Part shown: piece after piece, positions 1 through 64,000 of the stretch
Position numbering within the stretch: position 1 is the first letter of the stretch
Layout: each line of letters begins with the position of its first letter
Origin: an uncultured Acidobacteriota bacterium
Lineage (GTDB): Bacteria > Acidobacteriota > Thermoanaerobaculia > Thermoanaerobaculales > Sulfomarinibacteraceae
DNA length: 64,000 bases
Reading direction: 5' to 3'
NCBI GenBank assembly: GCA_963844845.1
Contig: CAWJPW010000005.1
Span: forward strand, 181,661-245,660
Notes under the pieces: model-generated
The model's input: only the letters and a program-made list of their open reading frames with translations
What the model was told of the DNA's origin: nothing
Database searches by the model: none
Position numbers and translations under genes: made by a program

Positions 1-1
1 C

Positions 2-916
2 ATCCTCATCACCATCTTCCTGGGATGGCAGTACCTGGTAGCTGAACTCATCGGCGGGCTCGTGCTCGTGCTGGTGAGCTGGGTGCTGATGTCGCTCACC
101 GCGCCGGCGGCCTGGCTCGAGACGGCCCGCCAGCGGGCCGAAGCCACCGCGCCCGACGAGCCCGACGACTTCGACTGGCGGGCGCGCATGCGGAGCCGCG
201 AAGGCTGGCGGCTGGTCGGCCGGCAGTTCGTCGCCGAGTGGAAGATGGTCTGGGAGGAGATCGTCATCGGCTTCACCGTGGCCGGGTTTGTCGCCGTGCT
301 GGTCCCGGCCCGCTTCTGGGAGGCCCTGTTCCTCACCGGGATGGGCGATCGCCTGCCCACCTGGGTGGTCGCTCTCGAGAACGCCGTGGTGGCCCCGGTC
401 GTGGCCGCCGCGACCTTTATCGGCTCGATGGGCAACATCCCGCTGGCCACGGTCCTCGCCGGCAGCGGCGTGCTCTTCGCCGGGGTCATCGCATTCGTCT
501 ACTCGGACCTGGTGGTGCCGCCGCTGGTGCGGATCAACGCGCGCTACTACGGCTGGCGCGCCGCGCTCTACATCGTCGCGGTGATGTTCGTCAGCATCGT
601 GATCACGGCGCTGGCCCTGGACCTCGTGTTCAGCCTCCTCGGCGTGGTGCCGGGGGCCCCGCGGCAGGAGATCCAAGACCTCACCCGCTTCGCCTTCGAC
701 TACACCTTCTGGCTGAACCTGCTCTTCGCCGCGCTTGCGAGCATCCTCGTGGTCCTCGCCCGCGCCGGGCGGGCCGAGCACGGTGGGCAGGGGCATCATC
801 ACCATCACAGCGGTGGCGACGGAGGGTGGACCCCGAAGCGCGTTGTGGCGGTGAGCGCCCTGGCGCTGGTCGCCGGTGGCCTGCTGGTCACTCTCGCGAG
901 CGCTCTTCAGGTGTGA
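2..916 (+). CDS. Predicted permease (UPF0718/ArsP-like polytopic membrane protein). 5' partial, continues upstream of the window. His-rich C-terminal tail.
   Basis: The frame is open from base 2 with no stop. It has several hydrophobic spans, family-like segments GSMGNIPLATVL and YSDLVVPPLVRI, and the tail GQGHHHHHSGG. GC3 is high. Confidence 0.65.
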   Translation: MLITIFLGWQYLVAELIGGLVLVLVSWVLMSLTAPAAWLETARQRAEATAPDEPDDFDWRARMRSREGWRLVGRQFVAEWKMVWEEIVIGFTVAGFVAVLVPARFWEALFLTGMGDRLPTWVVALENAVVAPVVAAATFIGSMGNIPLATVLAGSGVLFAGVIAFVYSDLVVPPLVRINARYYGWRAALYIVAVMFVSIVITALALDLVFSLLGVVPGAPRQEIQDLTRFAFDYTFWLNLLFAALASILVVLARAGRAEHGGQGHHHHHSGGDGGWTPKRVVAVSALALVAGGLLVTLASALQV

Positions 917-1002
917 TCCTCCCCCGAGCGCGAGCGCGTTGCGAAATCCTCTCGACACGGGGCGTGTTGCCAAGGCTGACCACGTCGGGAAAGGACCACC
1001 GC

Positions 1003-2310
1003 ATGGCCACAGACCTGAGCACGAGGCGAGACCGCGACGCCCTGGTCGGCCTCGACGACGACCGCGACGCCCTCATCGAGGCGTTCACTGCGGTACGCCG
1101 GCAAACCCTCCATCTGGTGCATCCCCTGGCGCCCGAGGACATGGTGCCGCAGGCGATGCCGGACGCGAGCCCCACCAAGTGGCACCTGGCCCATACAAGC
1201 TGGTTCTTCGAGGCCCTGGTCCTCCGCCGGGCAGAGCCGTCGCCGGACTGGTTCGAGCCGGCCTACGCCTACCTCTTCAACTCCTACTACAACAGCCTCG
1301 GCGAGCAGTACCCGCGGCCCCACCGCGGCCTGATCACCCGACCGACGGTGGCCGAGGTGCTGCGCTACCGCGAGCACGTCGACGAGCAGGTCGTGAAGCT
1401 CGCGGGTCGCATCGGAGAGAAGGAGCTGGAGCGGACCATCCCCATCGTTCGGCTCGGTCTGCACCACGAGCAGCAGCACCAGGAGCTCGTCGTCACCGAT
1501 ATCAAAGCACTGCTCGCCCGGAACCCGATGGCCCCCGTCTACCGCCAACGCCCGGCCGGCCCGACGCGACACGGGGTGCCCCCCATCACCTGGCGCTCCT
1601 TCGCCGAGGACGTCTATCCAATTGGCCACCGAGGACCCAGCTTCGCGTACGACAACGAGGGGCCACCGCACCGTGCCCTGGTGCCTGCATTCCAGCTCGC
1701 GGACCGGCTGGTCACCTGTGGCGAGTACCTGGAGTTCATGGCCGACGGCGGCTACGAGCGACCCGAACTGTGGCTCTCCGAGGGATGGGCGACGATCCAC
1801 GACGAGGGATGGAGGGCACCACTCTACTGGGAAAAGCGGGACGGGGAATGGCACCTCTTCACCCTCGCCGGCCGCCGCCGCGTGGACACGGCCGAGGCGA
1901 TGTGCCACGTGAGTCTCTTCGAGGCCGACGCCTTCGCGCGCTGGGCCGGCGCCCGCCTCCCCACCGAGCAGGAGTGGGAAGCGGCCGCGGCCGCCGAGCC
2001 GATGACCGGAAACTTCGTCGAGGACGAGCGCTTCCACCCGACAGCGGCGCCTCCTGGTAACGGCCTCCGCCAGCTCTTCGGCGACCTCTGGGAGTGGACC
2101 AGCAGCGCCTACGCCCCTTACCCCGGCTACAAGCCGGCCGCTGGAGCGGTCGGAGAGTACAACGGCAAGTTCATGTGCAACCAGTATGTGCTACGGGGCG
2201 GCTCGTGCGCGACGCCGGCGGCCCACATCCGGGCGAGCTACCGCAACTTCTGGCCGGCCCGCACCCGTTTCCAGTTCAGCGGGATCCGCCTCGCCCGCGA
2301 CGGCGAGTAG
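1003..2310 (+). CDS. egtB: Ergothioneine biosynthesis sulfoxide synthase EgtB (DinB-like N-terminal domain + FGE-sulfatase C-terminal domain)
   Basis: ATG at 1003 is preceded by AAAGGA. The motifs HLAHTSWFFE, HHEQQHQEL, GDLWEWT and YVLRGGS are typical of EgtB/OvoA-type iron sulfoxide synthases. The track ORF 238-2310 is an N-terminal over-extension. Confidence 0.85.
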   Translation: MATDLSTRRDRDALVGLDDDRDALIEAFTAVRRQTLHLVHPLAPEDMVPQAMPDASPTKWHLAHTSWFFEALVLRRAEPSPDWFEPAYAYLFNSYYNSLGEQYPRPHRGLITRPTVAEVLRYREHVDEQVVKLAGRIGEKELERTIPIVRLGLHHEQQHQELVVTDIKALLARNPMAPVYRQRPAGPTRHGVPPITWRSFAEDVYPIGHRGPSFAYDNEGPPHRALVPAFQLADRLVTCGEYLEFMADGGYERPELWLSEGWATIHDEGWRAPLYWEKRDGEWHLFTLAGRRRVDTAEAMCHVSLFEADAFARWAGARLPTEQEWEAAAAAEPMTGNFVEDERFHPTAAPPGNGLRQLFGDLWEWTSSAYAPYPGYKPAAGAVGEYNGKFMCNQYVLRGGSCATPAAHIRASYRNFWPARTRFQFSGIRLARDGE

Positions 2311-2336
2311 CTCACGATCTCCCCGCACCAGGACCG

Positions 2337-3659
2337 TCAGAACATGAGCCAGAGGTTCAGGTAGAGGGTGTCGTTGTCGGACGCACTCCGACCGAAGCCG
2401 TCGTAGTTCGAGCTCGCACCGTTGAACTTCGAGTAGGCGGTGTACTGCGCCGAGAGCTTGACGTTATGCCGCGGCAGGTAGTCCAGCTCGAAGATCACGC
2501 CGGAGCTGTCGGGCGATCCGGTGCGGCTACCGTCCACCGGGCCAGGGGCATAGAGCACCGTGTCCCGGTCGCCTCTGGTGGCGAAGTAGGCCACCGTGCC
2601 GCCGACCTTGAGCTTCCAGAAGTAGCTCCCGCTCACCCTGAACGTGTCGAGGATGTCGGTGGGGTTTCCCGCTCCCCCACGCGCGTACGACGCGTCCCAG
2701 CTCTGACGCTCGTGGATCGCAGTGGTCCTCACGGTCACGGTGTGGGGCCCGCCGGGCTGCCACTGGTACTGCCCGTCCACCGCCAGATCGAGAAAGGAAT
2801 CCGTGGGACCATCGAGCGGAAGACCCCCACCGGGGTAGACCTCCTCTCGGAGGCCGAAGGTCCCCAGCTCGAGATCGCTCTTCCCCCAACCGTGCGACCA
2901 TGCCAGCCGCCAGTAGGGCATGACGCCGTGGATCACGTTCACGTCGTCGCTGCCGGGCGGCTCGTTGTTGCCGATCTGCGAGGAACGGTACAGCGTCGCG
3001 GCGCCGTAGTAGGTGCTCTTGTACCAGAGGTAGCCGCCGAGACCGGCAACCTGCTGGCCCAGCGTGCCGTCGACCTGCGTCGCGGCTGCGGGAGCCGGCG
3101 CGACCCCGGATGCGGCGAAGGGGAAGCCCCAGGCGGGCGTGCTGTTCCACACGTCCTCCACCGTCGGGTTGTTATTCAGGGTGAGGCCGTACAGGAGGTT
3201 GCCGCCTGCGCTGCGGCGCGCGAAGCGGACGTCGGCGTTGTCCATGCTGACGTGATCCTCGACCCCGTCGTAGGTCACCTGGAGGAAGGCCCCGAGGTGA
3301 TCGGCGACACGGCCAGCGAAGAAGAGGCTCATCTGATCCGGGAAGAGGACGTTTCCGTTCTGCGTATCGGGCTGGTTCGCAGCGGTGGAAGTCAACGAGC
3401 TCTGGACCATCACCGCGAGCGGCGCCAGCTGATTAGCCTCGAGCTCGGGTCGGTGGCCGTGCCTCAGCATGGTGTATGCCTCGAGCTTGAAGCTCCGTCC
3501 GTAGGGCGTCAGCTGAGGGAACACCGTGTGGCAGGCATTGCAGGGTAGGCCGGTCTGGCGGGCGAAGCTGGGAACCGCTTCGGCCAGGGGCAGGACGGCG
3601 AGGGCGATGAACGCGAGGGCCACGGCGGTGAATACGGCGACGCGTTGCAGACCGGCCAT
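2337..3659 (-). CDS. Outer-membrane beta-barrel protein with N-terminal single-haem CxxCH motif (Cyc2/Cyt572-like fused porin-cytochrome candidate)
   Basis: ATG at 3659 with a GGAGGA SD upstream. Signal peptide MAGLQRVAVFTAVALAFIALAVLPLAEA is followed by SFARQTGLPCNACHTVFPQLTPYGRSFKLEAYT. About 400 aa of alternating beta-strand-like sequence rich in Y/G/T/N ends in LNLWLMF, a C-terminal aromatic residue typical of OMPs. Confidence 0.7.
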   Translation of the reverse strand: MAGLQRVAVFTAVALAFIALAVLPLAEAVPSFARQTGLPCNACHTVFPQLTPYGRSFKLEAYTMLRHGHRPELEANQLAPLAVMVQSSLTSTAANQPDTQNGNVLFPDQMSLFFAGRVADHLGAFLQVTYDGVEDHVSMDNADVRFARRSAGGNLLYGLTLNNNPTVEDVWNSTPAWGFPFAASGVAPAPAAATQVDGTLGQQVAGLGGYLWYKSTYYGAATLYRSSQIGNNEPPGSDDVNVIHGVMPYWRLAWSHGWGKSDLELGTFGLREEVYPGGGLPLDGPTDSFLDLAVDGQYQWQPGGPHTVTVRTTAIHERQSWDASYARGGAGNPTDILDTFRVSGSYFWKLKVGGTVAYFATRGDRDTVLYAPGPVDGSRTGSPDSSGVIFELDYLPRHNVKLSAQYTAYSKFNGASSNYDGFGRSASDNDTLYLNLWLMF

Positions 3660-3741
3660 CCTCGCTCCTCCCCTGTGGCATTCATCTGAGCCCAACCAGC
3701 CAGGTTGGGGGACCATTCCGAGGCCGGTCATGACCTTCGCG

Positions 3742-4104
3742 TCAGCCGTGCGTGTCCGCCTCGGGCAGCTTGACGACCTCCAGCGCGAGGTCGTGCACCG
3801 CCGCCACCCGAACCCGGTCCCCAGGGCGCAGCGGACTCCCCGCCGCCTCCGCCTGCCAGACCTCACCGTGACAGTGGACCTCGCCGCGCCCGTCCCGCCA
3901 CACCGCCACGATCGCGGTCTCACCCACGAGCCCCCGGTCTCCTGTGCGCACCGGCAGGCGAGAGGATCGCCACATGAGCACGAACCCCACTGCTGCGATC
4001 GCGACCGAGCAGAGATAGCCCACCAGTGCCGCCGGGAACGGCAGCACGACGAATAGAAGGAGGGCCACGAGGGGAAGGGCCATGATAAGCACCATCAGAT
4101 GCAT
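3742..4104 (-). CDS. NfeD-family membrane protein (two TM helices + C-terminal OB-fold)
   Basis: ATG at 4104 with GGAGG 5 nt upstream. Hydrophobic N-terminus, then GETAIVAVWRDGRGEVHCHGEVWQAEA...GDRVRVAAV, typical of the NfeD C-terminal domain. Confidence 0.7.
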   Translation of the reverse strand: MHLMVLIMALPLVALLLFVVLPFPAALVGYLCSVAIAAVGFVLMWRSSRLPVRTGDRGLVGETAIVAVWRDGRGEVHCHGEVWQAEAAGSPLRPGDRVRVAAVHDLALEVVKLPEADTHG

Positions 4105-4156
4105 CGCCGCCTCCTTCCGGAGCCGGGCCACACCCGCGGTATGCCGGTGGACGTCC

Positions 4157-5245
4157 TCATGGCCGTGGCGGATAGGCCTCGAGGTAGAAGTACGCGGCCG
4201 CCACCTCCTCGGGCGTGATGTAGGGCAGGGCGGGCATCTCGGCCCCCCCCATCATGCGCATCATCGGCGCCGAGCCGTCCTCCACCTGCCGTACCACGCT
4301 ACCCAGAGCCTCGTCCGCCGGAAAGCTCGCCAGTGACGGGATGCGCCCCTCCATCATCGCGCGGTGGCCGCCCGGGCCGACGGCGTCGTGACACACGTGG
4401 CAGGTGCCCTTCACAAGGTGCTCCCCCACCCTGGCAGCCGTCTCCCGGACCAGGCGCGGCTCAGCCGTCGGGCCACCTCCCCCCGCAAGACGGCGAAGGT
4501 AGGCCAGCAGGGCGTCGACCTCGTCCCCCCGAAGGTGTGCGAAAGCCGGCATCTTCTGACCACCGGCGCTGAGCCGCTTGCGGATGGTCGCCTCGCCCTG
4601 GGCCGCCAGCTGCGCGGCCATCGCCTTGCTGATGGGATGACCCATCTTCTCCATGCGCGCCGTGATGGCGCTGGCGCTGGCGCCACGCACCGGATCGAGA
4701 AGCGACTTGATCTCCGGGGGTGCGCCCTCGCCGCCCGGCCCGTGGCAGGACTGACAGTTCAACCTGTAGAGATCGCCGCCAGTGACCTCGAACTCCTCGT
4801 TCAGCAGCGTCATCGCACTCTCGCGATCGGAGCGGTAGCGGCCGAGGAATCGGTGCATCACACCATCCACGCCGCTGCCCCCACCCATCATGCCGGGTCC
4901 CATGCCCATCCCGTCGCGGCCGCCGCCCGTCATCCCGCCACTCCGTCCTCCGGACGCTTCGCCAACGGCAGCGCCTTCCCCGAGGCTCGGCTCCGTGCGG
5001 CTACTCGACGGAGGCCGAGCGTCGCCACCCATTTGTCCCATCCGCGTCTGCTCGACCCGCAGATCGAGGTGCTGTAGCCAAGAGGGCCCCTCGACCGCTG
5101 TCACGGTGCCGTCGGCCGGGACCGGCTCCCTCGTTGACGCTCTGGGTGCGCCCGAGCCGCCGGGGTCGGCGCATCCCGCTGCACTCAGCGCGGCCAGGCA
5201 CGAGCCGGCTACTGCCAGTCTCCGGAGACGAGAGTTCCTAGCCAT
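4157..5245 (-). CDS. Dihaem c-type cytochrome, probable lipoprotein, with a Met/Gly-rich insert
   Basis: ATG at 5245. Signal with a lipobox-like LSAAGC. Two CxxCH motifs (CQSCH, CHVCH). Met-rich stretches GGMTGGGRDGMGMGPGMMGGG and PMMRMMGGAEMP. The track ORF 4157-6058 is over-extended. Confidence 0.8.
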   Translation of the reverse strand: MARNSRLRRLAVAGSCLAALSAAGCADPGGSGAPRASTREPVPADGTVTAVEGPSWLQHLDLRVEQTRMGQMGGDARPPSSSRTEPSLGEGAAVGEASGGRSGGMTGGGRDGMGMGPGMMGGGSGVDGVMHRFLGRYRSDRESAMTLLNEEFEVTGGDLYRLNCQSCHGPGGEGAPPEIKSLLDPVRGASASAITARMEKMGHPISKAMAAQLAAQGEATIRKRLSAGGQKMPAFAHLRGDEVDALLAYLRRLAGGGGPTAEPRLVRETAARVGEHLVKGTCHVCHDAVGPGGHRAMMEGRIPSLASFPADEALGSVVRQVEDGSAPMMRMMGGAEMPALPYITPEEVAAAYFYLEAYPPRP

Positions 5246-5271
5246 CCTGCGTCCTTTCGCGTCCCTCTCGA

Positions 5272-5862
5272 CTACTGGAGGGAGACGTTCTTCGTGGTCT
5301 CGCCGCTCACCACCACCCTGGCGCTGCCGTCCACTGTATCGTCCGGGGCCCAGGCCTTGAGGGTGTAGGTGCCGGCTGGGACGCCGCTGATCCGGTAGCG
5401 CCCGTCTGGCCCCGTGACGGCGAAGTAGGGTGTTGGCACCACCGCTATGAACGCCTCCATGTCGGCGTGGAGACTGCACAGAATCGTCGCCCGGCACTCC
5501 TGGTCGAAGGTGTGGCTGCGCGCACCGCCAGGACCCCAGTTGCCGAGGTTGAACGCCCCTGCGCACGGGTCCGGCGAAAAGACGTTGTGGACCACCGTGT
5601 CGTGGTTCTGGAAGGCAACAGTCGTCCCTACCTGAACTGCGAGCATGTGGGGCAGGAAGTGCATGTCCCTCTGATCCAATACCGCTCGCACACCGCTCGC
5701 CTTGGCGTCGATGTTCGGCGCTACCAGCCAGACCGCGGTGTTCGCGGCCGGCACACCCGCTGCGGACTCCACTGTGCCACTCAGCGTGCCGGCAGCCGCC
5801 GGCAACACCACCAGCACGCACAAACCAACGGCTGCTGCTATCCTCGCCACTGCTTGCTTCAT
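5272..5862 (-). CDS. Secreted cupredoxin (type-1 copper, amicyanin/MauL-like) fused to a carboxypeptidase-regulatory-like beta-sandwich
   Basis: ATG at 5862 with a GGGGAGGA SD. Signal peptide present. The copper ligand pattern is intact: HNVFS ... C-S-L-H-A-D-M (Cys-x2-His-x2-Met). The C-terminal GPDGRYRISGVPAGTYTLKAW is typical of the CarboxypepD_reg fold. Confidence 0.75.
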   Translation of the reverse strand: MKQAVARIAAAVGLCVLVVLPAAAGTLSGTVESAAGVPAANTAVWLVAPNIDAKASGVRAVLDQRDMHFLPHMLAVQVGTTVAFQNHDTVVHNVFSPDPCAGAFNLGNWGPGGARSHTFDQECRATILCSLHADMEAFIAVVPTPYFAVTGPDGRYRISGVPAGTYTLKAWAPDDTVDGSARVVVSGETTKNVSLQ

Positions 5863-6066
5863 CCAGTCCTCCCCGGGCCGCCCACCACCGGTCGCTGACA
5901 CGACCCATCCGGGTAACCACTCGAGCGGAACCGCCATTTCTTGGCCGCTGCTGCAGCCCAGGATCGGGACGGGGCGGGAACGCCGACGACCCGCGGCGTG
6001 TTGCCCGAACGAAGAGCTCGCGCGCGAACAGACCACCGAGGAAAGGACGGCATGTCATTCAGAGAC

Positions 6067-6097
6067 TTGACAAATCATCCCTCTGTGGTCATAGAAT
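6067..6097 (+). promoter_or_regulatory. Sigma70-like promoter candidate (TTGACA-N19-TAGAAT) inside the only AT-rich island of the window
   Basis: TTGACA at 6067-6072 and TAGAAT at 6092-6097. The spacer is long (19 nt). It lies in the 494-nt divergent intergenic region between the cupredoxin operon and acs. Confidence 0.35.
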
Positions 6098-6356
6098 CAT
6101 AGAAGCATAAGCTTCTCCCAAGAAGGGGGTCGAGGAGATGGGGTGCGGGGAACTGTGATCCCGCGGCCGCGACGCACGCATCGGGGCGATGCAGGGAGCA
6201 TCGTCACGATGGGGTGTATGCCCAGGGCGTCACCCGCACTCCGGCTCTGAGCTCCTCATTCATCTCATGGACCGTGGAGTCCGGTCGGTCGACGGTGGAG
6301 CGTTCCGTCGTCCACTGGCAGTCTCACGGATCGACGCCGAGAAAGGAGAGCACTTG

Positions 6357-8393
<2,037 letters not shown>

Positions 8394-8416
8394 GTCTCCC
8401 TCGGTTCAGTCGAGCG

Positions 8417-8436
8417 GGGCCGCCTTCGGGCGGCCC
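8417..8436 (+). terminator. GC-rich hairpin after acs (GGGCCGCC-TTCG-GGCGGCCC)
   Basis: Perfect 8-bp stem with a TTCG tetraloop, 24 nt after the acs stop. The following T-tract is weak (CTCTCGCTAT). Confidence 0.4.
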
Positions 8437-8442
8437 TCTCGC

Positions 8443-8448
8443 TATACT
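8443..8448 (+). promoter_or_regulatory. -10-like TATACT box upstream of the acetyltransferase gene
   Basis: TATACT lies 25 nt upstream of the GTG at 8473. The same hexamer precedes rnpB and the AIM24 gene. Confidence 0.3.
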
Positions 8449-8472
8449 GGAGGGCAGCGACAGGAGGCGACA

Positions 8473-10881
8473 GTGTTCAGCATCATCGCCGACGCGAGCG
8501 AGCTGAGAGAGCATGTTCTGCTGCGGAACGGTCAGAGTGTCCTGCTCCGTCTCGCGCAGGAGAAGGACATCCCGGCCCTCGAGGAGCTTCTCGCCCGGGT
8601 TTCGCGGGAGAGCTTGCAGATGCGGTTCATGGCCGGCGTCTCGCAGGTTCCGCGGAAGTTCGTCGAAGCGCTGGTATCGGACGACCTGCGCGATCGCGCC
8701 TGCCTGCTCGCGATCATCGGCGAGGAGCCCCATCACACGGTGGCGGGCTTCGGCAACTACGTGGCGCTGGGAGTGCGCAACACCGCCGAGGTGGCTTTCC
8801 TGGTGGACGACGACTTTCAGGGCCGTGGCGTCAGCACCTTGCTGCTCGAACGCCTGGCGGGCATCGCGGCAGGAGTCGGCATCGTCGCCTTCGAGGCCGA
8901 GGTGCTGTTCGAGAACCAGGCCATGATCAACGTCTTCCGCAGCTCGGGCTTCGAGGCGCGGCAGGCGCTCGAGGGCGGGTCGTTCCACGTGGAGTTCCCG
9001 GTGGGCGGCGCCGCCGCTCTGCGCGAGCGAGGGGAGCTGCGCGAGCGCATCGCAACCGCCAACTCCATCGCCAGGCTCATCAGCCCGCGCACCGTGGCGG
9101 TGGTGGGTGCGTCGCGCCGCGCTTCCAACATCGGGGGTCTGATATTCCGCCACATCCTCGGCGCCGACTTCACGGGGGCCGTGTACCCGGTGAACCACCA
9201 GGCCGAGTCGGTCCAGGGCGTTCACGCCTACCCCTCCCCCGCCGACCTGCCGGAACCGGTGGACGTGGTTGTCGTTGCGGTCCCCGCCGGGCGGGTCCTC
9301 GAAGTGGCGGAGCAGTCTCTCCTGCGCGGCGCCAAGGGCCTCATCGTGGTGACCGCGGGCTTTGCCGAGTCCAGCGAGGAGGGTGCCGCGTTGCAGCGGC
9401 GCCTGCTCGACCTCGTTCGCTCGCACGGCGCCCGACTGGTGGGACCGAACTGCCTCGGCTTGCTCAACACCGACCCCGCAGTGCGCCTCAACGCCAGCCT
9501 CGCCCCCACCATGCCTCCCACCGGGCGCGTGGGCTTCTTCTCCCACTCTGCGGCTCTCGGCATCGTCATCCTCCAGTACGCGGTCGAGCGCGGCCTCGGA
9601 TTCTCCACCTTCGTGTCGGCCGGAAACCGCGCCGACGTGTCAGGCAACGACCTCCTGCAGTACTGGGAAGAGGACCCCTCCACCGACCTCGCCATGCTCT
9701 ACCTCGAGACGTTCGGCAACCCGAGAAGGTTCTCGCGCGTCGCGCGGCGGGTTTCTGCGCGCAAGCCGGTGCTCTGCGTCAAGAGCGCTCGGAGCCGCGC
9801 CGGCCGCAGCGTGGCCCAGGCGCACATCGGCGCGGCACCGGTGGCCGAGCAGGAGGTCGAGACGCTGTTCCGCCAGGCCGGCGTCATCCGCGTCGACACC
9901 CTCGAGGAGCTTTTCGACGTGGCCACTTTGCTCGCCCACCAGCCGCTGCCGGCGGGCAACCGCGTGGCAATCGTCGGCAACTCCGGGGGCGTCGTGACCA
10001 TCACGGCCGATGCCTGCGAGGCATACGGTCTCTCGGTCACGCACTCGGGGCGACAACGTCTTGGCACTCTCGCCGGGCCCGAACCTTTCCAGGCGGCGGT
10101 GCGCGCCGACCTGGAGGACTCCGACGTCGACGCCCTCATCGTCATCTACCTGTGCATCGGCGATTGCGACCCCGAGGTGGTCAGCCGTGCCATCCGCCGC
10201 GGGGTCGTCACTGCCGAGCGGCATACGGGCGTGAGCAAGCCGGTCCTGCTCTGCCTCATGGGGGCTGCCGGCACGGTCCAGGTGCCGGTGGCAGGCCGTT
10301 CGCGGGGCAACCGCGACGCGGTGTTCCCCTCGTATCGCTTCCCCGAGTCCGCAGTGCGGGCCCTCGCGCACGTGGTGGAGTATGCCGAGTACCGTCGCCA
10401 GCCGCCTGGGCGACTTCTGTGGTACGAGGACACGGACGCGGGGGCAGCCCGCGCTCAGGTCGAGGAGATCCTGTCGCCGCTTCGGGGGACGGCTCCTGCG
10501 AAGGTCTCGGGGGATACCGCCAGAGCCCTCCTGGATGCCTTCGGGATTTCGGTGGATGAGGCGGCCAAGGCACCCCGAAAGCTCTCCCTCGCGGTGCGCT
10601 CGGACCCCGACTTCGGCCCGCTGCTCGTTCTCCGACGGGGATCGGCCCGCCTCCAGCGCCTCACGCCCCTCACCAGCCGTGACCTGCGTGAGCTCACCGC
10701 GAAGATGGATCTCCCGCCCGATGGGAGCGAGGCAGAGCTGCTGGGCCGCCTGTCCCAGCTGGTGGAGGAGCTTCCCTGGCTCACCGAGCTCACGGGCACG
10801 CTCATCCCGGCGGAGCACGCGGCGGGAGGAAGGGCGGCGCTTGAACCAGACGTGCGAATGGTGTTCAGCCGGGAACCGTAG
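8473..10881 (+). CDS. Protein lysine acetyltransferase, Pat-like with reversed domain order (N-terminal GNAT + C-terminal NDP-forming acyl-CoA synthetase-like region)
   Basis: GTG at 8473 with GGAGG 5 nt upstream. GNAT core FLVDDDFQGRGVSTLLLERL. Then the CoA-binding and succinyl-CoA-ligase-like segments PRTVAVVGASRR, GLIVVTAGFAE and LVGPNCLGLLN. Confidence 0.8.
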   Translation: MFSIIADASELREHVLLRNGQSVLLRLAQEKDIPALEELLARVSRESLQMRFMAGVSQVPRKFVEALVSDDLRDRACLLAIIGEEPHHTVAGFGNYVALGVRNTAEVAFLVDDDFQGRGVSTLLLERLAGIAAGVGIVAFEAEVLFENQAMINVFRSSGFEARQALEGGSFHVEFPVGGAAALRERGELRERIATANSIARLISPRTVAVVGASRRASNIGGLIFRHILGADFTGAVYPVNHQAESVQGVHAYPSPADLPEPVDVVVVAVPAGRVLEVAEQSLLRGAKGLIVVTAGFAESSEEGAALQRRLLDLVRSHGARLVGPNCLGLLNTDPAVRLNASLAPTMPPTGRVGFFSHSAALGIVILQYAVERGLGFSTFVSAGNRADVSGNDLLQYWEEDPSTDLAMLYLETFGNPRRFSRVARRVSARKPVLCVKSARSRAGRSVAQAHIGAAPVAEQEVETLFRQAGVIRVDTLEELFDVATLLAHQPLPAGNRVAIVGNSGGVVTITADACEAYGLSVTHSGRQRLGTLAGPEPFQAAVRADLEDSDVDALIVIYLCIGDCDPEVVSRAIRRGVVTAERHTGVSKPVLLCLMGAAGTVQVPVAGRSRGNRDAVFPSYRFPESAVRALAHVVEYAEYRRQPPGRLLWYEDTDAGAARAQVEEILSPLRGTAPAKVSGDTARALLDAFGISVDEAAKAPRKLSLAVRSDPDFGPLLVLRRGSARLQRLTPLTSRDLRELTAKMDLPPDGSEAELLGRLSQLVEELPWLTELTGTLIPAEHAAGGRAALEPDVRMVFSREP

Positions 10882-10924
10882 ACGTTTCACCGCACACGGC
10901 TGAATCCGGTTCCGGAGGTCACTC

Positions 10925-11554
10925 ATGCTGGTACGCGACATCATGACCAGCCCCGCACTCACCGTCGGGGGCGAGAGCACGCTCGAGGGAGCGTGCCACA
11001 TCATGCACGAGCACAACATCAGACACCTGCCGGTGCTCGAGGATGGGCGTCTGGTGGGCATCATCACCGACCGTGATCTTGGAGGGTCCTCCTCGTCGTT
11101 CTGCGTGGCCCCGGCGGCGCCGCGAGGACTGGTACGGGAGGCCATGACCCAGCCCGTCCGTACCGCGAGCGCGGATGACCCCGTGGAGGATGCTGCCCGC
11201 GTCATGCGCGAACTCAAGATCGGCTGCCTTCCGGTGGTGGAGGACGAGCGCCTCGTGGGCATCGTCACCGGCATCGACCTCCTCGACGCCCTGCTCCGCC
11301 TCACCGGCGTGCATCGCCCCGGGGGCCGCCTGGAGATCCGCCTGCAGGATCGCCCCGGTGAGCTCGGGCGGCTCATGACCCTGTTCGGTGAACGCCGCGT
11401 GAACACGCACTCGGTCCTCACCCACCCGGAGGAGGGCGGGGCGGTGAGGGTTGTGCTGCGGGTCGGCACGTTGGAGACCCGGCCCCTGGCCAACACCCTG
11501 CGCGAGATGGGCTTCGAGGTGGTGTGGCCGCCGGAGAAGCCATGGCAGGAGTGA
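10925..11554 (+). CDS. CBS-pair + ACT domain protein (AcuB-like)
   Basis: Two CBS repeats (VRDIMTSPALTV ... HLPVLEDGRLVGIITDRDL; MTQPVRTASADD ... CLPVVEDERLVGIVTGIDLL), then an ACT-like C-terminus. SD GGAGG upstream. Confidence 0.8.
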   Translation: MLVRDIMTSPALTVGGESTLEGACHIMHEHNIRHLPVLEDGRLVGIITDRDLGGSSSSFCVAPAAPRGLVREAMTQPVRTASADDPVEDAARVMRELKIGCLPVVEDERLVGIVTGIDLLDALLRLTGVHRPGGRLEIRLQDRPGELGRLMTLFGERRVNTHSVLTHPEEGGAVRVVLRVGTLETRPLANTLREMGFEVVWPPEKPWQE

Positions 11555-12675
11555 TCTTCAACCCAGGCTACGCAGCCTACGACTTCGGAGCGGAGCACCC
11601 GTTCTCCCCTGCCCGCGTGGCCATGACGCTCGATCTCCTGGACGCGCTCGACCACCCTGTGACCTGGACCACCGCGCCGACTGCGACCCGCGATGAGATC
11701 CTCACCGTCCATGAAGAGCCCTACGTCCGTGCGGTGGAGGCCCTGAGCAGCGACCAGTCCGCCATCGACGGCTCGTCCTTCGGCCTCGACACCGCCGACA
11801 CACCGTGGTTCCCCGGCATGGACGAAGCCGGGCGCTGCGTGGTCGGCGGCACGCTCGAGGCGGCGCGCCGCATCGCCGACGGGCGCGAGACCTGCGTCCT
11901 CCAACTGGGCGGTGGGCTCCACCATGCCCATCCCGGATGGGCCTCGGGCTTTTGCGTCTACAACGACCTGGCGGTGGCCATCCGCCACCTCGTGGACAGC
12001 GGGCTGTTCGTCGCCTACCTGGACATCGACGTGCATCACGGCGACGGCGTGCAGGACGCCTTCTACCGGGACGAGCACGTGCTGACCATCAGCCTGCACG
12101 AGTCCGGGCAGTACCTTTACCCCGGGTCCGGCGAGATCTACGAGCTCGGCGAGGGTATGGGCCGAGGGCTCGCCGTCAACATGCCGCTCGAGCCCTTCAC
12201 CGAGGACGACGGCTATCTGGAGGTCTTCGACGCGGTTGTTCCGCAGGCGCTGCAGTGGTTCGGCCCCCAGGTTCTCGTGGTCCAGGCGGGCGCTGACGGG
12301 CACTTCGCGGACCCTCTCGCCGATCTTGCGTTGACGACCCGTGGGTACGAGGCGCTTCACCGGCGCATCCTGGCACTGGCTGAGCGCTTTACCCAGGGGC
12401 GGCTCCTGCTGACCCTCGGCGGCGGCTACACCTTCCACGCGGTGACCCGGGTGTGGACGATTCTCTACCTGGTGCTTCATGGGCTTCCGGTTCCTGAGGA
12501 GATCCCCGAGGCCTGGTCGAGGAAGTGGGCGCCTCGCCTGAAGGGGCGCGTCCCGCGGACTTTGCACGACGCGCCTAACCCGTTCGAGCCGATCCCCCGG
12601 CGCCCCGAGATCACCAAGCGGAATCGCGACGTCTCCACCAGGCTGCTCGACTCCCTTGCGCGCTACTGGTTCTAG
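11542..12675 (+). CDS. acuC: Histone-deacetylase-family protein deacetylase (acetoin utilisation protein AcuC-like)
   Basis: ATG at 11542 overlaps the stop of the CBS gene. Class I HDAC motifs are present: GGGLHHA, DIDVHHGDGVQ, LGGGGY. An alternative in-frame start lies at 11524. Confidence 0.85.
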   Translation: MAGVIFNPGYAAYDFGAEHPFSPARVAMTLDLLDALDHPVTWTTAPTATRDEILTVHEEPYVRAVEALSSDQSAIDGSSFGLDTADTPWFPGMDEAGRCVVGGTLEAARRIADGRETCVLQLGGGLHHAHPGWASGFCVYNDLAVAIRHLVDSGLFVAYLDIDVHHGDGVQDAFYRDEHVLTISLHESGQYLYPGSGEIYELGEGMGRGLAVNMPLEPFTEDDGYLEVFDAVVPQALQWFGPQVLVVQAGADGHFADPLADLALTTRGYEALHRRILALAERFTQGRLLLTLGGGYTFHAVTRVWTILYLVLHGLPVPEEIPEAWSRKWAPRLKGRVPRTLHDAPNPFEPIPRRPEITKRNRDVSTRLLDSLARYWF

Positions 12676-12790
12676 GGCCGTGGCAGGCGGGCATGGGATC
12701 TCACACCTCGGAGGTGCAGCCGCGTCGGCCTCGTCCGCAGAAGAGCGGTGAGTGCAGGTCGGCAGAGCTCGATCGCCAGTCAGACAATAC

Positions 12791-12819
12791 TTGACAAGTG
12801 ACCGCTCAAGTGTTAGAGA
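12791..12819 (+). promoter_or_regulatory. Sigma70-like promoter candidate (TTGACA-N17-TAGAGA)
   Basis: TTGACA at 12791-12796 and TAGAGA at 12814-12819 with a 17-nt spacer, 55 nt upstream of the zinc-ribbon gene. Confidence 0.4.
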
Positions 12820-12874
12820 AGCAGCTGCGCTGGAGGTCCTGCTGGTCCTGCCAACGCCCTCTTGGAGGAACGGC

Positions 12875-13168
12875 ATGCCTTTGTACGAGTACCTGTGCAG
12901 TGCGTGCGCCCAGCGCTTCGAGCGGCTCGAGAGCTTCGATGCCGATCCCCAGCCCCCGTGTCCCGCCTGCGGCGGCACCGCCAGTCGCCAGCTCAGCGTG
13001 CCGGCGCTGCAGTTCAAGGGCAGCGGCTTCTACGTGAACGACTACGGCCGCGGCTCTTCACCGGCGAGCACGTCCTGCTCCGCTGGCTCGGCGACTTGCA
13101 GCGCCTCCTCGAGCCCGACCGAGGCCTCGAGCACACCGTGCTGCGGCGGCAAGGGCTGCGCGGCCTGA
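12875..13168 (+). CDS. FmdB-family zinc-ribbon putative regulatory protein
   Basis: ATG at 12875 with GGAGGA upstream. MPLYEYLCSAC ... CPACGG (CxxC x2), FKGSGFY, and a Ser/Cys-rich tail ending CCGGKGCAA. Confidence 0.8.
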   Translation: MPLYEYLCSACAQRFERLESFDADPQPPCPACGGTASRQLSVPALQFKGSGFYVNDYGRGSSPASTSCSAGSATCSASSSPTEASSTPCCGGKGCAA

Positions 13169-13193
13169 CCAATCGGGACGCGAATCAGCCTGA

Positions 13194-13673
13194 TCAGCTC
13201 GCCGGCCCGGTTCCCCAGAGGTTTGGAACCAACGACGCTTCCAGCAGATGGACATGAACACGGTCGTCGCCGGTCTTCGCGGCGATCGTCGCGAGCTCGG
13301 CGTCCCAACCGTGCCTGCCGGCTGGCGTGCTCACGACGAGACGAAGGCGGTTGAACCTCCGGGCGTCCCGCTCCGTGCGGCCCGCCTCCACGATGGACGG
13401 GAGCCGAGCCCGAAAGCCACCGGTGTCGGCGGGGCACAGAATCCACACCAGGAGCCTCCCGCCCACCTCGAGGACGCCTCTGACCTCGGCCACGTGTGCC
13501 AGCCCAGGCGCCTCCTTCACCTCGATGCGCGCCAGCACGTCGTCAGGGCACCCGCAGCCCAGGGTCTCGCGCACGAAGCGGGCCAGGTCGGCGGTCGATG
13601 CAGGCTGTCGCGCGAGCATACCGTCCTCCCCTAGCAGGATAACAACGCCTGCAGCACTTTCCTGAAGCCACAT
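13194..13673 (-). CDS. Hypothetical protein
   Basis: 159-aa ORF from ATG 13673 with high GC3. No family recognised by eye. Contains a GCGCP motif. Confidence 0.45.
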   Translation of the reverse strand: MWLQESAAGVVILLGEDGMLARQPASTADLARFVRETLGCGCPDDVLARIEVKEAPGLAHVAEVRGVLEVGGRLLVWILCPADTGGFRARLPSIVEAGRTERDARRFNRLRLVVSTPAGRHGWDAELATIAAKTGDDRVHVHLLEASLVPNLWGTGPAS

Positions 13674-13741
13674 GGAGAACCCGCCTTGCCCGCAGCTCGC
13701 CCTGGTCACTGCTGAGCGACACGCCCCCGCGTCGTCTCCGG

Positions 13742-13755
13742 CTAGCCCGGGCTAG
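13742..13755. repeat. Perfect 14-bp palindrome CTAGCCCGGGCTAG overlapping the -10 box of the DUF3592 gene
   Basis: Read directly from the sequence. The right arm supplies the TAG of TAGAAT (13753-13758). Confidence 0.6.
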
Positions 13756-13758
13756 AAT
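13753..13758 (+). promoter_or_regulatory. -10 box TAGAAT placed 6 nt before the GTG start (leaderless-type promoter)
   Basis: TAGAAT-gatctc-GTG(13765), with no SD. The same geometry occurs at six other genes. Confidence 0.45.
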
Positions 13759-13764
13759 GATCTC

Positions 13765-15471
13765 GTGCCTCCACTGCGAATCACGAGCCCGAGCGCTCCC
13801 GGTGGCTGTGGCCGTGTCTTCGTGACGCTGTTCTTCGGCGTGTTCCTCGCCGCCGGCCTCCTCTTTACAGGGATGCTCGGGCGCGAGGTCCTCGCCACCG
13901 TCGCCACCTGGACGTGGCAGACCGCACCGTGCACCGTGGTCTCCAGCACGGTGACGCAGGACGGCAGCAGCTTCGGCGTCGACATCTCCTATCGCTATCA
14001 ATGGGAGGGCGTCGATCACCTGGGCACCACATTCACGCAGGGCAGCTACTCGACCTCCGACGTGTCCGCAGCCGAACGCGCGGCGGACCGCTACGCCGTG
14101 GGGGCCGAGGCCACCTGCTTCGTCGACCCCGACGACCCCGCACACTCGATGATCCGTCGCCGCTCGCTGTGGTTCGCCTTCACTCTCCTCCTGCCCCTCG
14201 TCTTCGTCGCCGTCGGGGTTGGTGGAATCTGGGGGGTCTGGCGCCGCAAGCCCACGACGCCGGCGGGAGATCTCCAGCCACTGGCGCCGGCAGCCACCCG
14301 CAAGAGTCGGGTCGCTCGTACCGCTCTGCTCGTCCTCTTCGGCCTCTTCGCGCTGGCGGGCGGTGTCGCCACCTACTTCATGCTGATCCGCCCGGCGGTG
14401 CGGGTGTTGGTCGCCCAGGGCTGGGAGGCGACGCCGTGCCGAGTGCTCTCCAGCGAGGTTCGCTCTCACAGGAGCGACGACGGGACGACCTACAGTGTGG
14501 AGATCCTCTACCAGTACGAGCTCCAAGGCCGGAGCTTCCGCGGGAACCGTTACGACTTCCTCGGCGGCTCGTCCGGTGGCTACGAGGGTAAGGCCAGGGT
14601 CGTCGAAGCCCATCCCGTCGGCAGCACAACGGTGTGCTACGTGAATCCTGACGACCCCCACGATACCGTTCTGGAGCGGGGCTTTCGTGCCATCTACCTC
14701 GTCGGGCTCGTTCCGCTGCTGTTCTTCGTGATCGGCGCGGCGGGGTTGACGGCATTGAAGCGCGGACGCTTCTCGGGGCGCACCGCGAAGACCGCTGTAC
14801 CCGGCGCGGGCGCGCCGGCATCTCCCGCTGCAAGCCCACCGTCCGCACCGGGACCGGTGGAGCTGCGCCCGCAGGCATCGCCGCTCGCCAAGCTCGCAGG
14901 CATGACGTTCTTCGCACTTTTCTGGAACGGCATCACCGGCGTCTTCGTGTTCCAGCTCGTGGGGGAGTGGCGCTCAGGGGCTGCCCCGTTGGGAGGAACG
15001 CTCTTCATGGTGCCCTTCGTGCTGATCGGGCTGGCCACCCTGAGCGCCGTCGGCTACTTCTTCCTCGGCCTCTTCAACCCCCGCCCGATCCTGCGTCTGC
15101 CCACCGGCTCACCGGCACTGGGCGACCGCCTCGACGTGGAGTGGGAGCTGCACGGCAGCGTCGAGCGCATCCGCACCTTCCGGATCGCGCTCACGGGCCG
15201 GGAGGAGGCGACCTACCGTCGGGGGACGAACACGCAGACGGACCGCGAGACCTTCGCCGACATCACGGTGTTCGAGAGCAACAGCCCCTGGGAGATGCGC
15301 CGCGGTCAGACCGCGGTGGTGATCCCTTCCGACACGATGCACACATTCACCGCGCCGAACAACAAGGTCGTCTGGGCCATCGCCGTCCACGGCGACATTG
15401 CGCGCTGGCCGGACATCGACGAAGACTTCGCGGTCGACGTGCTGCCCAGACCGCTGGAGCTCGAAACTTGA
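13765..15471 (+). CDS. Polytopic membrane protein with two DUF3592 domains and a C-terminal soluble beta-rich domain
   Basis: Two copies of the pattern TM - W(Q/E)(T/A)xPC(T/R)V(V/L)SS ... Y(R/Q)Y ... CxV(D/N)PDDP - TM. A further TM pair follows, then a roughly 125-aa C-terminal domain. Confidence 0.7.
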   Translation: MPPLRITSPSAPGGCGRVFVTLFFGVFLAAGLLFTGMLGREVLATVATWTWQTAPCTVVSSTVTQDGSSFGVDISYRYQWEGVDHLGTTFTQGSYSTSDVSAAERAADRYAVGAEATCFVDPDDPAHSMIRRRSLWFAFTLLLPLVFVAVGVGGIWGVWRRKPTTPAGDLQPLAPAATRKSRVARTALLVLFGLFALAGGVATYFMLIRPAVRVLVAQGWEATPCRVLSSEVRSHRSDDGTTYSVEILYQYELQGRSFRGNRYDFLGGSSGGYEGKARVVEAHPVGSTTVCYVNPDDPHDTVLERGFRAIYLVGLVPLLFFVIGAAGLTALKRGRFSGRTAKTAVPGAGAPASPAASPPSAPGPVELRPQASPLAKLAGMTFFALFWNGITGVFVFQLVGEWRSGAAPLGGTLFMVPFVLIGLATLSAVGYFFLGLFNPRPILRLPTGSPALGDRLDVEWELHGSVERIRTFRIALTGREEATYRRGTNTQTDRETFADITVFESNSPWEMRRGQTAVVIPSDTMHTFTAPNNKVVWAIAVHGDIARWPDIDEDFAVDVLPRPLELET

Positions 15472-15851
15472 GCGAGCTGATCCTGCACCTTGACGGCGAC
15501 CGCTCAGCCTTCCGTCCGGGTGAGGTGGTGTCGGGCACTCTCAGGTGGCGCCTGTCCGACACCTCCGAAACCCTCACTGTCCGCCTGCTGTGGTTCACCC
15601 AGGGCAAGGGCACGGTCGACGTCGGCGTGGTCGACGAGCACCCGGTCTCTGCACCGGGACCTTCCGGCGAGGAGCCCTTTCGCTTCCGCCTTCCCGCCGG
15701 TCCCTACTCGTTCTCGGGGCGCCTGATCTCCCTGCTCTGGGCGGTGGAGGCGGCGGCTTCGCCCGACACGGTCGCTCGGGTCAACCTGATTGTCTCCCCT
15801 ACCTTGGTGGAGGTGCTGGTGGGGCCGCAGCCGGGCCTGGACGGTTCCTGA
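15468..15851 (+). CDS. Arrestin/Spo0M-like beta-sandwich protein (hypothetical)
   Basis: The TTG at 15468 overlaps the upstream TGA (TTGA). FRPGEVVSGTLRW ... LTVRLLWFTQGKG ... FRFRLPAGPYSFSGRLISLLWAVEA resembles arrestin-N/Spo0M-type domains. The start codon is uncertain. Confidence 0.5.
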   Translation: MSELILHLDGDRSAFRPGEVVSGTLRWRLSDTSETLTVRLLWFTQGKGTVDVGVVDEHPVSAPGPSGEEPFRFRLPAGPYSFSGRLISLLWAVEAAASPDTVARVNLIVSPTLVEVLVGPQPGLDGS

Positions 15852-15854
15852 CCC

Positions 15855-16520
15855 ATGAAGCCCCGCGACAACCCCTTCGCGAGTCACCACCTCGAGGCCC
15901 TGCGGTTCCGGCCCGTGGGCACCTCCTGGGAGGAGCTTCTCGCTCGTCTCGACACGCTCGGTGGCCGAGCAGTCATCGTGGGTTCCCACGGATCCGGCAA
16001 GACGACGCTACTCGAGGCGCTGGCCGGCAGGCTCGCCCAGCGGGGTCTGCAGGCGAGGGTCGTGCGTCTGGAGGGATACGGCCCGGCTTTCCTGGGCGCC
16101 GGCCCGTTCGCTCCCTGCGACGCCGTGCTGCTAGACGGCGCCGACCGTGTCGGTTCCATCGCGTGGGCGCGACTGCGATGGCGGTGCCGACGGGCTGCCG
16201 TTCTGCTGGTGACGTCGCACCATGGCGGGCGTCTGCCCACGCTTCATCATTGCGTGACGTCGCCACAGCTCCTCGCCGACCTCATCGCGGACCGTGTCGG
16301 TGGCCGCTCGTGCCAGCACCTGCGGCTCGCAGAAGACCTCCATCGAAGGCACGGCGGCGACCTCAGAGCGGCGCTGCGGGAGCTTTACGATCACGTTCGT
16401 GAGACGCCGGGGGGTGTCGGCGTCAGCTCAGTCGCTTTCGCACCGGCTGGCGGGCCGCGCGGGGCGGCGCCGCCGAGGAAAGCCGCGGCTCAGTGGCCAC
16501 GGGGACCCCGAGAGCGCTGA
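15855..16520 (+). CDS. Small P-loop NTPase (hypothetical)
   Basis: ATG lies 3 nt after the upstream stop. Walker A GSHGSGKTT. Walker B-like AVLLDGAD. The last 98 nt overlap a convergent ORF. Confidence 0.6.
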   Translation: MKPRDNPFASHHLEALRFRPVGTSWEELLARLDTLGGRAVIVGSHGSGKTTLLEALAGRLAQRGLQARVVRLEGYGPAFLGAGPFAPCDAVLLDGADRVGSIAWARLRWRCRRAAVLLVTSHHGGRLPTLHHCVTSPQLLADLIADRVGGRSCQHLRLAEDLHRRHGGDLRAALRELYDHVRETPGGVGVSSVAFAPAGGPRGAAPPRKAAAQWPRGPRER

Positions 16521-16776
16521 GGGGGAGCCGTCGCAGAACCTGGCGGCCGTTGTGGTCGAGCACCGAAACGCCGGAACCCTCCCCCAGCTCCAGCTCGGCC
16601 ACCTGGGACGCGCGGCCATAGCGCCGGCGAACCTCCTCCACCGCCACCTCATGGGCGATGAAACGGGTCACGCCCAGCCTGGCAAGGCGTGCGACGAGCT
16701 GTGGGTCCGTCACTGACCCCAGCGAGGTCAGGATGAGCAGCGGTGCACGCTCGGTAAAGAGCACGTAGGCCCGCAT
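16423..16776 (-). CDS. Hypothetical small protein
   Basis: 117-aa ORF from ATG 16776 with a GGGGA SD-like element. High GC3. No family recognised. Confidence 0.4.
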   Translation of the reverse strand: MRAYVLFTERAPLLILTSLGSVTDPQLVARLARLGVTRFIAHEVAVEEVRRRYGRASQVAELELGEGSGVSVLDHNGRQVLRRLPLSALGVPVATEPRLSSAAPPRAARQPVRKRLS

Positions 16777-16883
16777 GGCCGATCCCCTTTCGCCCTACCT
16801 TGAAGATCGGTCGTTCCCCTCTTGCCGTCAATGGCCGTCGGGCCGAGCGTGACCTGCTACCATGTCGCAATCCTGGAGGAAGA

Positions 16884-17519
16884 ATGACCGCCGTCACAGC
16901 CACGAGCAGCGGACGAGACTGGCAACGCATCGGCCTCTGGCTGGTCGGGTCCACCATGGTCTACAACACGCTCGAGGCACTGGTGGCGGTCTGGGCCGGC
17001 GTTGCCGCCGGGAGCATCGCTCTGGTGGGCTTCGGCCTCGACAGCGTCATCGAGCTCAGCGCCGGAGCGCTCCTGCTCTGGCGCCTGCGAATCGAGGCGA
17101 CCGGCACTGAGGCTGCCGAGGTCGAGCACACCGAGCAGTGGGTGCACCGCTTCGTGGGGATCACCTTCTTCGCCCTCTCGGCCTACATCCTGGTGGACGC
17201 GAGCCTCGCGCTCCTCCATGCGGAGGCACCCCGCGAGAGCCTTCCCGGCATCATCCTCGCGACGCTCTCACTGCTGGTGATGCCACTGGTGGCGTGGGGC
17301 AAGCTGCGCGCCGCCCGGGCCATCGGCAGCCGGGCGCTGGCTGCCGAGGCAAAGGAGACCCTGGCCTGCTCCTACCTCTCGTTCACCCTGCTCCTGGGGC
17401 TCGGATGCAACGCTCTGGCTGGATGGTGGTGGGCCGACCCGGCTGCCGCCCTGCTCATGGTGCCGTGGCTCCTGCACGAGGGCTGGGAGGGGATCCACGG
17501 CGAGGACGACGACGGCTGA
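16884..17519 (+). CDS. Cation-diffusion-facilitator-like membrane protein (transmembrane domain only)
   Basis: ATG at 16884 with a GGAGGA SD. Six hydrophobic spans. Contains GSIALVGFGLDSVIE and an acidic C-terminal tail. Confidence 0.55.
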   Translation: MTAVTATSSGRDWQRIGLWLVGSTMVYNTLEALVAVWAGVAAGSIALVGFGLDSVIELSAGALLLWRLRIEATGTEAAEVEHTEQWVHRFVGITFFALSAYILVDASLALLHAEAPRESLPGIILATLSLLVMPLVAWGKLRAARAIGSRALAAEAKETLACSYLSFTLLLGLGCNALAGWWWADPAAALLMVPWLLHEGWEGIHGEDDDG

Positions 17520-17521
17520 CG

Positions 17522-18388
17522 TCAGTCGCCACCTGCTCCACTGCCGCCGACGAGGATCTGCAGGCGCTCCCACTCGGCGAGGAACTCGCACAGGTTGGCC
17601 TTCTCCTGTCCCAGTGTGACGAGCAGATCGCGGACCCGCTGCTGCTCCTCAGCGTACTCAGCCGCGGTGAAGTGGCCGGCGAAGTGAGCCACCCTGAGCC
17701 ACACGAGATAGGTGGTGACTGCGTCCAGCTCGTTGTAGTCCACGATACGCTGCAGCTCTCCCGCCAGCCACAGGCCGGCCACCTGGTTGCCGTCGACGTC
17801 CATCTTGCCGGGAATCCCGGACAGGACCGCCAGCTCGTGCAGGGACGGCGTGCCCTTCCCCCAGCCGCCCAGCACGTCCCGCAGGTCGACGTGCGCTTCA
17901 GCGCTGCGCGCGAAGTAGTCGATGCCTTCCCACGGTTTGTCCGGTCGGGAGCAGAAGCCGGCCGCGCGGAGACCGAGGATGACGCCGCGCTGCACGAGGA
18001 TCTTGAGGTCGGACTGACCGGAGTTGAAGCCTACCAACTGCGGTCGATAGCGTCCGACGGCGTCCAGAAAGGTCCCCACCACGCCCACCTCGGTAGCCTG
18101 AGCGTCGTCTGCCGGGTCCCGCGGCAGCGACATGAGGCGCAGGGTGATCTCACCGCCTGGCTCCACACGGCGCTCCACCGCGGCAATGGACACCACCCGG
18201 CACACAACCGTCTTGAGGAACGGTGTGGGATCCTCCTCAGTGGCGCCGCCGGCGAGCCACATGGCGTCCAGCACCTCGGCCGGGTCGGTCACCTCGTCGG
18301 GGACGCCGTAAAGCAGCCGACCTGCCGTCGGGTCGGGAACCCACTCAGCGTCGAAGGCCCACACCCGGTCGGTGACGGTCTTGAACAT
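17522..18388 (-). CDS. Predicted 3'-5' exonuclease related to the PolB exonuclease domain (RNase H-like fold)
   Basis: ATG at 18388 with a GGAGG SD. N-terminal WAFDAEWVPD (Exo I DxE), FNSGQSDLKIL and YNELDAVTTY motifs. Confidence 0.7.
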   Translation of the reverse strand: MFKTVTDRVWAFDAEWVPDPTAGRLLYGVPDEVTDPAEVLDAMWLAGGATEEDPTPFLKTVVCRVVSIAAVERRVEPGGEITLRLMSLPRDPADDAQATEVGVVGTFLDAVGRYRPQLVGFNSGQSDLKILVQRGVILGLRAAGFCSRPDKPWEGIDYFARSAEAHVDLRDVLGGWGKGTPSLHELAVLSGIPGKMDVDGNQVAGLWLAGELQRIVDYNELDAVTTYLVWLRVAHFAGHFTAAEYAEEQQRVRDLLVTLGQEKANLCEFLAEWERLQILVGGSGAGGD

Positions 18389-18504
18389 GCCGCAGCCTCC
18401 TCACTGGAGTCGAGACCATTATGCGGCATCGCGAACGCCGCCCCGAGATCAGGTCTTGACTTCCGGGGGGCGACGCCGTCACGCTGGCGGCGCCAGGAGG
18501 GTCG

Positions 18505-20190
18505 ATGGTCAACGAGCCAACCAAGGTGATCTACTCGATGAGCGGGGTGAGCCGCTTCCACGGTACCCGGCAGGTCCTCAAGGACATCTCGTTGGGGTAC
18601 TTCTACGGAGCCAAGATCGGCGTGATCGGCCTCAATGGCGCCGGCAAGAGCTCGCTGCTCAGGATCATGGCAGGGGTCGACCAGGACTTCCAGGGTGAGG
18701 TCGTATGTGCACCCGGCTACTCGGTGGGCTTCCTGCCGCAGGAGCCGCAGCTGGATCCCGAGGCCAGCGTCCTCGACATCGTCAAGGAGGGTGCGCGCGA
18801 GGCGGTCGACCTCCTCGCCGAGTTCGACACCATCGGCGAGCGCTTCGCCGAGCCCATGAACGACCAGGAAATGAACGCGCTGCTCGAGCGTCAGGGCGAG
18901 GTGCAGGCGCGCATCGACGCGCTCGGCGCGTGGGATCTCGACAGCCGCCTCGAGCTCGCCATGGACGCACTCCGTTGCCCGCCCCCCAAGACCCCGATTC
19001 GCGTGCTGTCGGGGGGTGAGGTGCGGCGGGTGGCGCTGTGCCGCCTGCTTCTGCTGCAACCCGACATCCTCCTCCTCGACGAGCCCACCAACCACCTCGA
19101 TGCCGAGTCGGTGGCCTGGCTGGAGCGCCACCTCAAGGGCTACCAGGGCACCGTCATCGCCGTGACCCACGACCGCTACTTCCTCGATAACGTCGCCGGC
19201 TGGATTCTCGAGCTCGACCGCGGCCACGGCATCCCGTGGAAGGGCAACTACTCGTCCTGGTTGGAGCAGAAGCAGGATCGGTTGCGGCGCGAGCAGAAGG
19301 CCGAGAGCCAGAGGCAGAAGACCCTCGAGCGCGAGCTGGAGTGGGTCCGGATGTCACCCCGTGGCCGGCATGACAAGAGCAAGGCCCGGGTCAAGAGCTA
19401 CCAGGCTCTACTCGCCCAGGAGAGCGACCGTCTCGCCCGCGAGCTGGAGATCTACATCCCGCCCGGCCCCCGTCTCGGCGACGTAGTCATCGAGGCGCAG
19501 GGGGTACGCAAGGCGTTCGGCGACCGCCTCCTGGTGGACGACATGACCTTCACCATTCCACCGGGTGCCGTGGTGGGCGTGGTTGGGCCCAACGGCGCCG
19601 GCAAGACGACGCTGTTCCAGATGATCACCGGGCAGGAGACGCCCGACGCCGGCCTTCTCCGGCTCGGCGACACGGTGGAGCTTGCCTACGTGGACCAGAG
19701 CCGAAGCACCCTCGACCCTGACCGCACGGTCTGGGAGGTCATCTCCGAGGGCAGTGAGTCGGTTCGCCTGGGCCGTGCCGAGGTGAGCTCGCGCGCCTAC
19801 GTAGGCCGCTTCAACTTCTCGGGCGCCGACCAGCAGAAGCGCGTGGCCGATCTCTCGGGCGGCGAGCGCAACCGCGTTCATCTCGCCCGGATGCTCAAGC
19901 AGGGCGCCAACGTGCTTCTTCTCGACGAGCCCACCAACGACCTCGACGTGAACACCCTGCGCGCCCTCGAGGAGGCGATCCTCGCCTTCGCCGGCAGCGT
20001 GGTGGTCATCAGCCACGACCGCTGGTTCCTCGACCGCGTGGCCACCCACGTCCTCGCCTTCGAGGGCGACAGCCGTGTGCTTTTCTTCGATGGCATGTAC
20101 TCGGAGTACGAGGCCGATCGCAGGGCGCGCCTGGGCGCCGCCGCGGAGAGGCCGCACCGTATCACCTACCGTTCCCTGACCCGGACCTGA
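18505..20190 (+). CDS. ettA: Energy-dependent translational throttle protein EttA (ABC-F ATPase)
   Basis: Two ABC cassettes (GLNGAGKSS, LSGGEVRR, LLLDEPTNHLD; GPNGAGKTT, LSGGERNR, LLLDEPTNDLD), 561 aa, with an EttA-like N-terminus. Confidence 0.92.
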   Translation: MVNEPTKVIYSMSGVSRFHGTRQVLKDISLGYFYGAKIGVIGLNGAGKSSLLRIMAGVDQDFQGEVVCAPGYSVGFLPQEPQLDPEASVLDIVKEGAREAVDLLAEFDTIGERFAEPMNDQEMNALLERQGEVQARIDALGAWDLDSRLELAMDALRCPPPKTPIRVLSGGEVRRVALCRLLLLQPDILLLDEPTNHLDAESVAWLERHLKGYQGTVIAVTHDRYFLDNVAGWILELDRGHGIPWKGNYSSWLEQKQDRLRREQKAESQRQKTLERELEWVRMSPRGRHDKSKARVKSYQALLAQESDRLARELEIYIPPGPRLGDVVIEAQGVRKAFGDRLLVDDMTFTIPPGAVVGVVGPNGAGKTTLFQMITGQETPDAGLLRLGDTVELAYVDQSRSTLDPDRTVWEVISEGSESVRLGRAEVSSRAYVGRFNFSGADQQKRVADLSGGERNRVHLARMLKQGANVLLLDEPTNDLDVNTLRALEEAILAFAGSVVVISHDRWFLDRVATHVLAFEGDSRVLFFDGMYSEYEADRRARLGAAAERPHRITYRSLTRT

Positions 20191-20239
20191 CCGGTCCGTG
20201 CCACGACACACCGCGGTGTGGACCGCGGGGAGGTATGAC

Positions 20240-20698
20240 ATGCGCCACCTGACAACGTCCGTGATCGTCGTCCTCGTCGTCGCCACAGCGCTCGCCGGCG
20301 GGCGCTCGGCGGGCGCCCAGACCACTACGCCTGCCGCGACCACCCCCACCGCGACCGCCCAACGGGAAACGCCTCACGAGATACCCGGCCAGTGGCTCCG
20401 TGACGTCCAGAAGCGGCGTGACGAGATCGCCACGCGCCACGAGGCCATGATGGTCCGTCTCGACGCGCTCTCCAAGACGATGAACCAGGCCACCGGGCAG
20501 GCCAAGATCGACGCCATGGCCGCCCTCCTCAACGAGCTCGTGGCACAGCAGAAAGCGACGCTTGAGAAAGCCGGGGCGCAGACCACGGGCCGCTTCGAGC
20601 CGGCGCGCCGGCGGCGGGTGCCGCCGGGCGCCCGCAACCGAGTCGCGCCAGCCTCGCAACCGACGCCGCCTCCGGACGGCAAGAACCCAACTCCTTGA
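20240..20698 (+). CDS. Secreted alpha-helical hypothetical protein
   Basis: ATG at 20240. Signal peptide MRHLTTSVIVVLVVATALAGGRSAGA, followed by helical sequence and a Pro/Arg-rich tail. Confidence 0.5.
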   Translation: MRHLTTSVIVVLVVATALAGGRSAGAQTTTPAATTPTATAQRETPHEIPGQWLRDVQKRRDEIATRHEAMMVRLDALSKTMNQATGQAKIDAMAALLNELVAQQKATLEKAGAQTTGRFEPARRRRVPPGARNRVAPASQPTPPPDGKNPTP

Positions 20699-20747
20699 GC
20701 CGTAAAGGCACAGCGATCGCAATGGCTGGCGTCACAGGGAGGATCCC

Positions 20748-21245
20748 GTGCTCGAGCTGCTGAGGATCTCTTCGCTTCCCAACCTCCACCCGGCGGTGGT
20801 CCACTTCCCACTCGCCCTGGCGCCGGCCGCCTTCCTCTTCGACCTGATCGCCATCGCCGTGAGGCGCCGGCTCTGGCTCGATCGCACCGGAACCGCGTTG
20901 TGGGTGATGGCCGGGCTCGGGGCGCTGGCCGCCTACCTGGCCGGGCTCAACGCCGAGGATCACGTCGCCGGCAGTCTCGCGCCCCGTGCCGAGGCGGTGA
21001 TGTACGACCATCGTGACTGGGCCCTGCGAGCACTCATCATCATGGGTGCGGCGGTGTTCCTCCGCCTCCTCGTGGCCTGGCGGGAGCGCGGACGCGGCCA
21101 CGTCGCCGTCACGCCCCTCCGCGCCGTTGCACTGCTGGCCGGCGCCCTCACCCTGGTGCTGCTCGTGGTCACAGCCGACCACGGCGGCAGTCTCGTGTAC
21201 CACTGGGGCGCAGCGGTGACCCCGGTCTCCACGAGTGGTGGTTGA
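20748..21245 (+). CDS. DUF2231-like integral membrane protein
   Basis: GTG at 20748 with a GGGAGG SD. NLHPAVVHFPLAL motif, four TM spans, and DHGGSLVYHWG near the C-terminus. Confidence 0.65.
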   Translation: MLELLRISSLPNLHPAVVHFPLALAPAAFLFDLIAIAVRRRLWLDRTGTALWVMAGLGALAAYLAGLNAEDHVAGSLAPRAEAVMYDHRDWALRALIIMGAAVFLRLLVAWRERGRGHVAVTPLRAVALLAGALTLVLLVVTADHGGSLVYHWGAAVTPVSTSGG

Positions 21246-21488
21246 GTGGTTGGCCGAGAGCGGCCGGCACCACGCTGCACAGAACCGGCACGTGGAAACT
21301 AACCCTAGCTCAGACCTCAGGTTGCGCCAACGGGAGCGTTCGGCTAGCCTGAACTGTGGGCCCCCGGTCGCGGAGGCCCCGAATTGGGGGGGAGATGAAG
21401 CGCATCGACGGCGGCCGCCGGTTGTGCCGGTCGCGCACGGCCCCGACGAGCCGTGAGCCCTTTGTCCAGCCTCGTGGGTCGGGCTGCG

Positions 21489-22622
21489 ATGAGTGACCCG
21501 CGGCGCCACGCCGGCCTCCGACAGCTGGTGGAGCGTACCTGGGAGCGCAATCTTCTCTTCTCCGTGCTCGTCGAGCTTACCTATCGCTGTAACCTCGACT
21601 GCTTCTTCTGCTACAACGACGTCGGCCTCGGCGGTACCCCCCTCACCACCGACCAGTGGCTCGCCTTCTTCCGCGACCTCGCCGCGATGCAGGTCCTCAA
21701 CCTCACCCTGAGCGGCGGCGAACCTCTCGCCCATCCCGAGTTCTTCCGCCTCGGCAGCACCGCCCGTGACCTGGGCTTCGCCGTGCGTATCAAGACCAAC
21801 GGGCACGCGATCACCCGGTCCGTGGCGCGCCGCCTCAAGGACGAGGTCGACCCGTTCAACCTCGACGTCAGCCTCCACGGCGCCAGCGCCGCCACCCACG
21901 ACCGCCAGACTCGCGTACCCGGCAGCTTCACCCGGCTCCTGGCCAACCTCCAGATCATGCGCGCCGAAGGCCTGCGCGTACGCGCCAACTGCACGCTGAC
22001 GCGCTGGAACGAGGATGAGCTGGAGGCGCTCTTCGCCCTCGCCGACCGGCTCGGCCTCACCCTCACGGTGTCCCCCCAGGTTTCGCCCCGCGACGACGGC
22101 GACCGCGCGCCGCTGGGGATTGCACCATCGCCGGCGGGCATAGCGACGCTGTACCGCCTGCTGGCGGAGCAACGTCGTGTCCGGGTCGCCGACGAGGATC
22201 CCGCCCCGCAGGCGGCGTGCAGCGGCGAGCACCTGCCGTCCCTCACCACCAAGAACTGCGGCGCGGGCTCCGGCGGCGTGGCCGTGGATCCCATGGGCAA
22301 CGTGCTTCCCTGCGTGCAGTGGCGTCGGCCGGTGGGGAACCTACACGAACGCTCCATCAAGGAGATCTGGGCCGACTCGCCGCGCCTCGCTGAGGTCCGC
22401 GGGGTGACGGCCGCTGCGCGGGAGCACCGCGACCGCCTGGCAGCTGCACGCAGCCAGCCCACCCTGTTCTGCCCTGCTCTGGCCGAGACGCTCACCGGAC
22501 ATCCCCTCGGCGTCTACCCCGAGGTCGCACCTGAAGCGGGAGGTCGGTTCCCGGCAAGCGACGGCTCGGTTCTCCCGATGCTACCCGACCACGCCTCAAT
22601 ACCGTTCCTGCCCGAAGTGTGA
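21489..22622 (+). CDS. Radical SAM enzyme with truncated SPASM/twitch-like C-terminal domain (putative peptide maturase)
   Basis: CNLDCFFC (CxxxCxxC) cluster motif and a SGGEPL SAM-binding motif. The C-terminal NCGAGSGGVAVDPMGNVLPC ... FCP provides only 3 auxiliary Cys. The start is either ATG 21489 or GTG 21453. Confidence 0.8.
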   Translation: MSDPRRHAGLRQLVERTWERNLLFSVLVELTYRCNLDCFFCYNDVGLGGTPLTTDQWLAFFRDLAAMQVLNLTLSGGEPLAHPEFFRLGSTARDLGFAVRIKTNGHAITRSVARRLKDEVDPFNLDVSLHGASAATHDRQTRVPGSFTRLLANLQIMRAEGLRVRANCTLTRWNEDELEALFALADRLGLTLTVSPQVSPRDDGDRAPLGIAPSPAGIATLYRLLAEQRRVRVADEDPAPQAACSGEHLPSLTTKNCGAGSGGVAVDPMGNVLPCVQWRRPVGNLHERSIKEIWADSPRLAEVRGVTAAAREHRDRLAAARSQPTLFCPALAETLTGHPLGVYPEVAPEAGGRFPASDGSVLPMLPDHASIPFLPEV

Positions 22623-22810
22623 CTGAAGAGGACATGAGAGCCGCACTCGACGCCTCGTCGTCCGCTCCGCCGCGACGAGAGAGGCGGCCCTGGACGGCCC
22701 CTCGCATCGTCTCGCGGCAGCCGCTCGAAGCCATCGCCGCGGCGTGCACCCCCTCCACCGAAGGCGGGTCCGGCAAAGCCGACCCCACCCGTGGCACGCC
22801 CGGCTTCTGA
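22619..22810 (+). CDS. Candidate RiPP precursor peptide (63 aa; 58 aa if it starts at ATG 22634)
   Basis: The GTG overlaps the radical-SAM stop (GTGA). GC3 is about 85%. The leader-like PWTAPRIV fits the (Y/W)xxPx(L/I) RRE-binding pattern. The Gly/Ser/Thr/Pro-rich C-terminal part has a single Cys (AAACTPSTEGGSGKADPTRGTPGF). Confidence 0.4.
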   Translation: MTEEDMRAALDASSSAPPRRERRPWTAPRIVSRQPLEAIAAACTPSTEGGSGKADPTRGTPGF

Positions 22811-22812
22811 CG

Positions 22813-23100
22813 CTACGCCTCGGCAGCCGGCACGATGAGGCCGGCAGCCACGGCATCTTCAATGAATCCCTCGAGGTCGGTACGCAGCCGGGCGACGGGC
22901 GCCTCGAACTCCTCCACAAGCCGCGACGCGATCGCGCCGAAGCTCTCGCCATCGTCCACGAGACACAGCACCCGCGCCGCAACCTCGTTGAGGATCAACA
23001 CCTCGCCCGGCCCCTGTCGCAGCACCACGGCCTCATCCTCGACAACCCGATAACGCACGTCACGACAGAGCTCGAACCGGCAGTTGTCGTCCATCCTCAC
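22813..23100 (-). CDS. PqqD-family protein (RiPP recognition element / peptide chaperone)
   Basis: About 93 aa. RYRVVEDEAVVLRQGPGEVLILNEVAARVLCLVDDGESFGAIASRLVEEFE matches the PqqD winged-helix pattern. The start is GTG 23100 or ATG 23094. Confidence 0.75.
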   Translation of the reverse strand: MRMDDNCRFELCRDVRYRVVEDEAVVLRQGPGEVLILNEVAARVLCLVDDGESFGAIASRLVEEFEAPVARLRTDLEGFIEDAVAAGLIVPAAEA

Positions 23101-23324
23101 ACCTGCCCCCCGGCGATCTCGCTCATGATCCGTATCACTCCCGACTGCCGCCCGAACGTGAGCACACCGGTGCCCACCGTCACGGTGGAGCCATCGCGAA
23201 CCGCCGGCGCCGTGTAGCTGCCGCAGACCGTCACCGCCACCGGGCCAGAGGCCGCCAGTCCCGCCGACGCCTGGGCCCGTCGCCTCCTCCTCTCAGCCAT
23301 CGAGCAGTGGTCGCCGTCCCCCAC
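23097..23324 (-). CDS. Small ORF translationally coupled to the PqqD gene (75 aa from GTG 23324, or 67 aa from ATG 23300)
   Basis: Its stop overlaps the PqqD start (GTGA). GC3 is about 86%. A TACTAT box lies 7 nt upstream of GTG 23324. No family recognised. Confidence 0.35.
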   Translation of the reverse strand: MGDGDHCSMAERRRRRAQASAGLAASGPVAVTVCGSYTAPAVRDGSTVTVGTGVLTFGRQSGVIRIMSEIAGGQV

Positions 23325-23331
23325 GCCGTCG

Positions 23332-23337
23332 ATAGTA
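23332..23337 (-). promoter_or_regulatory. -10-like TACTAT box 7 nt before GTG 23324 (leaderless-type geometry)
   Basis: The plus strand reads ATAGTA at 23332-23337. The geometry matches the other leaderless candidates. Confidence 0.3.
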
Positions 23338-23443
23338 GCAGGCGGTCGCCTCCCGGGCGCGGCTGACCACGGCGACCGTCGTGGCGATGACAACAGGGAT
23401 GTGTCGCCGACCAGCGCGAGCGGAACGCCCTTCTCGCAGAGGT

Positions 23444-24517
23444 CTACTCTCCACTCGGAGGCGGCCGCACCACCGACGCCTCGTCGACCAGCCGTGGTGA
23501 GGTGTCGAGCATGACCGCGACCCAGCGGAGGTCCTCGGTGTTCTCCAGCAGGATCTTCACCACCATGGTGAGAGGGACCGAGAGCAGCATCCCTAAAGGC
23601 CCCCACACCCAGCCCCAGAACACGAGAGAGAGAAAGACGACCAACGGTGAGAGACCCAGCCGGCGGCCCATGAGCTGCGGCTCGACGACATTCCCCAACA
23701 CCATGTTCACCGCGATGAAGCCGGCGGCCGCAAGCAGGGCTCTCCCCGGGCCGAGCTGGAGCAGGGCGAGGAGTACCGGCGGCACGGCGGCGATGATGGA
23801 GCCGAGGTTGGGGATGTAGTTGAGGAGAAAGGCGAGCAGGCCCCAGAGGAGTGCGAAGTCCACGCCGAGGATGGCGAGCCAGCCCCCCAGGACGATCCCG
23901 GTGACCACGCTCACCGCGGTCTTGATCCCCAGGTAGTGCTGAACCTCCACCATGACCTTGGTGAAGCGTCCCAGGTCGGCGCCCGGCCGTCCCAGCGCCG
24001 CCCGGACCTTGCTCGGCAGACCGGCCGCTTCGAGCAGGATGAAGACGAGGATGAGAAACACCATGACCACGTTGGAGACGGCGGCGGCGAGGGTCTTGAG
24101 CGTTCCCGCCATCATCCCCATCACCGAGCCGACGCTCACGATCGATGAGAGGCGGTCCCCGGGGAGATCCACTCGGTGCATCCGCAGCCAGGTCGCGGCG
24201 GAGCGGAGCAGCGCCGTGAGCCGGGCCTGGTACTCCGGGAGAGCTGCGGTGAACTCGTTCACCGAGCCCCCGATCATCGCCCCCACCCCGACCAGCACGC
24301 CCATCACCGCCACGACCACCAACAGCACTGCCAACACTGTCGGTAGCCGCCGTTGCAACCAACGCACCGCGGGTACGCAGAGGATGGCGAGGAACGCGGC
24401 GATGAGTAGCGGGATGAGGAGAGTCTGAGCGGCCCGCAGCCCAGCCACGACGACCACCACGGCCGCTGCGGTCAGGAGCATCCCTGGACCGCCTGCACGC
24501 ACCTCCGACGAACTCAT
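23444..24517 (-). CDS. AI-2E family transporter (PerM/YhhT-like permease)
   Basis: Eight or so TM spans. LLNYIPNLGSII and NVVEPQLMGRRLGLSPLVVFLSL motifs. An alternative upstream start at 24640 would add an acidic 41-aa extension. Confidence 0.8.
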   Translation of the reverse strand: MSSSEVRAGGPGMLLTAAAVVVVVAGLRAAQTLLIPLLIAAFLAILCVPAVRWLQRRLPTVLAVLLVVVAVMGVLVGVGAMIGGSVNEFTAALPEYQARLTALLRSAATWLRMHRVDLPGDRLSSIVSVGSVMGMMAGTLKTLAAAVSNVVMVFLILVFILLEAAGLPSKVRAALGRPGADLGRFTKVMVEVQHYLGIKTAVSVVTGIVLGGWLAILGVDFALLWGLLAFLLNYIPNLGSIIAAVPPVLLALLQLGPGRALLAAAGFIAVNMVLGNVVEPQLMGRRLGLSPLVVFLSLVFWGWVWGPLGMLLSVPLTMVVKILLENTEDLRWVAVMLDTSPRLVDEASVVRPPPSGE

Positions 24518-24796
24518 GGGAGAAGGATAGCGGAGGGACCCCCGACCCGCCACCCCGGGGGACTCAGGCTCAGAGGTGCTCTCTTCCTCCCCAGCCTCTA
24601 GGGCGACGACGAGATTGGTGCGGGGCCCCATCCTCTCCAACGAGTTCCGCTCGACACGACTGACCCCAGGGCCACAGGCGGTTGGTCATTGCGATCTCGT
24701 GACCGCGACCGGAAGGATCGTCGGCGACACCGAGCCCTGGGAAACGGCCTCAGCTGGGGGTGGGGTCGGTCCTCTCTACCTCGGGACTCGGCGCGG

Positions 24797-26152
24797 CTAT
24801 TTCTCCGGCTCTCCGAGGTAACCCAGCAGCAACGCCTTCTTCTCGTTCATCAGCTCGACGGTCCGCGCCTCCAGCACCAGACGCAGGAGCGGCTCGGTGT
24901 TCGACGGCCGCACGTTGAACCACCAGTCTCGGTACTGCACAGTGATGCCGTCGAGGTGATCCACCTCGCCGTCGCCGAAGACGTCGCCAAGGCGGCGGAT
25001 CATGCCGTCCTTGTCGTCCACGTGAAAGTTGATCTCACCGGTGGCGTGATAGCGGTGGAGCGGAGCCACGAGCTCCGACAAAGGCAGACCGGTCTCACGC
25101 AGATGGTTGAGTAGCTCCACCACGGTGAGCAGCGAGGAGTCGGCGGTGTAGTTGCTGCGGTAGTAGAAATGCCCGGCCAGCTCGCCGCCGAAGGGCGAGC
25201 CCAGCTCGCGCATGGTGGCCTTCATGAAGGAGTGCCCGACCCTCTCGCGCACCGGTCGGCCACCGGCCTCTGCGATCGCCTCCTTGGTGGCCCAGGACGA
25301 GCGCAGGTCGTAGACGATGGCAGCGCCCGGCTCCTCTCTCAGGAATCGCGGCGCCAAAAGCCCGGTGATCATGTCGGCCGAAATGGCGCGGCCCCGCTCG
25401 TCGATGAACATGGCCCGGTCGGCGTCACCGTCGAACGCAACACCCAGGTCGCAACTCTGCTCGCGCACCAGCCGCTCCACGTCGACGAGGTTCTCGGCCT
25501 TGAGCGGATTGGCTTCGTGGTTCGGGAAGCTCCCGTCGAGCTCGAAGTAGAGGGGGAGGACCTCCACGCCGAGTTGCTCGAGGACGGGAAGGTAGAGAGT
25601 CGCCATGCCGTTGGCGGCGTCGGCGGCGACGCGTAGGCGTGGCTCGCGGGCGACGAGATGCGACAGCACGTGCTCGGTGTACGCGGAAAACACCTCCCGC
25701 CGCTCCTCGCCGGCGAGGGGCTCGAGGTCCATGGCGACGCTGCTGCCTTCGACCAGCTTCTCCAGGCGTGCGATTCCCGTGTCCCACGAAACCGGGATCG
25801 CGTCCCGGCGGGACATCTTGAAGCCGTTGTACACGGCAGGGTTGTGGCTGGCCGTGACCTGGATCCCGCCGGACGCTCTGAAGTAACCGGTGGCGAAGTA
25901 GTTCTGGGGCGTGTCGGCGAGACCGATGTCGATCACCGCCAATCCCCGGGCCCGCAGGCCGCGCTTCAAAGCCGCTGCCAACGGCTCCGAGTGGGAGCGC
26001 ATGTCGCGGGACACCACCACCACCGGCCCCCGGGCGACGTCAGCCTCGTCCAAGAGATCCTGGTAGTGGTAGCCGACCCTGAACGCCGTCCTCTCGTCGA
26101 GCTGCTCCGGGTAGGTTCCACGGATGTCGTACGCTTTGAAGATGCCTGCCAT
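24797..26152 (-). CDS. Phosphomannomutase/phosphoglucomutase (alpha-D-phosphohexomutase)
   Basis: ATG at 26152 with a GGAGGA SD. Active-site TASHNP, metal-binding FDGDADR, and N-terminal FKAYDIRG. Confidence 0.9.
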   Translation of the reverse strand: MAGIFKAYDIRGTYPEQLDERTAFRVGYHYQDLLDEADVARGPVVVVSRDMRSHSEPLAAALKRGLRARGLAVIDIGLADTPQNYFATGYFRASGGIQVTASHNPAVYNGFKMSRRDAIPVSWDTGIARLEKLVEGSSVAMDLEPLAGEERREVFSAYTEHVLSHLVAREPRLRVAADAANGMATLYLPVLEQLGVEVLPLYFELDGSFPNHEANPLKAENLVDVERLVREQSCDLGVAFDGDADRAMFIDERGRAISADMITGLLAPRFLREEPGAAIVYDLRSSWATKEAIAEAGGRPVRERVGHSFMKATMRELGSPFGGELAGHFYYRSNYTADSSLLTVVELLNHLRETGLPLSELVAPLHRYHATGEINFHVDDKDGMIRRLGDVFGDGEVDHLDGITVQYRDWWFNVRPSNTEPLLRLVLEARTVELMNEKKALLLGYLGEPEK

Positions 26153-26172
26153 TCGTCCTCCGGAGCGCGGTC

Positions 26173-28308
26173 CTACTTGCTGTCGTCCGCATTTTTGAAC
26201 ACCTGGTTCCGGGCGAACTGCTCCACGTTCCAGGGCGGAGCCCCTCCCCCGAGCCACTGATGGAACCAGTCGAGGTGCTCAAGATAGTAGAAACACATCT
26301 CGTACCAGCTGGGCCAGTGCCCGGACCCGGGGTAGACGACCAGCCGCGAGGGCACCTTCATCTTCTGCAGATCGGTGAAGAACATCAGGCTCTGGGTGTA
26401 GGGCACTCTGAAGTCCTGCTCGCCGGTGATCACCATGGTGGGCATCTTGAAGTTCAGCACGTAGGACGAAGGTGAGGAGCTCTGATAGAGCTCCGCCTGC
26501 TCCCAGGGCGTACCGCACAGGTCGTGCTCGGGAAACCAGAGCTCTTCCGTTGCCGAGTACATGGCGCGGAGGTCGTACACCCCCATCATCGAGGCGATGG
26601 CTTTGAAGCGATCGGTGTGTCCCTCGAACCACATCATCATGTACCCGCCGTAGGACCACCCCATGGCTCCCATGCGCTGGGAGTCCACGTAGGGCAGGGC
26701 GGCCACGGCGTCGGTGACCTTCATGAGGTCCCCGTAGACTCTGCCGCCCCAATCGCAGCTGATGGCGTCGATGAAGTCCTGACCGAAGCCATTCGACCCG
26801 GTCGGGTTGGCGAATGCCACGACGTAACCCTTGCCGGGGTAGACCTGCCAGTCGCCGCGGTAGGCGTCCGTCCACGCCTGCTGCGGCCCGCCATGGACGT
26901 TGAGGATCAGCGGGTAACGCTTCGCCGGGTCGAAGTCGTGCGGTTTGACGATGAAGACCTGAACCTTGTACTCCCCGGCCCCCTGCACCCAGAGCTGCTC
27001 GGCGGGACGGACGTCCACCTGATCCAGGAGGTCGGCGTTGAACGAGGTCAGTGCCCGGCGGCCGGAGCCGTCCAGAGTGCCGCGGATGATCTCCGGCGGC
27101 GCACCGACCCTGCGGGTGGAGTAGACGAACGCTCGCCCGTCGGGAGCCAGCTCCCAGCCGCCGATGGTGCCGTCGGCGAGGACCTGGAGGATGGTCTTGC
27201 CCTCGAGGTCGGTGCGGAACAGCGGCGTGCGGCCGCGGACGTCTGCCGCGAAGTAGAGGGTTCTGCTGTCGGGGCTCCAGCGAATCGACTCGGTCCAGTC
27301 GTCGAAGCCGTCGCGACCCGTGAGGTAGCGGACTGTCCCGTCCTCACGGCCGTAGAGCGCCAGGCGGAAGAGGTCGGACTCATAGCCGGGAGTGGCCTGG
27401 CTGCGAAATGCTATGAAGCGCCCGTCCGGCGAGTACACGGGACTGCCGTCCCAGCCGTGATTTGCTGCGGTGAGGTTGTGAGGGGCCGTCGCGGCCGCGT
27501 CGCCACCCACGGCCACCGTCCAGAGGTCCGAGTTTGTCGAGCTCGCCGGATCCGCATCGTGATTGGAGACGTAGCACAGCTCGCCGCCGTCAGGGGAGAA
27601 GGCATAGCCAACTTCGCCGCCCAGCGAGAAGGTCGGGCTGTCCCAGCGGCCGGGCGTGAGGTCCCGTGTCACCTCGCCGGAGTCGGCGGCCACAAGGAGA
27701 ACATGGCTGTACGTCCCGTCCCGCCACTGGGTCCAGTGCCGGTAGAGCAGCCCGTCCGCGGTGTGCACGTGAAGAGGCCCGGCGTCCCTGGACTCGAGAA
27801 GAGTCCGATTGCATTCGGCGTCGGCGCCGCACTCCGGGTAGACCTTGGATGACACGGCAATGACGCTGCCGTCGGGCGACCACACAGGGTCACTCGCTCC
27901 CATAGGGAAGTCGCTGAGCTGGCGCGCCTCGCCGCCGTCCACCGCCATCACGTACAGCTGAGTCGTGTCCCCGCCGCGGTCCGAGACGAAGACGAGCTTG
28001 GTTCCATCCGGAGAGAAGGCGGGCGCGCCGTCGTGATGACGGCCGAAGGTCAGCTGACGCAGCCCGCTCCCGTCTGCGGCCATCATCCAGATCTCCGACC
28101 AGCTCTCGCCCTTCTCCAACTCGTAGCGCCTGACGGTGAACGCCACCTTTCCCGTGGCTGGGGCGACAACCGGAGCGCCGACGAATGCGGTCCGGTAGTA
28201 GTCGCTGATCTCGAAGGCCCGCTTCGGAGCGGTGGTCTGATCGGTCGCGGCTGAGGCGCCCGCTGCCACCAGCAGGGCCAGACCGAAGGTCGCGATTCGC
28301 GCGTGCAT
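26173..28308 (-). CDS. S9-family serine peptidase with N-terminal beta-propeller (acylaminoacyl/dipeptidyl peptidase-like), secreted
   Basis: ATG at 28308 with an AAGGAGGA SD. Signal peptide present. TolB-like repeats (PAFSPDG, PVWSPDG, AFSPDG, PVYSPDG, IRWSPDS). Nucleophile elbow GWSYGG. Confidence 0.88.
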   Translation of the reverse strand: MHARIATFGLALLVAAGASAATDQTTAPKRAFEISDYYRTAFVGAPVVAPATGKVAFTVRRYELEKGESWSEIWMMAADGSGLRQLTFGRHHDGAPAFSPDGTKLVFVSDRGGDTTQLYVMAVDGGEARQLSDFPMGASDPVWSPDGSVIAVSSKVYPECGADAECNRTLLESRDAGPLHVHTADGLLYRHWTQWRDGTYSHVLLVAADSGEVTRDLTPGRWDSPTFSLGGEVGYAFSPDGGELCYVSNHDADPASSTNSDLWTVAVGGDAAATAPHNLTAANHGWDGSPVYSPDGRFIAFRSQATPGYESDLFRLALYGREDGTVRYLTGRDGFDDWTESIRWSPDSRTLYFAADVRGRTPLFRTDLEGKTILQVLADGTIGGWELAPDGRAFVYSTRRVGAPPEIIRGTLDGSGRRALTSFNADLLDQVDVRPAEQLWVQGAGEYKVQVFIVKPHDFDPAKRYPLILNVHGGPQQAWTDAYRGDWQVYPGKGYVVAFANPTGSNGFGQDFIDAISCDWGGRVYGDLMKVTDAVAALPYVDSQRMGAMGWSYGGYMMMWFEGHTDRFKAIASMMGVYDLRAMYSATEELWFPEHDLCGTPWEQAELYQSSSPSSYVLNFKMPTMVITGEQDFRVPYTQSLMFFTDLQKMKVPSRLVVYPGSGHWPSWYEMCFYYLEHLDWFHQWLGGGAPPWNVEQFARNQVFKNADDSK

Positions 28309-28365
28309 CCCGTCCTCCTTGGTGCGTCGCTCGAGACGCGCCATGATAGCAAGGCAGGTCGAAGC

Positions 28366-29421
28366 CTACTCCAGCACCACGCCCACCTCGGCCAGCGCGC
28401 GGCTGGGCTCGAGGCCCAGCGTCGCCGGGGTCTGATAACCCACTGGGGCGCCGCCGCCCAGGAGCCGAGCGGCGCCCATGGCGACGATCTCGGCGGTGAG
28501 TCCGTAGGGATCGGCGCCCGTGGCCACTGCCCGGAAACCGTCAGCATCTGCCACCAGCGTGAAGCGGCTGGTACGTCGGTCCTGCTCGCTGGGCCCCTTG
28601 CCCTTCGCCGGGAGAAACGGCCTTGCCGCCAACCGCGCGAGGGGCCTCATGACCGCTCCCGCGGGGCCTACGAACCGTAGTGCCGCTGCGGTGGCGGCAG
28701 GCATCCTCACCAAGCTGAAGGCCGTGTCCACTGTGCCGCGCCGGCTGAGGAATATCGGTTCCCCGAAGGGCATCCAGGCGCAGGTACGGCCGCCGAAGGG
28801 AAACACGACCCGCCGCCGCAACGACCCGGTTCTCCGCTCCAGCAACCGCCCGCCCTCGAGGCTGTGACCGCGAACGCCCAGCATGCCCAGGATCGAGAGC
28901 GCTGTACCGCGGCTCACGTGCCCAGCCGTGAAGCTGTAGGCAACCGTCACATTGCTGAAGTGCTCCGCGCCGGACCGGTCCATGGCCACCGCAGCGATCC
29001 AGTCGCCCACGGCGAACTCCATTGCCATCGCGCTCACGGCGGTGCAGCCCGCCATCGTCGCAGGGCCGTCAAGCTCTCGCGCGATCCGGAGAATGAAGGG
29101 CTGCTCCCCGGTTGTGTCGAGGTAGTGCACCCCCGCGCTCACTGCAGCCTCGGCCACTGTCCAGCCGTTCCTGAGGAACGGTCCGGCGCAGCTCACCAGC
29201 ACGCGTGTGCCGCCGCCAACCACCAAAGACAGGGACTGTCGCCGACGCGCATCGGCCACCAGCACGTCCTCGGCGCCCAGCTCATCCGCCAGTCGCAGCA
29301 ACCGCGCGCGATTTCGTCCGGCCACTGCGAAGGGTAGGCCCCGGCGGGCGAGCGCACGGCACACCAAGCGGCCGGTGTAGCCGGTGGCGGCAAACACCGT
29401 GATGCGATCCCCCACGCCCAC
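28366..29421 (-). CDS. Saccharopine dehydrogenase-like NAD(P)-binding oxidoreductase
   Basis: Rossmann motif VFAATGYTGRL, plus VSCAGPF and HYLDTTGE. The start is GTG 29421 or GTG 29415. Confidence 0.7.
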   Translation of the reverse strand: MGVGDRITVFAATGYTGRLVCRALARRGLPFAVAGRNRARLLRLADELGAEDVLVADARRRQSLSLVVGGGTRVLVSCAGPFLRNGWTVAEAAVSAGVHYLDTTGEQPFILRIARELDGPATMAGCTAVSAMAMEFAVGDWIAAVAMDRSGAEHFSNVTVAYSFTAGHVSRGTALSILGMLGVRGHSLEGGRLLERRTGSLRRRVVFPFGGRTCAWMPFGEPIFLSRRGTVDTAFSLVRMPAATAAALRFVGPAGAVMRPLARLAARPFLPAKGKGPSEQDRRTSRFTLVADADGFRAVATGADPYGLTAEIVAMGAARLLGGGAPVGYQTPATLGLEPSRALAEVGVVLE

Positions 29422-29480
29422 CTCCCGATCTCGTGCTCGGCCAGTCTACCGCGAAGCGAAGCAATGGTGGGCGGCTGGGC

Positions 29481-29486
29481 TAGACT
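29481..29486 (+). promoter_or_regulatory. -10 box TAGACT 6 nt before the ATG start (leaderless-type promoter)
   Basis: TAGACT-cggatc-ATG(29493), with no SD. Confidence 0.45.
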
Positions 29487-29492
29487 CGGATC

Positions 29493-30161
29493 ATGTGCGG
29501 CCGTTACACCCTGACGCTCAGCGGCCAGGCGCTCGCCGAGGCCTTCGAGCTCGATGACGTGCCCGCGGCGACGCCTCGCTACAACGTCGCACCCACCCAG
29601 AGCATGCCGGTCATCCGGGGCGGGGAAGCGGGCCGCCGCACGTGTGCGCTGCACCGTTGGGGACTGGTGCCCTTCTGGGCCGACGACCCCGCGATCGGAA
29701 ACCGGCTCATCAACGCGCGCTCGGAGAGCGTCGCCGGCAAGCCGGCATTCCGCGCTGCGTTCCGGCATCGCCGCTGCCTGGTGCCGGCAGACGGCTTCTA
29801 CGAGTGGCGCAGGGAAGGCGGCGGCAAACAGCCGTACCTGATCCGCTTCGGCGACGGCAGGCTGTTCGCGTTCGCCGGGCTCTGGGAGCACTGGTCGCCC
29901 TCGGACGGCCAAGTGCTGGATAGCTTCACGATCCTCACGACGTCGCCTAACGATGTGGTGAGGCCCGTACACGACCGCATGCCAGTGATTCTCCCGCCCC
30001 AGCACTACGACCGCTGGCTCGGCTTCACCGAGGCCAGCGCAAGCGAGCTTCAGGCCCTCCTCTGCCCGCACCCGTCCGAGGGCATGGAGCTCCATCCGGT
30101 AAGCAGGCGGGTGAACTCGCCAGCCAACGATGATCCGCAGGTCGTCGAGCCTTCCCCGTAG
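29493..30161 (+). CDS. SOS response-associated peptidase (SRAP/YedK/HMCES family, abasic-site sensor)
   Basis: N-terminal MCGRY with catalytic Cys2. Also RYNVAPTQ, INARSE, DGFYEW and MPVIL motifs. Confidence 0.9.
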   Translation: MCGRYTLTLSGQALAEAFELDDVPAATPRYNVAPTQSMPVIRGGEAGRRTCALHRWGLVPFWADDPAIGNRLINARSESVAGKPAFRAAFRHRRCLVPADGFYEWRREGGGKQPYLIRFGDGRLFAFAGLWEHWSPSDGQVLDSFTILTTSPNDVVRPVHDRMPVILPPQHYDRWLGFTEASASELQALLCPHPSEGMELHPVSRRVNSPANDDPQVVEPSP

Positions 30162-30387
30162 TCTCTCGACGACCTAGTGGGTCTACCGCTCGACTACCGC
30201 CGGAGCACGCCGACCGCTTCGCGGCCACCCCGGCCACGCCCCGGCGGCGCGACTCAGGCAGGCGACTTGGCGCTGAGGGCCCGGGGCGGCCGTGATGCCG
30301 CGCGCCAGCGCCCGTCGTCGCCGCCCTCGCGAACGCGCCGACGGGCGGCGGCACAGCCGCCGCCCGGGAGCCGGTCTCAGGGAGAGC

Positions 30388-30393
30388 TATACT
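30388..30393 (+). promoter_or_regulatory. -10-like TATACT box upstream of the AIM24-family gene
   Basis: TATACT lies 67 nt upstream of ATG 30461. A CCGGTGCGC...GCGCACCGG hairpin sits in the putative leader. Confidence 0.3.
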
Positions 30394-30460
30394 CCCAGGC
30401 ATCAATTCAACCGGTGCGCGCCCCTGCCATCGTAGAGGCGCACCGGCTGCGGGAGGCTTC

Positions 30461-31489
30461 ATGACTGACGCAAAGATGTGGTACGTGGCCGTGGGCGGAG
30501 AGAGCATCGGGCCCATGGGCAAGGAGGACCTTCTCCAGCAGCTGAAGGCGGGCCGTTACAATGCCCAGACGCTGGTCTTCACCCAGGGAATGTCGGGTTG
30601 GACGCCGGCCGGGCAGGTCGCCGAGCTGCAGGGAGGCGCCGTCGAGGCGCAGGTGCCGCCGGCGCCGATGTCGGCGGGTGCGGCTCGCCGCGCGCACGAG
30701 GTCGACTTCGAGGTCTTCGGTGAGGAGATGCAGTTCGTCGAGGTGGAGCTGGATCCCGGCGAGACCGCGGTGGCCGAGGCCGGGGCCATGATGTACATGT
30801 CCCAGGGTATCGAGATGCAGACGATCTTCGGCGACGGGAGCGGGCAGGGCGGAGGCGGCATCATGGGCGCGCTTATGTCCGCCGGAAAGCGTGTCCTGAC
30901 CGGTGAGAGCCTTTTCATGACCGCGTTCACCAACAACGGCCAGGGCAAGCAGCACGTGGCCTTCGCCGCCCCCTACCCGGGCAAGATCATCCCCATGGAC
31001 CTGCAAACTATGGGCGGCCGCCTCGTGTGCCAGAAGGACGCCCTGCTGTGCGCCGCCAAGGGCGTCGCCATCGGCATCGCCTTCCAGAAGCGCATCGGTG
31101 TGGGCCTGTTCGGCGGCGAGGGATTCATCATGCAGAAGCTCGAGGGCGACGGCATGGCCTTCGTCCACGCCGGCGGCACCATCGTGTCGCGTCAGCTCCA
31201 GCCGGGCCAGTCTCTGAAGGTCGACACTGGCTGCATCGTCGCGCTGGAAGCCACCGTCGACTACGACATCCAGTTCGTGGGCGGCGTCAAGTCGGCGATC
31301 TTCGGCGGCGAGGGCTTCTTCTTCGCCCAACTCACCGGACCCGGCAGGGTGTGGCTGCAGTCACTCCCCTTCAGCCGGCTTGCCGGCCGGATCTGGCAGT
31401 CGGCGCCCCAGGCCGGCGGCAAGGACCGTGGCGAAGGTTCCATCCTCGGCAAGATGGGGGGCATCGGCGGCTTTTTCGACGGCGACTAG
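30461..31489 (+). CDS. GYF_2 (DUF4339) domain fused to an AIM24/TIGR00266-family protein
   Basis: [26 protein letters not shown]...[11 protein letters not shown] forms the GYF_2 part. The AIM24-like body follows ([56 protein letters not shown]). Confidence 0.8.
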
Positions 31490-31573
31490 AGTTCGTCGCG
31501 AGCCCGCGAGAATGCCAGTCAGGGTGGCGATTCGACCGAGGTGTCGCCGAGACGTGCTTGCGGCACGTCGCAG

Positions 31574-31598
31574 GCGGCGCCAAAGGGAGAGGCGCCGC
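31574..31598 (+). terminator. Hairpin GCGGCGCC-N9-GGCGCCGC followed by GCGTTTCTG
   Basis: 8-bp stem read directly, located between convergent genes. The T-tract is weak. Confidence 0.3.
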
Positions 31599-31648
31599 TG
31601 CGGCTGGCGTTTCTGCGGTCGCGGCAGACAACTGCTGAGATATGCAGG

Positions 31649-34525
31649 CTAGTCGGGGTCTCCGTCGCCTTCGCTGCGCGAGGCCGCAAGAGACTCTGCA
31701 GCGAAACGGGACAGGGCGTTGAAATAGGGCTCGATGCTGGGGATATAGTGGCGCTCGTCGCGGGCGTGGGGTCCGATGCCGCTCTGCCCCCACACCACTG
31801 CGTTGCCGCCCGGCGCGAAGCGCGCTGAGGTACCGGCCAGCTTGCGTCCGACCCGGGCCGGTGCTCGCGATTCCGCCGCCACCGCCTGCAGCAGGCGTCC
31901 GAGGTGAGGGTTCTCCGCCGGGCATGCGACACCGCCCTCGCTCACCTCGACCTCCAGGTCGAGAGCAAGGTCGTGGCAGAGCGCCCGTGCCCCACCCATG
32001 AGCCCGATGAGATCGTCGTCGGGGATCGGGCGCACCTCGGCGCCCAGCACCGCCTGGGCCGCGGTGATGTTGTACACGCCCGCCTCGCCCGCGTTGAGAA
32101 ACGGGAAACGAGCTGCGCTCTCCCAGCCGTCGAAGCTGGAGATGGTGAGGTGGCGCGAAAACAGACGCATGAGACCGTCACGAGCCTCCAGGAGACGATC
32201 CAGGAGGCCCTGCGGTGGTCCGCCGGTGCCCGTGTGGCGTCGCTGCCCGTGGGCCACGACGCGGAAGCGCACCACGCCCCGGTTGGCGGTGCAGACCTCC
32301 CCCATCGTCTCGTCACCGCGTTCGCCGGTGCGTTCCCCCACGATCATGAGCTCGGGCAGCCAGCCGTCCACGTCGACCAGGTCCGCGAGCACGTGAGGGG
32401 TTCCGAACGGCTCCTGCTCGCCATTCTCCTCGTTGCCCACCAGCAGGAGGGAGACCGGCGGCCACGGCGGACCGGCGGCGAGGGCACGGCGCATCCACAC
32501 CATGAAGGTGGCAACCACGGTCTTCATATCCGCGGCACCGCGCCCCCACAGGTAGTCACCCTCCACGTGGGGCTCGAACTGCGAGTCGTCAGGCTCCGGG
32601 CGGACGACGTCGAAATGGCCGGAGAGCACCACCCGCCCACGTCTGGCGCCGGGGAAGGAGGCAAGCACCGAGGGGTAGCGGCCGCCGTCGAAGAGGCGCA
32701 CGCGGGCCCCTGCGTCGCTGAGCCACCCCGCCACCACCCGACCGCACCGACCGACCTCTTCGGTCCTCTCGTCGGGGCAGTTGGTCACTGACGGGATCCG
32801 CACCAGCTCCGCCGCCAGCTCGAGAACCTCACCCAAGACACCCTCGGCCGATGCGATGAGAGGCGTGGCCGGCCGCTCGAGCCGCACCGGGAGGGCGACA
32901 TGGGTGCGGCCCTGCTCCCGCAGCCCCTGCATGAGGCCTGCGAGCTTCGCACTCTCGCCTCCCGGCACCGCTCGCGCGGCGATGTCGGACGCCTCGGCCG
33001 CCACTCGCCGGTTGCGCTCGGCGATCCACTCCAGCACCAGCTCGCGCGGCACCACCAGTGCGCCCGACGACGCGTGGCGGGGTCCGTGCAGCCGCGCCTG
33101 GAGCCAGCCGCGCAGCTCTGACGCGGGGCTCGGGCCACCTCCGGCCATGGCTCCCAGGGGCTCGAGGCTGTCCGCGTAGCCCAGGGCCTCGGCCAGGGGC
33201 CTCAGCTCGGTCAGGGTGGCGCCGAGCCACTCCCTCACCCCCACCCGTTCGCCGGTGAACGGATGCTCCACCTCCGCGGCGAGCCCCAGTCGCGCCGCAG
33301 CGGCCTCGTTACGCCGGGCGCGGGCAATATCGGCGCCGCCGTAGGCGTAGTCCGCGCCGTAGCCGGGGTCGCCGTAGATCCGGAGCATCAGGAGCTCCTT
33401 GAACGCGACCTTGGCGACCGCAAGCTCCAGCGAGTCGCCTCCCTCGTCCGTGCGCACCTCGACCCGGTTCATGGGCAGGTCGACCCGGGCACAGAGGTGC
33501 TCCACCATGAGGGCGCGCTCGGCCTCCTCCAGGCCACCCATCTCCGCGCCGGAGTAGATTCCACGGCGGTAGAGCTCCCGCAGATCGGCGCTCGTGGCGA
33601 GGATGTTCCGGTTGACGGGGTCGATGTCGGAACGTGCCCTCACCGGCGTCCAGTTGTTGCCGCCGAAGCGGACGCCGCTCCGCACCAGGTTGTAGGAGAT
33701 GCGCAGGTAGTCGTCGTGGCTTGCGTAAAGACCTGCCACGTCGAGGTTGGCGGGGTTTGGAAAGGTCAGGAGGCGCTGCGACTCCACCTCCGTGAGCACC
33801 ACCTCCGGCGCGCCGTCCACGAGCTCCCAGGTGAGGGGCGAAGCCGCAGACACCGCCGTGAACAAGGGGCAGAACGGACGCAGGAGGCGGGTTGCCCTGA
33901 TCACGGCCGCGTTGCGGTAGTGCTCCAGCGTCTGACCCTCACGCTCGCTCAGGCTGAGGTGGACGAAGTCCCACGACAGCAGCGCCTCCGGGAAGGAGTG
34001 ATTGGTGTGCACGCCCGCGGTGGCGAGCTGGCGACCGAACAGGGCCACGCAGTGCGCGAGGTAGCGCGTATGGGCGAGGTTCCAGCCTCCGGGGATGCTC
34101 TCCTCGCTCACCGCCACATCGGCGGGAATGTTGCCGTTGAGGAGGACGAGGGGCTCGCCGAAGGAGAGACTGATGTCGGCGACGGTGTTGAGCAGTGCGG
34201 CCTCGAGCAGCCGAGCCTCGGCGGCGGCGCCCCACGGGCTGTAGTACGGCCGCGTCGCCACCTCGGTCATCCAGTGGAAGACCTCGAGCTGAAAGCGGTC
34301 GCGGACGAACTCCGGCAGGCGGTCTTCGTGCAGGTAGTCAGCAAAGGAACGTCGCTCGGGCCCGTAGCCCACGAAGAGCACCGGCTCGAGCCGCTCGTCG
34401 AGGATGTTGTACTCAACCTCGAGACCTGAGGTCCCGGACTCGAACGAGGCATCCTTCGACGCATCGAGGGCCAGCCGGACCTTCTCACCGAAGCGGCGCC
34501 AGTGCGCTGGACCGGGATTCGTCAT
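31649..34525 (-). CDS. Fusion protein: glutamate-cysteine-ligase-like carboxylate-amine ligase (N-terminal about 560 aa) + M20 metallopeptidase/deacylase (C-terminal about 390 aa)
   Basis: ATG at 34525. The N-terminal part has GLEVEYNILD, ATAGVHTNHSF and RVEVRTDEGG, which are GCL-like. The C-terminal part has LVRIPSVT, LSGHFDVV, GRGAADMK and VGNEENGE, the M20 metal ligand motifs. Confidence 0.7.
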   Translation of the reverse strand: MTNPGPAHWRRFGEKVRLALDASKDASFESGTSGLEVEYNILDERLEPVLFVGYGPERRSFADYLHEDRLPEFVRDRFQLEVFHWMTEVATRPYYSPWGAAAEARLLEAALLNTVADISLSFGEPLVLLNGNIPADVAVSEESIPGGWNLAHTRYLAHCVALFGRQLATAGVHTNHSFPEALLSWDFVHLSLSEREGQTLEHYRNAAVIRATRLLRPFCPLFTAVSAASPLTWELVDGAPEVVLTEVESQRLLTFPNPANLDVAGLYASHDDYLRISYNLVRSGVRFGGNNWTPVRARSDIDPVNRNILATSADLRELYRRGIYSGAEMGGLEEAERALMVEHLCARVDLPMNRVEVRTDEGGDSLELAVAKVAFKELLMLRIYGDPGYGADYAYGGADIARARRNEAAAARLGLAAEVEHPFTGERVGVREWLGATLTELRPLAEALGYADSLEPLGAMAGGGPSPASELRGWLQARLHGPRHASSGALVVPRELVLEWIAERNRRVAAEASDIAARAVPGGESAKLAGLMQGLREQGRTHVALPVRLERPATPLIASAEGVLGEVLELAAELVRIPSVTNCPDERTEEVGRCGRVVAGWLSDAGARVRLFDGGRYPSVLASFPGARRGRVVLSGHFDVVRPEPDDSQFEPHVEGDYLWGRGAADMKTVVATFMVWMRRALAAGPPWPPVSLLLVGNEENGEQEPFGTPHVLADLVDVDGWLPELMIVGERTGERGDETMGEVCTANRGVVRFRVVAHGQRRHTGTGGPPQGLLDRLLEARDGLMRLFSRHLTISSFDGWESAARFPFLNAGEAGVYNITAAQAVLGAEVRPIPDDDLIGLMGGARALCHDLALDLEVEVSEGGVACPAENPHLGRLLQAVAAESRAPARVGRKLAGTSARFAPGGNAVVWGQSGIGPHARDERHYIPSIEPYFNALSRFAAESLAASRSEGDGDPD

Positions 34526-34562
34526 CGGCCGCCCCCCACCGGAAAGGACGTCCCCTCCGCCC

Positions 34563-35939
34563 TCACGCCCGCGCCGTACCCTGCCGCGCCAGCGTCTCCA
34601 GCGCATACCACAGCCGCTCTGCAGCACCCGCTGTCACCGCCGGCGGCAGAGCGTAGGAGAAGCGAATCCAGCGCGCTCCGAACTGCGAGAAGTACACGCC
34701 GGGAACGACCGCGATCCCGAACGCCTCAGCCAGATGCGCACCCAGCGCAGCGCTGTCCTCGAGGCCCGCCTCGTCGATCCAACGGCCGACGTCGAGAAAG
34801 GCGTAGTACCCCTTGCCGAGAATGTGCCGGATGCCCTTGTCGGCGAGGAAGTGCCCGAGCACCTTCCGGCTGGCGTTGGTGGGCTCGACGATGGCGGCGG
34901 CGGCGCGATCGAACCCCATCCGGTAGGCGGCGACGGCCACCGCCTGGCTGTGGAACGAGGGGATGACGCCATGGGATGCACGGCTCTGGATGAGCTTCAC
35001 CACCCGCGTGGCGGCAACCAGGTGGGCGTTGCGCACGTTGCTCGCACCCAGCGACTTGGTGATTCCGTCGAGGATCATCACCCGCTCTCGCTCGCCCTCG
35101 TCGAGGGAGGTGAGGAAGCGGTTGAGGTCGTTGGCGGCCTCGTCGCTGACGCGGTGGTAGATCCAATCCAGGAGCACGAAGGGGACGCCGGCGGAGAGGG
35201 AGGCCCGTACCAGCTCGAGCTGAGCGTCGGGGTCCTTCGTCCTGCCGGTCGGGTTGTCCGGGCTGGTGATGACGACCCCGGCGAGGTGCCGCCCCAGACC
35301 TCGAGCGGCGGCCACCGACGCTCGAATCCCGTCGGGAGTCAGCTCCCATGCGTCGGCCTCGCTCCCCGGCGCGAGCATCACGTTGGCGCCCACCGAGTAG
35401 GGCCCCCAGTTGTAGGAGATCCACGGCACCCGGGTGGTGAGGACGAAGTCGCCGCGCCGCCCGTGTCCCAGGTACTGCATGGCTTCGTAGGCCTTGATCA
35501 GGGCATCCCGGCCGCCCTGGCAGGCGATGATGTTGGCAGGCCCCCAGCCGGTCGCGGCATCCAGACCCCAGTAGTCCTCCACCACTGCACGGCGGAAGAG
35601 CTCGGTCCCAAATGGCTTGTCGTAGGCCGTGCCGTGCTCCTTCTGAAGCCGGTGGGCCTCGTCGAGAAGCCCCTCCCCCACCCCCGGCAAGCTGGCTCCG
35701 CCATCGCCCTGGCTGGCGTCGAAGACCTCGGCCTCCGGGTGGAGGTTCCGGTACACCTTGAGCCCGTCACCGATCTCGAACATCCGGCTGCCCGGGATCG
35801 TCCTCATGGTGGCAGGGCTCGGATCGGCACCTGCAAGCTCGTTTTCACGGACCACCAGGGCCGGCTCGTCGTCGGGGGGAAGAACGTCTCGCACCGAAGC
35901 CTCCATGCTGCTGCCCGCCTGCGCCTGACTCTCCGCCAC
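34563..35939 (-). CDS. PLP-dependent aminotransferase, class I/II fold
   Basis: SPDNPTG motif, and ITKSLGASNVR with the Schiff-base Lys. IRFSY is typical of the C-terminal end. The start is uncertain (GTG 35939 or ATG 35906). Confidence 0.8.
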   Translation of the reverse strand: MAESQAQAGSSMEASVRDVLPPDDEPALVVRENELAGADPSPATMRTIPGSRMFEIGDGLKVYRNLHPEAEVFDASQGDGGASLPGVGEGLLDEAHRLQKEHGTAYDKPFGTELFRRAVVEDYWGLDAATGWGPANIIACQGGRDALIKAYEAMQYLGHGRRGDFVLTTRVPWISYNWGPYSVGANVMLAPGSEADAWELTPDGIRASVAAARGLGRHLAGVVITSPDNPTGRTKDPDAQLELVRASLSAGVPFVLLDWIYHRVSDEAANDLNRFLTSLDEGERERVMILDGITKSLGASNVRNAHLVAATRVVKLIQSRASHGVIPSFHSQAVAVAAYRMGFDRAAAAIVEPTNASRKVLGHFLADKGIRHILGKGYYAFLDVGRWIDEAGLEDSAALGAHLAEAFGIAVVPGVYFSQFGARWIRFSYALPPAVTAGAAERLWYALETLARQGTARA

Positions 35940-36029
35940 GGCTCAGACCGGAGGTTTGAGTCTCCATACACTCCCGGGATCTTGGCTAGTTTAGCAGGGC
36001 TCGGCGCTCCCGGCGACGCCCGGGCGCGG

Positions 36030-36035
36030 TAGGAT
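36030..36035 (+). promoter_or_regulatory. -10-like TAGGAT box 7 nt before GTG 36043 (leaderless-type geometry)
   Basis: TAGGAT-cgactcc-GTG. Confidence 0.35.
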
Positions 36036-36042
36036 CGACTCC

Positions 36043-36663
36043 GTGGACTTTCGCCGACACGAGACTGCCGGGCTGCTGCTCGCTCTTGCAACGGGCACCG
36101 GAAACCTGGTCGCCGAGAGCCTGGTGCATCGCAAGACCGCCTTCATCCTCGTGGCGGTTCCCCTCTGGCTCGGCTGGGCGATGCTGCGGCTGCGGCGGGA
36201 CCCGGGAGCCTGGCGGGCCTGGGGCTTCCGCCTCGACACCTGGCGCGCGTCCGCCCGCGCGGTCACACTCTTCGTCGCGCCGGCGGCCCTGCTGCTGCTC
36301 GCCGCCGCGCCCTTGCTCGGCCACTGGCCCTTCCCCGTCGGCTTCTGGCTGGTGCTCGGCCTCTACCCGGTGTGGGCCGTGGCCCAGCAGTTCCTCCTCT
36401 GCGCGGTGCTCACACGGGGCCTCGCCCACTGGCTCCCCCATCGTGCGATTCCGCCCGCCGCCGGAGGCCTCTTCGCCCTTGCCCATCTGCCCGACCTGCC
36501 CCTCGTGGGCCTCACCCTCGTTGCCGGCACCATGTTCACCGCCCTGTACCAGCGCCGACCCAATCTCTGGGTTCAGGGCATCGGCCACGCCGTACTCGGG
36601 ACCCTTACCTACTACGCGGTCCTGGGCCGCGACCCGGCGGCCGCGCTCCTGTCAGGCTTCTGA
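36043..36663 (+). CDS. CPBP/Abi-like intramembrane protein with degenerate catalytic motifs
   Basis: Six hydrophobic spans. FALAH fits FxxxH, and HAVLG sits where HxxxN is expected. QQ occupies the position where the EE of EExxxR would lie. Confidence 0.4.
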   Translation: MDFRRHETAGLLLALATGTGNLVAESLVHRKTAFILVAVPLWLGWAMLRLRRDPGAWRAWGFRLDTWRASARAVTLFVAPAALLLLAAAPLLGHWPFPVGFWLVLGLYPVWAVAQQFLLCAVLTRGLAHWLPHRAIPPAAGGLFALAHLPDLPLVGLTLVAGTMFTALYQRRPNLWVQGIGHAVLGTLTYYAVLGRDPAAALLSGF

Positions 36664-36712
36664 CCGTCGGCACACTTTCCGAGACCAGCTCGATCGGCTG
36701 GCCGGGGTAGGC

Positions 36713-36718
36713 TAGAAT
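36713..36718 (+). promoter_or_regulatory. -10 box TAGAAT upstream of the BNR exoprotein gene
   Basis: GGCTAGAAT resembles the boxes at 13753 and 57735. It lies 61 nt upstream of GTG 36780. Confidence 0.35.
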
Positions 36719-36779
36719 GCCGACTTCAAACCAACCCCTCGGCTGGCCCTCTGCACGGCTCGCCGACCCGGAGGCAGCT

Positions 36780-39700
36780 GTGCGACGACCCGTTCGTTTT
36801 CCCGTCCTCGCCCTACTCACCGCGACCAGCCTGGCGCTGGGCATCCCGGGCCTTGCGCCGGTGGATGCGCGGGCCGAGTCCCTGCGGCCCGAGCGAAAAC
36901 TCGACAACCCAGTCGATCGTGACGGCGACGGTGAGCTGGGCGAAGCCGACGCCATTCGCCAGCGGGTGCGCGCCTACCTCGAGCGTCACGGCGACCACGG
37001 TGTGATCACGCCCCAGGAGAACCTGCGGAAGGCCCGATGGGCCTACAAGCGAAGCCTCCAACAGCGGGGCGACGCGCATACCGAGTCGATCTCGGGCGAT
37101 GGCTGGGTGAGCCTCGGCCCCAACAACGGTGCCGGCCGCTTCACCGCCATTGCTCCCCACCCTAGCGTCACCGGGACACTGCTCGCGGGCGCGGCGGGCG
37201 GCGGCGTCTGGCGTACCAACGACGGCGGGCAGACCTGGGTGCCACTGACCGACGGTATTCCGGACCTCTCGGTCGGGGCCGTCGCCTACGCCCCTTCGGA
37301 TCCGAACGTCGTCTACCTGGGGACCGGCGAGGGCGGCTATGCCATCGACTTCATCCCCGGTATCGGACTGCTGCGCTCCGAGGACGGCGGCGACACCTGG
37401 ATTCTCCCCGAGCAGGTGGTGGCCACGAACTTCTACCGGATCTCGGTGGACCCACGAGATCCCGACATACTCGTGTGTGGCACCAACCAAGGGCTGATCC
37501 GCTCTGTGGACGGCGGGGTCACATGGAGCGTGCCGATCCCGCGTAATCCGGGAGGTGGCGGCACCTCTCTGGTGGTCACCGACGTCGCACGCGGTCATGC
37601 CGAGCCGGACCTGATCTATGCGTCGGTGTGGTGCCTCGACGAGTCGTGCCCCGCCGGCATCGCGCGGGTCATGCGCTCGTCCGACAACGGTGTGACCTGG
37701 ACGCCAGCAGCCACTGGCCTTCCCTCTCCTGACAGCGACTGGGGACGCAACCGCCTGGGTCTCGCCCTCGCGCCCGGGAGTGATGCCGTCCTCTACGCGG
37801 CGACCAACATCGCCGGTGACGACGGCGGGGCGCCGCCCGCGCGGGTGTACCGCACGAGCAACGGCGGCCAGTCGTGGACCGCCACCACCAAGCCACCGGC
37901 CTATCTCGGCGCCCAGGGCTGGTACGACAACGCCATCACCGTGAGCCCCTCGAGCACGGACCTGGTGGTCGCCGGCGGCGTATGGTACGTGCGCAGCACC
38001 ACCGGAGGAAGCGGTTGGCTGGAGCAGAACCCCTACGAGCAGACGGGCCTGCCCCACGTCGACGTGCACGACCTCCAGTGGCAGGGTTCGACCTTGTGGG
38101 TGGCCAACGACGGTGGGGTGTGGAAGTCCGAGAACAGCGGCGTCACGTGGATCGACTGCACCTCCGGGCTCATCACCCGCCAGTACTACGGCATCGCCAT
38201 TGACCCGGTGCACCGCGAGCGGGTTATCGGGGGCGCCCAGGACAACGGCACCAACCGGCGGCGCGACATCGGCGACGATTCGTGGGATGACGTGCTCGGC
38301 GGCGACGGCTTCGAGTGTGCCGTGAATCCTCTGGTCCCGAGCATCGCCTACGCCACCATCTACAACACCAGCATCTATCGCTCACTTGCGGGCGGAGCGG
38401 CCCGCTCGTTCGTCACCGCCACTCCCTACTTCGGCAATGACGAGAACGCGCCTTTCATCACGCCCCTGACCATGCGCCCCGACACGCCCTGGGTCCTCTA
38501 CACCGGAACCGATCGAGTCTGGCGCACCGAGAACGCGGCCGACTCGTGGCAGCCGCTCGCCACCACCGTGACCGACGGTTTGTGGAACGACGTCGAGATC
38601 TGGAGCATTGCCGCTACGCCGGCCGACCCCGACGTTCTCATGGTGGCCAAGGGGGCCGACGTCTACCGCAGCGACGACAGCGGCGCGTCGTGGACGCCCT
38701 CGCCCCTCGGCGCTGGCGGCCTTCCCGGTAAACGGGTGATCCACGTCGAGATCTCTCCCTTCGACCCGGATCTCGCCCTCGCGTCCCTGTCCGGCCAGAG
38801 CGCCGGTCACCTCTACCGCACCACTGACGGCGGGCTCACCTGGACCCAGTCGGACAGCGGCCTGCCGCCCTTCTCGGTTCAGGTGACGCGCTGGGATCCC
38901 ACCGACGCATCGGTGGTCTACGCCGGCACCGATGTGGGGCTCTACAGATCCACCGACGCCGGTGTGAGCTGGCAGGCCTACGGCCAGGGGTTACCTGCCG
39001 TCTCGGTGCACGACATCCGCGTTCTCCCCGACGGCTCGATGCTGCGGGTCGGCACCCACGGCCGCGGCGTCTGGGAGCTTGACATCCCCAGAGATGCCAA
39101 CATCTCCCCGTCGGTGGAGATCACCTCCCCCGCTTCCGCGCTCTCGCTCAGCGCCGGCCAGTCGGCAAGCTTCAACGCGACGGCCAGCGATGCCGACGGC
39201 GACGCGATCACCGCCACCTGGCTGTTCACCGATCACTGGCAGAGCAGCACCGGGGGGCACGGCCAGGGAAGCCTCGAGACCGGCGCCTCGCATACGTTCG
39301 ACATCGGAGGCACGTACCTGGCGGCGGTGAGCATCGACGACGGCCGCGGCGGCCGGGCGTCGGCAGCGGTAACGGTGAGCGTCGACGACCCCGCCAATGA
39401 CTGCAAGACGCCGCGGACCATCCCGGCGGCCGGTCCGTTCCCCTACGAGGTAGAGATCTCCAATGCCGCCGCCTATCGCGGTTCGGACGACCCGAGCCCA
39501 CCGTGCGTATCGGATCCGGGAGACTCCAAGGCGGGAACCTGGGGATCCATGTGGTTCGAGTTCACGCCCACCGAGAGCCACCGCTACAGCCTGTCCACCT
39601 GCGGCTCGGGAGCGGACTCCGTGCTGACCGTATGGACCGGCGGAACCTGCGGGCCCTACACAGCCGTCGCCGGCGGCTGTAACGACGACGACGAGGCCAC

Positions 39701-41237
39701 GCACTGCGATGGCGGCCGCACGGACTCCTACGTGGATGTGGATCTCGACGCCGGCACCACGTACCGCGTCATGATCGGCTCCTACTCCAACAGCTCAAAG
39801 GGCCGGATCAACCTCCAGGTCGCGTGCAGCGACTGCGCTCCGCCCCCGGTGGAGCGTGTCTACCTGGTTCCCGCGGCGGCCCACAACGGCGGCGTCGGAG
39901 GGACCTCGTGGGTGACCGACCTCAACCTCACGAACCCCGGCTCCAAGGCGGTGAGCGCGGACCTTGCCTTCCTCCCTGCGGGCGGCAACAACGCCGGCGC
40001 CACCGAGGTCCAGGTGCATGTGCCGGTCGGCGGCGCACTGGAGCTTCCCGACGTGGTGGCCGTGACTCTCGGCGCCAACGGGTCCGGCGCGGTGAGGATC
40101 CGCAGCGACGGAGATCTCCTGGTCACCTCCCGGACGTACAATGACGCACCGGGCGGAACCTACGGGCAGTTCATCCCCGGGGTCGTCGCCGGTGCGGGGC
40201 TCGAACCGGGGCAGTCGCAGCTGCTCGCGGGTCTCGAAAGCGATGAGGCCTACCGCACCAACATCGGCGTCGCCAACGCCAGCGATACGCCCGCCGCCGT
40301 CACCATCGACCTCTTCGCAGCCGACGGAACCGCGCTGGCATCGAAGGACGTTTCCCTGGCCCGCTGGGGTTGGACCCAGGTCAGCGGTATCTTCGCGGGG
40401 GCGGGTGTGAGCGACCTCGCATTGGGCTACGCCGTGGTGCGTAACACATCCACCAGCGCCGTCGTCCACACCTACGCGTCCGTCGTGGACGCCCGTACCG
40501 GCGATCCCACCTACGTCGCCGCCGCTCCCTCGGCTGTCCCGGGTGAGCCTGTATGGATCGCGGCCGCCGCGCACACCGACGGCGTCGGCGGGTCGGTGTG
40601 GCGGACCGACGTGGTCCTCACCAACCCCCTCGGGGGTGACCCCGCCGCGGGCGAGGACGCCGCCGTCATCCTCGAGCTCCACCCCACCTCCGGCGAGCCC
40701 ATCTCGTACGCCGTGACCGTCCCGGCCGGCACCTCGGTCCGCCTCGGCGACGCCGTCGCCGCCGCCTTCGGCGGCAGCGGTGCGGGTGCGATCCGCGTGG
40801 TCTGCACCCAGGGTCGGGTGACCGCCGTCAGCCGCACCTACAACCAGGCCCAAAACGGCACGTATGGCCAGTTCATACCCGGCGCCCTGTCCGGCGATGC
40901 CCTCGCCAGCGGTGAGGACGGCCTGCTCCCGCAGCTCCGGCGTACCTCCGCGTTCCGGTCCAACGTGGGCTTCGTGAACCTCGCGGCCGAAACGCTCAAG
41001 GTCCGGGTTGACTACCACCGCGCCGACGGGAGTCTGCTGGGAACCCGGCACTACACCGTGGCACCCAACGCCTACTTCCAGCAGACCAAGGCCGTGCCCG
41101 GCACCGAGGACGTGACCGGGGTGAGCGCCACGGTACGGGCCGAGACCACAGGGGCGCGCTACCTGGCCTACGCGTCGGTGGTGGACAACACCTCCGGTGA
41201 CCCGGTCTTCGTGCCCGCCGTGCGCTGGTCCGAGTGA
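36780..41237 (+). CDS. Very large secreted BNR/sortilin-type beta-propeller protein with a PKD-like domain, a pre-peptidase-C-terminal-like domain and two tandem C-terminal domains of unknown function
   Basis: GTG at 36780 with GGAGG 5 nt upstream gives the signal peptide MRRPVRFPVLALLTATSLALG...ARA. At least nine SxDxGxTW-type BNR motifs are present (NDGGQTW, EDGGDTW, VDGGVTW, SDNGVTW, SNGGQSW, ENSGVTW, DDSGASW, TDGGLTW, TDAGVSW). PKD-like ATASDADGDAITATW. The track start at 36717 overlaps the -10 box. Confidence 0.8.
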   Translation: MRRPVRFPVLALLTATSLALGIPGLAPVDARAESLRPERKLDNPVDRDGDGELGEADAIRQRVRAYLERHGDHGVITPQENLRKARWAYKRSLQQRGDAHTESISGDGWVSLGPNNGAGRFTAIAPHPSVTGTLLAGAAGGGVWRTNDGGQTWVPLTDGIPDLSVGAVAYAPSDPNVVYLGTGEGGYAIDFIPGIGLLRSEDGGDTWILPEQVVATNFYRISVDPRDPDILVCGTNQGLIRSVDGGVTWSVPIPRNPGGGGTSLVVTDVARGHAEPDLIYASVWCLDESCPAGIARVMRSSDNGVTWTPAATGLPSPDSDWGRNRLGLALAPGSDAVLYAATNIAGDDGGAPPARVYRTSNGGQSWTATTKPPAYLGAQGWYDNAITVSPSSTDLVVAGGVWYVRSTTGGSGWLEQNPYEQTGLPHVDVHDLQWQGSTLWVANDGGVWKSENSGVTWIDCTSGLITRQYYGIAIDPVHRERVIGGAQDNGTNRRRDIGDDSWDDVLGGDGFECAVNPLVPSIAYATIYNTSIYRSLAGGAARSFVTATPYFGNDENAPFITPLTMRPDTPWVLYTGTDRVWRTENAADSWQPLATTVTDGLWNDVEIWSIAATPADPDVLMVAKGADVYRSDDSGASWTPSPLGAGGLPGKRVIHVEISPFDPDLALASLSGQSAGHLYRTTDGGLTWTQSDSGLPPFSVQVTRWDPTDASVVYAGTDVGLYRSTDAGVSWQAYGQGLPAVSVHDIRVLPDGSMLRVGTHGRGVWELDIPRDANISPSVEITSPASALSLSAGQSASFNATASDADGDAITATWLFTDHWQSSTGGHGQGSLETGASHTFDIGGTYLAAVSIDDGRGGRASAAVTVSVDDPANDCKTPRTIPAAGPFPYEVEISNAAAYRGSDDPSPPCVSDPGDSKAGTWGSMWFEFTPTESHRYSLSTCGSGADSVLTVWTGGTCGPYTAVAGGCNDDDEATHCDGGRTDSYVDVDLDAGTTYRVMIGSYSNSSKGRINLQVACSDCAPPPVERVYLVPAAAHNGGVGGTSWVTDLNLTNPGSKAVSADLAFLPAGGNNAGATEVQVHVPVGGALELPDVVAVTLGANGSGAVRIRSDGDLLVTSRTYNDAPGGTYGQFIPGVVAGAGLEPGQSQLLAGLESDEAYRTNIGVANASDTPAAVTIDLFAADGTALASKDVSLARWGWTQVSGIFAGAGVSDLALGYAVVRNTSTSAVVHTYASVVDARTGDPTYVAAAPSAVPGEPVWIAAAAHTDGVGGSVWRTDVVLTNPLGGDPAAGEDAAVILELHPTSGEPISYAVTVPAGTSVRLGDAVAAAFGGSGAGAIRVVCTQGRVTAVSRTYNQAQNGTYGQFIPGALSGDALASGEDGLLPQLRRTSAFRSNVGFVNLAAETLKVRVDYHRADGSLLGTRHYTVAPNAYFQQTKAVPGTEDVTGVSATVRAETTGARYLAYASVVDNTSGDPVFVPAVRWSE
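39850..41234 (+). repeat. Tandem duplication of a roughly 230-aa protein domain within the BNR exoprotein (39850-40530 and 40546-41234)
   Basis: Both copies share AAH(N/T)(G/D)GVGG..W.TD..LTNP, G(S/A)GA(V/I)R, SRTYN....GTYGQFIPG, (T/S)N(I/V)G..N and YASVVD..(T/S)GDP.(Y/F)V.A. Confidence 0.65.
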
Positions 41238-41238
41238 T

Positions 41239-41538
41239 TCAACCTCGTTCGCCACGGGACCCCGGCTCATCCGGGGTCCTGCGGTGACCGGGCCAACGCT
41301 CGCGCCACGCATGAAGGCGCGCCTTCGCCTTCTCCTCGACCTCCGCCATACGAGGGTGGCTCCCGCGCACGCGGTCGAGGCGTCGCCGGAGCCACTCGGA
41401 CTCGCGCGAGAGCACCCAGAGACCCGCAACCAACAGGAGAATGCCCTGCAGGAAGGGCAAGAAGAGGCCGGCGATGCCGAGGACGATGAGGATCCATCCC
41501 AGCACCAGCATGGCGGCACGATGAAGCGAGACACGCAT
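41239..41538 (-). CDS. Small two-TM membrane protein, PGPGW-like
   Basis: ATG at 41538 with an AAGGAAA SD. LGWILIVLGIAGLFLPFLQGILLLVAGLWVLSRES followed by a basic C-terminal tail. Confidence 0.5.
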   Translation of the reverse strand: MRVSLHRAAMLVLGWILIVLGIAGLFLPFLQGILLLVAGLWVLSRESEWLRRRLDRVRGSHPRMAEVEEKAKARLHAWRERWPGHRRTPDEPGSRGERG

Positions 41539-41578
41539 CTCGTTTTCCTTTAACCTGCACCGAGCCCCGAGATTCCCG

Positions 41579-43792
41579 TCAGGACGAGAGGATGACCTTT
41601 CCCGTGGCGTGAATCGCAGTGAGGGCGGCGCGCACATGCTCGAGATCTCCGGACGCTGCGAGGCGTGCTGCCACCTGCTGGGCCAGCTCGACCAGGTCCC
41701 GGTGTGCCGCGAGGTCGGCGAAGCGCAGACCGGCACTTCCCCACTGGCGCAAGCCGGTGAGCTCACCGGGACCGCGCAGCTCGAGGTCGGACTCGGCGAT
41801 GGCAAAACCGTCGTGGGAGTCCACGAGCACCTGAAGCCGCCGCCGACTCGCCGGCGAGAGGGCCTGGGTCTCTTCGTCGGCGAGGAGTACACACCACGAG
41901 GGGCGATCCCCCCGTCCCACCCGGCCCCGCAGCTGGTGAAGCTGCGAGAGACCGAAATGCTGCGGCGACTCGATCACCATGACTGTGGCCTCCGGGACAT
42001 CCACTCCGACCTCCACCACCGTGGTGGCGGCGAGCACCTCGATGCGGCCGGCCCGGAAGTCCTCCACCACCCGGTCGCGCTCATCCCGCCGCAGGCGGCC
42101 GTGGAGCGCCCCCACCACCACGCCGGGGAGGTGGGTGCGAAGGTGCTCGACGGCCGACGTCAGGGAGCGCACCGCGGAGGTGGCGTCGTCGTTGATGCGG
42201 GGGTACACCACGTACGCCCGTGCGCCTCGTCCCACCTCCTCGGTGATGAACTCGCCCAGCCGGGGCCACGACTCGCGCTCCCGGATCACCGTCCGCACCG
42301 GATGACGTCCCGGCGGAAGCTCGTCGAGTACGACCAGGTCGAGGTCGCCGTGGACGGTGAGGGCGAGTGAGCGGGGGATCGGCGTCGCCGTCATGACCAG
42401 GAGGTGGGGACTGGAGCCCTTGGCGAGGAGGGCCTGACGTTGCGCAACGCCGAAGCGCTGCTGCTCGTCCACCACGACAAGCCCCAGCCGTCGGAAGTCG
42501 ACGCTGCTCTGAATCAGGGCGTGGGTACCCACAACCAGCTCGACCTCTCCGACCGCCACCGCGGCGCGGACCTCTCGTTGCTTTGCCGCCGGCAGCGAGC
42601 CAATGAGAAGGGCTGGTCGGCGACCCGCACGCGCGAGCAGCTCCGTAAGGGTGCGGTGGTGCTGCTCCGCGAGCAGCTCGGTGGGCGCCATCAGCGCCAC
42701 CTGCCGACCGGCTTCAAGGACCGCCAGGGCGAGCAACGCCGCCACCACGGTCTTGCCCGAACCCACGTCACCCTGGAGGAGCCGCGCCATGGCGTGGGGT
42801 TTGCGGAGGTCTCCCAGCAGCAACTCCAGCACTCGCCGCTGGGCGCCGGTGAGGGTGAACGGCACGAGCTCCTGCTGCCAGCGGTCCAATCGCGCGGGGG
42901 CTACCGCTAGCGGTGTCACCGCCTGGTCGCGGCGCTGGCGGCGGCACGCCGCCACCGTCGCCGCGAGCCCCAGGAGCTCGTCGAACGCCAGGCGCCGGTG
43001 CCAGGGATCGTCCCCCGTGTTGAGGGCCTCGACGAGCGCCGCACGGTCGGCCTCGGCAGCGGGGCAGGGCGGCGCGTGCAGGTACGTAAGCGCCTCTCCC
43101 AGCTCCGGCAGCCCGAGCTCCCGCCTGAGCGGCTCCGGCAGGGGATCCTTCACCGCCGCGCCGGCCACCAGCGCGCGCGTCATCAGGGTCCGCACGCGCC
43201 TGCCGGCCAGGGAGCCCACGCGACCGTGGACGGGGACCACTGCCTCGGGGTTCTCTCCCTCCTCGATCAACGAAAGCTCGGGGTTGTGAAGCTCGAGCGC
43301 GCCGCCGCGGCCGCAACGAGGTCGGCCGTAGAGGCAGACCTCAGTCCCCGGGGGAATCCTCTGGGCGATCCACGGGAGGTGAAACCACACCACCCGGAGA
43401 CGCGCACCTTCGTCCTCGACCACGGCCTCGCAACGGTGCCCGCGCCGACTCCGACCGCGCACCGCCCGCACCGAAACCACGCAGCCGCGCACCAGCACCG
43501 GTCCGTCCTCCTCCTGCACAGCAGCAACGGACCGCGCGCCCGCGCGGTCCTCGTAGCGGCGCGGCAGCTGCAGGAGGAGGTCGAGGACGCTGCGAATGCC
43601 GACAGCTGTCAACTCGGCCTCTAGCCGCGGCCCTATCCCGCGCAGTCGCCGGATCGGGTCGCCCGGCCGCAGCTCGGGCTCAGGTTGCAGCGCTCTCCAC
43701 CTCGAACTGGCAGCGAACGGTCCCGAGGATGAGGGTGTCACCGGATCCGATGGGATAGGGTCGACCGGTGGAGAGGCGCACCCCGTTGACAA
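41579..43792 (-). CDS. recG: ATP-dependent DNA helicase RecG
   Basis: LRGIGPRLEAEL...DLLLQLPRRYEDR N-terminus, a wedge domain, and the helicase motifs GDVGSGKT, VVVDEQQRFGV, MTATPIPR and QLRGRVGRG. The start is uncertain. The in-frame TTG 43792 or GTG 43741 overlaps the upstream gene by 113 or 62 nt. Confidence 0.88.
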   Translation of the reverse strand: MSTGCASPPVDPIPSDPVTPSSSGPFAASSRWRALQPEPELRPGDPIRRLRGIGPRLEAELTAVGIRSVLDLLLQLPRRYEDRAGARSVAAVQEEDGPVLVRGCVVSVRAVRGRSRRGHRCEAVVEDEGARLRVVWFHLPWIAQRIPPGTEVCLYGRPRCGRGGALELHNPELSLIEEGENPEAVVPVHGRVGSLAGRRVRTLMTRALVAGAAVKDPLPEPLRRELGLPELGEALTYLHAPPCPAAEADRAALVEALNTGDDPWHRRLAFDELLGLAATVAACRRQRRDQAVTPLAVAPARLDRWQQELVPFTLTGAQRRVLELLLGDLRKPHAMARLLQGDVGSGKTVVAALLALAVLEAGRQVALMAPTELLAEQHHRTLTELLARAGRRPALLIGSLPAAKQREVRAAVAVGEVELVVGTHALIQSSVDFRRLGLVVVDEQQRFGVAQRQALLAKGSSPHLLVMTATPIPRSLALTVHGDLDLVVLDELPPGRHPVRTVIRERESWPRLGEFITEEVGRGARAYVVYPRINDDATSAVRSLTSAVEHLRTHLPGVVVGALHGRLRRDERDRVVEDFRAGRIEVLAATTVVEVGVDVPEATVMVIESPQHFGLSQLHQLRGRVGRGDRPSWCVLLADEETQALSPASRRRLQVLVDSHDGFAIAESDLELRGPGELTGLRQWGSAGLRFADLAAHRDLVELAQQVAARLAASGDLEHVRAALTAIHATGKVILSS

Positions 43793-44486
43793 AGGTGCCG
43801 TTCATGGTGCCGACGTCCTCAATCACGCTGAAAGACCCGTCCTCCTCGCGCCGCAGCCGGGCATGGCGACGCGACACCGATCGTTTGGGGTCCACCGTCG
43901 AAAGATCGATGTCGGGGTGGATGCTGGTGACCGGGTCGCTACGGCCGATCGTCGTTTCACGCGTGTCGACGAGCGGGAAGGCGGTTCCGCTCGACACCTC
44001 CACGAGACGAACGCTGGGATCGGGCGCGGCCCGCGGCCCTTCAGTGATGCCGGAGACCTCGAGGTCCACCTCATGCCCCACTGCCTCCTCGAGCATCCGC
44101 GTGGTCTCGCGCAGTCGCCGCACCAGCTTGCGCATCATGCGGATGGCGATCTCGGGGTTGTGCTCGAGGATGAAGATGAAGGCCGCCTGGTCGATCATCA
44201 CCGCGTCCACGTCGCTCTTTGCCACGGCGGTGGCCGAACGTGGGGACTCCTCCTCGAGCATGCACATCTCGCCGAAGAAGTCTCCCTTGCCGAGGAGGGC
44301 GAGCACCCGCAGCTCCTTGCCCATGCGCTTCTTGATCTCCACCTCACCGGTCTCGACGATGTACATGGCGAGGCCGAGGTCGTGCTCCGAGAAGATCACC
44401 GACCCCTTGGGAAAGTGCGTGCGCAGCGGTTCGAGGGAGTCGTGTGCCGAGGACCCTCCCGGCGCGGTGGTCCTGAACTTGGCCAT
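43680..44486 (-). CDS. Cyclic-nucleotide-binding domain + FHA domain protein
   Basis: ATG at 44486 with GGAGGAG 4 nt upstream, overlapping the upstream stop by 1 nt. The cNMP motif is GDFFGEMCMLEE..RSATAVA. The C-terminal FHA has TTIGRS...VSRRHARL...DVGTMNGTFVNG. Confidence 0.8.
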   Translation of the reverse strand: MAKFRTTAPGGSSAHDSLEPLRTHFPKGSVIFSEHDLGLAMYIVETGEVEIKKRMGKELRVLALLGKGDFFGEMCMLEEESPRSATAVAKSDVDAVMIDQAAFIFILEHNPEIAIRMMRKLVRRLRETTRMLEEAVGHEVDLEVSGITEGPRAAPDPSVRLVEVSSGTAFPLVDTRETTIGRSDPVTSIHPDIDLSTVDPKRSVSRRHARLRREEDGSFSVIEDVGTMNGTFVNGVRLSTGRPYPIGSGDTLILGTVRCQFEVESAAT

Positions 44487-45385
44487 CAGCTCCTCCACAG
44501 AATGTGGCCGGCGCGGGTGTCGATCTCCACCTCGGCGCCCACGGGAAAGGCGCGGTTATCGGCACCGTGCCCGAAGGGAAGTCCAGTAACCACCGGAGCA
44601 TCAGGCGGAGCGGCCTCGCGCATGAGCTCCCGCCAGCGGCCCCTCTCGCAAGGCTTGCCGCAGCCTCGCAAGCTCCCACCAATCAATGCTTTCACGTTGC
44701 GGAATCTAGCAGAGGCAGCGAGGTGGGTCAACATGCGGTCGAGGCGGTAGATGGGCTCCCCAACGTCCTCGAGGAAGACGACCGCTCCGTCCCACAGTGG
44801 CTCATTGGGGGTCCCGACCAGGCTACACAGCACCGCGAGGTTGCCCCCCACCGCGGTACCCGATGCGCGCCCCGGGCGCACCACAGCCGCGGGCGGAACC
44901 GAGAACAGAGAAGGCCCGCCTGGTCCGGCGGTGAGCAGCCGCCAGAGATGCCCTGCGTTGCGTCCGCGAAGCAGGTCTGCCGCCACCATGGGCCCGTGCA
45001 GCTGCACACCCCCGCCCGCGGCCAGCATTCCGGAAAGAACCGCCGTGACGTCGGAGTAGCCCACCACCACGACGTCCGCCGCCACCAGGCGGGGCCACGG
45101 CATTCGCGCCAGCAGCCGGGTCGAGCCGTACCCACCACGCGCCGCCAGCAGCACCCTGGCGCCGCGGTCGAGGACATCATCAAGGCCGGCCAGCCGGGCA
45201 TCGTCGCCCCCTGCCAGGTAGCCCTCCGGGCCACGAGAGGCGAGGTTGGAGGCGCACATCACCGGGTGACCACGCTCTCGCAGCCAGTCGACCCCAAGTG
45301 CGAGCCGCGCCGGGTCCACCGGCCCGGACAGGGCAATCACGCCGACGGGCTCGCCGGGTTGGAGGGGAACGAAGGTGCGGCTCAC
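44486..45385 (-). CDS. LD-carboxypeptidase (peptidase S66, LdcA-like)
   Basis: VGVIALSGP, GYLAGGDDARL, ARGGYGSTRLL, VGYSDVTA and GLPFGHG motifs. The start was moved to GTG 45385 because the track ORF (to 45484) runs into the rnpB RNA. Confidence 0.8.
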   Translation of the reverse strand: MSRTFVPLQPGEPVGVIALSGPVDPARLALGVDWLRERGHPVMCASNLASRGPEGYLAGGDDARLAGLDDVLDRGARVLLAARGGYGSTRLLARMPWPRLVAADVVVVGYSDVTAVLSGMLAAGGGVQLHGPMVAADLLRGRNAGHLWRLLTAGPGGPSLFSVPPAAVVRPGRASGTAVGGNLAVLCSLVGTPNEPLWDGAVVFLEDVGEPIYRLDRMLTHLAASARFRNVKALIGGSLRGCGKPCERGRWRELMREAAPPDAPVVTGLPFGHGADNRAFPVGAEVEIDTRAGHILWRS

Positions 45386-45423
45386 CTCCCCAGGATACCC
45401 GAGGGGACCGGTGCGGGCAGCCG

Positions 45424-45818
<395 letters not shown>

Positions 45819-45821
45819 CTC

Positions 45822-45827
45822 AGTATA
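45822..45827 (-). promoter_or_regulatory. -10 box TATACT for rnpB
   Basis: TATACT lies immediately (3-4 nt) upstream of the P1 5' strand. Confidence 0.4.
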
Positions 45828-45983
45828 GCTCGCTGCCGACCCAAGCGCTCCTTCACCCGAGTCTCATCCCGGGCCGCTGTGGTCTCAGCTCAATGACAAC
45901 GAGTGACAGGCCTCGCGATCGCGGTGTACCATGCGTGTACTTCGCCCCTCGGGGCATTCATCTCGACTTTCGGAGGAGATCCC

Positions 45984-48900
45984 ATGAAGACCAAGCTCGC
46001 CCTCGCCGCGTGTCTCATTACCGCGGTCGCCGCTGGCGTTTCGGCCCAGACCACCGTCTTCATCAACGAGATCCACTACGACAACACCGGCGGCGACAGT
46101 GGAGAGGCCGTCGAGGTGGCAGGACCGTCGGGCGCCAACCTCACCGGATGGTCTCTGGTGCTCTACAACGGCAACGGAGGCGGCAGCTACGGCACCATCA
46201 ATCTCTCGGGCACCATCGCGAACCTGTGCTCTGGATTCGGCGTGATAAGCGTGTCCGCCCCTGGGCTCCAGAACGGTTCGCCGGACGGTATCGCCCTCGT
46301 CGACTCCAGCAGCACCGTCGTCCAGTTCCTCAGCTACGAGGGACCTTTCGCCGCCGTCGGTGGCCCGGCAGACGGGCTGACGAGCACCGACATCGGCGTG
46401 GCGGAGGCGGGCGGGTCGGCGGTGGGCGACTCGCTTCAGCTCACCGGTACGGGGTCGACCTACGAGGACTTCACCTGGGCGGGATCGTCGCCCAACACCT
46501 TCGGTGCCTGCAACACCGGTCAGACCTTCACCGGGGGAAGCACCGGCCCGACCGATCCCGTCATCAATGAGTTCGTGGCCAATCACACCGGCACCGACAT
46601 CAACGAGTACGTCGAAATCAAGGGTGACGCCGACACCGACTACTCCGCATTCACGCTCCTGGTCATCGAGGGGGACTCCACCGGCGCTGGAGCCGTCGAC
46701 AGGGTCTACCCGATCGGGACGACCAACGCGGCGGGCTACTGGCTCACCGGTTTCCTCAACAACCAGATCGAGAACGGATCACTCACCCTGCTGCTCGTGG
46801 AGGGGTTCTCCGGCGCGGCCGGCGACGACCTCGACACCGACAACGACGGCACCCTGGACACCTCGCCGTGGACCCGGATCGTCGACTCGGTGGCCGTCAG
46901 CGACGGGGGCGGCACCGACAGCTGGTACTCTCCGGTCGTCCTCGCACAGGGCTATGACGGGCAGTCATTCACCCCGGGCGGCGCGTCGCGTATTCCCGAT
47001 GGCTCCGACACCGACTCGACGGGCGACTGGATACGCAACGACTACGATGGTGCGGGCCTCGTCGGCTTTGTCGGGTCGCCCGCCTTCGGCGAGGCGTTCA
47101 ACACCCCCGGCACAGTCAACGTGGCGGTGCCGTCGCCCCTCCTCATCAACGAGATCAACGCCGATCCCGACTCCTCCACGGGCGACGCCAACGGCGACGG
47201 AACGGTCGGCTACGCCGACGACGAGTTCGTGGAGATCGTCAACACCACCGCGGGCGATCTCGACGTGTCGGGCTGGACCCTCTCGGACGGCTTCAGCGTG
47301 CGCCACACCTTCCCGGCGAACAGCATCGTCACCGCCGGTTGCGCGGTGGTCGTGTTCGGTGGCGGCACCCCCACCGGGCCCTTCGGCGGTGCCCTCGTCC
47401 AGACCGCGAGCACCGGCACGCTGGGCCTCAACAACGGCGGCGACACCGTCGCCCTCATGGACGGATCAACGATCTACGCCAGCTACGCCTACGGCAGCGA
47501 GGGCGGTAACAACCAGTCGCTCACCCGCGACCCGGACGTCGTCGGCGGTGAGCCGCTCGTGCAGCACACAACCGCTACGGGGGCTGTAGGACGGCGCTTC
47601 TCACCCGGCACCCAGGTGACCCTCCTGCCATTTGCAGGCTGCCTGTGGAGCCCTCCGGTGGTGGCCATCCATGACATCCAGGGCCCGGGGATCACCTCCC
47701 CCTACGCCGGGCAGATCGTGACCACGAGCGACAACATCGTCACCGCGGTGGGCGGGGACGGCTTCGTTATCCAGGCCCCCGATGCCGCGACCGACGCCGA
47801 CCCGGACACCTCCGAGGGGATCTACGTCTTCACCGGGGCGGCCCCAACAGTGGCGGTGCGCGACCAGGTGGACGTCACCGGTGCGGTCACGGAGTACTAC
47901 GACCTCACCGAGATCAGCCTGCCCACCGACGTGACCGTCGACTCCTCCGGCAATCCGCTCCCGGCACCCGTCGTGCTCGACATAACGGTGCCCTCCCCGA
48001 ATCAGCCCTGGCCGACCGTGGAGATGGAGCGTCTCGAAGGCATGCGGGTGAGCGTTGCAGACGGCTTCGCGGCCTCCGGCAACCAGAGCTTCACCAGCGA
48101 TCCCGTGGCCGAGCTCAAGATCACCTCCGCCGGAAGCCGCCCCTTCCGAGAGCCCGGCATCGACTACGAGTACCAGATCGCCGGCCTTCCCGTATTCGAC
48201 AGCAACCCCGAGATCTTCGAGCTCGATCCCGACCGCCTCGGCCTCGCCAACGTCGAGGCTGTGGGAGGCTCGACCTTCTCCGCAACGGGCGTGATCGGCT
48301 ACGACTATGGCGACTACGAGCTCTGGCCCACCGAGCTTACGATGACGTCCGCCGCGCTGCCCCGCGCCGTCCGGGCCCGGGTCACCGGCGAGCTGACCGT
48401 CGGATCGCTCAACCTGCTCCGCCTGTTCGACGACGTCGACGACCCCGATGACGTCAACGCCGACGGTTGGCCGCGCCAGGACGTCGTCGTCTCCACCACC
48501 GAGTACCAGCGGCGCCTGCGTAAGGACTCCCTGTACGTCCGCACCGTGCTCGGGGCTCCCGACATCCTCGGCGTCCAGGAGGCCGAGAGCCTCAAGGTGC
48601 TCGAGGACCTGGCGGCCCAGATCGCCGCCGACGACCCGACGGTGTCCTACTCCGCCTACCTCGTCGAGGGCAACGACTCCGGGACCATCGACGTGGGCTT
48701 CCTGGTCCGCGATACCGTGTCGGTCTCGGCGGTCACCCAGCTCGGCAAGGACGAGACCTACACCTTCGGCGGCGGCACACCCGAGATCCTCAACGACCGT
48801 CCGCCGCTTCTCATCGAAGGCAGCTACACCGGCAACGGAAGCCCGTTCCCCCTCGCGGTCATGGTCGTGCACAACCGCTCACGCAACGGTATCGACGACG

Positions 48901-49826
48901 CCTCGGACGGGCTCAAGCGCCGCACCAAGCGCCTCGAGCAGGCCAAGTCCATCGCCGACAAGGTCCAGGCGTATCAGACCGCCAACCCGACGATTCCCCT
49001 GGTCCTCGTGGGCGACTTCAACGCCTTCGAGTTCACCGATGGCTATGCCGACGTGCTCGGCGAGATCGCCGGTGACGTCGACCCCACCGAGAGCGAGCTT
49101 CCGGTCGACGACCGCGTGGACCCCAACCTCACGATCCAGACCCTAGCGGTGCCCACTGCCGAGCGCTACTCGTACGTCTACGACGGTACCGCGCAGGCCT
49201 TCGACCATGCCCTCACCTCGCAGGCGGCCGCGCCGTTCGTCCGCGGCATGGAGTACGGTCGCGCCAACGCCGATGCGCCCGAGGACTCGGACGTACTCGA
49301 CAACAGCCCCCTGCGCTGCTCCGACCACGACGGCTTCGTGCTCTACCTCATGACCGATGCCGATGGCGATGGTACTGCCGACGACGCCGACAACTGCCCC
49401 GTTCTCGCCAACCCCGACCAAGCCGACGTCGACGGCGATGGGCTCGGCGACGCGTGCGACGCCTGCGAGGACACCCTTGCACCGGCGTTGAGCGGCGTTC
49501 CTGCCGGGCCCACGTTCTTGCAGGGACAGGCGTCGGACTGCAGCGGCATCAGCGGAATCACCCTGGCGCCCGGCGCCTCCAACCTCTCCCTCCAGGCCAC
49601 CGGCGCCCCCGGCCAACCCGAGTGGACCTTCCGAGTGGCCCTGGTCGATCCAGGTCAGCAGGGTGCCGGCACCGTGGTTGCGACCGACGCGGGAAGACGC
49701 AGCAGCAGCCTCGAAGTCCGGCTTCCCAACCAGAGCGTGGGCATACCCGCCGCCACACCGGCGGGCGCAGCCGCACTCGCACTCCTCCTCGCCCTCGCCG
49801 GAGCAGCTCTGATACGGCGCGTATGA
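45984..49826 (+). CDS. ExeM/NucH-family extracellular nuclease: lamin-tail (LTD) domains + endonuclease/exonuclease/phosphatase domain + thrombospondin type-3 repeats + C-terminal sorting-signal-like tail
   Basis: ATG at 45984 with a GGAGGAG SD, and a signal peptide. INEIHYDNTGGDSGEAVEV and two further INE(F/I) LTD starts. EEP motifs LTVGSLNL ... LVGDFNAF ... CSDHDG. DNCPVLANPDQADVDGDGLGDACD. The tail is IPAATPAGAAALALLLALAGAALIRRV. Confidence 0.8.
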   Translation: MKTKLALAACLITAVAAGVSAQTTVFINEIHYDNTGGDSGEAVEVAGPSGANLTGWSLVLYNGNGGGSYGTINLSGTIANLCSGFGVISVSAPGLQNGSPDGIALVDSSSTVVQFLSYEGPFAAVGGPADGLTSTDIGVAEAGGSAVGDSLQLTGTGSTYEDFTWAGSSPNTFGACNTGQTFTGGSTGPTDPVINEFVANHTGTDINEYVEIKGDADTDYSAFTLLVIEGDSTGAGAVDRVYPIGTTNAAGYWLTGFLNNQIENGSLTLLLVEGFSGAAGDDLDTDNDGTLDTSPWTRIVDSVAVSDGGGTDSWYSPVVLAQGYDGQSFTPGGASRIPDGSDTDSTGDWIRNDYDGAGLVGFVGSPAFGEAFNTPGTVNVAVPSPLLINEINADPDSSTGDANGDGTVGYADDEFVEIVNTTAGDLDVSGWTLSDGFSVRHTFPANSIVTAGCAVVVFGGGTPTGPFGGALVQTASTGTLGLNNGGDTVALMDGSTIYASYAYGSEGGNNQSLTRDPDVVGGEPLVQHTTATGAVGRRFSPGTQVTLLPFAGCLWSPPVVAIHDIQGPGITSPYAGQIVTTSDNIVTAVGGDGFVIQAPDAATDADPDTSEGIYVFTGAAPTVAVRDQVDVTGAVTEYYDLTEISLPTDVTVDSSGNPLPAPVVLDITVPSPNQPWPTVEMERLEGMRVSVADGFAASGNQSFTSDPVAELKITSAGSRPFREPGIDYEYQIAGLPVFDSNPEIFELDPDRLGLANVEAVGGSTFSATGVIGYDYGDYELWPTELTMTSAALPRAVRARVTGELTVGSLNLLRLFDDVDDPDDVNADGWPRQDVVVSTTEYQRRLRKDSLYVRTVLGAPDILGVQEAESLKVLEDLAAQIAADDPTVSYSAYLVEGNDSGTIDVGFLVRDTVSVSAVTQLGKDETYTFGGGTPEILNDRPPLLIEGSYTGNGSPFPLAVMVVHNRSRNGIDDASDGLKRRTKRLEQAKSIADKVQAYQTANPTIPLVLVGDFNAFEFTDGYADVLGEIAGDVDPTESELPVDDRVDPNLTIQTLAVPTAERYSYVYDGTAQAFDHALTSQAAAPFVRGMEYGRANADAPEDSDVLDNSPLRCSDHDGFVLYLMTDADGDGTADDADNCPVLANPDQADVDGDGLGDACDACEDTLAPALSGVPAGPTFLQGQASDCSGISGITLAPGASNLSLQATGAPGQPEWTFRVALVDPGQQGAGTVVATDAGRRSSSLEVRLPNQSVGIPAATPAGAAALALLLALAGAALIRRV

Positions 49827-49836
49827 CCGACCCACC

Positions 49837-49866
49837 GGGCAGGGCTGCGTGCGCGCAGCCCTGCCC
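49837..49866. terminator. Perfect 13-bp-stem hairpin (GGGCAGGGCTGCG-TGCG-CGCAGCCCTGCCC) between convergent genes
   Basis: Read directly. It begins 11 nt after the nuclease stop. Confidence 0.5.
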
Positions 49867-49882
49867 GGGCGCACAACGAAAC

Positions 49883-49905
49883 GGGGACGGACTCTGTCCG
49901 TCCCC
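49883..49905. terminator. Second hairpin (GGGGACGGAC-TCT-GTCCGTCCCC) followed by CCTTGCGTTGTG
   Basis: Perfect 10-bp stem read directly, in tandem with the first hairpin. Confidence 0.5.
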
Positions 49906-50039
49906 GCCTTGCGTTGTGCACCGCCCCCGACTCGAGCATGCCCCTGCTGGGACGAGCCACGAACACACCGAAGCCGTAGCGGACAGTTCGGAACTGAAGA
50001 TGAGCGCGGCGCCGAAGAGGGCCTTTTGCTTTCTTCGCG

Positions 50040-51119
50040 CTACCCCGGCGTGTCGAAACGCACGTCCACGTCGAGGCGACGGAGCTTCTTGAAAAGACCC
50101 GCCCGGCTCAGGCCCAGCCTCTTGGCCGCCTCCGTGCGGTTGCCGCCGCAGTCCACGAGGACCCGAGCCACGAGCCAACGCTCGACCCGCTCCCTCGCCT
50201 GAGCCAGAGGCAGTGAGGGAAGCTCGTGGAGGGCCGGGACAGGCACGCTGCCGACCGGCTCGAGGCCCGCGGACGGTGAGGGCGTCTCGAACTGGTGCAA
50301 TCGGGCTCGCCCGAGCACCGCATCCACTGCCGCCATCAACGCTCGCATGTCGGCCACCGCCGGAGGATCCTCGGTGAAACGAACGAGCAGGACGTAGTTG
50401 CGGCGCAGACTGGCGAGCAGGGCCTGCTCCCCCTCGGCGGCGAGCTGGCGCACGGTATGGCTGCCCTGCGACGAGGCGTGCTCGCGGACCAGCTGCCCGA
50501 GCGTGACCTCGGCTCCGAGCAGCCGCCCCAGGTCTCCGGCGCTGGCGGCCATCGCCACGGCCCGGTCGTCGTCGCGATAGAGGACCATCGCGCCCTCGAA
50601 GGAGAGCCGCGCCACCGCGAAGTCGAGGAGATCGCTGAGATCGCCGCTCCGGGTGGCGTTGGCCGTCTGCTCGAGCAGGTCGACCATGTCCTCCATCGAT
50701 GCGTCACTCCGGTAGTGCATCGTGTCCTCGCGCTCCGGCTCGGTCTCGAGGGGCAGGTTGCTCCCACTCTCCGGACTCTCACGGAGACCGAGCTGATCGA
50801 GCCGGTAGCTCCCGCTCGTCACCTCGAGAATCACCATGGCCGCCGACGACACGTTGAGCTGGTCGCCACAGCGGAGCTCGCTCGCGGCCACGCGCTGACC
50901 GTTCACGAACGTCCCGTTCTTGGAGTTGAGGTCGGTGACGTGGAAGACCTTCCCCAGCTCGCTCACCTCGAGGATCGCGTGATGCCGCGAGACGTCCTTG
51001 TGCCCGAGTACAACGTCGTTGTCCGGACGGGAACCGATCCGGTAGGCTCTTCCGGGCTGCAGCTCGTACCTCTGCTCACCCTGCTCCGGGCGGCTGTACA
51101 CGAGGACGTAGTGTGTCAT
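50040..51119 (-). CDS. FHA-domain transcriptional regulator with C-terminal Fis-type HTH
   Basis: The N-terminal FHA has YRIGSRPDNDVVLGHKDVSRHHAIL...NSKNGTFVNG. The C-terminal GGNRTEAAKRLGLSRAGLFKKLRRL is an HTH_8. The central 170 aa are unassigned. Confidence 0.8.
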   Translation of the reverse strand: MTHYVLVYSRPEQGEQRYELQPGRAYRIGSRPDNDVVLGHKDVSRHHAILEVSELGKVFHVTDLNSKNGTFVNGQRVAASELRCGDQLNVSSAAMVILEVTSGSYRLDQLGLRESPESGSNLPLETEPEREDTMHYRSDASMEDMVDLLEQTANATRSGDLSDLLDFAVARLSFEGAMVLYRDDDRAVAMAASAGDLGRLLGAEVTLGQLVREHASSQGSHTVRQLAAEGEQALLASLRRNYVLLVRFTEDPPAVADMRALMAAVDAVLGRARLHQFETPSPSAGLEPVGSVPVPALHELPSLPLAQARERVERWLVARVLVDCGGNRTEAAKRLGLSRAGLFKKLRRLDVDVRFDTPG

Positions 51120-51169
51120 GTCTTCTCCACCCCGTTAGCGGGGCTCGACTTGTCTCCTGACCGTGCTGG

Positions 51170-51198
51170 ATTGTGACATTGCCGAGAGGGCATTACAA
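51170..51198 (-). promoter_or_regulatory. Sigma70-like promoter candidate TTGTAA-N17-CACAAT for the FHA regulator gene
   Basis: The minus strand reads TTGTAATGCCCTCTCGGCAATGTCACAAT, about 50 nt upstream of ATG 51119. Confidence 0.4.
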
Positions 51199-51210
51199 CT
51201 GGGGCCTCCG

Positions 51211-51894
51211 TCACGCGACCCGCGACGAACGGCTGACCAGGTATCCCGAAGGAGATCCCGGCACGAAGCGAAACTGCAGCCGCACGTCCCCCTGGTTGGC
51301 CTCGACCACTGCCGCCCCCTCGGAGACGCTGCGCAGGCTACGGCTGGCACTCTGCATCACCCGCGCTCGCAGCAGACGCGACACCTCCTCCATCTGCGCG
51401 AGATCCTCGAGCAGAAGCGTGATACGCAGGCTGCGCTCGAGGCCCACCATCAGCTGCCGTACGACCTCGTCGAAGGCAGCAGCCATCGCTTCGAGGCTCA
51501 GGCCGCCGCTCCCGAGCAACCCCAGAGGCTCCAGCGCCAGGGATTGGAGGCCGCGGCGAGCCGCATCGGCGGCCACCGCCAAGAGGGCCCGCTGGACGTC
51601 ACCCGGCCGGGCAGACGGCCGTTGATCAAGGTCGTGCACCACCGCCTGATACATCCAGTATGGCCGCTGTTCGCTGGGCCTGAGCACGAGATAGCGACCC
51701 AGCGGAACCGGCCTGAACGCGGCCAAGGCAAGGTAGGCGGAGGCGAGGCTGTCGCTCTCGTCGAGGTCGAGGACGGGCGGCGAGCTCAGCACCAGGTTGC
51801 GGTCCTCCTGAACCACCAGGGCGTCGGGGGTGAGACGTCGACCCGGCGAGTCGTGGAGGTCGAGCTCCCAGCGCACACACGATGAGACAGTCAC
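51211..51894 (-). CDS. Hypothetical protein (227 aa), no family recognised
   Basis: GTG at 51894 lies 6 nt after a TAGACT box. GC3 is high throughout. It sits between the ClpX-like ATPase and the FHA regulator. Confidence 0.5.
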   Translation of the reverse strand: MTVSSCVRWELDLHDSPGRRLTPDALVVQEDRNLVLSSPPVLDLDESDSLASAYLALAAFRPVPLGRYLVLRPSEQRPYWMYQAVVHDLDQRPSARPGDVQRALLAVAADAARRGLQSLALEPLGLLGSGGLSLEAMAAAFDEVVRQLMVGLERSLRITLLLEDLAQMEEVSRLLRARVMQSASRSLRSVSEGAAVVEANQGDVRLQFRFVPGSPSGYLVSRSSRVA

Positions 51895-51900
51895 CCGATC

Positions 51901-51906
51901 AGTCTA
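51901..51906 (-). promoter_or_regulatory. -10 box TAGACT 6 nt before GTG 51894 (leaderless-type promoter)
   Basis: The minus strand reads TAGACT-gatcgg-GTG. Confidence 0.4.
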
Positions 51907-51952
51907 CTCCACCGGATCAGGCCGGCCCCAGACGCACACCCGGGGCCGCACC

Positions 51953-53098
51953 CTACAGTGCACGGCGGACCAGGTCGGCGGTGACCACCAGCCTGTGCCC
52001 CGATCCCTCGCGTTTCTCGAGGCCCTCGAACTTCCACGGGTCGAACTCCAGGCGGTTGATGATCTTGCCGAAGATGGTGCGGAGCGCCCGGGCGCCAGTA
52101 CGGGTGTTCTTCTCCGCCTGCTCGGCGATCAGGGCCGCCGCCAGGTCCTCCATCTCGAGCTCGATGTCCATCACCTCGAAGTAGCGCTTGGAGCGCACGA
52201 ACGGGGAGTCCACCGAGCGCAGCAGGATCTCCTTGAGCACCTCGCCGGAGAGATCGCGCAGCAGCACCACGTTGTCGAAGCGGGCCATGAACTGCGGCAC
52301 CATGCCGTAGGTGAAGAGGTCTTCGGGCTTGAGAAAATCGGCCAGGGCAAAACGCGTCTCGATGCGCACCTGCCCGTCGGCGGTGCGGATCGCCTGCGAT
52401 TTCATCTTCTCGCCGCTGCCCGGCTTGGCGACTCGAAAGTAGACCTGATCGTAGAGGCCCTCGAACGCACCGCCACAGATGAACATCATCCCCTTGGTGT
52501 CGATGTCCAGGGTGACCGGGCGCTCCTCTCCGTCCACCACGGCGTGAGTCCGGAAGGCCACTCGCTCCCCCTCCATGAGGGTGAGCAGGCCCTGCTGCAG
52601 CACCACACCCAGTGGGTTCGGTTTCCCCGCCACCACCGCTGCCATCTTGTCGATCTCGTCGATGCAGATGGTGGCGCGCTCCATGGCGCTCTTCAGCGCC
52701 TCCACCGTCGAGTCGCTGCCGAGAATCGCTCGCGCGCGCTGCTCCACCGCCGCCAGCAACCGGTCGGGTCGGAACTCCAGGCGATCCGGGTCCACCAGCA
52801 GGTTCGCGTTGATGATGGTCATGGCCCGGAACCGGTCGTACTCGGCAACGTCGTGGTAGAGGCGCTGAACGTTGTTCATGATCGTCGTCTTGCCGGTACC
52901 CGAGCTGCCGATGAGCAGCAGGTTGCCTGGCACCTTGCCGGTCACGTGCTTGTAGATCGCCACCGACACGTAGCGCAAGGCGCCGTCCTGTCCCAGCACT
53001 CCCCGCCCGAGCTCCTGGAAGATCTGAGGCGGAGTGATCTCCTCGAGGCCGCGCAGAGACCCAGCCGACTGCTCGGCCGCGCTTCGGTCAGACGTCAT
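51953..53098 (-). CDS. ClpX-like AAA+ ATPase lacking the zinc-finger N-domain, the GYVG pore loop and the IGF ClpP-docking loop
   Basis: ATG at 53098 with a GGGGAGGA SD. ClpX-like TPPQIFQEL...VLGQD, Walker A GSSGTGKTT, Walker B ICIDEIDK, GVVLQQGLLTLMEG, MFICGGAF, GMVPQFMARFDNVVLL and TGARALRTIF. No Cys4 N-terminus. NANLLVDPDRLEF sits where TEAGYVGED lies in ClpX. Confidence 0.75.
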   Translation of the reverse strand: MTSDRSAAEQSAGSLRGLEEITPPQIFQELGRGVLGQDGALRYVSVAIYKHVTGKVPGNLLLIGSSGTGKTTIMNNVQRLYHDVAEYDRFRAMTIINANLLVDPDRLEFRPDRLLAAVEQRARAILGSDSTVEALKSAMERATICIDEIDKMAAVVAGKPNPLGVVLQQGLLTLMEGERVAFRTHAVVDGEERPVTLDIDTKGMMFICGGAFEGLYDQVYFRVAKPGSGEKMKSQAIRTADGQVRIETRFALADFLKPEDLFTYGMVPQFMARFDNVVLLRDLSGEVLKEILLRSVDSPFVRSKRYFEVMDIELEMEDLAAALIAEQAEKNTRTGARALRTIFGKIINRLEFDPWKFEGLEKREGSGHRLVVTADLVRRAL

Positions 53099-53148
53099 GG
53101 ATCCTCCCCTGTCTCCGGGTGAACCATCGCGAGGTCCGTCCCCCATTC

Positions 53149-54348
53149 TCAGCTCCCCTCGACGACCCAGACGCCATCGCTCGGCACCAGCGCCACGTCG
53201 TCGATCATCACCCGGCGCCCACAGCCGCCAGGCCGGAAGTCGGCAACGATGTCGACGTGCTGCGCGGAGCGGTTGAGCACGCCACGCTCCTCCAGCCGGC
53301 GCAGACGCTCCCGTCCCTCCGCGCCGCCCGGGTCGTCCACGAAGCAGTCCTCGTAGCTGGCGCCGATCGCAATATGCAGCGTTCCGCCGACCTTCTCCAC
53401 CAGCAACGGGTGCTTCAACGCGCGCTCCAGCCCGGGGTTCATGCCCAGCGCCACCTCGCCCAGCCGGTGCGAGCCTTCGTCCGTCTCGACGATGGCCGCG
53501 AGCTGGTCGCCCCCCTCCGCTGCCCTGTAGCTCACGATCCGTCCGCCGCTGAAGGCCAGCTCGATGCCCCGCATGTCGCGGCCGCCGTAGTTCACCGGAA
53601 GGTCCAGATAGATCTCGCCCTCCACGCTGCCGGCGTCGGGGCTGGTGAAGATCTCTCCGTCCGGGAAGTTACGCAGACCGTACGAGAGGCGAGGCAGGCC
53701 CTCGTTCAAGGCCATCGTGAGCACCAGCTCACGACCGTCGTCCGGGTGCTCGGTCACCACCGTCATGGTTCGGCCGTTTTGGAACAACGGCGCGAGCCGC
53801 TCCTCCGCCGCCCGCAGCGGGCGCGGATCGGTGGTTGATGCCTTGACCAGGAAGCGCGTGTACTCCGCCAGATCCATACCCTCCATCGCGGCAAATGCCG
53901 GCGTCGGGTAGAGCGTCAGCACCCACGGCTTGCTCAAGCGGATATCGGCAAAGGCACGATCGGCGGCGGCGAGCCCGCGCACCTGCTCCGGCGTGAGACC
54001 CGTATACCTCGCGGGGTCCTCTGCGCCGAGCACCTCCACGTACTTGGTCATGCTTTCGTAGCGCCCCCGGTGCCACGCCGGTACGCGCTCGAGCTGCTGA
54101 GGACCTGCGTGCCTCGCCACGGTGGCCGACCACACGCGTCCCCGCTCGTTGTCAGGCGGCACGAGGTAGACATCGGGGACCGCCCCGGCGTTCGCCACGC
54201 GACGCTGGAGCGCCTCGAGGAGCGGCCAGCAGATCCGCTCGCCTTTGAGCATCACCCGGTCGTCGGGAGAGATCCCTCCGAGGGAGTGGTCGAGCAGCAA
54301 TGCGGCCCAGACCTCGAGATCGTCAGCAGCGATGTAGGCTTCCTGCAC
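53149..54348 (-). CDS. M29-family aminopeptidase (AmpS/PepS-like)
   Basis: GTG at 54348 with a GAGGGGG SD. NFPDGEIFTSP, GEVALG and GGTLHIAIG motifs are typical of thermophilic metalloprotease M29. Confidence 0.8.
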   Translation of the reverse strand: MQEAYIAADDLEVWAALLLDHSLGGISPDDRVMLKGERICWPLLEALQRRVANAGAVPDVYLVPPDNERGRVWSATVARHAGPQQLERVPAWHRGRYESMTKYVEVLGAEDPARYTGLTPEQVRGLAAADRAFADIRLSKPWVLTLYPTPAFAAMEGMDLAEYTRFLVKASTTDPRPLRAAEERLAPLFQNGRTMTVVTEHPDDGRELVLTMALNEGLPRLSYGLRNFPDGEIFTSPDAGSVEGEIYLDLPVNYGGRDMRGIELAFSGGRIVSYRAAEGGDQLAAIVETDEGSHRLGEVALGMNPGLERALKHPLLVEKVGGTLHIAIGASYEDCFVDDPGGAEGRERLRRLEERGVLNRSAQHVDIVADFRPGGCGRRVMIDDVALVPSDGVWVVEGS

Positions 54349-54376
54349 ACAGCCCCCTCGCGCGCAATGCGCGCAT

Positions 54377-54382
54377 ATTGTA
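54377..54382 (-). promoter_or_regulatory. -10-like TACAAT box upstream of the aminopeptidase gene, followed by a GCGCGC-ATT-GCGCGC hairpin
   Basis: The minus strand reads GTTACAATATGCGCGCATTGCGCGCGAGGGGGCTGTGTG. Confidence 0.3.
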
Positions 54383-54572
54383 ACGAACTTCCGGGCGCGG
54401 ACGACGCGCCGAGTGCCCTGTTTGGGAAGTCCGATGTGCTATTCGCGCAGCCAGCGTGGTTCCTGGCAAGGCGCGACGACGAAGTCGTAGCAACGCTACT
54501 TCGAGGAGGAGCGACGCAGCCAGGGGCCGCGATGACAAGCGGTTAGTCCATTGGGACTTTCCAAACAGGTCA

Positions 54573-55703
54573 CTAGCGCGAACCCCCCTGGTATGGCACC
54601 GGGACCGGCGGCGGCTGCAGCGTCGGCCGCTCCCGCAGGGGTTGGGGCGGTCGTTCCACGCCACCGGCTCGCGCGACGAACACGGGAATCCTCAGCGGGG
54701 CCCCACCAGGTTCGTCGGTGGTCACCGTGACCGTTCCATGAACCACGCCGGGGACCTTCTCCGCATCGAGCCCCGGAGCCAGCACCACCGTGACACGGTG
54801 CTCGGTGGCCTTCTCGTTCCGGGCCGCGGAGTGAGCGACGAAGAGCTCGGGGTTGCTCGACTCCAGCGACCGCACCCGAAATGCCCGGCCCCGGTTATCC
54901 ACGAGCCTCACACCCATCTGCGATGGCGTCCGCCCCGGCTCTCCCACGACGAAGCGCAGCTGGCGTGGCTGGACCTCCACGACCGGGCGAATCCGCACCG
55001 CCACGGGGTAGGTCACCACTGGGTCCTTGTCGACGTTGACGGGAATGCTGAGCCTCACGATGCGGACGCTGGCGTCGTCCTGGGGCGAGACCTTGAGGAC
55101 CAGCGAACGCTGGCTCGAAGGGTGCCCGTCCGCAGCCGGCATCACCGTAGCCTCCAGCAGCCCCGGAGGGTTGGAGGTGACGGCGCCGATCTCCAGAGGC
55201 TTCCCGTCACGTCGGCTGAGGGTCACCGTCGTCGTCGCCCCCTGCCCCACCACCGCGTCCACGGCCGCCCGCGAGGCGGGCTCCGTCACGACCAACGGCT
55301 GAACCGTGAAGCTGAGCTGCAGCCGCAACGGCTGGACCCCTACCTCGTCGGTCTCCACCAGCACCGATTTCGTCAGATGCCCAGCCTGGTTGGCATGGGT
55401 TGCAACCTTTGCCACGAGCTTTCCCGACCCACCTGCCGGGATCACCGAGTCGAACTCGGCGACAGTGCAGCCTCAAGAGGGTTTTGCCTTGATGATTTTG
55501 ACCACTCGGTCGCCGGGGTTGTGGAGCACGAAGGTCGCCACCGCGGGCTCACCTGCGGGGACGGTGCCCAGCTCCACAGTCGCACTCTCTGGCTTGAGCA
55601 CGGTGGTCTTCGGCGGCACCGGCGTCGTCTGGGCCAATCCGCTCACGGCCCCCAGGGGCGCCGCGGCCAGGAGCAAGGCGAGGGCCGCACTTCGTGTCGT
55701 CAT
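54573..55703 (-). CDS. Secreted DUF1573-domain protein interrupted by one in-frame TGA (55473-55475) at the first Cys of the conserved SCGCT motif. Selenocysteine candidate or pseudogene.
   Basis: ATG at 55703 with GGAGG 5 nt upstream. Signal peptide MTTRSAALALLLAAAPLGAVSGLA. The sequence reads ...VVKIIKAKPS-TGA-GCTVAEFDSVIPAGGSGKL... with both halves in the same frame (1131 nt in total). Track ORFs 55473-55715 and 54573-55445 are the two halves. Confidence 0.6.
55441..55463 (-). other. Hairpin starting 9 nt downstream of the in-frame UGA (SECIS-like position)
   Basis: The RNA GUCGCCGAG-UUCGA-CUCGGUGAU forms a 9-bp stem including two G-U pairs, with a 5-nt loop containing G. Confidence 0.25.
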
Positions 55704-55755
55704 CAAGGCCTCCATGGTGTCACCCGTGGTGCAGGCGCACCGCAGGTCCGCACGG

Positions 55756-55761
55756 ATTGTA
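55756..55761 (-). promoter_or_regulatory. -10-like TACAAT box upstream of the DUF1573 gene
   Basis: The minus strand reads TATACAATCC, about 50 nt upstream of ATG 55703. The same TACAATCC octamer occurs at 57698-57705. Confidence 0.35.
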
Positions 55762-55783
55762 TACGAGACTCGGGGTAACGGTG

Positions 55784-56878
55784 TCAGTTGGAGAGCTCTA
55801 CCGCGCGCTGCCGCAGCTCCTCAGCCCTGACCTTGTAGCGCTCGGCAAGACGGCCGCGGCCCGCTCGTCGCGCCCAGCGCGCCAGCGCCTCGTAGGTCTC
55901 GGGAACAGGCCGGAAGCCCCGCCGCGCCCGCCGTAGGTGCTTGTGGGCCGACTCGAGATCACCTCGCGCCATCTCGGTGTCTGCCAGGGCGATGAGCGAG
56001 AACGGGCTCGACGGCCCCTCGGCGGCCGCGTCGAGTGCCGTCCTCGCCTCGTCGCTGCGGCCCAGCTGGGTGTAAAGGTAGGCGAGATTGGTGAGCGCCG
56101 AGGGGTTGCCCGGGTCCGCGACGAGCGCTTTCTGATACGCCGCGAAAGCACCCTCGACGTCGCCCGCCCGACGCCGCGCGACGCCCAGGTTGATCCACGC
56201 GGCCGCCAGGTTCGGCGCAAGGCGGGCTGCCTGCTCGAACAGAGAGCGGCTGCCGGCAACGTCGCCATGTTGAAGGCGCATGCTGCCGCGATTCACCGCG
56301 AACATCGCGCTGGCAGCCACGTCGTCGACGATGACGTGCCGCACATATGGCACCTCGGAGCTGATGTAGAAGTCGAACAGGTGCATGGTGCCCGCCTGCG
56401 TGAATCCGGCGACCACGTGCCGATTCACGATAACGAGGCTCTCTTCCTTGGCGACATCGAGGACCCGGTCGACGGAGACCAGGAAGGTGCGGTAACCGAG
56501 GGTCCGCGACAGGGCGACGAACAGGGACGTGAACGACAGGCAGTTGCCCCGTCGTTCGGCAAACGCCTGCTCCGCCGTGAGGTTGATGTTCTCGTCGTAG
56601 GTGAAGTCAAACTGGCCGGGGTCGAACAGCACCTGCTGCAGTCGGCGCAACGTACCGAGCTCGCCGGACGCCTGGCTGGTGACGGCCCGCGCCCAGCTGG
56701 CCATTTCCGGGGTGGCGGCGAAGGGGTACACGACCTCCTCGGGATCCAGCCCGCGCGCCCGCACCTCGCTTCGCCAGCGATCGTGCCCGAGCGCCAGCTC
56801 CCCGGGCCCGGTGCTGGCACAGCCGCCAGCCGTCACCAGCACCAGCGGAAGCACGACGCGAGCAGCGATCCTCTTCAT
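55784..56878 (-). CDS. Lipoprotein with transglutaminase-like cysteine-protease-fold domain and C-terminal TPR repeats
   Basis: ATG at 56878. Signal with LVTAGGC. The RRGNCLSFTSLFVALSR ... NRHVVAG ... FD pattern is a Cys-His-Asp transglutaminase-like core. TPR repeats include AWINLGVARRRAGDVEGAFAAYQKALVADPGN. Confidence 0.7.
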   Translation of the reverse strand: MKRIAARVVLPLVLVTAGGCASTGPGELALGHDRWRSEVRARGLDPEEVVYPFAATPEMASWARAVTSQASGELGTLRRLQQVLFDPGQFDFTYDENINLTAEQAFAERRGNCLSFTSLFVALSRTLGYRTFLVSVDRVLDVAKEESLVIVNRHVVAGFTQAGTMHLFDFYISSEVPYVRHVIVDDVAASAMFAVNRGSMRLQHGDVAGSRSLFEQAARLAPNLAAAWINLGVARRRAGDVEGAFAAYQKALVADPGNPSALTNLAYLYTQLGRSDEARTALDAAAEGPSSPFSLIALADTEMARGDLESAHKHLRRARRGFRPVPETYEALARWARRAGRGRLAERYKVRAEELRQRAVELSN

Positions 56879-56884
56879 CCAACT

Positions 56885-56890
56885 TCTATA
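56885..56890 (-). promoter_or_regulatory. -10-like TATAGA box 6 nt before ATG 56878 (leaderless-type geometry)
   Basis: The minus strand reads TATAGA-agttgg-ATG, with no SD. Confidence 0.35.
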
Positions 56891-56919
56891 CGCGCGGCAC
56901 ACCGCCGAGGTTACGAGAA

Positions 56920-57675
56920 CTACGAGAACGACGGAGGATTCTCACGCAGCCAGCCGAGGTAGCGCACCAGGAGATCGAGCTCGGTGGAGTCGAGACGGTC
57001 GCCGTATGCAGGCATGCTGAGCACCGGTCCGGGGAGACCGGGGACGGGTGTGTGCGTCGGAGTCGATCCCCGACGAAGAATCTCCTCGAGCCCGGCCGCC
57101 TGCGCCGCGACGAAGTCCGGGCCGAAGAACCCCGGCACCCGTCCCTTGAGACTCCCAGGGTTGGCAACACCGCCGCCCCCGAGGACACCGTGACAGCTGA
57201 AGCAGCCCATCTGCACTGCGATGTCGTGCCCGGCCGCGAGCTCCTGATCCTCGGGAACCCCCACCAGCCCGGTCATCCCCCCCACAGCGACCGCCACATC
57301 CTGCCACTCCCCCGCGCCCAGCCGACTCCCGAACGCCGGCATCGCCTGCAGCCTGTCACCGACAGCCGGGCGCCCGTTGAGAATGGCGTCGCGCACCACG
57401 AGCAGCGAGGGCGGCAACGAGCCGTCCGCCCGCCAGAGCAAACCGCCCCCGGCCTCTCGGTGACAACCGGTGCAGCCCTGTGCCTCGAGCAGGGCGACGC
57501 CACGCTGCACCGCGCTGCTGTCCTCGCGCCCCCACCACCAGCGGTACACCGGTAGTGCCAGCACCGCGACCAGCACCAACGCCGTCACCACCCAGGCGAG
57601 GATGCGGCCCGGCCGCACCGACCGCTTTCCGCGGGTCGAGCTCTTGCCGCCGCGCGCCCGCTGCTGTCGAGCCAT
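56920..57675 (-). CDS. Membrane-anchored dihaem c-type cytochrome
   Basis: ATG at 57675 with GGAGG 5 nt upstream. N-terminal basic segment plus a TM helix. Two CxxCH motifs (CTGCH, CFSCH). Confidence 0.75.
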   Translation of the reverse strand: MARQQRARGGKSSTRGKRSVRPGRILAWVVTALVLVAVLALPVYRWWWGREDSSAVQRGVALLEAQGCTGCHREAGGGLLWRADGSLPPSLLVVRDAILNGRPAVGDRLQAMPAFGSRLGAGEWQDVAVAVGGMTGLVGVPEDQELAAGHDIAVQMGCFSCHGVLGGGGVANPGSLKGRVPGFFGPDFVAAQAAGLEEILRRGSTPTHTPVPGLPGPVLSMPAYGDRLDSTELDLLVRYLGWLRENPPSFS

Positions 57676-57699
57676 GAGCACCTCCGAGATCGCGGCCGG

Positions 57700-57705
57700 A
57701 TTGTA
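57700..57705 (-). promoter_or_regulatory. -10-like TACAAT box for the cytochrome gene, back-to-back with the helicase promoter
   Basis: The minus strand reads GCGCTACAATCC, 24 nt upstream of ATG 57675. Confidence 0.35.
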
Positions 57706-57734
57706 GCGCTTTCCGCCTCATGAGCGCTCCGGCA

Positions 57735-57740
57735 TAGAAT
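57735..57740 (+). promoter_or_regulatory. -10 box TAGAAT 6 nt before GTG 57747 (leaderless-type promoter)
   Basis: TAGAAT-gcccgg-GTG, with no SD. Confidence 0.45.
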
Positions 57741-57746
57741 GCCCGG

Positions 57747-60161
57747 GTGTCGCTGGACGTCGATCTCGAGGCCCGCCGGGTGCGGGCCAGCGTTCGCGAC
57801 CTCCTGGGCGAGGGGGCGCAACGCGTCATCGGGCTCTCAGGGGGAGGCCTGTCGAGGCTGTGGATTGGGCAGGAGCTGCACCGCCGGGTGCAGGCGAGCC
57901 TGGCTGCTGCGGAGCGAGGCTACCGCAGCGAGGTCCCTGCCGCGGCCACGTTCCAGCTGGACGGGTGGACTCTCGAGCTGGAGGGCCGGGCCGATGGACT
58001 GCTGGCGCGCGATGGACTCGTCGTCCGGGTGGACGAGATCAAGACGCTCCACTTCGCCGTCGATCTCTACAACCTGTACGCCAACGAGCGGCTCGAGCGC
58101 TTCCGGCAGCAGGCGCGGCTGTACGCCCTCATGCTCTCCCCCGCCGAGGCCCCGGCTGCGGTGCGTCTCATTCTGGTGGACATCGTTTCCGGCGATGAGC
58201 GGATCGAGGATGTCCCGTTCAGCCCGGACGCCTCCCTCGCCTTCCTGCGCCAGCAGGTCCATCGCCTCCTCGCGGCGGAGCAACGACGAGTCGCACGCCT
58301 GGCGGAGCTGCGCATCACTGCCGCCGCGCTTCCCTTCCCTCACCCGGAGCCGCGCCCGCTGCAGCTCACCGTCGGCGAGGCGGTCGACAGCGCCCTGGCG
58401 GCCGGCCGGCACCTCCTCCTGGCGGCGCCCACAGGCACCGGTAAGACGGCGGCGGTCCTCCATCCCGCCCTCCGGGCCGCGCTGGCTCGCGGGCGTCGGC
58501 TCTACGTCCTCACCGCGAAGACCCTGCAGCAGCAGCTCGCGGTCGAGACTCTCCGCTCCATGCAGCGCCACGGCGCACGCTTTCGCAGCCTGCAGCTGCG
58601 CTCCAAGGCGAAGATGTGCATCAACTCCGAAATGGTGTGCCACGAGGAGTTCTGCCCTTACGCGCGCGATTACGCCCTCAAGCTGGTCCGCTCCGGCCTG
58701 CTGCCGACGCTGCTCGCCAGCGACCACGTCGATCCCGACGTGGTGCTCGACGCGGCCCGCCAGCACGAGGTCTGCCCCTTCGAGGTGACCCTCGACCTGC
58801 TCGCCGACATGGACGTCGTCGTGTGCGACTACAACTACGTCTTCGACCCCACCATCGGCCTCGCCGCCCTGCTCCACGAGGGGGCCCTGCGGCACGCGAT
58901 CCTGGTCGTCGACGAGGCCCACAACTTGGTGGAGCGCAGCCGGGAGTACTACTCGCCCGCTCTCACCGAGGCGATGCTGCGCCGCGCTGAGGCGTTTCTC
59001 GCCGCGCGCACGGCGCCGGTCTTCCGGCGCCTGGCCGAGCTGGTTGCGACCCTCGCCGAGCTGCTGCACACGACCGTGGCCGACGCCTTGGAGGAGGCGA
59101 CCCAGGAGGACGCCGTCGTGGAGCTTCCGGGCGCCGACCTGGCCGACCTTCGGCTCGCTCTCGACGCCGCAATGCTGCAGTACTTCCTCTACAAGCGGGA
59201 GCACGAGCTGTGGCTCGCTGACGATCCCCCCATGGAGGTCTTCCTCACGCTCACCCGCTTCCATCGAGTGCTGAGCCTGGGCGGCGACGAGTTCGTGCAC
59301 CTCGCCTCCCGCGGTGGCGCCGAGGGCGAGCGCATCCGCATCGTGTGCCGCGACGCCTCGCGGTTCATCGGCGAGATCCTCGAGGAGAGCGCCGGGGTCG
59401 TCGCCATGTCGGCAACCCTGGAGCCTTTCGAGTTCTACCACGACGTCCTCGGCTTCGACCGTCATCGCACCGATACACTGCGGGTGCCCTCGCCGTTCCC
59501 CCCCTCGCACCGCCTCGTCCTTGCCATCGACGAGGTGGACACGAGCTACCGCCGCCGCGCCGCCCACTACGACGACATCGCTCGTTGGGTGGGCGGCCTC
59601 GCTCCGCCCGGTCACAACGTGCTGGCATTGTTCCCGAGCTACGCCTTCCTGCGCCAGGTGCACGACCGTCTCCCCCCCACCCCACACCATGTTCTGGTAC
59701 AGGAGCCCGGCTCCAGCGACGCAGTGCAGCGGCGCTTCCTCGCGGCCCTGTCCAACGGCGAGGCCCACCTGGTGCTTGCGGTGCTGGGAGGCGTCTTCGC
59801 CGAAGGAGTCGACTACCCAGGCGAGATGCTGTCACAGGTGATCGTGGTGTCGCCGGGCCTGCCGCAGTACAACGCCGAGCGCGAGCTCCTCAAGGCCTTC
59901 TACCAGGAGCGCTACGGCCGTGGTTTCGAGTACGCCTACCTCATCCCTGGCCTGACCCGGGTGGTACAAGCGGCCGGGAGGCTGATCCGTTCCGAGACCG
60001 ATCGCGGCGTCATCGCCCTGGTGTGCAGGCGCTTCCTCCAACCGCAGATGGTCAGGCTCCTGCCCCCCGACTGGGTCGACGGCGACGCCGAGAGCCTTCG
60101 CCTTGCGGACCCCATTGCCGCCGTGCGCGCGTTCTTCGGTGACGATCGAGCGGGCTCTTGA
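57747..60161 (+). CDS. Fusion of an N-terminal PD-(D/E)xK (RecB-like) nuclease domain with an XPD/DinG-family Fe-S DNA helicase
   Basis: The nuclease-like part has GRADGL ... VDEIKT ... QQARLYALM (D, ExK, QxxxY). The helicase part has APTGTGKT, four Cys (C-INSEMV-C-HEEF-C ... EV-C-PFE) between Walker A and the DEAH box, VVDEAHNL, and C-terminal QAAGRLIRSETDRG. Confidence 0.75.
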   Translation: MSLDVDLEARRVRASVRDLLGEGAQRVIGLSGGGLSRLWIGQELHRRVQASLAAAERGYRSEVPAAATFQLDGWTLELEGRADGLLARDGLVVRVDEIKTLHFAVDLYNLYANERLERFRQQARLYALMLSPAEAPAAVRLILVDIVSGDERIEDVPFSPDASLAFLRQQVHRLLAAEQRRVARLAELRITAAALPFPHPEPRPLQLTVGEAVDSALAAGRHLLLAAPTGTGKTAAVLHPALRAALARGRRLYVLTAKTLQQQLAVETLRSMQRHGARFRSLQLRSKAKMCINSEMVCHEEFCPYARDYALKLVRSGLLPTLLASDHVDPDVVLDAARQHEVCPFEVTLDLLADMDVVVCDYNYVFDPTIGLAALLHEGALRHAILVVDEAHNLVERSREYYSPALTEAMLRRAEAFLAARTAPVFRRLAELVATLAELLHTTVADALEEATQEDAVVELPGADLADLRLALDAAMLQYFLYKREHELWLADDPPMEVFLTLTRFHRVLSLGGDEFVHLASRGGAEGERIRIVCRDASRFIGEILEESAGVVAMSATLEPFEFYHDVLGFDRHRTDTLRVPSPFPPSHRLVLAIDEVDTSYRRRAAHYDDIARWVGGLAPPGHNVLALFPSYAFLRQVHDRLPPTPHHVLVQEPGSSDAVQRRFLAALSNGEAHLVLAVLGGVFAEGVDYPGEMLSQVIVVSPGLPQYNAERELLKAFYQERYGRGFEYAYLIPGLTRVVQAAGRLIRSETDRGVIALVCRRFLQPQMVRLLPPDWVDGDAESLRLADPIAAVRAFFGDDRAGS

Positions 60162-60287
60162 GCGTGCGATCAGTCGCGACGAGAAGACGAGAACGGGTGC
60201 TGACCGCACGTCGTCGGGCCCAGCGCGGGGGAAGAGCGATGCCGGGCAGCGGCGATGGCCGGCGCGTGGGCCTCGCCTCTGCCGCCC

Positions 60288-61808
60288 TCAGTCCCTGTCC
60301 GCCAGCTCGATCCCGATATCCTGGGGCAGCACCCAAGCGCCTCCCCGCGCCTGGAGCGTGAAGGGACGTCGCACCAAGCTGAGTCGGACCCGATGGTAGA
60401 GGGGAAGGTAGGGGCGGTCGAGGGCCACCCGCGTGAGCGCCTTGCGAAGCAGCTCGAGACGGCGCGACGAGCGCGGCTCAGTGGCCGCCTCCTCCAGCCA
60501 GCGATCGACCTGGACGTTGGAGTACCCGGTACCATTCTGCAGGCCGAAGCGGCGCTTCGCCTCCCGCGTATGCACCACCCCGTCCAAGAAGTCCGAAGCA
60601 TCCGCGAAGGGGAAGTTCCAACCGAACAGGGCGATGTCGCCGTCGCCAGCCATCAGCCGCCGGTAGAAAGTGTCCCACGGGTAGGCCACCGGCCGCACTC
60701 GCAACCCGACCCGGGCCAGGCTCGCCGCCACGAAGTCCAGCGCCTGCTGCGGCACCCCGGCATGATCGAGCGCGAGCTCCACGTCGGCGCCCACTCCGGC
60801 CTCGTTGAGGAGCCGGCGTGCGCGCTCCGGGTCGGCGGCGCTGAGTCGGCCGGTTGGGCTGAATCCGAAGACCTCGGCCGGGATCACCGAGACCGCCGGC
60901 TCGGCGTCACCATCTGCGTAGGCGGCCTGAACCAGCTCCCGCCGGTCGATGGCCGCGTCAATGGCCTCGCGAACCCTGGGATCACTGAGCGGCCAGTGTT
61001 GCACGTTGAGTCCGAGGAGAGTGGTCGCCAGCGAGGGCGCTCGCACCACCTGCCACTCGCCTCCGAGGTGATGCGACCGCACGAAGTCGATGGAGGCCCT
61101 GGCAATGATGTCCAGGCCGCCCTCCCGGATGGCAGAGATCGTGTCCTCGGCACCCACGAACAGCACCCTCACCCGCTCCACCGCGGGAGGTGCTCCCCAG
61201 TAGCCGTGCCAGCGCTCGAGGAGCACCGGCCCATCCACCGTCCCGGCCCGCCACACGTACGGCCCCGTCCCCAGGGGCAGCGAAGGGCTGCGGCCGTAGG
61301 GCACGATGGGGGCCATGGCGAGACGAGTCAGGAGCAGCGGGAAGGCCGCCTTGGTGATGACCTCGACCACGTCCGACGTGCCCTCTGCCTGACGGACATC
61401 GGCCACCGCCGTGAGGTAGCTGGCCACCGCCGAGTCCTCATCCCAACAGGCACGGCGTAGCGAGCCGACGACGTCCTTGACCGTAAGCTCGCGGCCGTCG
61501 TGGAAGCGCACACCGTGCCGCAGCGTGAAGCGCCACGTCGTGGAGTCGGGCGTGTCCCAGCGCTCGGCCAGGTCTGGCTCCACCTCGAGATCCGGTGACA
61601 GCGTCACCAGCGGCTCGTACACTGCGAACAGCAGGGAGCGGGTCACGGCGTCGTCGTGGGCATGAGGATCCAGGGTCACGATCCCGGTGGGATAGGCCAG
61701 CCGAACCTCGTCCGGAGGCGGGGCGGCGCGATGGCATGCCGACAGCAACACGACGAGCATCGCGACACCGATAACGGTACAACGCCCCTTGCCTGAGCTT
61801 CGAAGCAT
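60288..61808 (-). CDS. ABC transporter substrate-binding protein, family 5 (peptide/nickel type), lipoprotein
   Basis: Signal with LLSAC. LAERWDTPDSTTWRFTLRHGVRFHDGRELTVKDV is typical of SBP_bac_5. Confidence 0.85.
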   Translation of the reverse strand: MLRSSGKGRCTVIGVAMLVVLLSACHRAAPPPDEVRLAYPTGIVTLDPHAHDDAVTRSLLFAVYEPLVTLSPDLEVEPDLAERWDTPDSTTWRFTLRHGVRFHDGRELTVKDVVGSLRRACWDEDSAVASYLTAVADVRQAEGTSDVVEVITKAAFPLLLTRLAMAPIVPYGRSPSLPLGTGPYVWRAGTVDGPVLLERWHGYWGAPPAVERVRVLFVGAEDTISAIREGGLDIIARASIDFVRSHHLGGEWQVVRAPSLATTLLGLNVQHWPLSDPRVREAIDAAIDRRELVQAAYADGDAEPAVSVIPAEVFGFSPTGRLSAADPERARRLLNEAGVGADVELALDHAGVPQQALDFVAASLARVGLRVRPVAYPWDTFYRRLMAGDGDIALFGWNFPFADASDFLDGVVHTREAKRRFGLQNGTGYSNVQVDRWLEEAATEPRSSRRLELLRKALTRVALDRPYLPLYHRVRLSLVRRPFTLQARGGAWVLPQDIGIELADRD

Positions 61809-61867
61809 CGCTATCAGTCTACCTCGAGACGGCGCCAGGGCGCCGTGCCCCGCCCCTGCGAGGACGT

Positions 61868-61873
61868 TACAAT
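61868..61873 (+). promoter_or_regulatory. -10-like TACAAT box upstream of the small membrane protein gene
   Basis: TTACAAT-N8-GGAGG-N5-ATG(61892). Confidence 0.35.
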
Positions 61874-61891
61874 CACCCCGAAGGAGGTTCC

Positions 61892-62311
61892 ATGCGCAGC
61901 ATCCTTCTCGCGGCGATGACGGTCCTGCCCCTGCTCGCCATCCTCAATCTCGCGCGCTCCACCACGAGCCTCCGCGCCTTTCAACGCCAGGTCCCTGCCC
62001 TGCGCTCCACGCACGACGTCGAGCGCTTCAAGGAACTGGCGGCGCAGCAGATGTACGCTGCGTTGCTGCAGATCGGCCTGCTCGGGCTGCCCGTCGTGAT
62101 CCTCCTCGTGGGCGTCGCCGGCAAGATCCTGCTTCCTGCCGACGCCTTGCTCTTCCTGCTCGTACCCTCCCTGGTGATCCTGGTCGTCGCCTCGCGGCTC
62201 CGGGGGTTGGAGAGGGCGGTGAAGTCCACACCGGCGGCCGACGACGAGCTCGCGCGCCAGCGCGACGCCGTCGTCACCACGTGGATGAAGAAGGCGGTTC
62301 CGGACTGGTGA
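61892..62311 (+). CDS. Hypothetical membrane protein (139 aa, about 3 TM)
   Basis: Strong SD GGAGG. Hydrophobic spans present. No family recognised. Confidence 0.55.
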   Translation: MRSILLAAMTVLPLLAILNLARSTTSLRAFQRQVPALRSTHDVERFKELAAQQMYAALLQIGLLGLPVVILLVGVAGKILLPADALLFLLVPSLVILVVASRLRGLERAVKSTPAADDELARQRDAVVTTWMKKAVPDW

Positions 62312-62336
62312 CGACGACTCACGTGTTGGGGGCCGG

Positions 62337-63635
62337 GTGGGCTCTCCCGTGACCTCCCTACGGCCTGCGAAACCGGTGGGCTACGCCGCCCTCCTGGGCG
62401 GCAACCCCGACTTCCGCAACCTCTGGCTCGGCCAGATCGTCAGCCTGTTCGGTGACTGGTTCACGTTCGTCGCCTCAGCCACTCTGGTGGCCGAGCTCAC
62501 CGGCTCGGGCCTGGCGGTGGGTGGGCTGTTCGTTGCCCGCATGCTGCCGCCCTTCCTGGTCAGCCCGGTGGCGGGCGTCGTGGCCGACCGCGTCGACCGG
62601 CGCCGACTGCTCATCGCCACCGACCTGATCCGGGCGGTTCTCGTCCTCGGCTTCCTTCTCGTCCGTCAGCCTGCGCAGGTGTGGCTGCTCTACGCCCTCA
62701 CCGCCCTGCAGCTCGCGGCCAGCGGCTTCTTCTTCCCGGCCCGCAACGCCATCCTCCCCGCCCTGGTCCGCGACCACGAGCTCGGCACCGCCAACGCCCT
62801 GTCGGCTACGACCTGGTCGGTGATGCTCGCCTTGGGCGCGGCGGCGGGGGGGGCGGCGGCGGGCGCCTTCGGTCCCCGTCCGGCCTTCGTCATCGACTCG
62901 TTGAGCTACCTCGCATCGGCGGCCCTTCTCGCTCGCATCGGTGCGGACGTCCGGCCCGACACCGGGGGCGACCGCTCGCTCCGCGGTGCCCTGACGCAGT
63001 ATGCGGACGGGCTGCGTTACCTCGCCCGACACCGCGAGGTCCTGTTCATCGCCCTTCACAAGGCAGCCTTCGCCCTCACCATGGGCGGCGCCCTTCAGGT
63101 CATCCAGGTGACCCTCGCGCAGCGCCGCTTCGTCATCGGGGAGGGAGGTGGTACGGCCCTCGGCCTCATGTACGCCGTGGCCGGCGTGGGCACCGGCATC
63201 GGCCCACTCCTCGCCCACCGCCTGTCCCGCGACCGCGTCCCCTCGCTGCGCCGCGCCATTCTCGCGGCCTACCTCCTCACCGCTGCCGGGCTCGCGGTGA
63301 TGGCGCCGCTGGCGAGCTTTGCCCTGGTCCTCCTGGGCATCTTCGTGCGCGGTCTGGGCGGCGGCATCAACTGGGTCGCCACCACCCACCTGCTCATGCG
63401 CCTCGTGCCCGACCGCGTGCGCGGGCGGGTATTCGCCACGGAGTTCGGGCTCTTCACCCTCGCGCAGGCGACCTCCACGGCGGTCGGCGGCTGGGCTCTC
63501 GACCACGCGGGCCTCTCCCTTTCTGCGATGCTCCTGGTCCTCGTCGCCGCCCTCCTGGTGCCCGCCATCCTGTGGGCCGTTTGGCTGGCGCGACACCCCG
63601 GTTGCGCCGAGGTCGACAGCCCCGTCGCTGATTGA
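62337..63635 (+). CDS. MFS transporter (EntS/MFS_3-like)
   Basis: About 12 TM spans. FRNLWLGQIVSLFGDWF, GVVADRVDRRR and PDRVRGRVFA motifs. The start is GTG 62337 or GTG 62349. Confidence 0.85.
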   Translation: MGSPVTSLRPAKPVGYAALLGGNPDFRNLWLGQIVSLFGDWFTFVASATLVAELTGSGLAVGGLFVARMLPPFLVSPVAGVVADRVDRRRLLIATDLIRAVLVLGFLLVRQPAQVWLLYALTALQLAASGFFFPARNAILPALVRDHELGTANALSATTWSVMLALGAAAGGAAAGAFGPRPAFVIDSLSYLASAALLARIGADVRPDTGGDRSLRGALTQYADGLRYLARHREVLFIALHKAAFALTMGGALQVIQVTLAQRRFVIGEGGGTALGLMYAVAGVGTGIGPLLAHRLSRDRVPSLRRAILAAYLLTAAGLAVMAPLASFALVLLGIFVRGLGGGINWVATTHLLMRLVPDRVRGRVFATEFGLFTLAQATSTAVGGWALDHAGLSLSAMLLVLVAALLVPAILWAVWLARHPGCAEVDSPVAD

Positions 63636-63810
63636 CAGCGGTCGGGCCTGGCAACATGGATTTCCTGAGACCTCGGAGCGAGGCATGCCGAGCCCGGAGC
63701 CGACGCGGGCTCGAAGCCTACGAGCTCCGACCTCGTGATCGAGAGGCGTCTCCAAGATCGCCTGAGGAAGCGTTTCGTCGTTGCCCTGTTCTCCCTAGGC
63801 GGAGGCAGCC

Positions 63811-64000
63811 ATGATCGATCTCTACACCTGGTCCACGCCCAACGGCTACAAGGCGTCCATCGCCCTCGAGGAGATGGAGCTCGGATACCGGCCGATCCCC
63901 GTCAACATCGGCCGCGGCGAGCAGTTCACCCCCGAGTTCCTGGCCCTCAATCCCAACAACAAGGTCCCAACCATCGTCGACCATGACGGCCCGAGCGGCG
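63811..64000 (+). CDS. Glutathione S-transferase (Nu-class YfcG/YghU-like), 3' partial
   Basis: ATG at 63811 with GGAGG 5 nt upstream. MIDLYTWSTPNGYKASIALEEMELGY...GEQFTPEFLALNPNNKVPTIVD. The ORF runs off the window end. Confidence 0.8.
   Translation, partial: MIDLYTWSTPNGYKASIALEEMELGYRPIPVNIGRGEQFTPEFLALNPNNKVPTIVDHDGPSG

Follow-up and report, generated by a model that had tools for sequence, protein, structure and literature searches.

A Cyc2-family porin-cytochrome gene with cupredoxin and dihaem cytochrome partners in a probable electron-conduit operon of an uncultured bacterium

The 64-kb window (the whole stretch of DNA analysed) contains a gene, g4, whose product is, on its sequence and its structural model, a clear member of the Cyc2 family of fused cytochrome-porins (Keffer et al. 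2021, PMC8406198; McAllister et al. 2020), and which follows genes for a blue-copper protein, a dihaem cytochrome c and an NfeD protein. We consider it probable that the four genes form one transcription unit and that this unit specifies a Cyc2-type electron conduit between the outer membrane and the periplasm. The region is organised as follows.

2337..3659, minus strand: g4, Cyc2-family fused monohaem cytochrome and 16-strand outer-membrane porin, 440 aa
3742..4104, minus strand: g3, short NfeD, 120 aa
4157..5245, minus strand: g2, lipoprotein-type dihaem class-I cytochrome c, 362 aa
5272..5862, minus strand: g1, secreted type-1 copper cupredoxin with a carboxypeptidase-regulatory-like beta-sandwich, 196 aa
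5863..6188, no strand assigned: intergenic region of 326 nt separating g1 from the divergent acetyl-CoA synthetase gene, from direct reading

On the minus strand the order is g1-g2-g3-g4, with all genes co-directional and the gaps between them 26, 52 and 82 nt, in agreement with the four co-directional genes and gaps of 26-82 nt given in a preliminary description of this DNA. A Shine-Dalgarno sequence of the GGAGG/AAGGA type precedes each of the four start codons, GC3 in the four frames is 0.80-0.85, and terminator prediction yielded no convincing terminator inside the operon. The sole AT-rich island of the divergent region lies at about 6051-6110 and includes, on the minus strand, the tandem TTCTATGA TTCTATGA (6089-6104). 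From its sequence, this region is presumed to hold a putative promoter or regulatory site of the operon; a sigma-70 consensus scan of 5863..6188 gave no site, and an Rfam search of it gave no match. The genes on either side of the operon are unrelated housekeeping genes.

The assignment of g4 is based on the following elements.

g4 residues 1-28: signal peptide, cleavage …LPLAEA/VPSF
3510-3578, minus strand: g4 cytochrome motif, A28-L50 (AVPSFARQTGLPCNACHTVFPQL)
3528-3542, minus strand: g4 CNACH, residues 40-44, the sole haem motif
2343-3419, minus strand: g4 barrel, residues 81-439

In the definition of Keffer et al. (2021; PMC8406198), Cyc2 proteins carry the motif AXPXFAR[Q/K][T/Y] … CXXCH … PXL; the family is further marked by a signal peptide, a single CXXCH, a length of >365 aa and a 16-strand barrel. 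All of these published sequence and architectural features are found in g4: AVPSFARQT lies upstream of the haem site and PQL downstream, CNACH starts at position 12 of the predicted mature protein, and the chain terminates in LWLMF, with Phe as the last residue. Three residues separate the upstream motif from CXXCH, where the published wording is "five amino acids upstream" (PMC8406198), a figure that may depend on the counting convention. Pfam and NCBIfam returned no match to g4. Of the 120 best homologues, 119 have the CxxCH and the one exception is an incomplete sequence, so that the motif is more than a chance occurrence. Across an alignment of 66 homologues, residues R34, Q35, C40, C43, H44, L50, G54, R55, F57 and K58 vary little or not at all. 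An AF2 model built from 66 sequences (pLDDT 86.7, pTM 0.83) has 16 strands, and its Foldseek matches are 16-strand porins, namely OmpF, OprP (2o4v) and OprO (4rjw); OprP and OprO are also the templates on which Cyc2 has been modelled in the literature. The protein therefore shares with A. ferrooxidans Cyc2, Mariprofundus ferrooxydans Cyc2PV-1 and Leptospirillum Cyt572 the signal peptide, the one N-terminal CXXCH, the AXPXFAR[Q/K][T/Y] and PXL motifs, a length of about 440 aa and the OprP/OprO-modelled 16-strand porin, and its locus shows the periplasmic cytochrome c gene that is often adjacent to cyc2. Its host differs in being an uncultured, high-GC bacterium that is not a known iron oxidiser. 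The preliminary description had called g4 a Cyc2/Cyt572-like fusion of 440 aa with a signal peptide, a single CNACH near the mature N-terminus and a terminal Phe. Each of these features is present, and the evidence favours this reading: the defining motif is there, the predicted barrel is confident (the pLDDT given above), the CxxCH is conserved, and no other function has been characterised for the Cyc2 family. That family is very large; more than 6,400 homologues of g4 were recovered at E ≤ 1e-3, a clustering at 50% identity gave 3,258 clusters, and Cyc2 homologues, which number in the thousands, serve as a standard metagenomic marker.

The same description had identified the other three products as a secreted cupredoxin with intact type-1 copper ligands, a lipoprotein-like dihaem cytochrome c and a short NfeD lacking an SPFH partner, and all three identifications hold. 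The elements of the cupredoxin and the cytochrome are listed below.

g1 residues about 58-141: cupredoxin part, amicyanin/plastocyanin-like
5587-5589, minus strand: g1 copper ligand H92 (HNV)
5476-5478, minus strand: g1 copper ligand C129
5467-5469, minus strand: g1 copper ligand H132
5458-5460, minus strand: g1 copper ligand M135 (C-x2-H-x2-M)
g2 N-terminus: signal peptide and lipobox up to C25 (…LSAAG-C25)
g2 residues about 26-135: Gly/Met-rich low-complexity tether, about 110 residues long
4742-4756, minus strand: g2 haem 1, CQSCH, residues 164-168
4388-4402, minus strand: g2 haem 2, CHVCH, residues 282-286

The four copper ligands of g1 (His/Cys/His/Met) are invariant across 58 homologues, and its AF2 model (pLDDT 91.5) has cupredoxin 5fc9, amicyanin and plastocyanin as top Foldseek matches; rusticyanin was absent among its PDB matches. 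Pfam detected Copper-bind (3.3e-5) and CarboxypepD_reg (3.8e-9), the latter a domain that had gone unmentioned. The N-terminal GTLSGTV… strands resemble the start of the CarboxypepD_reg fold, and, judging from these and the Pfam profile coordinates, that domain may contain the cupredoxin as an insertion. Hence g1 resembles amicyanin and plastocyanin in fold, in its His-Cys-His-Met ligands and in the amicyanin-like C-x2-H-x2-M spacing, but differs from them in being fused to, or possibly inserted in, a CarboxypepD_reg-like domain and in belonging to a family that adjoins a Cyc2-type gene (see below).

In g2, Cytochrome_CBB3 (4.1e-13) and Cytochrom_C (1.1e-12) each matched two stretches. On a short contig of identical sequence, automatic gene calling starts g2 at an internal Met and gives 258 aa; we favour the 362-aa form because it has a signal peptide and because a homologue at another locus, L092, is 380 aa long. 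By sequence, its best relatives in the PDB are actinobacterial dihaem QcrC proteins (1.8e-6), and A. ferrooxidans Cyc1 (1H1O) gave no match in this comparison. We do not regard g2 as a Cyc1/c4 orthologue. The tether carries Met-Gly motifs (…GGMTGGGRDGMGMGPGMMGGG…), which are presumably similar to the Met-rich segments that bind Cu(I) in periplasmic copper-resistance proteins, and GGMMG repeats are kept in the L092 homologue.

NfeD genes usually pair with SPFH genes. The g3 product matches PF01957 (4.6e-12; score 46.4 bits, curated cut-off 29.1) and has two predicted N-terminal transmembrane helices followed by a C-terminal OB-fold partner-binding domain, as in NfeD (STOPP)-SPFH/stomatin operons; unlike in those operons, it lacks an adjacent SPFH partner and is embedded among cytochrome genes. 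No SPFH/Band 7 match was found among the window ORFs put through Pfam, and none of the other Cyc2 or g1 loci that we examined has an NfeD gene. We regard g3 as a lineage-specific insertion into the operon that probably plays no part in electron transfer.

One could argue that the genes are chance neighbours and that g4 is merely a porin that happens to contain CxxCH, given that NfeD occurs only at this locus and that the flanking genes are unrelated housekeeping genes. The related loci make this scarcely credible. A Cyc2-type gene lies within about 1.7 kb of the g1-family gene in all nine loci examined (the window, L070, L076, L081 and L092-L096), and these Cyc2 genes belong to two subclades with a mutual identity of only 23-28%. 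At L092, homologues of g1 (54% identity) and g2 (70%, with the Gly/Met-rich tether) are followed by a Cyc2-type protein 23% identical to g4, so that the g1-g2-Cyc2 order recurs once, without NfeD, around a Cyc2 of the other subclade. At L089, a 78%-identical C-terminal fragment of g2 lies directly upstream of a 65-66%-identical Cyc2. The recurrence of both linkages, the short gaps on a single strand, and a CxxCH with its flanking motif kept across thousands of homologues effectively refute chance by conservation and synteny. With the g1-Cyc2 linkage spanning two subclades and the gene order recurring, the g1/g2/Cyc2 partnership looks functional.

More widely, among 91 non-redundant Cyc2 loci the commonest neighbour is a c4-like dihaem cytochrome gene immediately downstream (33/91), and Rieske/cytochrome b genes lie <5 kb from Cyc2 in 12-14. 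The four nearest Cyc2 relatives whose flanks could be read have a different set of genes downstream, encoding a cytochrome c, a membrane protein of 160 aa, a Rieske protein and cytochrome b, and cupredoxin is absent at these four. OEP/CusB-CzcB/RND efflux genes follow Cyc2 at two of the closest loci (L086 and L089). These efflux genes, the Met-Gly-rich tether with its GGMMG repeats at L092 and its presumed likeness to Cu(I)-binding segments, and the presence in the window of genes for a CDF cation-efflux protein and for an ArsP-type permease whose tail is His-rich could all be accommodated by a metal-stress or homeostasis module that would oxidise or handle Fe(II) or Cu(I) in the periplasm or at the surface for detoxification and have no role in energy metabolism. 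We think this quite improbable, as the efflux genes of the window do not adjoin the operon and some relatives link the g1-type cupredoxin and Cyc2 to respiratory Rieske/cytochrome b complexes.

The A. ferrooxidans rus operon (cyc2-cyc1-cup-coxBACD-rus), to which the locus had been compared, is likewise an operon in which an outer-membrane Cyc2 is encoded alongside a blue-copper protein and a dihaem cytochrome c. The likeness is one of analogy and not of orthology: the rus operon starts with cyc2, which is last here; it includes cox genes, and no oxidase is linked to the present locus; its cupredoxin is rusticyanin, whereas g1 is amicyanin/plastocyanin-like with an extra beta-sandwich domain; its dihaem protein is Cyc1, whereas g2 is a tethered lipoprotein with no detectable Cyc1 (1H1O) match; and an NfeD gene is inserted in the present locus. 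The neutrophilic Cyc2-Cyc1 pathway of Zetaproteobacteria and Gallionellaceae, a proposed route to an oxidase, also pairs Cyc2 with a periplasmic c-type cytochrome, but the present locus has a different, longer dihaem protein and an added cupredoxin, with no cbb3 or alternative complex III nearby. MtoAB, PioAB and MtrCAB similarly use an outer-membrane barrel to carry haem-borne electrons across the membrane; they have separate decahaem cytochromes in 26-strand barrels, in contrast to the one haem fused to a 16-strand barrel in g4 (PMC8406198).

We infer that a soluble one-electron donor, either dissolved Fe(II) or a different one, would be oxidised at the cell-surface Cyc2 haem and that the electron would then pass to the periplasmic cupredoxin, the tethered dihaem cytochrome, or both. 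The final acceptor would reside in the inner membrane and be encoded elsewhere in the genome; it could be a terminal oxidase, or else a Rieske/cytochrome b complex like those beside Cyc2 in relatives. Genes for a terminal oxidase, a bc complex or carbon fixation are absent from the 64-kb window. Each Cyc2 cluster has one representative with demonstrated iron oxidase activity, as does a Nitrospirota Cyc2 in its turn, although the authors who defined Cyc2 caution that, beyond the clades of known iron oxidisers, its function is unverified. Alternatively, the same proteins might have an electron-exchange partner other than Fe(II), be it reduced humics, a soluble metal such as Mn, or a solid or electrode surface, or they might dispose of electrons outward. 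The Cyc2 authors allow additional functions, with Clusters 2 and 3 largely unverified, the electrode-oxidising Ca. Tenderia electrophaga also has a Cyc2 homologue, and the electron-transfer machinery of A. ferrooxidans has been described as reversible. Moreover, the closest homologues of g4 come from Gemmatimonadales, Steroidobacteraceae, Acidobacteriota, Bacteroidota and Binatia MAGs; most of these hosts belong to heterotroph-like lineages, and most are not known iron oxidisers. We nevertheless judge this alternative unlikely, if more serious than the other two: Fe(II) oxidation has been seen with all Cyc2 proteins tested to date, one haem in a narrow barrel of 16 strands has been argued to suit dissolved Fe2+ over solids (PMC8406198), and the partners, with type-1 Cu and class-I cytochrome c, are of the typical high-potential carrier type, as would suit electrons moving inward to an oxidase.

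The earlier overall reading of the locus, a Cyc2-type conduit possibly serving Fe(II) oxidation, is thus supported, and nothing that it had named as contrary evidence was found. As a conduit of a known kind the locus is a useful but unsurprising example, because related uncultured bacteria, too, have a cupredoxin and a dihaem cytochrome alongside Cyc2-type genes, and it is plausible that its lineage differs from those described. Cyc2 itself is a known family; what is new is the set of g1, g2 and g3 partners around it, which is undescribed.

The preliminary description of this locus had proposed, from the sequence alone, that four co-directional genes form an operon specifying a conduit for electrons. 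The gene coordinates and intergenic gaps (26, 52 and 82 nt, in the order g1 to g4) read from the sequence confirm the four-gene arrangement, and a ribosome-binding site of the GGAGG/AAGGA type lies a few bases 5′ of each start codon.

Genes of the operon (coordinates of the window)
5272-5862, minus strand: g1, cupredoxin, 196 aa
4157-5245, minus strand: g2, dihaem cytochrome c, 362 aa
3742-4104, minus strand: g3, short NfeD protein, 120 aa
2337-3659, minus strand: g4, Cyc2-type porin-cytochrome, 440 aa

The window is GC-rich throughout (approximately 0.63-0.71), and many long ORFs overlap on its two strands. The g1-g4 frames were picked out by their high third-position GC content, by domain support and by gene calls that agree with them on a short metagenomic contig of identical sequence. 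The possibility that the wrong strand or frame had been chosen was rejected, given that domain support is lacking for the overlapping ORFs of the plus strand and that the minus-strand frames have the high GC3 typical of coding sequence. A scan of the operon predicted no internal terminator, and consensus promoter and terminator scans, Rfam and a repeat search of the operon and its upstream region gave no convincing signal. Upstream, the operon is bounded by a 326-nt divergent intergenic region followed by an acetyl-CoA synthetase gene, and downstream by a convergent EgtB-like gene, the stop codon of which lies 26 nt from that of g4. The intergenic region contains a single AT-rich patch (6051-6110) with a tandem TTCTATGA TTCTATGA at 6089-6104 of the minus strand, where a regulator of the operon could bind.

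Several features of the surroundings were recorded. The EgtB-like gene (1003-2310, plus strand) encodes DinB_2 and FGE-sulfatase domains of the ergothioneine-synthesis type, and ahead of it lies a gene for an ArsP_1-type permease with a His-rich tail (62-916, plus strand). The run divergent from the operon (6189-12675, plus strand) encodes acetyl-CoA synthetase, a GNAT plus CoA-ligase-like protein (Pat-like acetyltransferase), a CBS plus ACT protein and a protein of the histone-deacetylase family; these four genes look like an AcuABC-style acetylation switch acting on Acs. Further into the window are genes in a row for a small secreted protein, a DUF2231 membrane protein and a radical-SAM/SPASM enzyme (20180-22622, plus strand), possibly a peptide-maturation set, and genes for two very large, repeat-rich secreted or cell-surface proteins of 1,506 and 1,307 aa (36717-41237 and 45903-49826, both plus strand).

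The identity of g4 is central to any functional interpretation. According to Keffer et al. 2021 (PMC8406198), a Cyc2 protein has a signal peptide, one CXXCH and a length of at least 365 aa, carries the motif AXPXFAR[Q/K][T/Y] ("unique to Cyc2") upstream of CXXCH and PXL four residues downstream, and has a body that is a 16-strand porin, with OprP/OprO as modelling templates. (The cluster names in that paper need to be quoted with care, because A. ferrooxidans Cyc2 and Leptospirillum Cyt572 are in Clusters 2 and 3, respectively, in the main text and in Clusters 3 and 2 in the supplementary identity table, Figure S7.) By inspection, g4 begins with a signal peptide, MAGLQRVAVFTAVALAFIALAVLPLAEA|VPSF…, in which a hydrophobic core is followed by an A-x-A site, a layout also present across the 120 best homologues. 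The sole CXXCH is CNACH at residues 40-44, near the N-terminus of the mature protein, and C40, C43 and H44 are invariant among 66 aligned homologues. The segment A28-V-P-S-F-A-R-Q-T36 fits the upstream motif, which occurs with the g4 spacing to CXXCH in 86 of the 120 best homologues in its strict form and in 98 in a relaxed form. H44-T-V-F-P48-Q-L50 provides the PXL site, with L50 invariant and P48 almost so in the alignment, and the N-terminal block common to the 120 best homologues reads AVPSFARQTGxxCxxCHTVFPxLTxFGRxFKLxGYT. At 440 aa, the protein exceeds the 365-aa minimum.

The AlphaFold2 model of g4, built on the alignment of 66 homologues (pLDDT 86.7, pTM 0.83), places exactly 16 strands from residue 81 to residue 439, and Foldseek matched it in the PDB to OmpT, OmpF, OmpC, OprP (2o4v) and OprO (4rjw) with E values of 1e-8 to 1e-10; the best of its matches are porins with 16 strands. 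Of the 120 best homologues, 118 end in an aromatic residue. Signal peptide, CXXCH, both motifs, length and 16-strand barrel are thus all present, and therefore g4 has every Cyc2 feature that can be tested in a sequence. Judged by these sequence features and the predicted fold, g4 belongs to the Cyc2 family, and the resemblance to Cyc2 and Cyt572 put forward in the preliminary description, together with its supposed barrel, is borne out. That g4 might be an ordinary porin with an incidental CxxCH was rejected on the conservation of the motifs among homologues. Met84, on the first strand, is invariant in the alignment, and we flag it only as a candidate distal haem ligand.

Searches of Pfam and NCBIfam with g4 gave no match, and a sequence-profile search of the PDB returned chance-level matches only. 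The homology search yielded more than 6,400 proteins at E <= 1e-3, which, where named, are called 'hypothetical protein' or 'cytochrome C'; an exhaustive search gave 3,258 clusters at 50% identity, of which 460 reach E <= 1e-30. In a scan of species-representative genomes, the highest identity of a Cyc2 to g4 was 51%. Of ten window proteins looked up, seven occurred in the protein collection, each of them alone in its cluster at 90% identity, and the best named relatives of the window's EttA, at 73-76% identity, are scattered among Thermoanaerobaculales, Blastocatellia, Nitrospirota and Chloroflexota. The affinities of the g1 family give no more than a hint of Acidobacteriota.

Three routes identify g1 as a cupredoxin, namely Pfam, profile comparison with the PDB and the predicted fold (model pLDDT 91.5). 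The predicted Cu ligands His92, Cys129, His132 and Met135 do not vary among 58 homologues, so that the intact type-1 Cu ligand set noticed earlier holds. The profile matched the C-terminal cupredoxin domains of copper nitrite reductases (NirK), a Nitrosopumilus cupredoxin, amicyanin and plastocyanin, and the TM-scores of the model against amicyanin and plastocyanin are 0.73-0.81, normalised to target length. Rusticyanin was absent from the best 60 of the 63 PDB sequence matches (E <= 1) and from the Foldseek top 50. Pfam also detected a CarboxypepD_reg-like domain at the C-terminus. Because the strands after the signal peptide (GTLSGTV…) resemble the missing start of this domain, the cupredoxin may be inserted within it. 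The family is small, with approximately 425 matches, and its named members are Acidobacteriota, including Ca. Sulfotelmatobacter.

The description of g2 as a lipoprotein-like dihaem cytochrome c also proved correct, given its lipoprotein-type N-terminal signal (…LSAAG-C25) and the two class-I cytochrome c domains found as two Pfam stretches, CQSCH…KMPAF and CHVCH…EMPALP. The distal Met ligands of the two haems would be those of the usual MP motif. Between signal and haem domains lies a Gly/Met-rich low-complexity stretch of approximately 110 residues (about 26-135; window 4840-5170), …GGMTGGGRDGMGMGPGMMGGG…, and this stretch recurs in the form of GGMMG repeats in a homologue 70% identical to g2 (locus L092, 7641-8783). 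The Met motifs of this tether are possible Cu(I)-binding sites. A metal-stress role for the operon is weakly suggested by the Met-rich tether and by the RND efflux genes that adjoin two related loci.

The nearest solved relatives of g2 are actinobacterial dihaem QcrC subunits (E ~1e-6), and comparison with A. ferrooxidans Cyc1 (1H1O) gave no match at E <= 1. Single-linkage clustering had joined g2 with the c4-type cytochromes encoded beside other Cyc2 genes; direct comparison confined the likeness to the haem motif, and orthology of g2 with c4/Cyc1 was rejected. A second dihaem cytochrome c, membrane-anchored and with CTGCH and CFSCH motifs, is encoded elsewhere in the window (56920-57681, minus strand), in a row with genes for a transglutaminase-like plus TPR lipoprotein (55784-56902, minus strand) and a 290-aa protein without a Pfam match (54573-55445, minus strand).

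The g3 product is a genuine short NfeD (PF01957, 4.6e-12, above the cut-off), the OB domain of which probably faces the cytoplasm by the positive-inside rule. No SPFH (Band 7/stomatin/flotillin) gene adjoins it or occurs among the 34 window ORFs run through Pfam, in agreement with the earlier observation of an NfeD lacking its SPFH partner. Because NfeD is missing from every related locus examined, g3 is taken to be a lineage-specific insertion, probably co-transcribed with the operon yet outside the electron conduit.

The preliminary description had compared the locus with the rus operon of A. ferrooxidans, the order of which is cyc2-cyc1-cup-coxBACD-rus, including an aa3 oxidase. The comparison stands insofar as a Cyc2 is again encoded with a dihaem cytochrome and a cupredoxin, but it fails in the remaining respects. 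The order in the window is cupredoxin, dihaem cytochrome, NfeD and Cyc2; g1 and g2 are not orthologous to rusticyanin and Cyc1 (c4); and the operon has no cox genes, being flanked instead by the EgtB-like and acetyl-CoA synthetase genes, with no linked oxidase. The window operon is merely analogous to the rus operon.

The operon was compared with 80 loci from species-representative genomes and with further loci obtained by exact-protein look-up, and a tblastn-based census of neighbours covered 91 non-redundant Cyc2 loci.

Neighbours of Cyc2 in the census (91 loci)
c4-like dihaem cytochrome directly downstream of Cyc2: 33
Rieske protein within 5 kb: 14
cytochrome b within 5 kb: 12
g1-type cupredoxin: 7
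GltD-like flavoprotein: 5
g2-type cytochrome: 4
NfeD: 1 (the window)

The nearest relatives of g4 are 59-69% identical to it, and most lie in a different operon, encoding Cyc2, a cytochrome c, a 160-aa membrane protein, a Rieske protein and cytochrome b. Where Cyc2 heads this operon, as in the four loci listed, the cytochrome c is membrane-anchored, of approximately 260 aa and with a Big_7-like N-terminal domain, and the 160-aa membrane protein belongs to no family.

Operons of the Cyc2-Rieske/cytochrome b type (coordinates of each locus)
8001-12531: L003
6593-11302: L086
843-5122: L088
486-5087: L090

The partners themselves were followed through the related loci. All nine of the g1-family loci examined have a Cyc2-type gene within approximately 1.7 kb. 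In L092, g1 (54% identity) and g2 (70%, with the same Gly/Met-rich tether) are followed by a gene for a 484-aa Cyc2-type protein (AIPAFARRY…CQTCH…PKL) that is only 23% identical to g4; in L089, which departs from the order usual among the nearest g4 relatives, a g2 fragment (78% identical) immediately precedes Cyc2, and no NfeD intervenes. In L093-L096, a Cyc2-type gene of similarly divergent sequence is followed by genes for a g1-type cupredoxin, a GltD-like NAD(P)-binding iron-sulfur flavoprotein, a Rieske protein, a split cytochrome b and a large multihaem cytochrome, and a similarity search found the same neighbours in L070.

Clusters of Cyc2, cupredoxin, GltD-like protein and Rieske/cytochrome b (coordinates of each locus)
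5589-13706: L093
5582-13891: L094
1-7021: L095
3452-10612: L096
8001-13011: L070

In these five loci the Cyc2 motif is of the type xFSRKY/FARKY, the GltD-like protein has approximately 620 aa, and the multihaem cytochrome c (approximately 670 aa) is followed by a small cytochrome c. The cluster recalls the anammox Rieske/cytochrome b complexes that contain an NAD(P)-oxidoreductase, and it could link electron uptake at the cell surface to NAD(P)+ reduction.

Chance adjacency of the operon genes is effectively excluded by conservation. Nothing else in the analysis argues as strongly for joint action of these proteins as the constant position of the cupredoxin beside differing Cyc2 subclades.

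Taken together, sequence, fold and synteny show that a predicted outer-membrane monohaem porin-cytochrome, a putative type-1 copper protein and a tethered dihaem cytochrome are encoded as one unit, and that this association recurs elsewhere. The electron-conduit reading is accordingly supported as one of the Cyc2 type, with its Fe(II) function extrapolated from characterised family members. Other family members have been shown to bind haem covalently, to reside in the outer membrane and to oxidise Fe(II), the last in the case of A. ferrooxidans Cyc2, Cyt572, Cyc2PV-1 and a Nitrospirota Cyc2. By analogy with these proteins, dissolved Fe(II) would donate an electron to the haem of g4, from which it would pass to the cupredoxin g1, the dihaem cytochrome g2 or both, and then to an inner-membrane oxidase or a Rieske/cytochrome b complex encoded outside the window. 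One could speculate that the long tether of g2 lets a membrane-anchored carrier span the periplasm. Alternatively, the same conduit hardware may serve a different redox partner or carry electrons in the other direction. Clusters 2 and 3 are largely unverified, as the authors of the Cyc2 definition warn, and the organisms carrying the nearest g4 homologues are for the most part not known iron oxidisers.

Cyc2 homologues have already been reported across many phyla and are a routine marker; g4 itself is therefore not new in kind, nor is it surprising, given that tools such as FeGenie are built to flag such homologues. A literature search, the coverage of which left out most subscription journals and which is therefore weak evidence, found no description of a consistent pairing of the g1 cupredoxin family with Cyc2-type genes; within the same coverage, neither a g1-type cupredoxin ahead of GltD-containing Rieske/cytochrome b clusters nor an NfeD inside a Cyc2-type operon was found described. 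The novelty is modest, and among the leads it is the partnership of cupredoxin and Cyc2 that most deserves to be pursued.

No genetic marker of microbial iron oxidation is used more widely than Cyc2, the function of which is proven only in a few cultured clades. With the present locus, the family gains a high-GC lineage. The small family of cupredoxins that lies beside Cyc2-type genes in every case examined would serve as a second, independent marker, which could raise confidence that a given Cyc2 homologue belongs to a working electron-transfer chain, and the locus supplies soluble proteins with measurable redox potentials that lend themselves to testing Fe(II)-fed chains at neutral pH. Our most far-reaching proposal is a tentative one, which we consider rather doubtful: the g1-type cupredoxin, with or without g2, would be a previously undescribed periplasmic relay dedicated to Cyc2-type porin-cytochromes, filling in Acidobacteriota-like bacteria of soils and sediments the place of rusticyanin and Cyc1 without being orthologous to them. 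Recombination appears to have joined such a relay to at least two Cyc2 subclades, and in relatives it may feed a Rieske/cytochrome b complex with a GltD-like NAD(P)-binding iron-sulfur flavoprotein and a multihaem cytochrome. If this is true, then respiration driven by Fe(II) would be widespread in lineages taken for ordinary heterotrophs, and Fe(II) might drive NAD(P)+ reduction in them as well.

Follow-up and report, generated by a model that had tools for sequence, protein, structure and literature searches.

Very little has been explored of the peptide chemistry of Acidobacteriota, bacteria that are abundant in soil and difficult to cultivate. In the 64,000-nucleotide stretch of acidobacterial DNA analyzed here (the window), a radical-SAM gene, a small open reading frame (ORF), a PqqD-family gene on the opposite strand and a second small ORF lie side by side, which raises the question of whether this locus encodes a working RiPP pathway and, if so, of which kind. 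An earlier note, made from the sequence alone, had read it as an uncharacterized RiPP-like locus of a possibly new class. In the following, we argue that the window probably contains a degenerate member of a conserved acidobacterial RiPP-type cassette, and that this copy most likely no longer makes the mature product of its family.

All sequence features named in the earlier note, i.e. the radical-SAM gene, the 63-aa ORF, the PqqD gene, the 67-aa ORF and the GTGA couplings, are present (Table 1), and the locus is not an assembly artefact, since positions 20008-26656 of the window recur with 100% identity in a second, independent assembly (Logan ERR11523667). The PqqD stop codon lies 2 nt beyond the 63-aa ORF, on the opposite strand. 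A 'leaderless-type promoter' proposed for the 67-aa ORF found no confirmation: no sigma-70-like site was detected at 21000-23700, in a scan that is uninformative for non-canonical promoters. An Rfam search of positions 20000-25000 returned no RNA or riboswitch match at E <= 0.1. The searches for further cassette genes in this genome spanned the 64-kb window, which is about a quarter of the contig (~255 kb), and copies of the kinase and peptidase genes may lie elsewhere in the genome.

Table 1. Features of the locus, with positions counted from the first nucleotide of the window
Feature	Coordinates	Strand	Basis and remarks
Radical-SAM ORF (377 aa from the ATG)	21489..22622 (GTG alternative start 21453)	+	CNLDCFFC; Pfam Radical_SAM and partial SPASM; apparently intact
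63-aa precursor peptide gene	22619..22810	+	Family HMM match; coupled to radical-SAM gene
PqqD-family RRE gene (95 aa from GTG; 93 aa from ATG 23094)	22813..23100	-	Pfam PF05402; convergent to peptide gene
67-aa ORF	23097..23300	-	Read as in-frame deletion scar; overlaps PqqD GTG as GTGA
SpI-like peptidase relic, N-terminal third	23172..23321	-	SpI-like family HMM
HprK-like (ScmC-type) kinase relic, last 24 codons	23106..23177	-	Alignment to ScmC-like protein of L004

The enzyme belongs to the radical-SAM superfamily: it scores 70.2 bits with PF04055 (Radical_SAM; cut-off 29.5), and all 120 homologs share the CX3CX2C motif CNLDCFFC. The Pfam SPASM model matches with 35 bits, over model positions 1-53 of 67 only, and the full seven-Cys SPASM motif (CX9-15GX4C … CX2CX5CX3C … C), which corresponds to two auxiliary clusters, is lacking. 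Six Cys are invariant among the 120 homologs, namely C34, C38 and C41 as well as C257, C275 and C328, and no other Cys column is conserved to 30% or more. The partial SPASM match and the three conserved auxiliary Cys bear out the earlier assignment of a twitch or partial SPASM domain. The C-terminal Cys pattern is likewise as described in its C-x12-G-x4-C element and one later Cys; its spacing is C-x17-C instead of C-x18-C. The folds nearest to an AlphaFold model of the enzyme (pLDDT 84.7) are those of PqqE (6c8v), SkfB (6efn), SuiB (5v1t) and CteB (5wgg), which are also the best sequence matches, and all NCBIfam matches lie far below their cut-offs. We do not regard the gene as a pseudogene: a relative-rate comparison with L004, the closest relative of the window locus, showed no acceleration of the window gene, and 126 of the 136 columns of at least 95% conservation are retained, with essentially one window-specific change in the highly conserved columns.

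The start codon of the 63-aa ORF, a GTG, forms a GTGA overlap with the stop codon of the radical-SAM gene, and the GC3 of the ORF in this frame is 0.81. Among 1132 six-frame ORFs of the window, it matches a peptide-family profile built without the window sequence at E = 1.9e-14, and it carries both a leader motif, W-T-A-P-R-I, that fits [Y/W]xxPx[ILV], and the LEAIAAAC anchor. By this homology, it is a true precursor peptide. The family is large (464 matches in the search; at least 518 clusters at 50% identity) and has a well-defined scaffold, with [YW]xxP in 256/262 members, a Lys in 261/262, a second Cys (Cys2) in 259/262 and a terminal Ser in 256/262. While the window peptide keeps the leader motif, Cys1 and the Lys, its core, CTPSTEGGSGKADPTRGTPGF, is without the second Cys and the C-terminal Ser of the family; these are replaced by Arg and Phe, respectively, and the Glu of the leader's RE-x-LE motif is replaced by Gln. 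Its closest relatives, P0242 (...GKADPTCGTPGS) and P0241 (...GKDGPSCQTPGS), both retain Cys2 and the terminal Ser, and the loss of both residues is found elsewhere only in a few members with wholly divergent C-termini, perhaps frameshifts.

Conservation of the small ORF in homologous loci, which the earlier note had put forward as a test, holds for 69 of the 74 assessable loci. In four loci of a sub-lineage, the peptide gene overlaps its upstream gene by 4 nt, this gene encoding the radical-SAM enzyme in the window, L004 and L086 and a C25 peptidase in L087. Furthermore, in two database proteins, the peptide module occurs as a fusion at the C-terminal end of a C25 peptidase. The family HMM revealed no second peptide copy in the 64 kb; a tblastn match of the peptide at 53301-53441 (E = 2e-4), which the HMM did not reproduce, was taken as compositional noise.

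The PqqD protein matches PF05402 with 48.2 bits (E = 1.3e-12; gathering cut-off 23.4 bits) and a profile of the cassette PqqD proteins with 119 bits (E = 1.7e-35). Encoded beside a maturase and a leader-bearing peptide, it qualifies, as far as its sequence tells, as a RiPP recognition element (RRE). Sequence searches of the PDB with the PqqD and SpI-like proteins yielded weak matches only. The general reading as a RiPP-type locus is thus supported: a twitch radical-SAM enzyme is combined with a separate PqqD-type RRE and with a precursor whose gene is translationally coupled.

In related genomes, these three genes are part of a larger cassette, whose intact order is NTP-transferase, Wzy_C, TPR, SpI-like peptidase, HprK-like kinase, PqqD, twitch radical-SAM and peptide, often accompanied by a PorU-like C25 peptidase. 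At least 160 species-level genomes contain this cassette, and the intact relatives are almost all Thermoanaerobaculia/Holophagales MAGs. Across ~80 independent loci, co-occurrence is strongest for PqqD (78/81), the ScmC-like kinase (72/75), the peptide (69/74) and the SpI-like peptidase (60/72), followed by NTP_transf_5 (37/51), Wzy_C (48/68), TPR (49/71) and C25 (39/68). The SpI-like protein of the relatives matches TIGR02228 with E = 9e-12, which is below the cut-off; its nucleophile column holds Cys in 57 sequences, Ser in 6 and Arg in 1, while the His and two Asp are invariant (66/66). In the ScmC-like protein, a P-loop (GxSGAGKxT) and an LSDD motif are conserved; it has weak matches to Hpr_kinase_C, ScmC and HprK_rel, and precomputed Pfam matches place it in PF27840 ScmC. 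The cassette is undescribed in the literature that we searched on SynChlorMet/ScmC, on PqqD with HPr kinase and radical SAM, and on radical-SAM RiPPs of Acidobacteria, with subscription-only papers outside the coverage.

This comparison also changes the picture of the accessory genes. The earlier note had seen no protease obviously attached, and had set apart only the adjacent AI-2E transporter. The system as such does not lack a protease, as the relatives carry the SpI-like peptidase and often C25, and the transporter turned out to be merely a syntenic neighbor, which borders the locus in the window and in L004 but not in any of the 82 other loci; we have accordingly rejected it as the exporter of the system. 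Within ±8 kb, an exporter (an ORF with Walker A and LSGGQ motifs) was found in 0 of 56 loci.

What, then, is the 67-aa ORF, which the earlier note had listed as a small ORF of 67-75 aa coupled to PqqD? Window and L004 are 71% identical at the nucleotide level in the radical-SAM, peptide and PqqD genes, 82% in the AI-2E gene and 84% in the PGM/S9 genes, and within this synteny ScmC-like and SpI-like genes are found in L004 only, exactly at the position of the 67-aa ORF. Here, L004 has 1440 bp with both genes and the window 377 bp, a difference that corresponds to a deletion of ~1.1 kb. An SpI-like family HMM (66 sequences) has a match here, covering positions 28-75, with E = 2.5e-6 against all ORFs of the window, compared with 0.1 for the next-best match. 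The SpI relic comprises ~50 residues, in which the nucleophile motif G-d-C-M-a-P has become G-S-Y-T-A-P and neither the His nor the Asp box is left. The kinase-derived part, VGTGVLTFGRQSGVIRIMSEIAGG, can be aligned over its full length to residues 284-307 of the ScmC-like protein of L004 (307 aa), with a score of 53 versus 24.2 ± 3.8 for shuffled sequences, of which 0/2000 reach 53. As judged from these alignments, the 67-aa ORF is an in-frame scar that joins an SpI-like N-terminus to a ScmC-like C-terminus. We rejected it as a second precursor, as it has no homolog in the peptide family and lacks both the [YW]xxP leader and the core scaffold. The window locus is also without the upstream C25 gene.

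Replacement genes were not found in the 64 kb: tblastn searches for ScmC-like, SpI-like, NTP_transf_5, Wzy_C, TPR and C25 sequences retrieved nothing but the scar, HMM searches for ScmC-like, SpI-like, peptide and PqqD sequences found no copies beyond the cassette ORFs and the scar, and the ScmC-family profile had no significant match (best E = 0.11, to an unrelated ORF). The dN/dS values of the radical-SAM, PqqD and peptide genes are 0.33-0.46 and thus below 1, but higher than those of the flanking genes (0.09-0.13). With a radical-SAM enzyme that shows no sign of decay, either the deletion is recent, or this enzyme and the RRE are still in use.

The latter option leads to a reading in which the locus is reduced and yet works, the enzymes acting on the peptide with its single Cys, or on a partner from another locus, with kinase and peptidase supplied in trans or not needed. 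We regard this as unlikely, while giving it more weight than the other alternatives: the radical-SAM gene does not evolve faster than that of L004 and keeps its conserved columns (126/136), dN/dS is below 1, the peptide retains its leader motif, Cys1 and Lys, and only a quarter of the contig is visible; on the other hand, the 64 kb contain neither a second peptide gene nor a ScmC-like or SpI-like one, and the loss of Cys2 and terminal Ser is otherwise confined to the few members with divergent C-termini. It is improbable that the locus represents a novel RiPP system, minimal and intact, in which the radical-SAM enzyme and PqqD act on the 63-aa and/or 67-aa precursor alone. Its four ORFs are indeed open and coupled, their GC3 is coding-like, and radical-SAM enzyme and PqqD are conserved, but the 67-aa ORF is by its alignments a chimera of two enzyme genes that L004 has in full length at the counterpart site, and the 63-aa peptide is without two residues found in 98-99% of the family.

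Lastly, one might suspect that the radical-SAM protein is a non-peptide enzyme, for instance of the AhbD/NirJ heme or MoaA cofactor type, and that the small ORFs are incidental, as its scores for the AhbD and NirJ models of NCBIfam are about as high as those for MftC and PqqE. All of these scores are far below cut-off, however, and the linkage to the PqqD RRE (78/81) and the conserved peptide (69/74), the 4-nt overlap of the peptide gene with its upstream gene in four sub-lineage loci and the RiPP maturases as fold neighbors make this suspicion highly implausible.

In the reading that we favor, the window locus most likely no longer makes the mature product of its family, because peptidase and kinase are deleted, C25 is absent and residues of the peptide are changed. 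Probably, this copy is defective, and its output would be at most a partly modified, uncleaved peptide.

For the intact cassette, we infer reactions, phosphorylation site and cleavage site as follows. A peptide of ~55-60 aa would be bound at its [Y/W]xxPx[ILV] leader motif by the discrete PqqD-type RRE and handed to the twitch radical-SAM enzyme, which would carry the SAM cluster and one auxiliary cluster on three Cys and most likely introduces into the C1…(G/A)K…C2 core a cross-link that depends on Cys, for example a thioether. The RRE may also hand the peptide to the HprK-like P-loop kinase, by which a Ser is probably phosphorylated; by analogy to paeninodin and pseudomycoidin, the C-terminal Ser, nearly universal in the family, is the best candidate. 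The NTP_transf_5 enzyme may next decorate the phosphate. The SpI-like protease, with its putative Cys/Ser-His-Asp triad, would cut off the leader, probably at the A-x-A-A stretch before Cys1. All of this would take place in a setting of envelope and polysaccharide genes (Wzy_C, TPR, Bac_transf, PorU-like C25). In the window, as the sequence comparison shows, a single in-frame deletion of ~1.1 kb has taken almost the whole kinase gene and the greater part of the peptidase gene.

We put forward as a tentative and rather doubtful possibility that the intact cassette represents a new RiPP class, in which a twitch enzyme with an open-site cluster cross-links Cys…Lys…Cys, the C-terminal Ser is phosphorylated and possibly glycosylated by a kinase/NTP-transferase pair like that of paeninodin and of the linear polyphosphorylated peptides discussed below, and a Cys-type SpI cuts the leader, in connection with PorU-like C25 and envelope polysaccharide assembly. 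A tie of the product to C25 and the envelope is suggested by the two database proteins that fuse the peptide module to a C25 C-terminus. Moreover, the peptide module is about as conserved as the enzyme (mean identity 76% vs 70% across 62 main-type loci), as would be expected of a constrained role in the cell and not of an arms-race antibiotic. An intact relative would be a tractable case for a three-Cys twitch enzyme acting on a two-Cys core, for a Cys-His-Asp SpI as leader peptidase and for the link to capsule and envelope, and the window copy is a natural knock-out, useful mainly for the parts that were lost together.

As to the earlier suggestion of a possibly new product class, the product class is not wholly new; the toolkit matches that of the linear polyphosphorylated peptides (LPPs) with a radical-SAM enzyme added. 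LPP RiPPs have been described in Bacillota, to which they are stated to be restricted, with published functions for LppS, LppB, LppK and LppN and without mention of radical SAM (Popov et al., 2026, Nat Commun, PMC13381572). [quoted passage not shown] The acidobacterial cassette differs in its twitch radical-SAM enzyme, in the frequent PorU-like C25, Wzy_C and TPR genes, in a peptidase nucleophile that is mostly Cys (57 C, 6 S) instead of Ser, and in the lack of a nearby MsbA-like exporter (0/56 loci). Of the LPP leader consensus YxxPxVLxHQxIxFETxxS, only the [Y/W]xxPx[ILV] part matches, the remainder being RE.LE..A..C in Acidobacteriota as opposed to VLxHQxIxFETxxS, and LPP C-termini vary strongly, in contrast to the fixed C…K…C…S of the acidobacterial core. 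The window copy itself lacks the kinase and the transferase, found in 72/75 and 37/51 of the related loci, and where the relatives have a putative peptidase with conserved Cys or Ser, His and Asp (Ser-His-Asp in LPPs), it has the ~50-residue relic without the nucleophile. The cassette unites leader-guided radical-SAM cross-linking with the SpI-peptidase/HprK-kinase/NTP-transferase pathway of LPPs, which have hitherto been studied apart; should the cassette indeed represent the new RiPP class considered above, LPP-type chemistry would extend beyond Bacillota, and RiPP machinery would be tied to envelope biogenesis in Acidobacteriota.

An HprK-like kinase, NTP_transf_5 and a PqqD-type RRE are also shared with the paeninodin/pseudomycoidin type, in which kinase and transferase phosphorylate and then hexosylate the C-terminal Ser of the precursor (PMC6993621), and 98% of the cassette peptides end in Ser, the putative site. 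The cassette differs in its radical-SAM enzyme and SpI-like peptidase, and neither the transglutaminase-like B2 protease nor the C macrolactam synthetase (lasso cyclase) is annotated in the three main-type cassettes inspected. L003 has a separate neighboring Transglut_core3 gene. With SynChlorMet (TIGR04249-04251: ScmC, ScmD, ScmE, ScmF), the cassette has in common radical-SAM/SPASM enzymes, a PqqD homolog and the HprK-related ScmC, but it has one twitch enzyme versus two full SPASM enzymes, and its conserved precursor is identified; none is known to have been assigned to SynChlorMet, which is unmentioned in the papers searched (subscription-only papers again outside the coverage). The scores are correspondingly low, with 98.5 vs 400 bits for ScmE and 27.8 vs 125 bits for the ScmC-like protein of the relatives, and the window has no ScmC-like gene.

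The earlier exclusion of known radical-SAM classes is supported. PQQ is excluded by a TIGR02109 score of 100.8 bits (cut-off 381) and a peptide without E-x3-Y or any core Tyr, and mycofactocin by a TIGR03962 score of 120.4 bits (cut-off 265) and a peptide that ends in …TPGF (…GPISS in relatives) instead of GVY. The peptide does not look like a Cys-rich sactipeptide or ranthipeptide precursor either, and all NCBIfam matches are far below cut-off. With PqqE, SkfB, SuiB and CteB, the cassette enzyme shares a radical-SAM core, a C-terminal auxiliary-cluster domain and, putatively, leader-bound peptide substrates, at 15-23% identity. Unlike them, it has three auxiliary Cys, no CX2CX5CX3C block and a discrete rather than fused RRE. 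A thioether of the sactipeptide or ranthipeptide type would nonetheless be compatible with the two Cys of the family peptide and the three-Cys auxiliary cluster.

The layout described in the earlier note, with a radical-SAM ORF, two small ORFs, a PqqD gene and the GTGA overlaps between them, is found in the sequence (Table). Taken together with the rest of the explanation given here, we consider it probable that this locus is a defective copy of a cassette family of Acidobacteriota. At the ~69% G+C of the window, chance readily produces small ORFs; even so, each listed feature is there. An assembly artefact is ruled out by a second, independent assembly, which is 100% identical across positions 20008-26656. 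The PqqD gene product matches the Pfam family PqqD with 48 bits; neither a sigma-70-like promoter nor an Rfam family was found at the locus. Genes around the locus have unrelated housekeeping or miscellaneous functions, and no polysaccharide or RiPP genes were found in the ten flanking ORFs scanned.

Table. Coordinates of features in the window and at homologous loci
Feature	Location	Coordinates	Strand	Remark
Radical-SAM ORF	window	21453/21489..22622	+	CNLDCFFC
63-aa ORF	window	22619..22810	+	GTG overlaps radical-SAM stop (GTGA)
PqqD gene	window	22813..23100	-	two bases beyond 63-aa ORF, opposite strand
67-aa ORF	window	23097..23300	-	overlaps PqqD start (GTGA)
157-aa ORF	window	22744-23217	+	GC3 0.81; antisense to PqqD gene and 67-aa ORF; most likely a by-product of high G+C, not a gene
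DUF2231 membrane protein	window	20748-21245		upstream neighbour
Gap	window	21246-21488		243 bp
Double DUF3592	window	13765-15471	+	flanking ORF
PolB-like 3'-5' exonuclease	window	17522-18388	-	flanking ORF
SRAP	window	29493-30161	+	flanking ORF
GYF_2 + AIM24	window	30461-31489	+	flanking ORF
C25 peptidase gene	L004	1-1146		overlaps radical-SAM start
SpI-like gene	L004	3651-3992	-	64 further loci besides L004 and L002
SpI-like gene	L002	4341-4787	+	
C25 peptidase gene	L001	7107-11957	-	upstream of peptide gene
C25 peptidase gene	L087	1-602		upstream of peptide gene
Second gene set	L003	1113-4273		beside the cassette

The enzyme matches Radical_SAM (70 bits) and, partially, SPASM (35 bits, model positions 1-53 of 67). 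The only invariant cysteines among 120 homologs are C34/C38/C41 and C257/C275/C328, so that the enzyme carries the SAM cluster motif, C-x12-G-x4-C and one extra cysteine. The twitch or partial SPASM domain noted earlier is thus borne out, with a spacing of C-x17-C instead of the C-x18-C originally given. More than 1800 database relatives, mostly with ~55-62% identity, come nearly all from MAGs of Thermoanaerobaculia, Holophagales or other Acidobacteriota. The best sequence and fold matches are PqqE, SkfB (rmsd 3.7 Å), SuiB, CteB, MoaA, BlsE and anSME, and none of the NCBIfam models reaches its equivalog cut-off (MftC 120 vs 265, PqqE 101 vs 381, ScmE 98 vs 400). In CteB, the open iron site of the auxiliary cluster binds a substrate cysteine, and in MoaA it binds the substrate. 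The predicted three-cysteine auxiliary cluster would be compatible with such an open site, which makes a thioether or related cysteine-centered reaction our first guess. Oxidation of cysteine to formylglycine, epimerization and a lysine cross-link are further possibilities that fit the conserved lysine and the C-x-P context.

At the first loci inspected, the small gene beside the enzyme encodes a peptide similar to the 63-aa ORF. A profile search yielded 464 family peptides, every one annotated as hypothetical, and a search of 1.84 billion representatives gave 518 peptide clusters at E <= 1e-3. They share the scaffold [KR]x[YW]xxPx[ILV]xxRExLExxAxxC1 – x3-12 – [GA]K – x3-9 – C2 – x3-6 – Ser (C-terminus), in which [YW]xxP (256/262 members), Lys (261/262), Cys2 (259/262) and the terminal Ser (256/262) are near-universal. 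In its degree of conservation, the peptide module matches the enzyme across 62 main-type loci (mean identity 76% vs 70%). With the window left out of its construction, a family HMM retrieves the 63-aa ORF with E = 1.9e-14 (runner-up window ORF, E = 0.04). Judged by this similarity, the small gene coupled to the enzyme, already proposed as a precursor, is indeed a genuine, conserved one.

To place the other cassette proteins, we used tblastn on 80 genome loci, almost all from MAGs, together with four loci from metagenomes. The genes recur in the order NTP_transf_5 (~-3.5 kb), Wzy_C (-2.1 kb), TPR (-1.65 kb), a signal-peptidase-I-like (SpI-like) gene (-1.25 kb), a ScmC-like gene (-0.3 kb), an abutting PqqD gene and the radical-SAM gene; in 58 loci, the peptide gene follows 10-60 bp downstream on the opposite strand. 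A PorU-like C25 peptidase gene lies upstream of the peptide gene on the peptide's strand, usually directly, often with Bac_transf beyond. Among assessable loci, we detected PqqD in 78 of 81, ScmC-like in 72 of 75, the peptide in 69 of 74, SpI-like in 60 of 72, TPR in 49 of 71, Wzy_C in 48 of 68, NTP_transf_5 in 37 of 51 and C25 in 39 of 68, all of which are lower bounds, given that divergent copies may escape the handful of queries. No ABC exporter was found within ±8 kb in 56 loci, and no published description of the cassette was found in the literature.

The SpI-like protein (113-150 aa) resembles archaeal/SipW-type signal peptidase I, with matches to TIGR02228 (E = 9e-12) and Peptidase_S24 that are both below cut-off; neither it nor the peptide matched a curated family above cut-off. 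It carries the motif G-x-[C/S]-M-x-P (nucleophile column C 57, S 6, R 1), and its His and two Asp are invariant. The alternation of Cys and Ser argues that the residue at this position is catalytic. The protein looks like a Cys-His-Asp variant of the ER/archaeal-type signal peptidase, and possibly serves as a cytoplasmic leader peptidase. The ScmC-like protein, an HprK-like P-loop protein, retains GxSGAGKxT and LSDD and weakly matches Hpr_kinase_C, ScmC and HprK_rel_A/B.

Two database proteins, P0262 (714 aa) and P0362 (1426 aa), are in-frame fusions that carry the peptide module at the C-terminal end of C25; in P0362, a hydrophobic stretch and RGRRKRK precede the module, an arrangement like that of a membrane anchor with a cytoplasmic tail behind it. 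Of the 80 genome loci, L081 (JAPUDV010000089.1) alone carries a label outside Acidobacteriota (Candidatus Competibacteraceae). Its peptide core is divergent (…AAACADFGKADGTGNCATNPNS), neither PqqD nor a ScmC-like gene was detected nearby, and horizontal transfer or mis-binning may lie behind this locus.

The nearest relative of the window is L004, whose radical-SAM enzyme is 68% identical and whose right-hand side is syntenic: [C25][radical-SAM][peptide] → ← [PqqD][ScmC-like][SpI-like][AI-2E][PGM][S9]. The interval holding the ScmC-like and SpI-like genes in L004 spans 1440 bp, compared with 377 bp in the window. There, the first part of the 67-aa ORF corresponds to positions 28-75 of the SpI-like profile (E = 2.5e-6 among all 1132 window ORFs, runner-up 0.1), with the nucleophile motif GdCMaP changed to GSYTAP and with neither the His nor the Asp boxes. 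The 24 C-terminal residues of the ORF align over their whole length with the final 24 of the L004 ScmC-like protein (score 53 vs 24 ± 3.8 for shuffles, 0 of 2000 as high). Because the start of one protein is joined to the tail of the other, this ORF is, by its sequence, the scar left when ~1.1 kb was deleted in frame in a single event. We therefore reject it as a second precursor. Genes for ScmC-like, SpI-like, NTP_transf_5, Wzy_C or C25 proteins are not found elsewhere in the 64-kb window of the ~255-kb contig. The left border was also rearranged, since the DUF2231 neighbor and a gap with no detectable C25 remnant replace the L004 arrangement. The AI-2E transporter, previously mentioned as possibly attached, adjoins the cassette in no locus other than L004 and the window, and is hence a neighbor, not a component. 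Nucleotide identity to L004 is 71% in the radical-SAM/peptide/PqqD block (21524-23103) vs 82-84% in AI-2E, PGM and S9 (23480-26908).

The precursor itself is altered. Two other members of the sub-lineage, P0242 from L086 (…ACTPATEGGTGKADPTCGTPGS) and P0241 from L004 (…ACTPISEGGTGKDGPSCQTPGS), show the ancestral core end, which in the window reads …ACTPSTEGGSGKADPTRGTPGF: Cys2 is replaced by Arg, the terminal Ser by Phe, and a Glu of the leader RE-x-LE motif by Gln. The enzyme retains all six cysteines and 126 of 136 columns with >=95% conservation; its deviations there are mostly common to L004, and it is no more distant from outgroups than the L004 enzyme. Between the window and L004, dN/dS is 0.34 for the radical-SAM gene, 0.33 for PqqD, 0.46 for the peptide and 0.09-0.13 for flanking genes. 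From these comparisons, we conclude that the locus has decayed in part, with a peptide that is aberrant and an enzyme that is not; either the enzyme and the RRE (RiPP recognition element) were orphaned recently, or they still serve some purpose.

How an intact cassette might work is suggested by analogy with the linear polyphosphorylated peptides (LPP) of Bacillota and with pseudomycoidin and paeninodin. The RRE would bind the [Y/W]xxPx[ILV] leader, the twitch radical-SAM enzyme would modify the Cys…Lys…Cys core, the kinase would phosphorylate a Ser, with the near-universal terminal residue as the likeliest target, and the SpI-like Cys/Ser-His-Asp protease would cut off the leader at the small-residue stretch ahead of Cys1. 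In pseudomycoidin and paeninodin, an HprK-like kinase phosphorylates the C-terminal Ser, and in the former, the NTP-transferase PsmN then places hexose(s) on the phosphate (PMC6993621). LPP, described in May 2026, use the same toolkit: the SpI-like peptidase LppS (Ser29/His68/Asp93) receives the leader from the RRE LppB, and the kinase LppK polyphosphorylates a core Ser, while what LppN does and what the end product is are still unknown according to that study (PMC13381572). Beside the cassette in L003, a second gene set of PqqD, Transglut_core3 (lasso B2-like), another ScmC/HprK-like gene and NTP_transf_5 recalls reports from Bacillota that LPP clusters co-localize with paeninodin-like lasso clusters. 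Although it works with the same parts, the acidobacterial cassette lies outside LPP as defined, because the remainder of its leader differs, it lacks the MsbA-like exporter, its peptidase nucleophile is usually Cys, it has an extra radical-SAM enzyme, and it belongs to Acidobacteriota instead of Bacillota.

Follow-up and report, generated by a model that had tools for sequence, protein, structure and literature searches.

The selenium form of DUF1573 is already known. OS_HP2, a DUF1573 (pfam07610) protein with a UGC/UxC motif, has been listed among bacterial selenoprotein families since 2007-2008 (Zhang & Gladyshev; PMC1976440, PMC2398784). Its 2007 source was the delta-proteobacterial symbionts of Olavius algarvensis (Zhang & Gladyshev 2007), and it was also reported from GOS in 2008. 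CAB1076174.1 and MDJ0815992.1 are examples of products of the original OS_HP2 genes. In NCBIfam, the model NF041425 bears the name "OS_HP2 family (seleno)protein". Members of the Acidobacteriota are recorded as Sec users, and our search of the literature found no experimental evidence of Sec for any DUF1573 protein.

Here we analyzed a DUF1573 gene with an in-frame TGA that lies in the window, by which we mean the whole stretch of 64,000 nucleotides under study, taken from an uncultured Acidobacteriota bacterium. The original prediction for this locus, a U-G-C form of DUF1573, had come with the remark that such a selenoprotein was not known to be described; the OS_HP2 listing and NF041425 show otherwise. 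The window protein and OS_HP2 have in common the PF07610 domain, the position of Sec and the U-G-C/UxC motif, their Cys homologues carry C-G-C, and in both cases the prediction of Sec rests on an in-frame TGA together with a downstream stem-loop. In the sense of Zhang and Gladyshev, the window protein falls within OS_HP2, since U77-G78-C79 lies inside its PF07610 match.

The NCBI model places the boundary more narrowly. NF041425 was the best NCBIfam match of the window protein and aligned end to end (model positions 6-97 of 98), but at 64.3 bits it fell short of the curated cutoff of 100. So did all nine relatives and clade members tested, which scored 61 to 93 bits with nearly the full model aligned. 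The window clade is a close sister group of the NF041425 family and, by the NCBI threshold, not a member of it. Two further differences set it apart: OS_HP2 is hosted by Deltaproteobacteria, whereas the window clade belongs to the Acidobacteriota (Thermoanaerobaculia, Holophagae, Sulfomarinibacteraceae), and the window protein adds two Ig-like domains, as judged by homology to the P0011 model.

Reading frame and predicted protein

Translation of the minus strand from 54573 to 55703 gave 377 codons, with the TGA at 55475..55473 as the lone internal stop. The features of the gene and of its predicted product are as follows.

54573..55703, minus strand: candidate complete selenoprotein gene, 376 residues including one Sec, plus a TAG stop at 54575-54573; ATG at 55703
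55709..55713, minus strand: Shine-Dalgarno-like GGAGG, 5 nt 5' of the ATG at 55703, read off the sequence
55629..55703, minus strand: putative N-terminal signal-peptide-like segment MTTRSAALALLLAAAPLGAVSGLAQ, read from the sequence; the N termini of orthologues are similarly hydrophobic
55317..55592, minus strand: DUF1573 (PF07610), an ASH/HYDIN-type Ig-like domain, residues 38-129, holding U77-G78-C79
55473..55475, minus strand: in-frame UGA, predicted to be read as selenocysteine U77 and aligned with the first Cys of C-G-C
55467..55469, minus strand: codon TGC for Cys79, which is partnered with U77 and is the sole Cys of the whole window protein

The ATG at 55703 is a plausible start codon because GGAGG stands 5 nt upstream of it (55713-55709). 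With U read as C, the window protein matched PF07610 over residues 38-129 (E=4e-14), and its 52.8 bits exceeded the Pfam cutoff of 26.1. The residues around the Sec are ...AKPS-U-GCTVAEFDSVIPAGGSGK. Our reading thus agrees with what had been predicted for the gene: a frame from ATG 55703 to 54573 broken by one TGA only, a KPS-TGA-GCTVAEFD context, and a DUF1573 protein with the TGA at a Cys of SCGCT, the last of these being borne out by the Pfam match and by full-length homologues that read P[ST]-C-G-C-T.

From its sequence, the window protein is predicted to be secreted and to consist of three Ig-like domains, with the U-x-C as its only selenol/thiol pair; the two Ig-like domains beyond DUF1573 were assigned by homology to the predicted structure of the Cys homologue P0011. 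Exactly one Cys beyond the N terminus was likewise found in 60 of 70 Sec-form orthologues. The U-x-C pair may act as an extracytoplasmic redox site or as a metal/chalcogen-binding site. A sequence search of the PDB found no solved DUF1573 structure, and the hits of a fold search of the PDB were all generic Ig arrays (ASH/HYDIN, titin and cadherin) that gave no hint of function. In the window, the DUF1573 gene lies within a cluster, between genes for a cytochrome c and a transglutaminase/TPR protein on one side and genes for an M29 peptidase, an AAA ATPase and an FHA-HTH protein on the other. We considered this neighborhood as a family-wide functional association and rejected it, since no more than about 9 of the 51 genome loci had the cluster.

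Recurrence of the TGA among relatives

The original prediction had proposed an alignment of orthologues as a check on whether the TGA and the hairpin recur, and had named relatives carrying TGC with no conserved hairpin as evidence against it. Both the TGA and the hairpin recurred, and the opposite of the unfavorable outcome was found, namely conservation of the TGA together with the RNA element. A TGA at the same position was present in 96 loci: the window, L001, L002, 48 loci from species-representative genomes (L003-L050) and 45 metagenome loci. One of these, L045, sits on chromosome CP070706.1, and another, L042, on the 3.27-Mb contig CAWDCL010000004.1. Among the species-representative genomes, all from Acidobacteriota (Thermoanaerobaculia, Holophagae, Sulfomarinibacteraceae), all 48 orthologues found had the TGA, a figure that is in part a matter of ascertainment because the peptide patterns of the genome scan (...DS, VIPAGGSGK) were drawn from Sec forms; the pattern of the metagenome scan was common to Sec and Cys forms. 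The TGA-form orthologues had 31 to 40% protein identity to the window protein, and identity among them was about 30 to 40%. Both gene ends were on the contig in 70 TGA loci, and in every one of these the read-through frame was open on both sides, with medians of 76 residues ahead of U and 304 past it.

More distant homologues (35 loci) had TGC or TGT at the aligned column, giving C-G-C. Cys-form DUF1573 proteins, from Acidobacteriota, Bacteroidota and Planctomycetota, are like the window protein in having the domain, a signal peptide and an architecture of three domains, and their C-G-C pair usually provides the only cysteines (exactly two in 23 of 29). They differ from the Sec forms in having TGC/TGT for TGA, D-K rather than D-S after the motif, and ordinary GC-rich codons with hairpin 1 (see below) absent.

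In the phylogeny, 91 of the 93 Sec forms grouped as a single clade that contained no Cys form. Such a clade indicates that the TGA has been retained over the long term, and the absence of any Cys form among its 91 members suggests that selenium may be functionally required in this secreted Ig-domain protein. L100 and L116 appear to represent an independent Cys-to-Sec acquisition.

The RNA element downstream of the UGA

The mRNA of the window can form two abutting hairpins within the coding sequence.

55441..55463, minus strand: putative SECIS hairpin 1, 10-bp stem with the invariant core GCCGAG/CUCGGY and an apical loop at +22..+26, counted from the U of UGA
55423..55440, minus strand: putative SECIS hairpin 2, abutting hairpin 1, 6-7-bp stem CCCGGC/GUCGGG, loop with a conserved GGU

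Hairpin 1 reads GUCGCCGAG(U)-UCG-(A)CUCGGUGAU at 55463-55441. Its extended stem begins 9 nt past the UGA and its invariant core 12 nt past, and its loop is U(U/A)(C/U)GA with an invariant G. The hairpin had been correctly predicted 9 nt after the TGA, but the conserved element extends beyond the left coordinate given for it and takes in hairpin 2 at 55440-55423. By itself, the window hairpin is unremarkable for a sequence of 69% GC (z = -1.02 over 66 nt; 31 of 200 shuffles fold equally well), and its significance lies only in the comparison across sequences.

Across sequences, the conserved RNA element was about 40 nt long, comprised the two adjacent hairpins and was confined to TGA forms. Third-codon positions were invariant at 88 to 100% from +16 to +54, versus 38 to 73% just outside, and rare codons were fixed at hairpin 2 (GGT in 88%, GGG in 99% and TCG in 100%). 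The 57 nt downstream had a mean MFE of -24.3 kcal/mol in TGA forms (z = -1.3) versus -17.7 in Cys forms (z = +0.1); for the region of hairpin 1 alone, the means were -13.0 and -5.1, respectively.

We then subjected 77 non-redundant sequences to a structure test. Over the whole element, 91.5% of the cells could pair, versus 28 to 48% in slid controls; hairpin 1 reached 94.9% (again versus 28 to 48%) and hairpin 2 reached 86.6%. None of 500 shuffles matched the observed percentage paired, the cells changed on both sides or the covariation score. Changes on both sides were seen at five base pairs, and individual compensatory events could be traced in L003, L006, L016, L037, L069 and L010. In hairpin 1, double changes from A-U to G-C occurred in L003 and L006, and a wobble-wobble pair was found as GC, CG, UG, AU and UA. 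In hairpin 2, G-C was changed to U-A in three sequences, and the closing pair was CG (28) or UA (5). The covariation term of RNAalifold was only -0.08; most pairs of this highly conserved element show no variation at all, which limits covariation. No Rfam family matched the element, the search returning noise hits only (E>5).

The SECIS of E. coli fdhF has a spacing of about 11 nt and the loop position G23/U24. Like it, the window stem-loop lies within the coding sequence and immediately 3' of the UGA, its stem core begins 12 nt past the UGA with the loop at +22..+26, close to the fdhF spacing, and its loops carry conserved residues, one invariant G in loop 1 and GGU in loop 2. Unlike the fdhF SECIS, the window element consists of two abutting hairpins instead of one. 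Moreover, the fdhF-like GGU is on hairpin 2, whose loop is about 39 nt from the UGA and hence beyond the usual SECIS loop spacing, whereas the correctly placed hairpin 1 has the loop U(U/A)(C/U)GA. L100 and L116 retained hairpin 2, whereas hairpin 1 kept its base but was opened at the top, a pattern that would fit hairpin 2 as the indispensable part. We tentatively consider, as a possibility that we hold to be rather doubtful, that the recoding signal is a true two-hairpin SECIS, near-identical across a class-level clade, with the SelB-type GGU loop on hairpin 2 and with hairpin 1 serving as a rigid spacer or pausing element.

The highly conserved element, of about 65 nt, also breaks metagenome assemblies. 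In Logan contigs, exact matches to the window stopped at 55418 and resumed at 55533, and the contigs crossing the TGA came from other strains. Such breaks matter for the reading of MAG fragments.

Decoding of the UGA and consequences for annotation

We consider it very likely that the gene at 55703..54573 encodes a secreted DUF1573 protein of three Ig-like domains in which the first Cys of C-G-C is replaced by Sec (U77-G78-C79), the UGA being recoded. The central proposal made for this locus, a U-G-C DUF1573 selenoprotein with a SECIS hairpin, is strongly supported because the TGA recurs, because it aligns with Cys and because the RNA structure is specific to TGA forms. The UGA at 55475..55473 would be recoded via the standard bacterial pathway, in which an mRNA structure within the coding sequence would recruit SelB carrying Sec-tRNA(Sec). 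The recruiting structure would be the two abutting hairpins, which span roughly +13 to +53 relative to the U of UGA, and SelB would bind one or the other of them. Sec would then actually be inserted, and the genome would presumably encode selA, selB, selC and selD.

Neither the window nor the 914 kb of fetched loci yielded a tRNA, and no tRNA-Sec was found in the flanks of 40 loci. In the same window and 914 kb, tblastn with the E. coli proteins detected no homologue of SelA, SelB or SelD, bar one generic GTPase-domain match, which lies in L096, a Cys-form locus. These searches agree with the earlier statement that the window is without selA, selB, selC and selD. A scan of the window for in-frame TGAs, which recovered the target as a positive control, yielded no credible case of a second selenoprotein gene.

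A fresh TGC-to-TGA nonsense mutation that inactivated the gene would fit the single nucleotide separating TGA from TGC/TGT, the splitting or truncation of the gene by gene callers (P0001 is a 290-aa remnant) and the lack of sel genes in the window. However, a recent lesion cannot be common to a class-level clade, and the same TGA was found in 96 loci, including those of 48 species-level genomes, with 31 to 40% protein identity, the frames open on both sides and the half of the domain 5' of the TGA conserved. The locus also failed when tested as a pseudogene: the TGA is clade-wide, the frames are intact and the surroundings of the site are more strongly constrained than other parts. Similarly, a sequencing or assembly error at 55473, the true base being C or T, could be envisaged given that the site is not spanned by any contig from the window's own strain. 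Yet TGA stands in every one of the independent assemblies, which come from many studies and technologies, and the window carries the full TGA-form element (GAC-TCG..., with the rare codons GCA/GGT/GGG/TCG/GGA), which is absent in Cys forms. We regard the mutation as highly improbable and the base error as equally so; both had been put forward as alternatives at the outset, and recurrence, alignment with Cys and the TGA-form-specific RNA effectively exclude them.

It is also unlikely that the UGA is decoded or bypassed without Sec, either as a programmed stop giving a 76-residue product and a reinitiated C-terminal product or through read-through by a standard tRNA (Trp/Cys), with the hairpins as a pause or read-through signal. 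In its favor, both Sec insertion in the DUF1573 family and the Sec machinery of this genome stand at the level of prediction, and translation might in principle resume at a GTG at 55445. Such a split, however, would halve one Ig-like domain in the loop before the strand with the motif's TVA residues, and the UGA is aligned exactly to a conserved Cys beside a second Cys, the classic Sec/Cys signature. Furthermore, the apical loop of hairpin 1 at +22..+26 fits the geometry of the E. coli fdhF SECIS, and the family is curated as a selenoprotein family. The probability that UGA is reassigned genome-wide (codes 4 or 25), TGA being an ordinary sense codon, is negligible. TGA ends 17 of the 28 long coding-like ORFs of the window, including the gene immediately upstream, and among 13 in-frame TGAs with coding-like flanks, only the target has a Cys/redox motif beside it. 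UGA is otherwise an ordinary stop codon in this genome.

Under the selenocysteine reading, the main effect is on annotation: a seemingly broken gene would be a real, deeply conserved selenoprotein gene. In the public protein collection, the products of the Acidobacteriota clade were truncated fragments of 283 to 338 aa without a domain match, and a large Acidobacteriota branch of DUF1573 selenoproteins is routinely mis-annotated as two broken genes. The NF041425 cutoff is probably the reason for the calling of two ORFs in place of one gene, since the window protein and its clade score below 100. A lower cutoff or a clade-specific model would mend dozens of genome annotations and would extend the family's known range to Thermoanaerobaculia and Holophagae. 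The 77 non-redundant sequences, with the structure-free Cys forms as controls, also make up a large alignment of natural variants of one bacterial SECIS. Overall, these data highlight a predicted secreted selenoprotein whose U-x-C would be its sole redox-capable pair.

The DUF1573 gene and its in-frame TGA codon

Translation of the minus strand bore out the 377-codon frame and single TGA (55473-55475) of the original prediction. The gene and its signals are as follows.

55703 to 54573, minus strand: DUF1573 gene, from ATG 55703 to TAG 54575-54573, 377 codons with one internal stop (translation)
Ahead of ATG 55703, minus strand: Shine-Dalgarno-like GGAGG with a 5-nt spacer (read from the sequence)

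The sole internal stop, TGA 55475..55473, stands in the minus-strand context AKPS-TGA-GCTVAEFDSVIPAGGSGK. When the TGA was read as cysteine, PF07610 (DUF1573) matched residues 38-129 (E=4e-14, 52.8 bits, cutoff 26.1), and a HYDIN/VesB/CFA65 Ig-like model gave a second match overlapping the first. The N terminus reads like a signal peptide. The gene's TAG (54573-54575) directly abuts another in-frame TGA (54570-54572), forming TAG-TGA.

A protein search with the read-through sequence returned nine closest homologues covering only ~70% of the query and lacking a DUF1573 match; more distant homologues were full length and contained PF07610. The DNA of two related loci, L001 and L002 (38-40% identity to the window protein in alignment), showed why the nine look truncated: the TGA splits the gene into two ORFs. 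In both, a short upstream ORF shares the frame of the downstream ORF, and the TGA between them falls at exactly the same motif position as in the window.

A genome scan with one genome per species yielded 51 loci, nearly all of them in MAGs of Acidobacteriota with the labels Thermoanaerobaculia, Thermoanaerobaculales, Holophagae or Sulfomarinibacteraceae, and a metagenome scan yielded 80. The motif codon was TGA in 94 cases, TGC in 29 and TGT in 6, with TGA also in L006 and L016. Because its peptide patterns (GC[ST]VAE[FY]DS and VIPAGGSGK) were taken from Sec forms (TGA at the motif), the genome scan favoured the Sec clade; the metagenome pattern GC[ST]VAE[FY]D, common to Sec and Cys forms, recovered 45 TGA and 35 Cys loci. 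Bacteroidales and Pirellula supplied two distant Cys forms to the genome scan (L052 and L053). The original prediction had proposed aligning orthologues, and that alignment placed TGA at the motif in all 48 orthologous loci of species-representative genomes (L003-L050), with the downstream RNA element recurring. One of these, L016 (DATHSO010000150.1), is from a MAG labelled Candidatus Methylomirabilota, yet its Sec gene is of the Acidobacteriota type and has both hairpins of the element in full; faulty binning, wrong taxonomy or horizontal transfer could account for the misfit.

In all 70 TGA loci whose contig includes both ends of the gene, the frame was open on either side of the TGA (medians of 76 residues before and 304 after). 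In a neighbour-joining tree of the domain, 91 of the 93 Sec forms made up one clade with no Cys form inside. The other two, both soil-metagenome loci (L100:787 and L116:468), paired together among the Cys forms, have D-K in place of D-S and may represent an independent Cys-to-Sec conversion.

These observations bear on the other ways of explaining the TGA. A recent nonsense mutation, the fresh pseudogene of the original prediction, cannot give a clade-wide TGA with open frames on both sides, nor can a base-call error give the same TGA across loci; in public runs, the contigs of the window's strain break at the conserved element, on either side of the TGA codon. UGA serves as an ordinary stop in this genome, and its reassignment to a sense codon was rejected: of the window's 28 long coding-like ORFs, 17 terminate in TGA, which is their commonest stop and also that of the gene immediately upstream. 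When the window was scanned for in-frame TGAs between coding-like sequence, the target was recovered as a positive control and no other had an adjacent Cys/redox motif. A conserved split gene is implausible on the predicted structure, since the break would fall inside one Ig-like domain, in the loop that leads into the strand with the motif's TVA. We therefore regard the TGA as a real feature of the gene and, from sequence comparison, as very probably a selenocysteine codon. The selenoprotein reading of the original prediction was judged right, given the recurrence of the TGA and an RNA element specific to TGA forms.

The RNA element downstream of the TGA

The hairpin anticipated 9 nt past the TGA was present, and a second one followed it.

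55463-55441, minus strand: hairpin 1, 10 bp
55440-55423, minus strand: hairpin 2, 6-7 bp, directly abutting hairpin 1

Hairpin 1 of the window was by itself unremarkable in 69% GC sequence (z = -1.02; 31/200 shuffles fold as well), so its meaning had to be judged by comparison with other sequences. Across 77 non-redundant TGA-form sequences, third-codon positions hardly varied between +16 and +54 (numbering starts at the T of TGA): 18, 21, 27, 30 and 51 were 100% invariant, position 48 was 99% conserved, and positions 39 and 45 were 88% conserved. Third positions outside the element (+6, +12, +15 and +60 to +75) were only 38-73% conserved. The codons fixed in TGA forms (GCA, GGT, GGG, TCG and GGA) are rare choices for a GC-rich genome, and Cys forms have ordinary GC-rich codons at the same sites. 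Cys forms also carry GAC-AAG (D-K) where Sec forms have GAC-TCG (D-S), and stem 1 complementarity is thereby lost. At equal G+C content, the mean MFE of the 57 nt downstream was -24.3 kcal/mol (z = -1.3) in TGA forms versus -17.7 kcal/mol (z = +0.1) in Cys forms; for the hairpin 1 region alone, the values were -13.0 and -5.1 kcal/mol.

In the two-hairpin model, 91.5% of cells paired, versus 28-48% when the 3' partners were slid by 1-3 columns, and none of 500 shuffles matched the observed percentage paired, both-side changed cells or covariation score. Both-side changes occurred at five pairs. Compensatory events include an A-U to G-C change in stem 1 of L003 and L006, which costs two amino-acid changes, and the replacement of G·U by A-U (L006 and L016) or by G-C (10 sequences). 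The sole freely varying stem 1 pair, formed by two wobble positions, was GC in 24 sequences, CG in 18, UG in 6, AU in 2, UA in 1 and unpaired in 26. In stem 2, G-C changed to U-A in 3 sequences, and the closing pair was CG in 28 and UA in 5, with an A·G mismatch in the window. Run alone, RNAalifold recovered no more than the invariant core of each stem, and its covariation term was close to zero, as expected because most pairs never vary. With so few varying pairs, the case is carried mainly by the frozen synonymous positions and by the difference between TGA and Cys forms rather than by covariation statistics. An Rfam search of the element found no matching family. Assemblies break at this near-invariant SECIS region of ~65 nt: the Logan contigs from the window's strain leave a gap between 55418 and 55533, and in one MAG a contig break there parts the gene into two halves (L050 and L051).

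By position, hairpin 1 is the canonical one, with an invariant core that starts 12 nt after the UGA and a loop spanning +22..+26. The loop of hairpin 2 has a conserved GGU, which we take to be the loop sequence of the E. coli fdhF and Moorella SelB-SECIS work. In L100 and L116, the top of hairpin 1 is opened, while its base and hairpin 2 are kept. Since position points to hairpin 1 and loop sequence to hairpin 2, we describe the candidate element as a tandem two-hairpin SECIS and assign the SelB binding site to neither hairpin.

Gene neighbourhood

The gene order is dihaem cytochrome c, transglutaminase-like/TPR protein, Sec-DUF1573 gene, M29 peptidase, AAA ATPase, hypothetical gene and FHA-HTH regulator. 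Only ~9 of the 51 genome loci have this neighbourhood, so it was rejected as a family-wide functional link. All are of Thermoanaerobaculia type, with an AAA ATPase 74-79% identical to the window's, which places the window organism in that group. The cluster (50040-60161), conserved in a Thermoanaerobaculia sub-clade and also seen in L007, L009, L017, L023, L026 and L033, includes a DEAD_2 helicase as well; its M29 member is an aminopeptidase, the ATPase is AAA_2, the regulator combines FHA with a Fis-type HTH, and the hypothetical gene encodes a 227-aa protein with no Pfam match.

An imperfect palindrome of ~170 nt (54400-54580, minus strand) occupies the spacer that separates the selenoprotein gene's stop from the M29 peptidase gene. 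Its arms, CCTGTTTGGAAAGTCC (54554-54569) and CCTGTTTGGGAAGTCC (54417-54432), do not occur elsewhere in the window, and it folds at -83.2 kcal/mol versus -60.9 +/- 4.2 for shuffles (z = -5.3, 0/200). It had no Rfam match at gathering score. The equivalent spacer of L002 is only 30 nt, indicating that the palindrome is lineage-specific; it may represent a MITE/REP-like insertion, a structured terminator or a small RNA. An RNase P RNA gene also lies in the window.

45431-45810, minus strand: bacterial RNase P RNA, class A (279.8 bits, full model length)

The protein and its family

The window protein has exactly one cysteine, C79, which forms with U77 its only selenol/thiol pair. A single cysteine was found in 60 of the 70 Sec-form orthologues, and exactly two in 23 of the 29 Cys forms. 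P0011, the nearest Cys homologue of full length, gave a confident AlphaFold model (mean pLDDT 90.9) in which a disordered signal region is followed by three all-beta domains in succession; C-G-C sits in a short loop (residues 75-78) that joins strands 67-74 and 79-83. Its structural neighbours were generic ASH/HYDIN-type Ig arrays, and a PDB sequence search detected no DUF1573 structure. From the motif and the predicted location, we infer that the U-x-C pair is a putative extracytoplasmic redox or metal/chalcogen-binding site.

Sec machinery in the source genome is assumed. In line with the original prediction of no sel genes in the window, no tRNA was found there and no tRNA-Sec in the flanks of 40 loci, and when SelA, SelB and SelD of E. 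coli were compared by tblastn with the window and 914 kb of loci, a generic GTPase was all that matched. The literature records Sec use for Acidobacteriota in general; a search for Sec use specific to Thermoanaerobaculia found nothing.

The family, which the original prediction did not know to be described, was already on record. The report on the Olavius symbiont metagenome introduced OS_HP2 as a new family of selenoproteins (PMC1976440), and under "OS_HP2, pfam07610, UxC" the GOS study lists 2 sequences with Sec and 354 homologues with Cys (PMC2398784). The best match of the window protein was indeed NCBIfam NF041425, "OS_HP2 family (seleno)protein". The alignment spans nearly the whole model, but the score falls short of the curated cutoff of 100 (64.3 bits), as do those of nine other clade members or relatives (61-93 bits). 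Judged by these matches, the gene is part of a new, large Acidobacteriota branch of an already described kind of predicted selenoprotein, just outside the curated model, which is probably the reason that it is systematically called as two ORFs. The finding is of value for correcting the annotation, as a densely sampled natural alignment of a SECIS whose two-hairpin layout is unusual, and for drawing attention to a predicted secreted selenoprotein.
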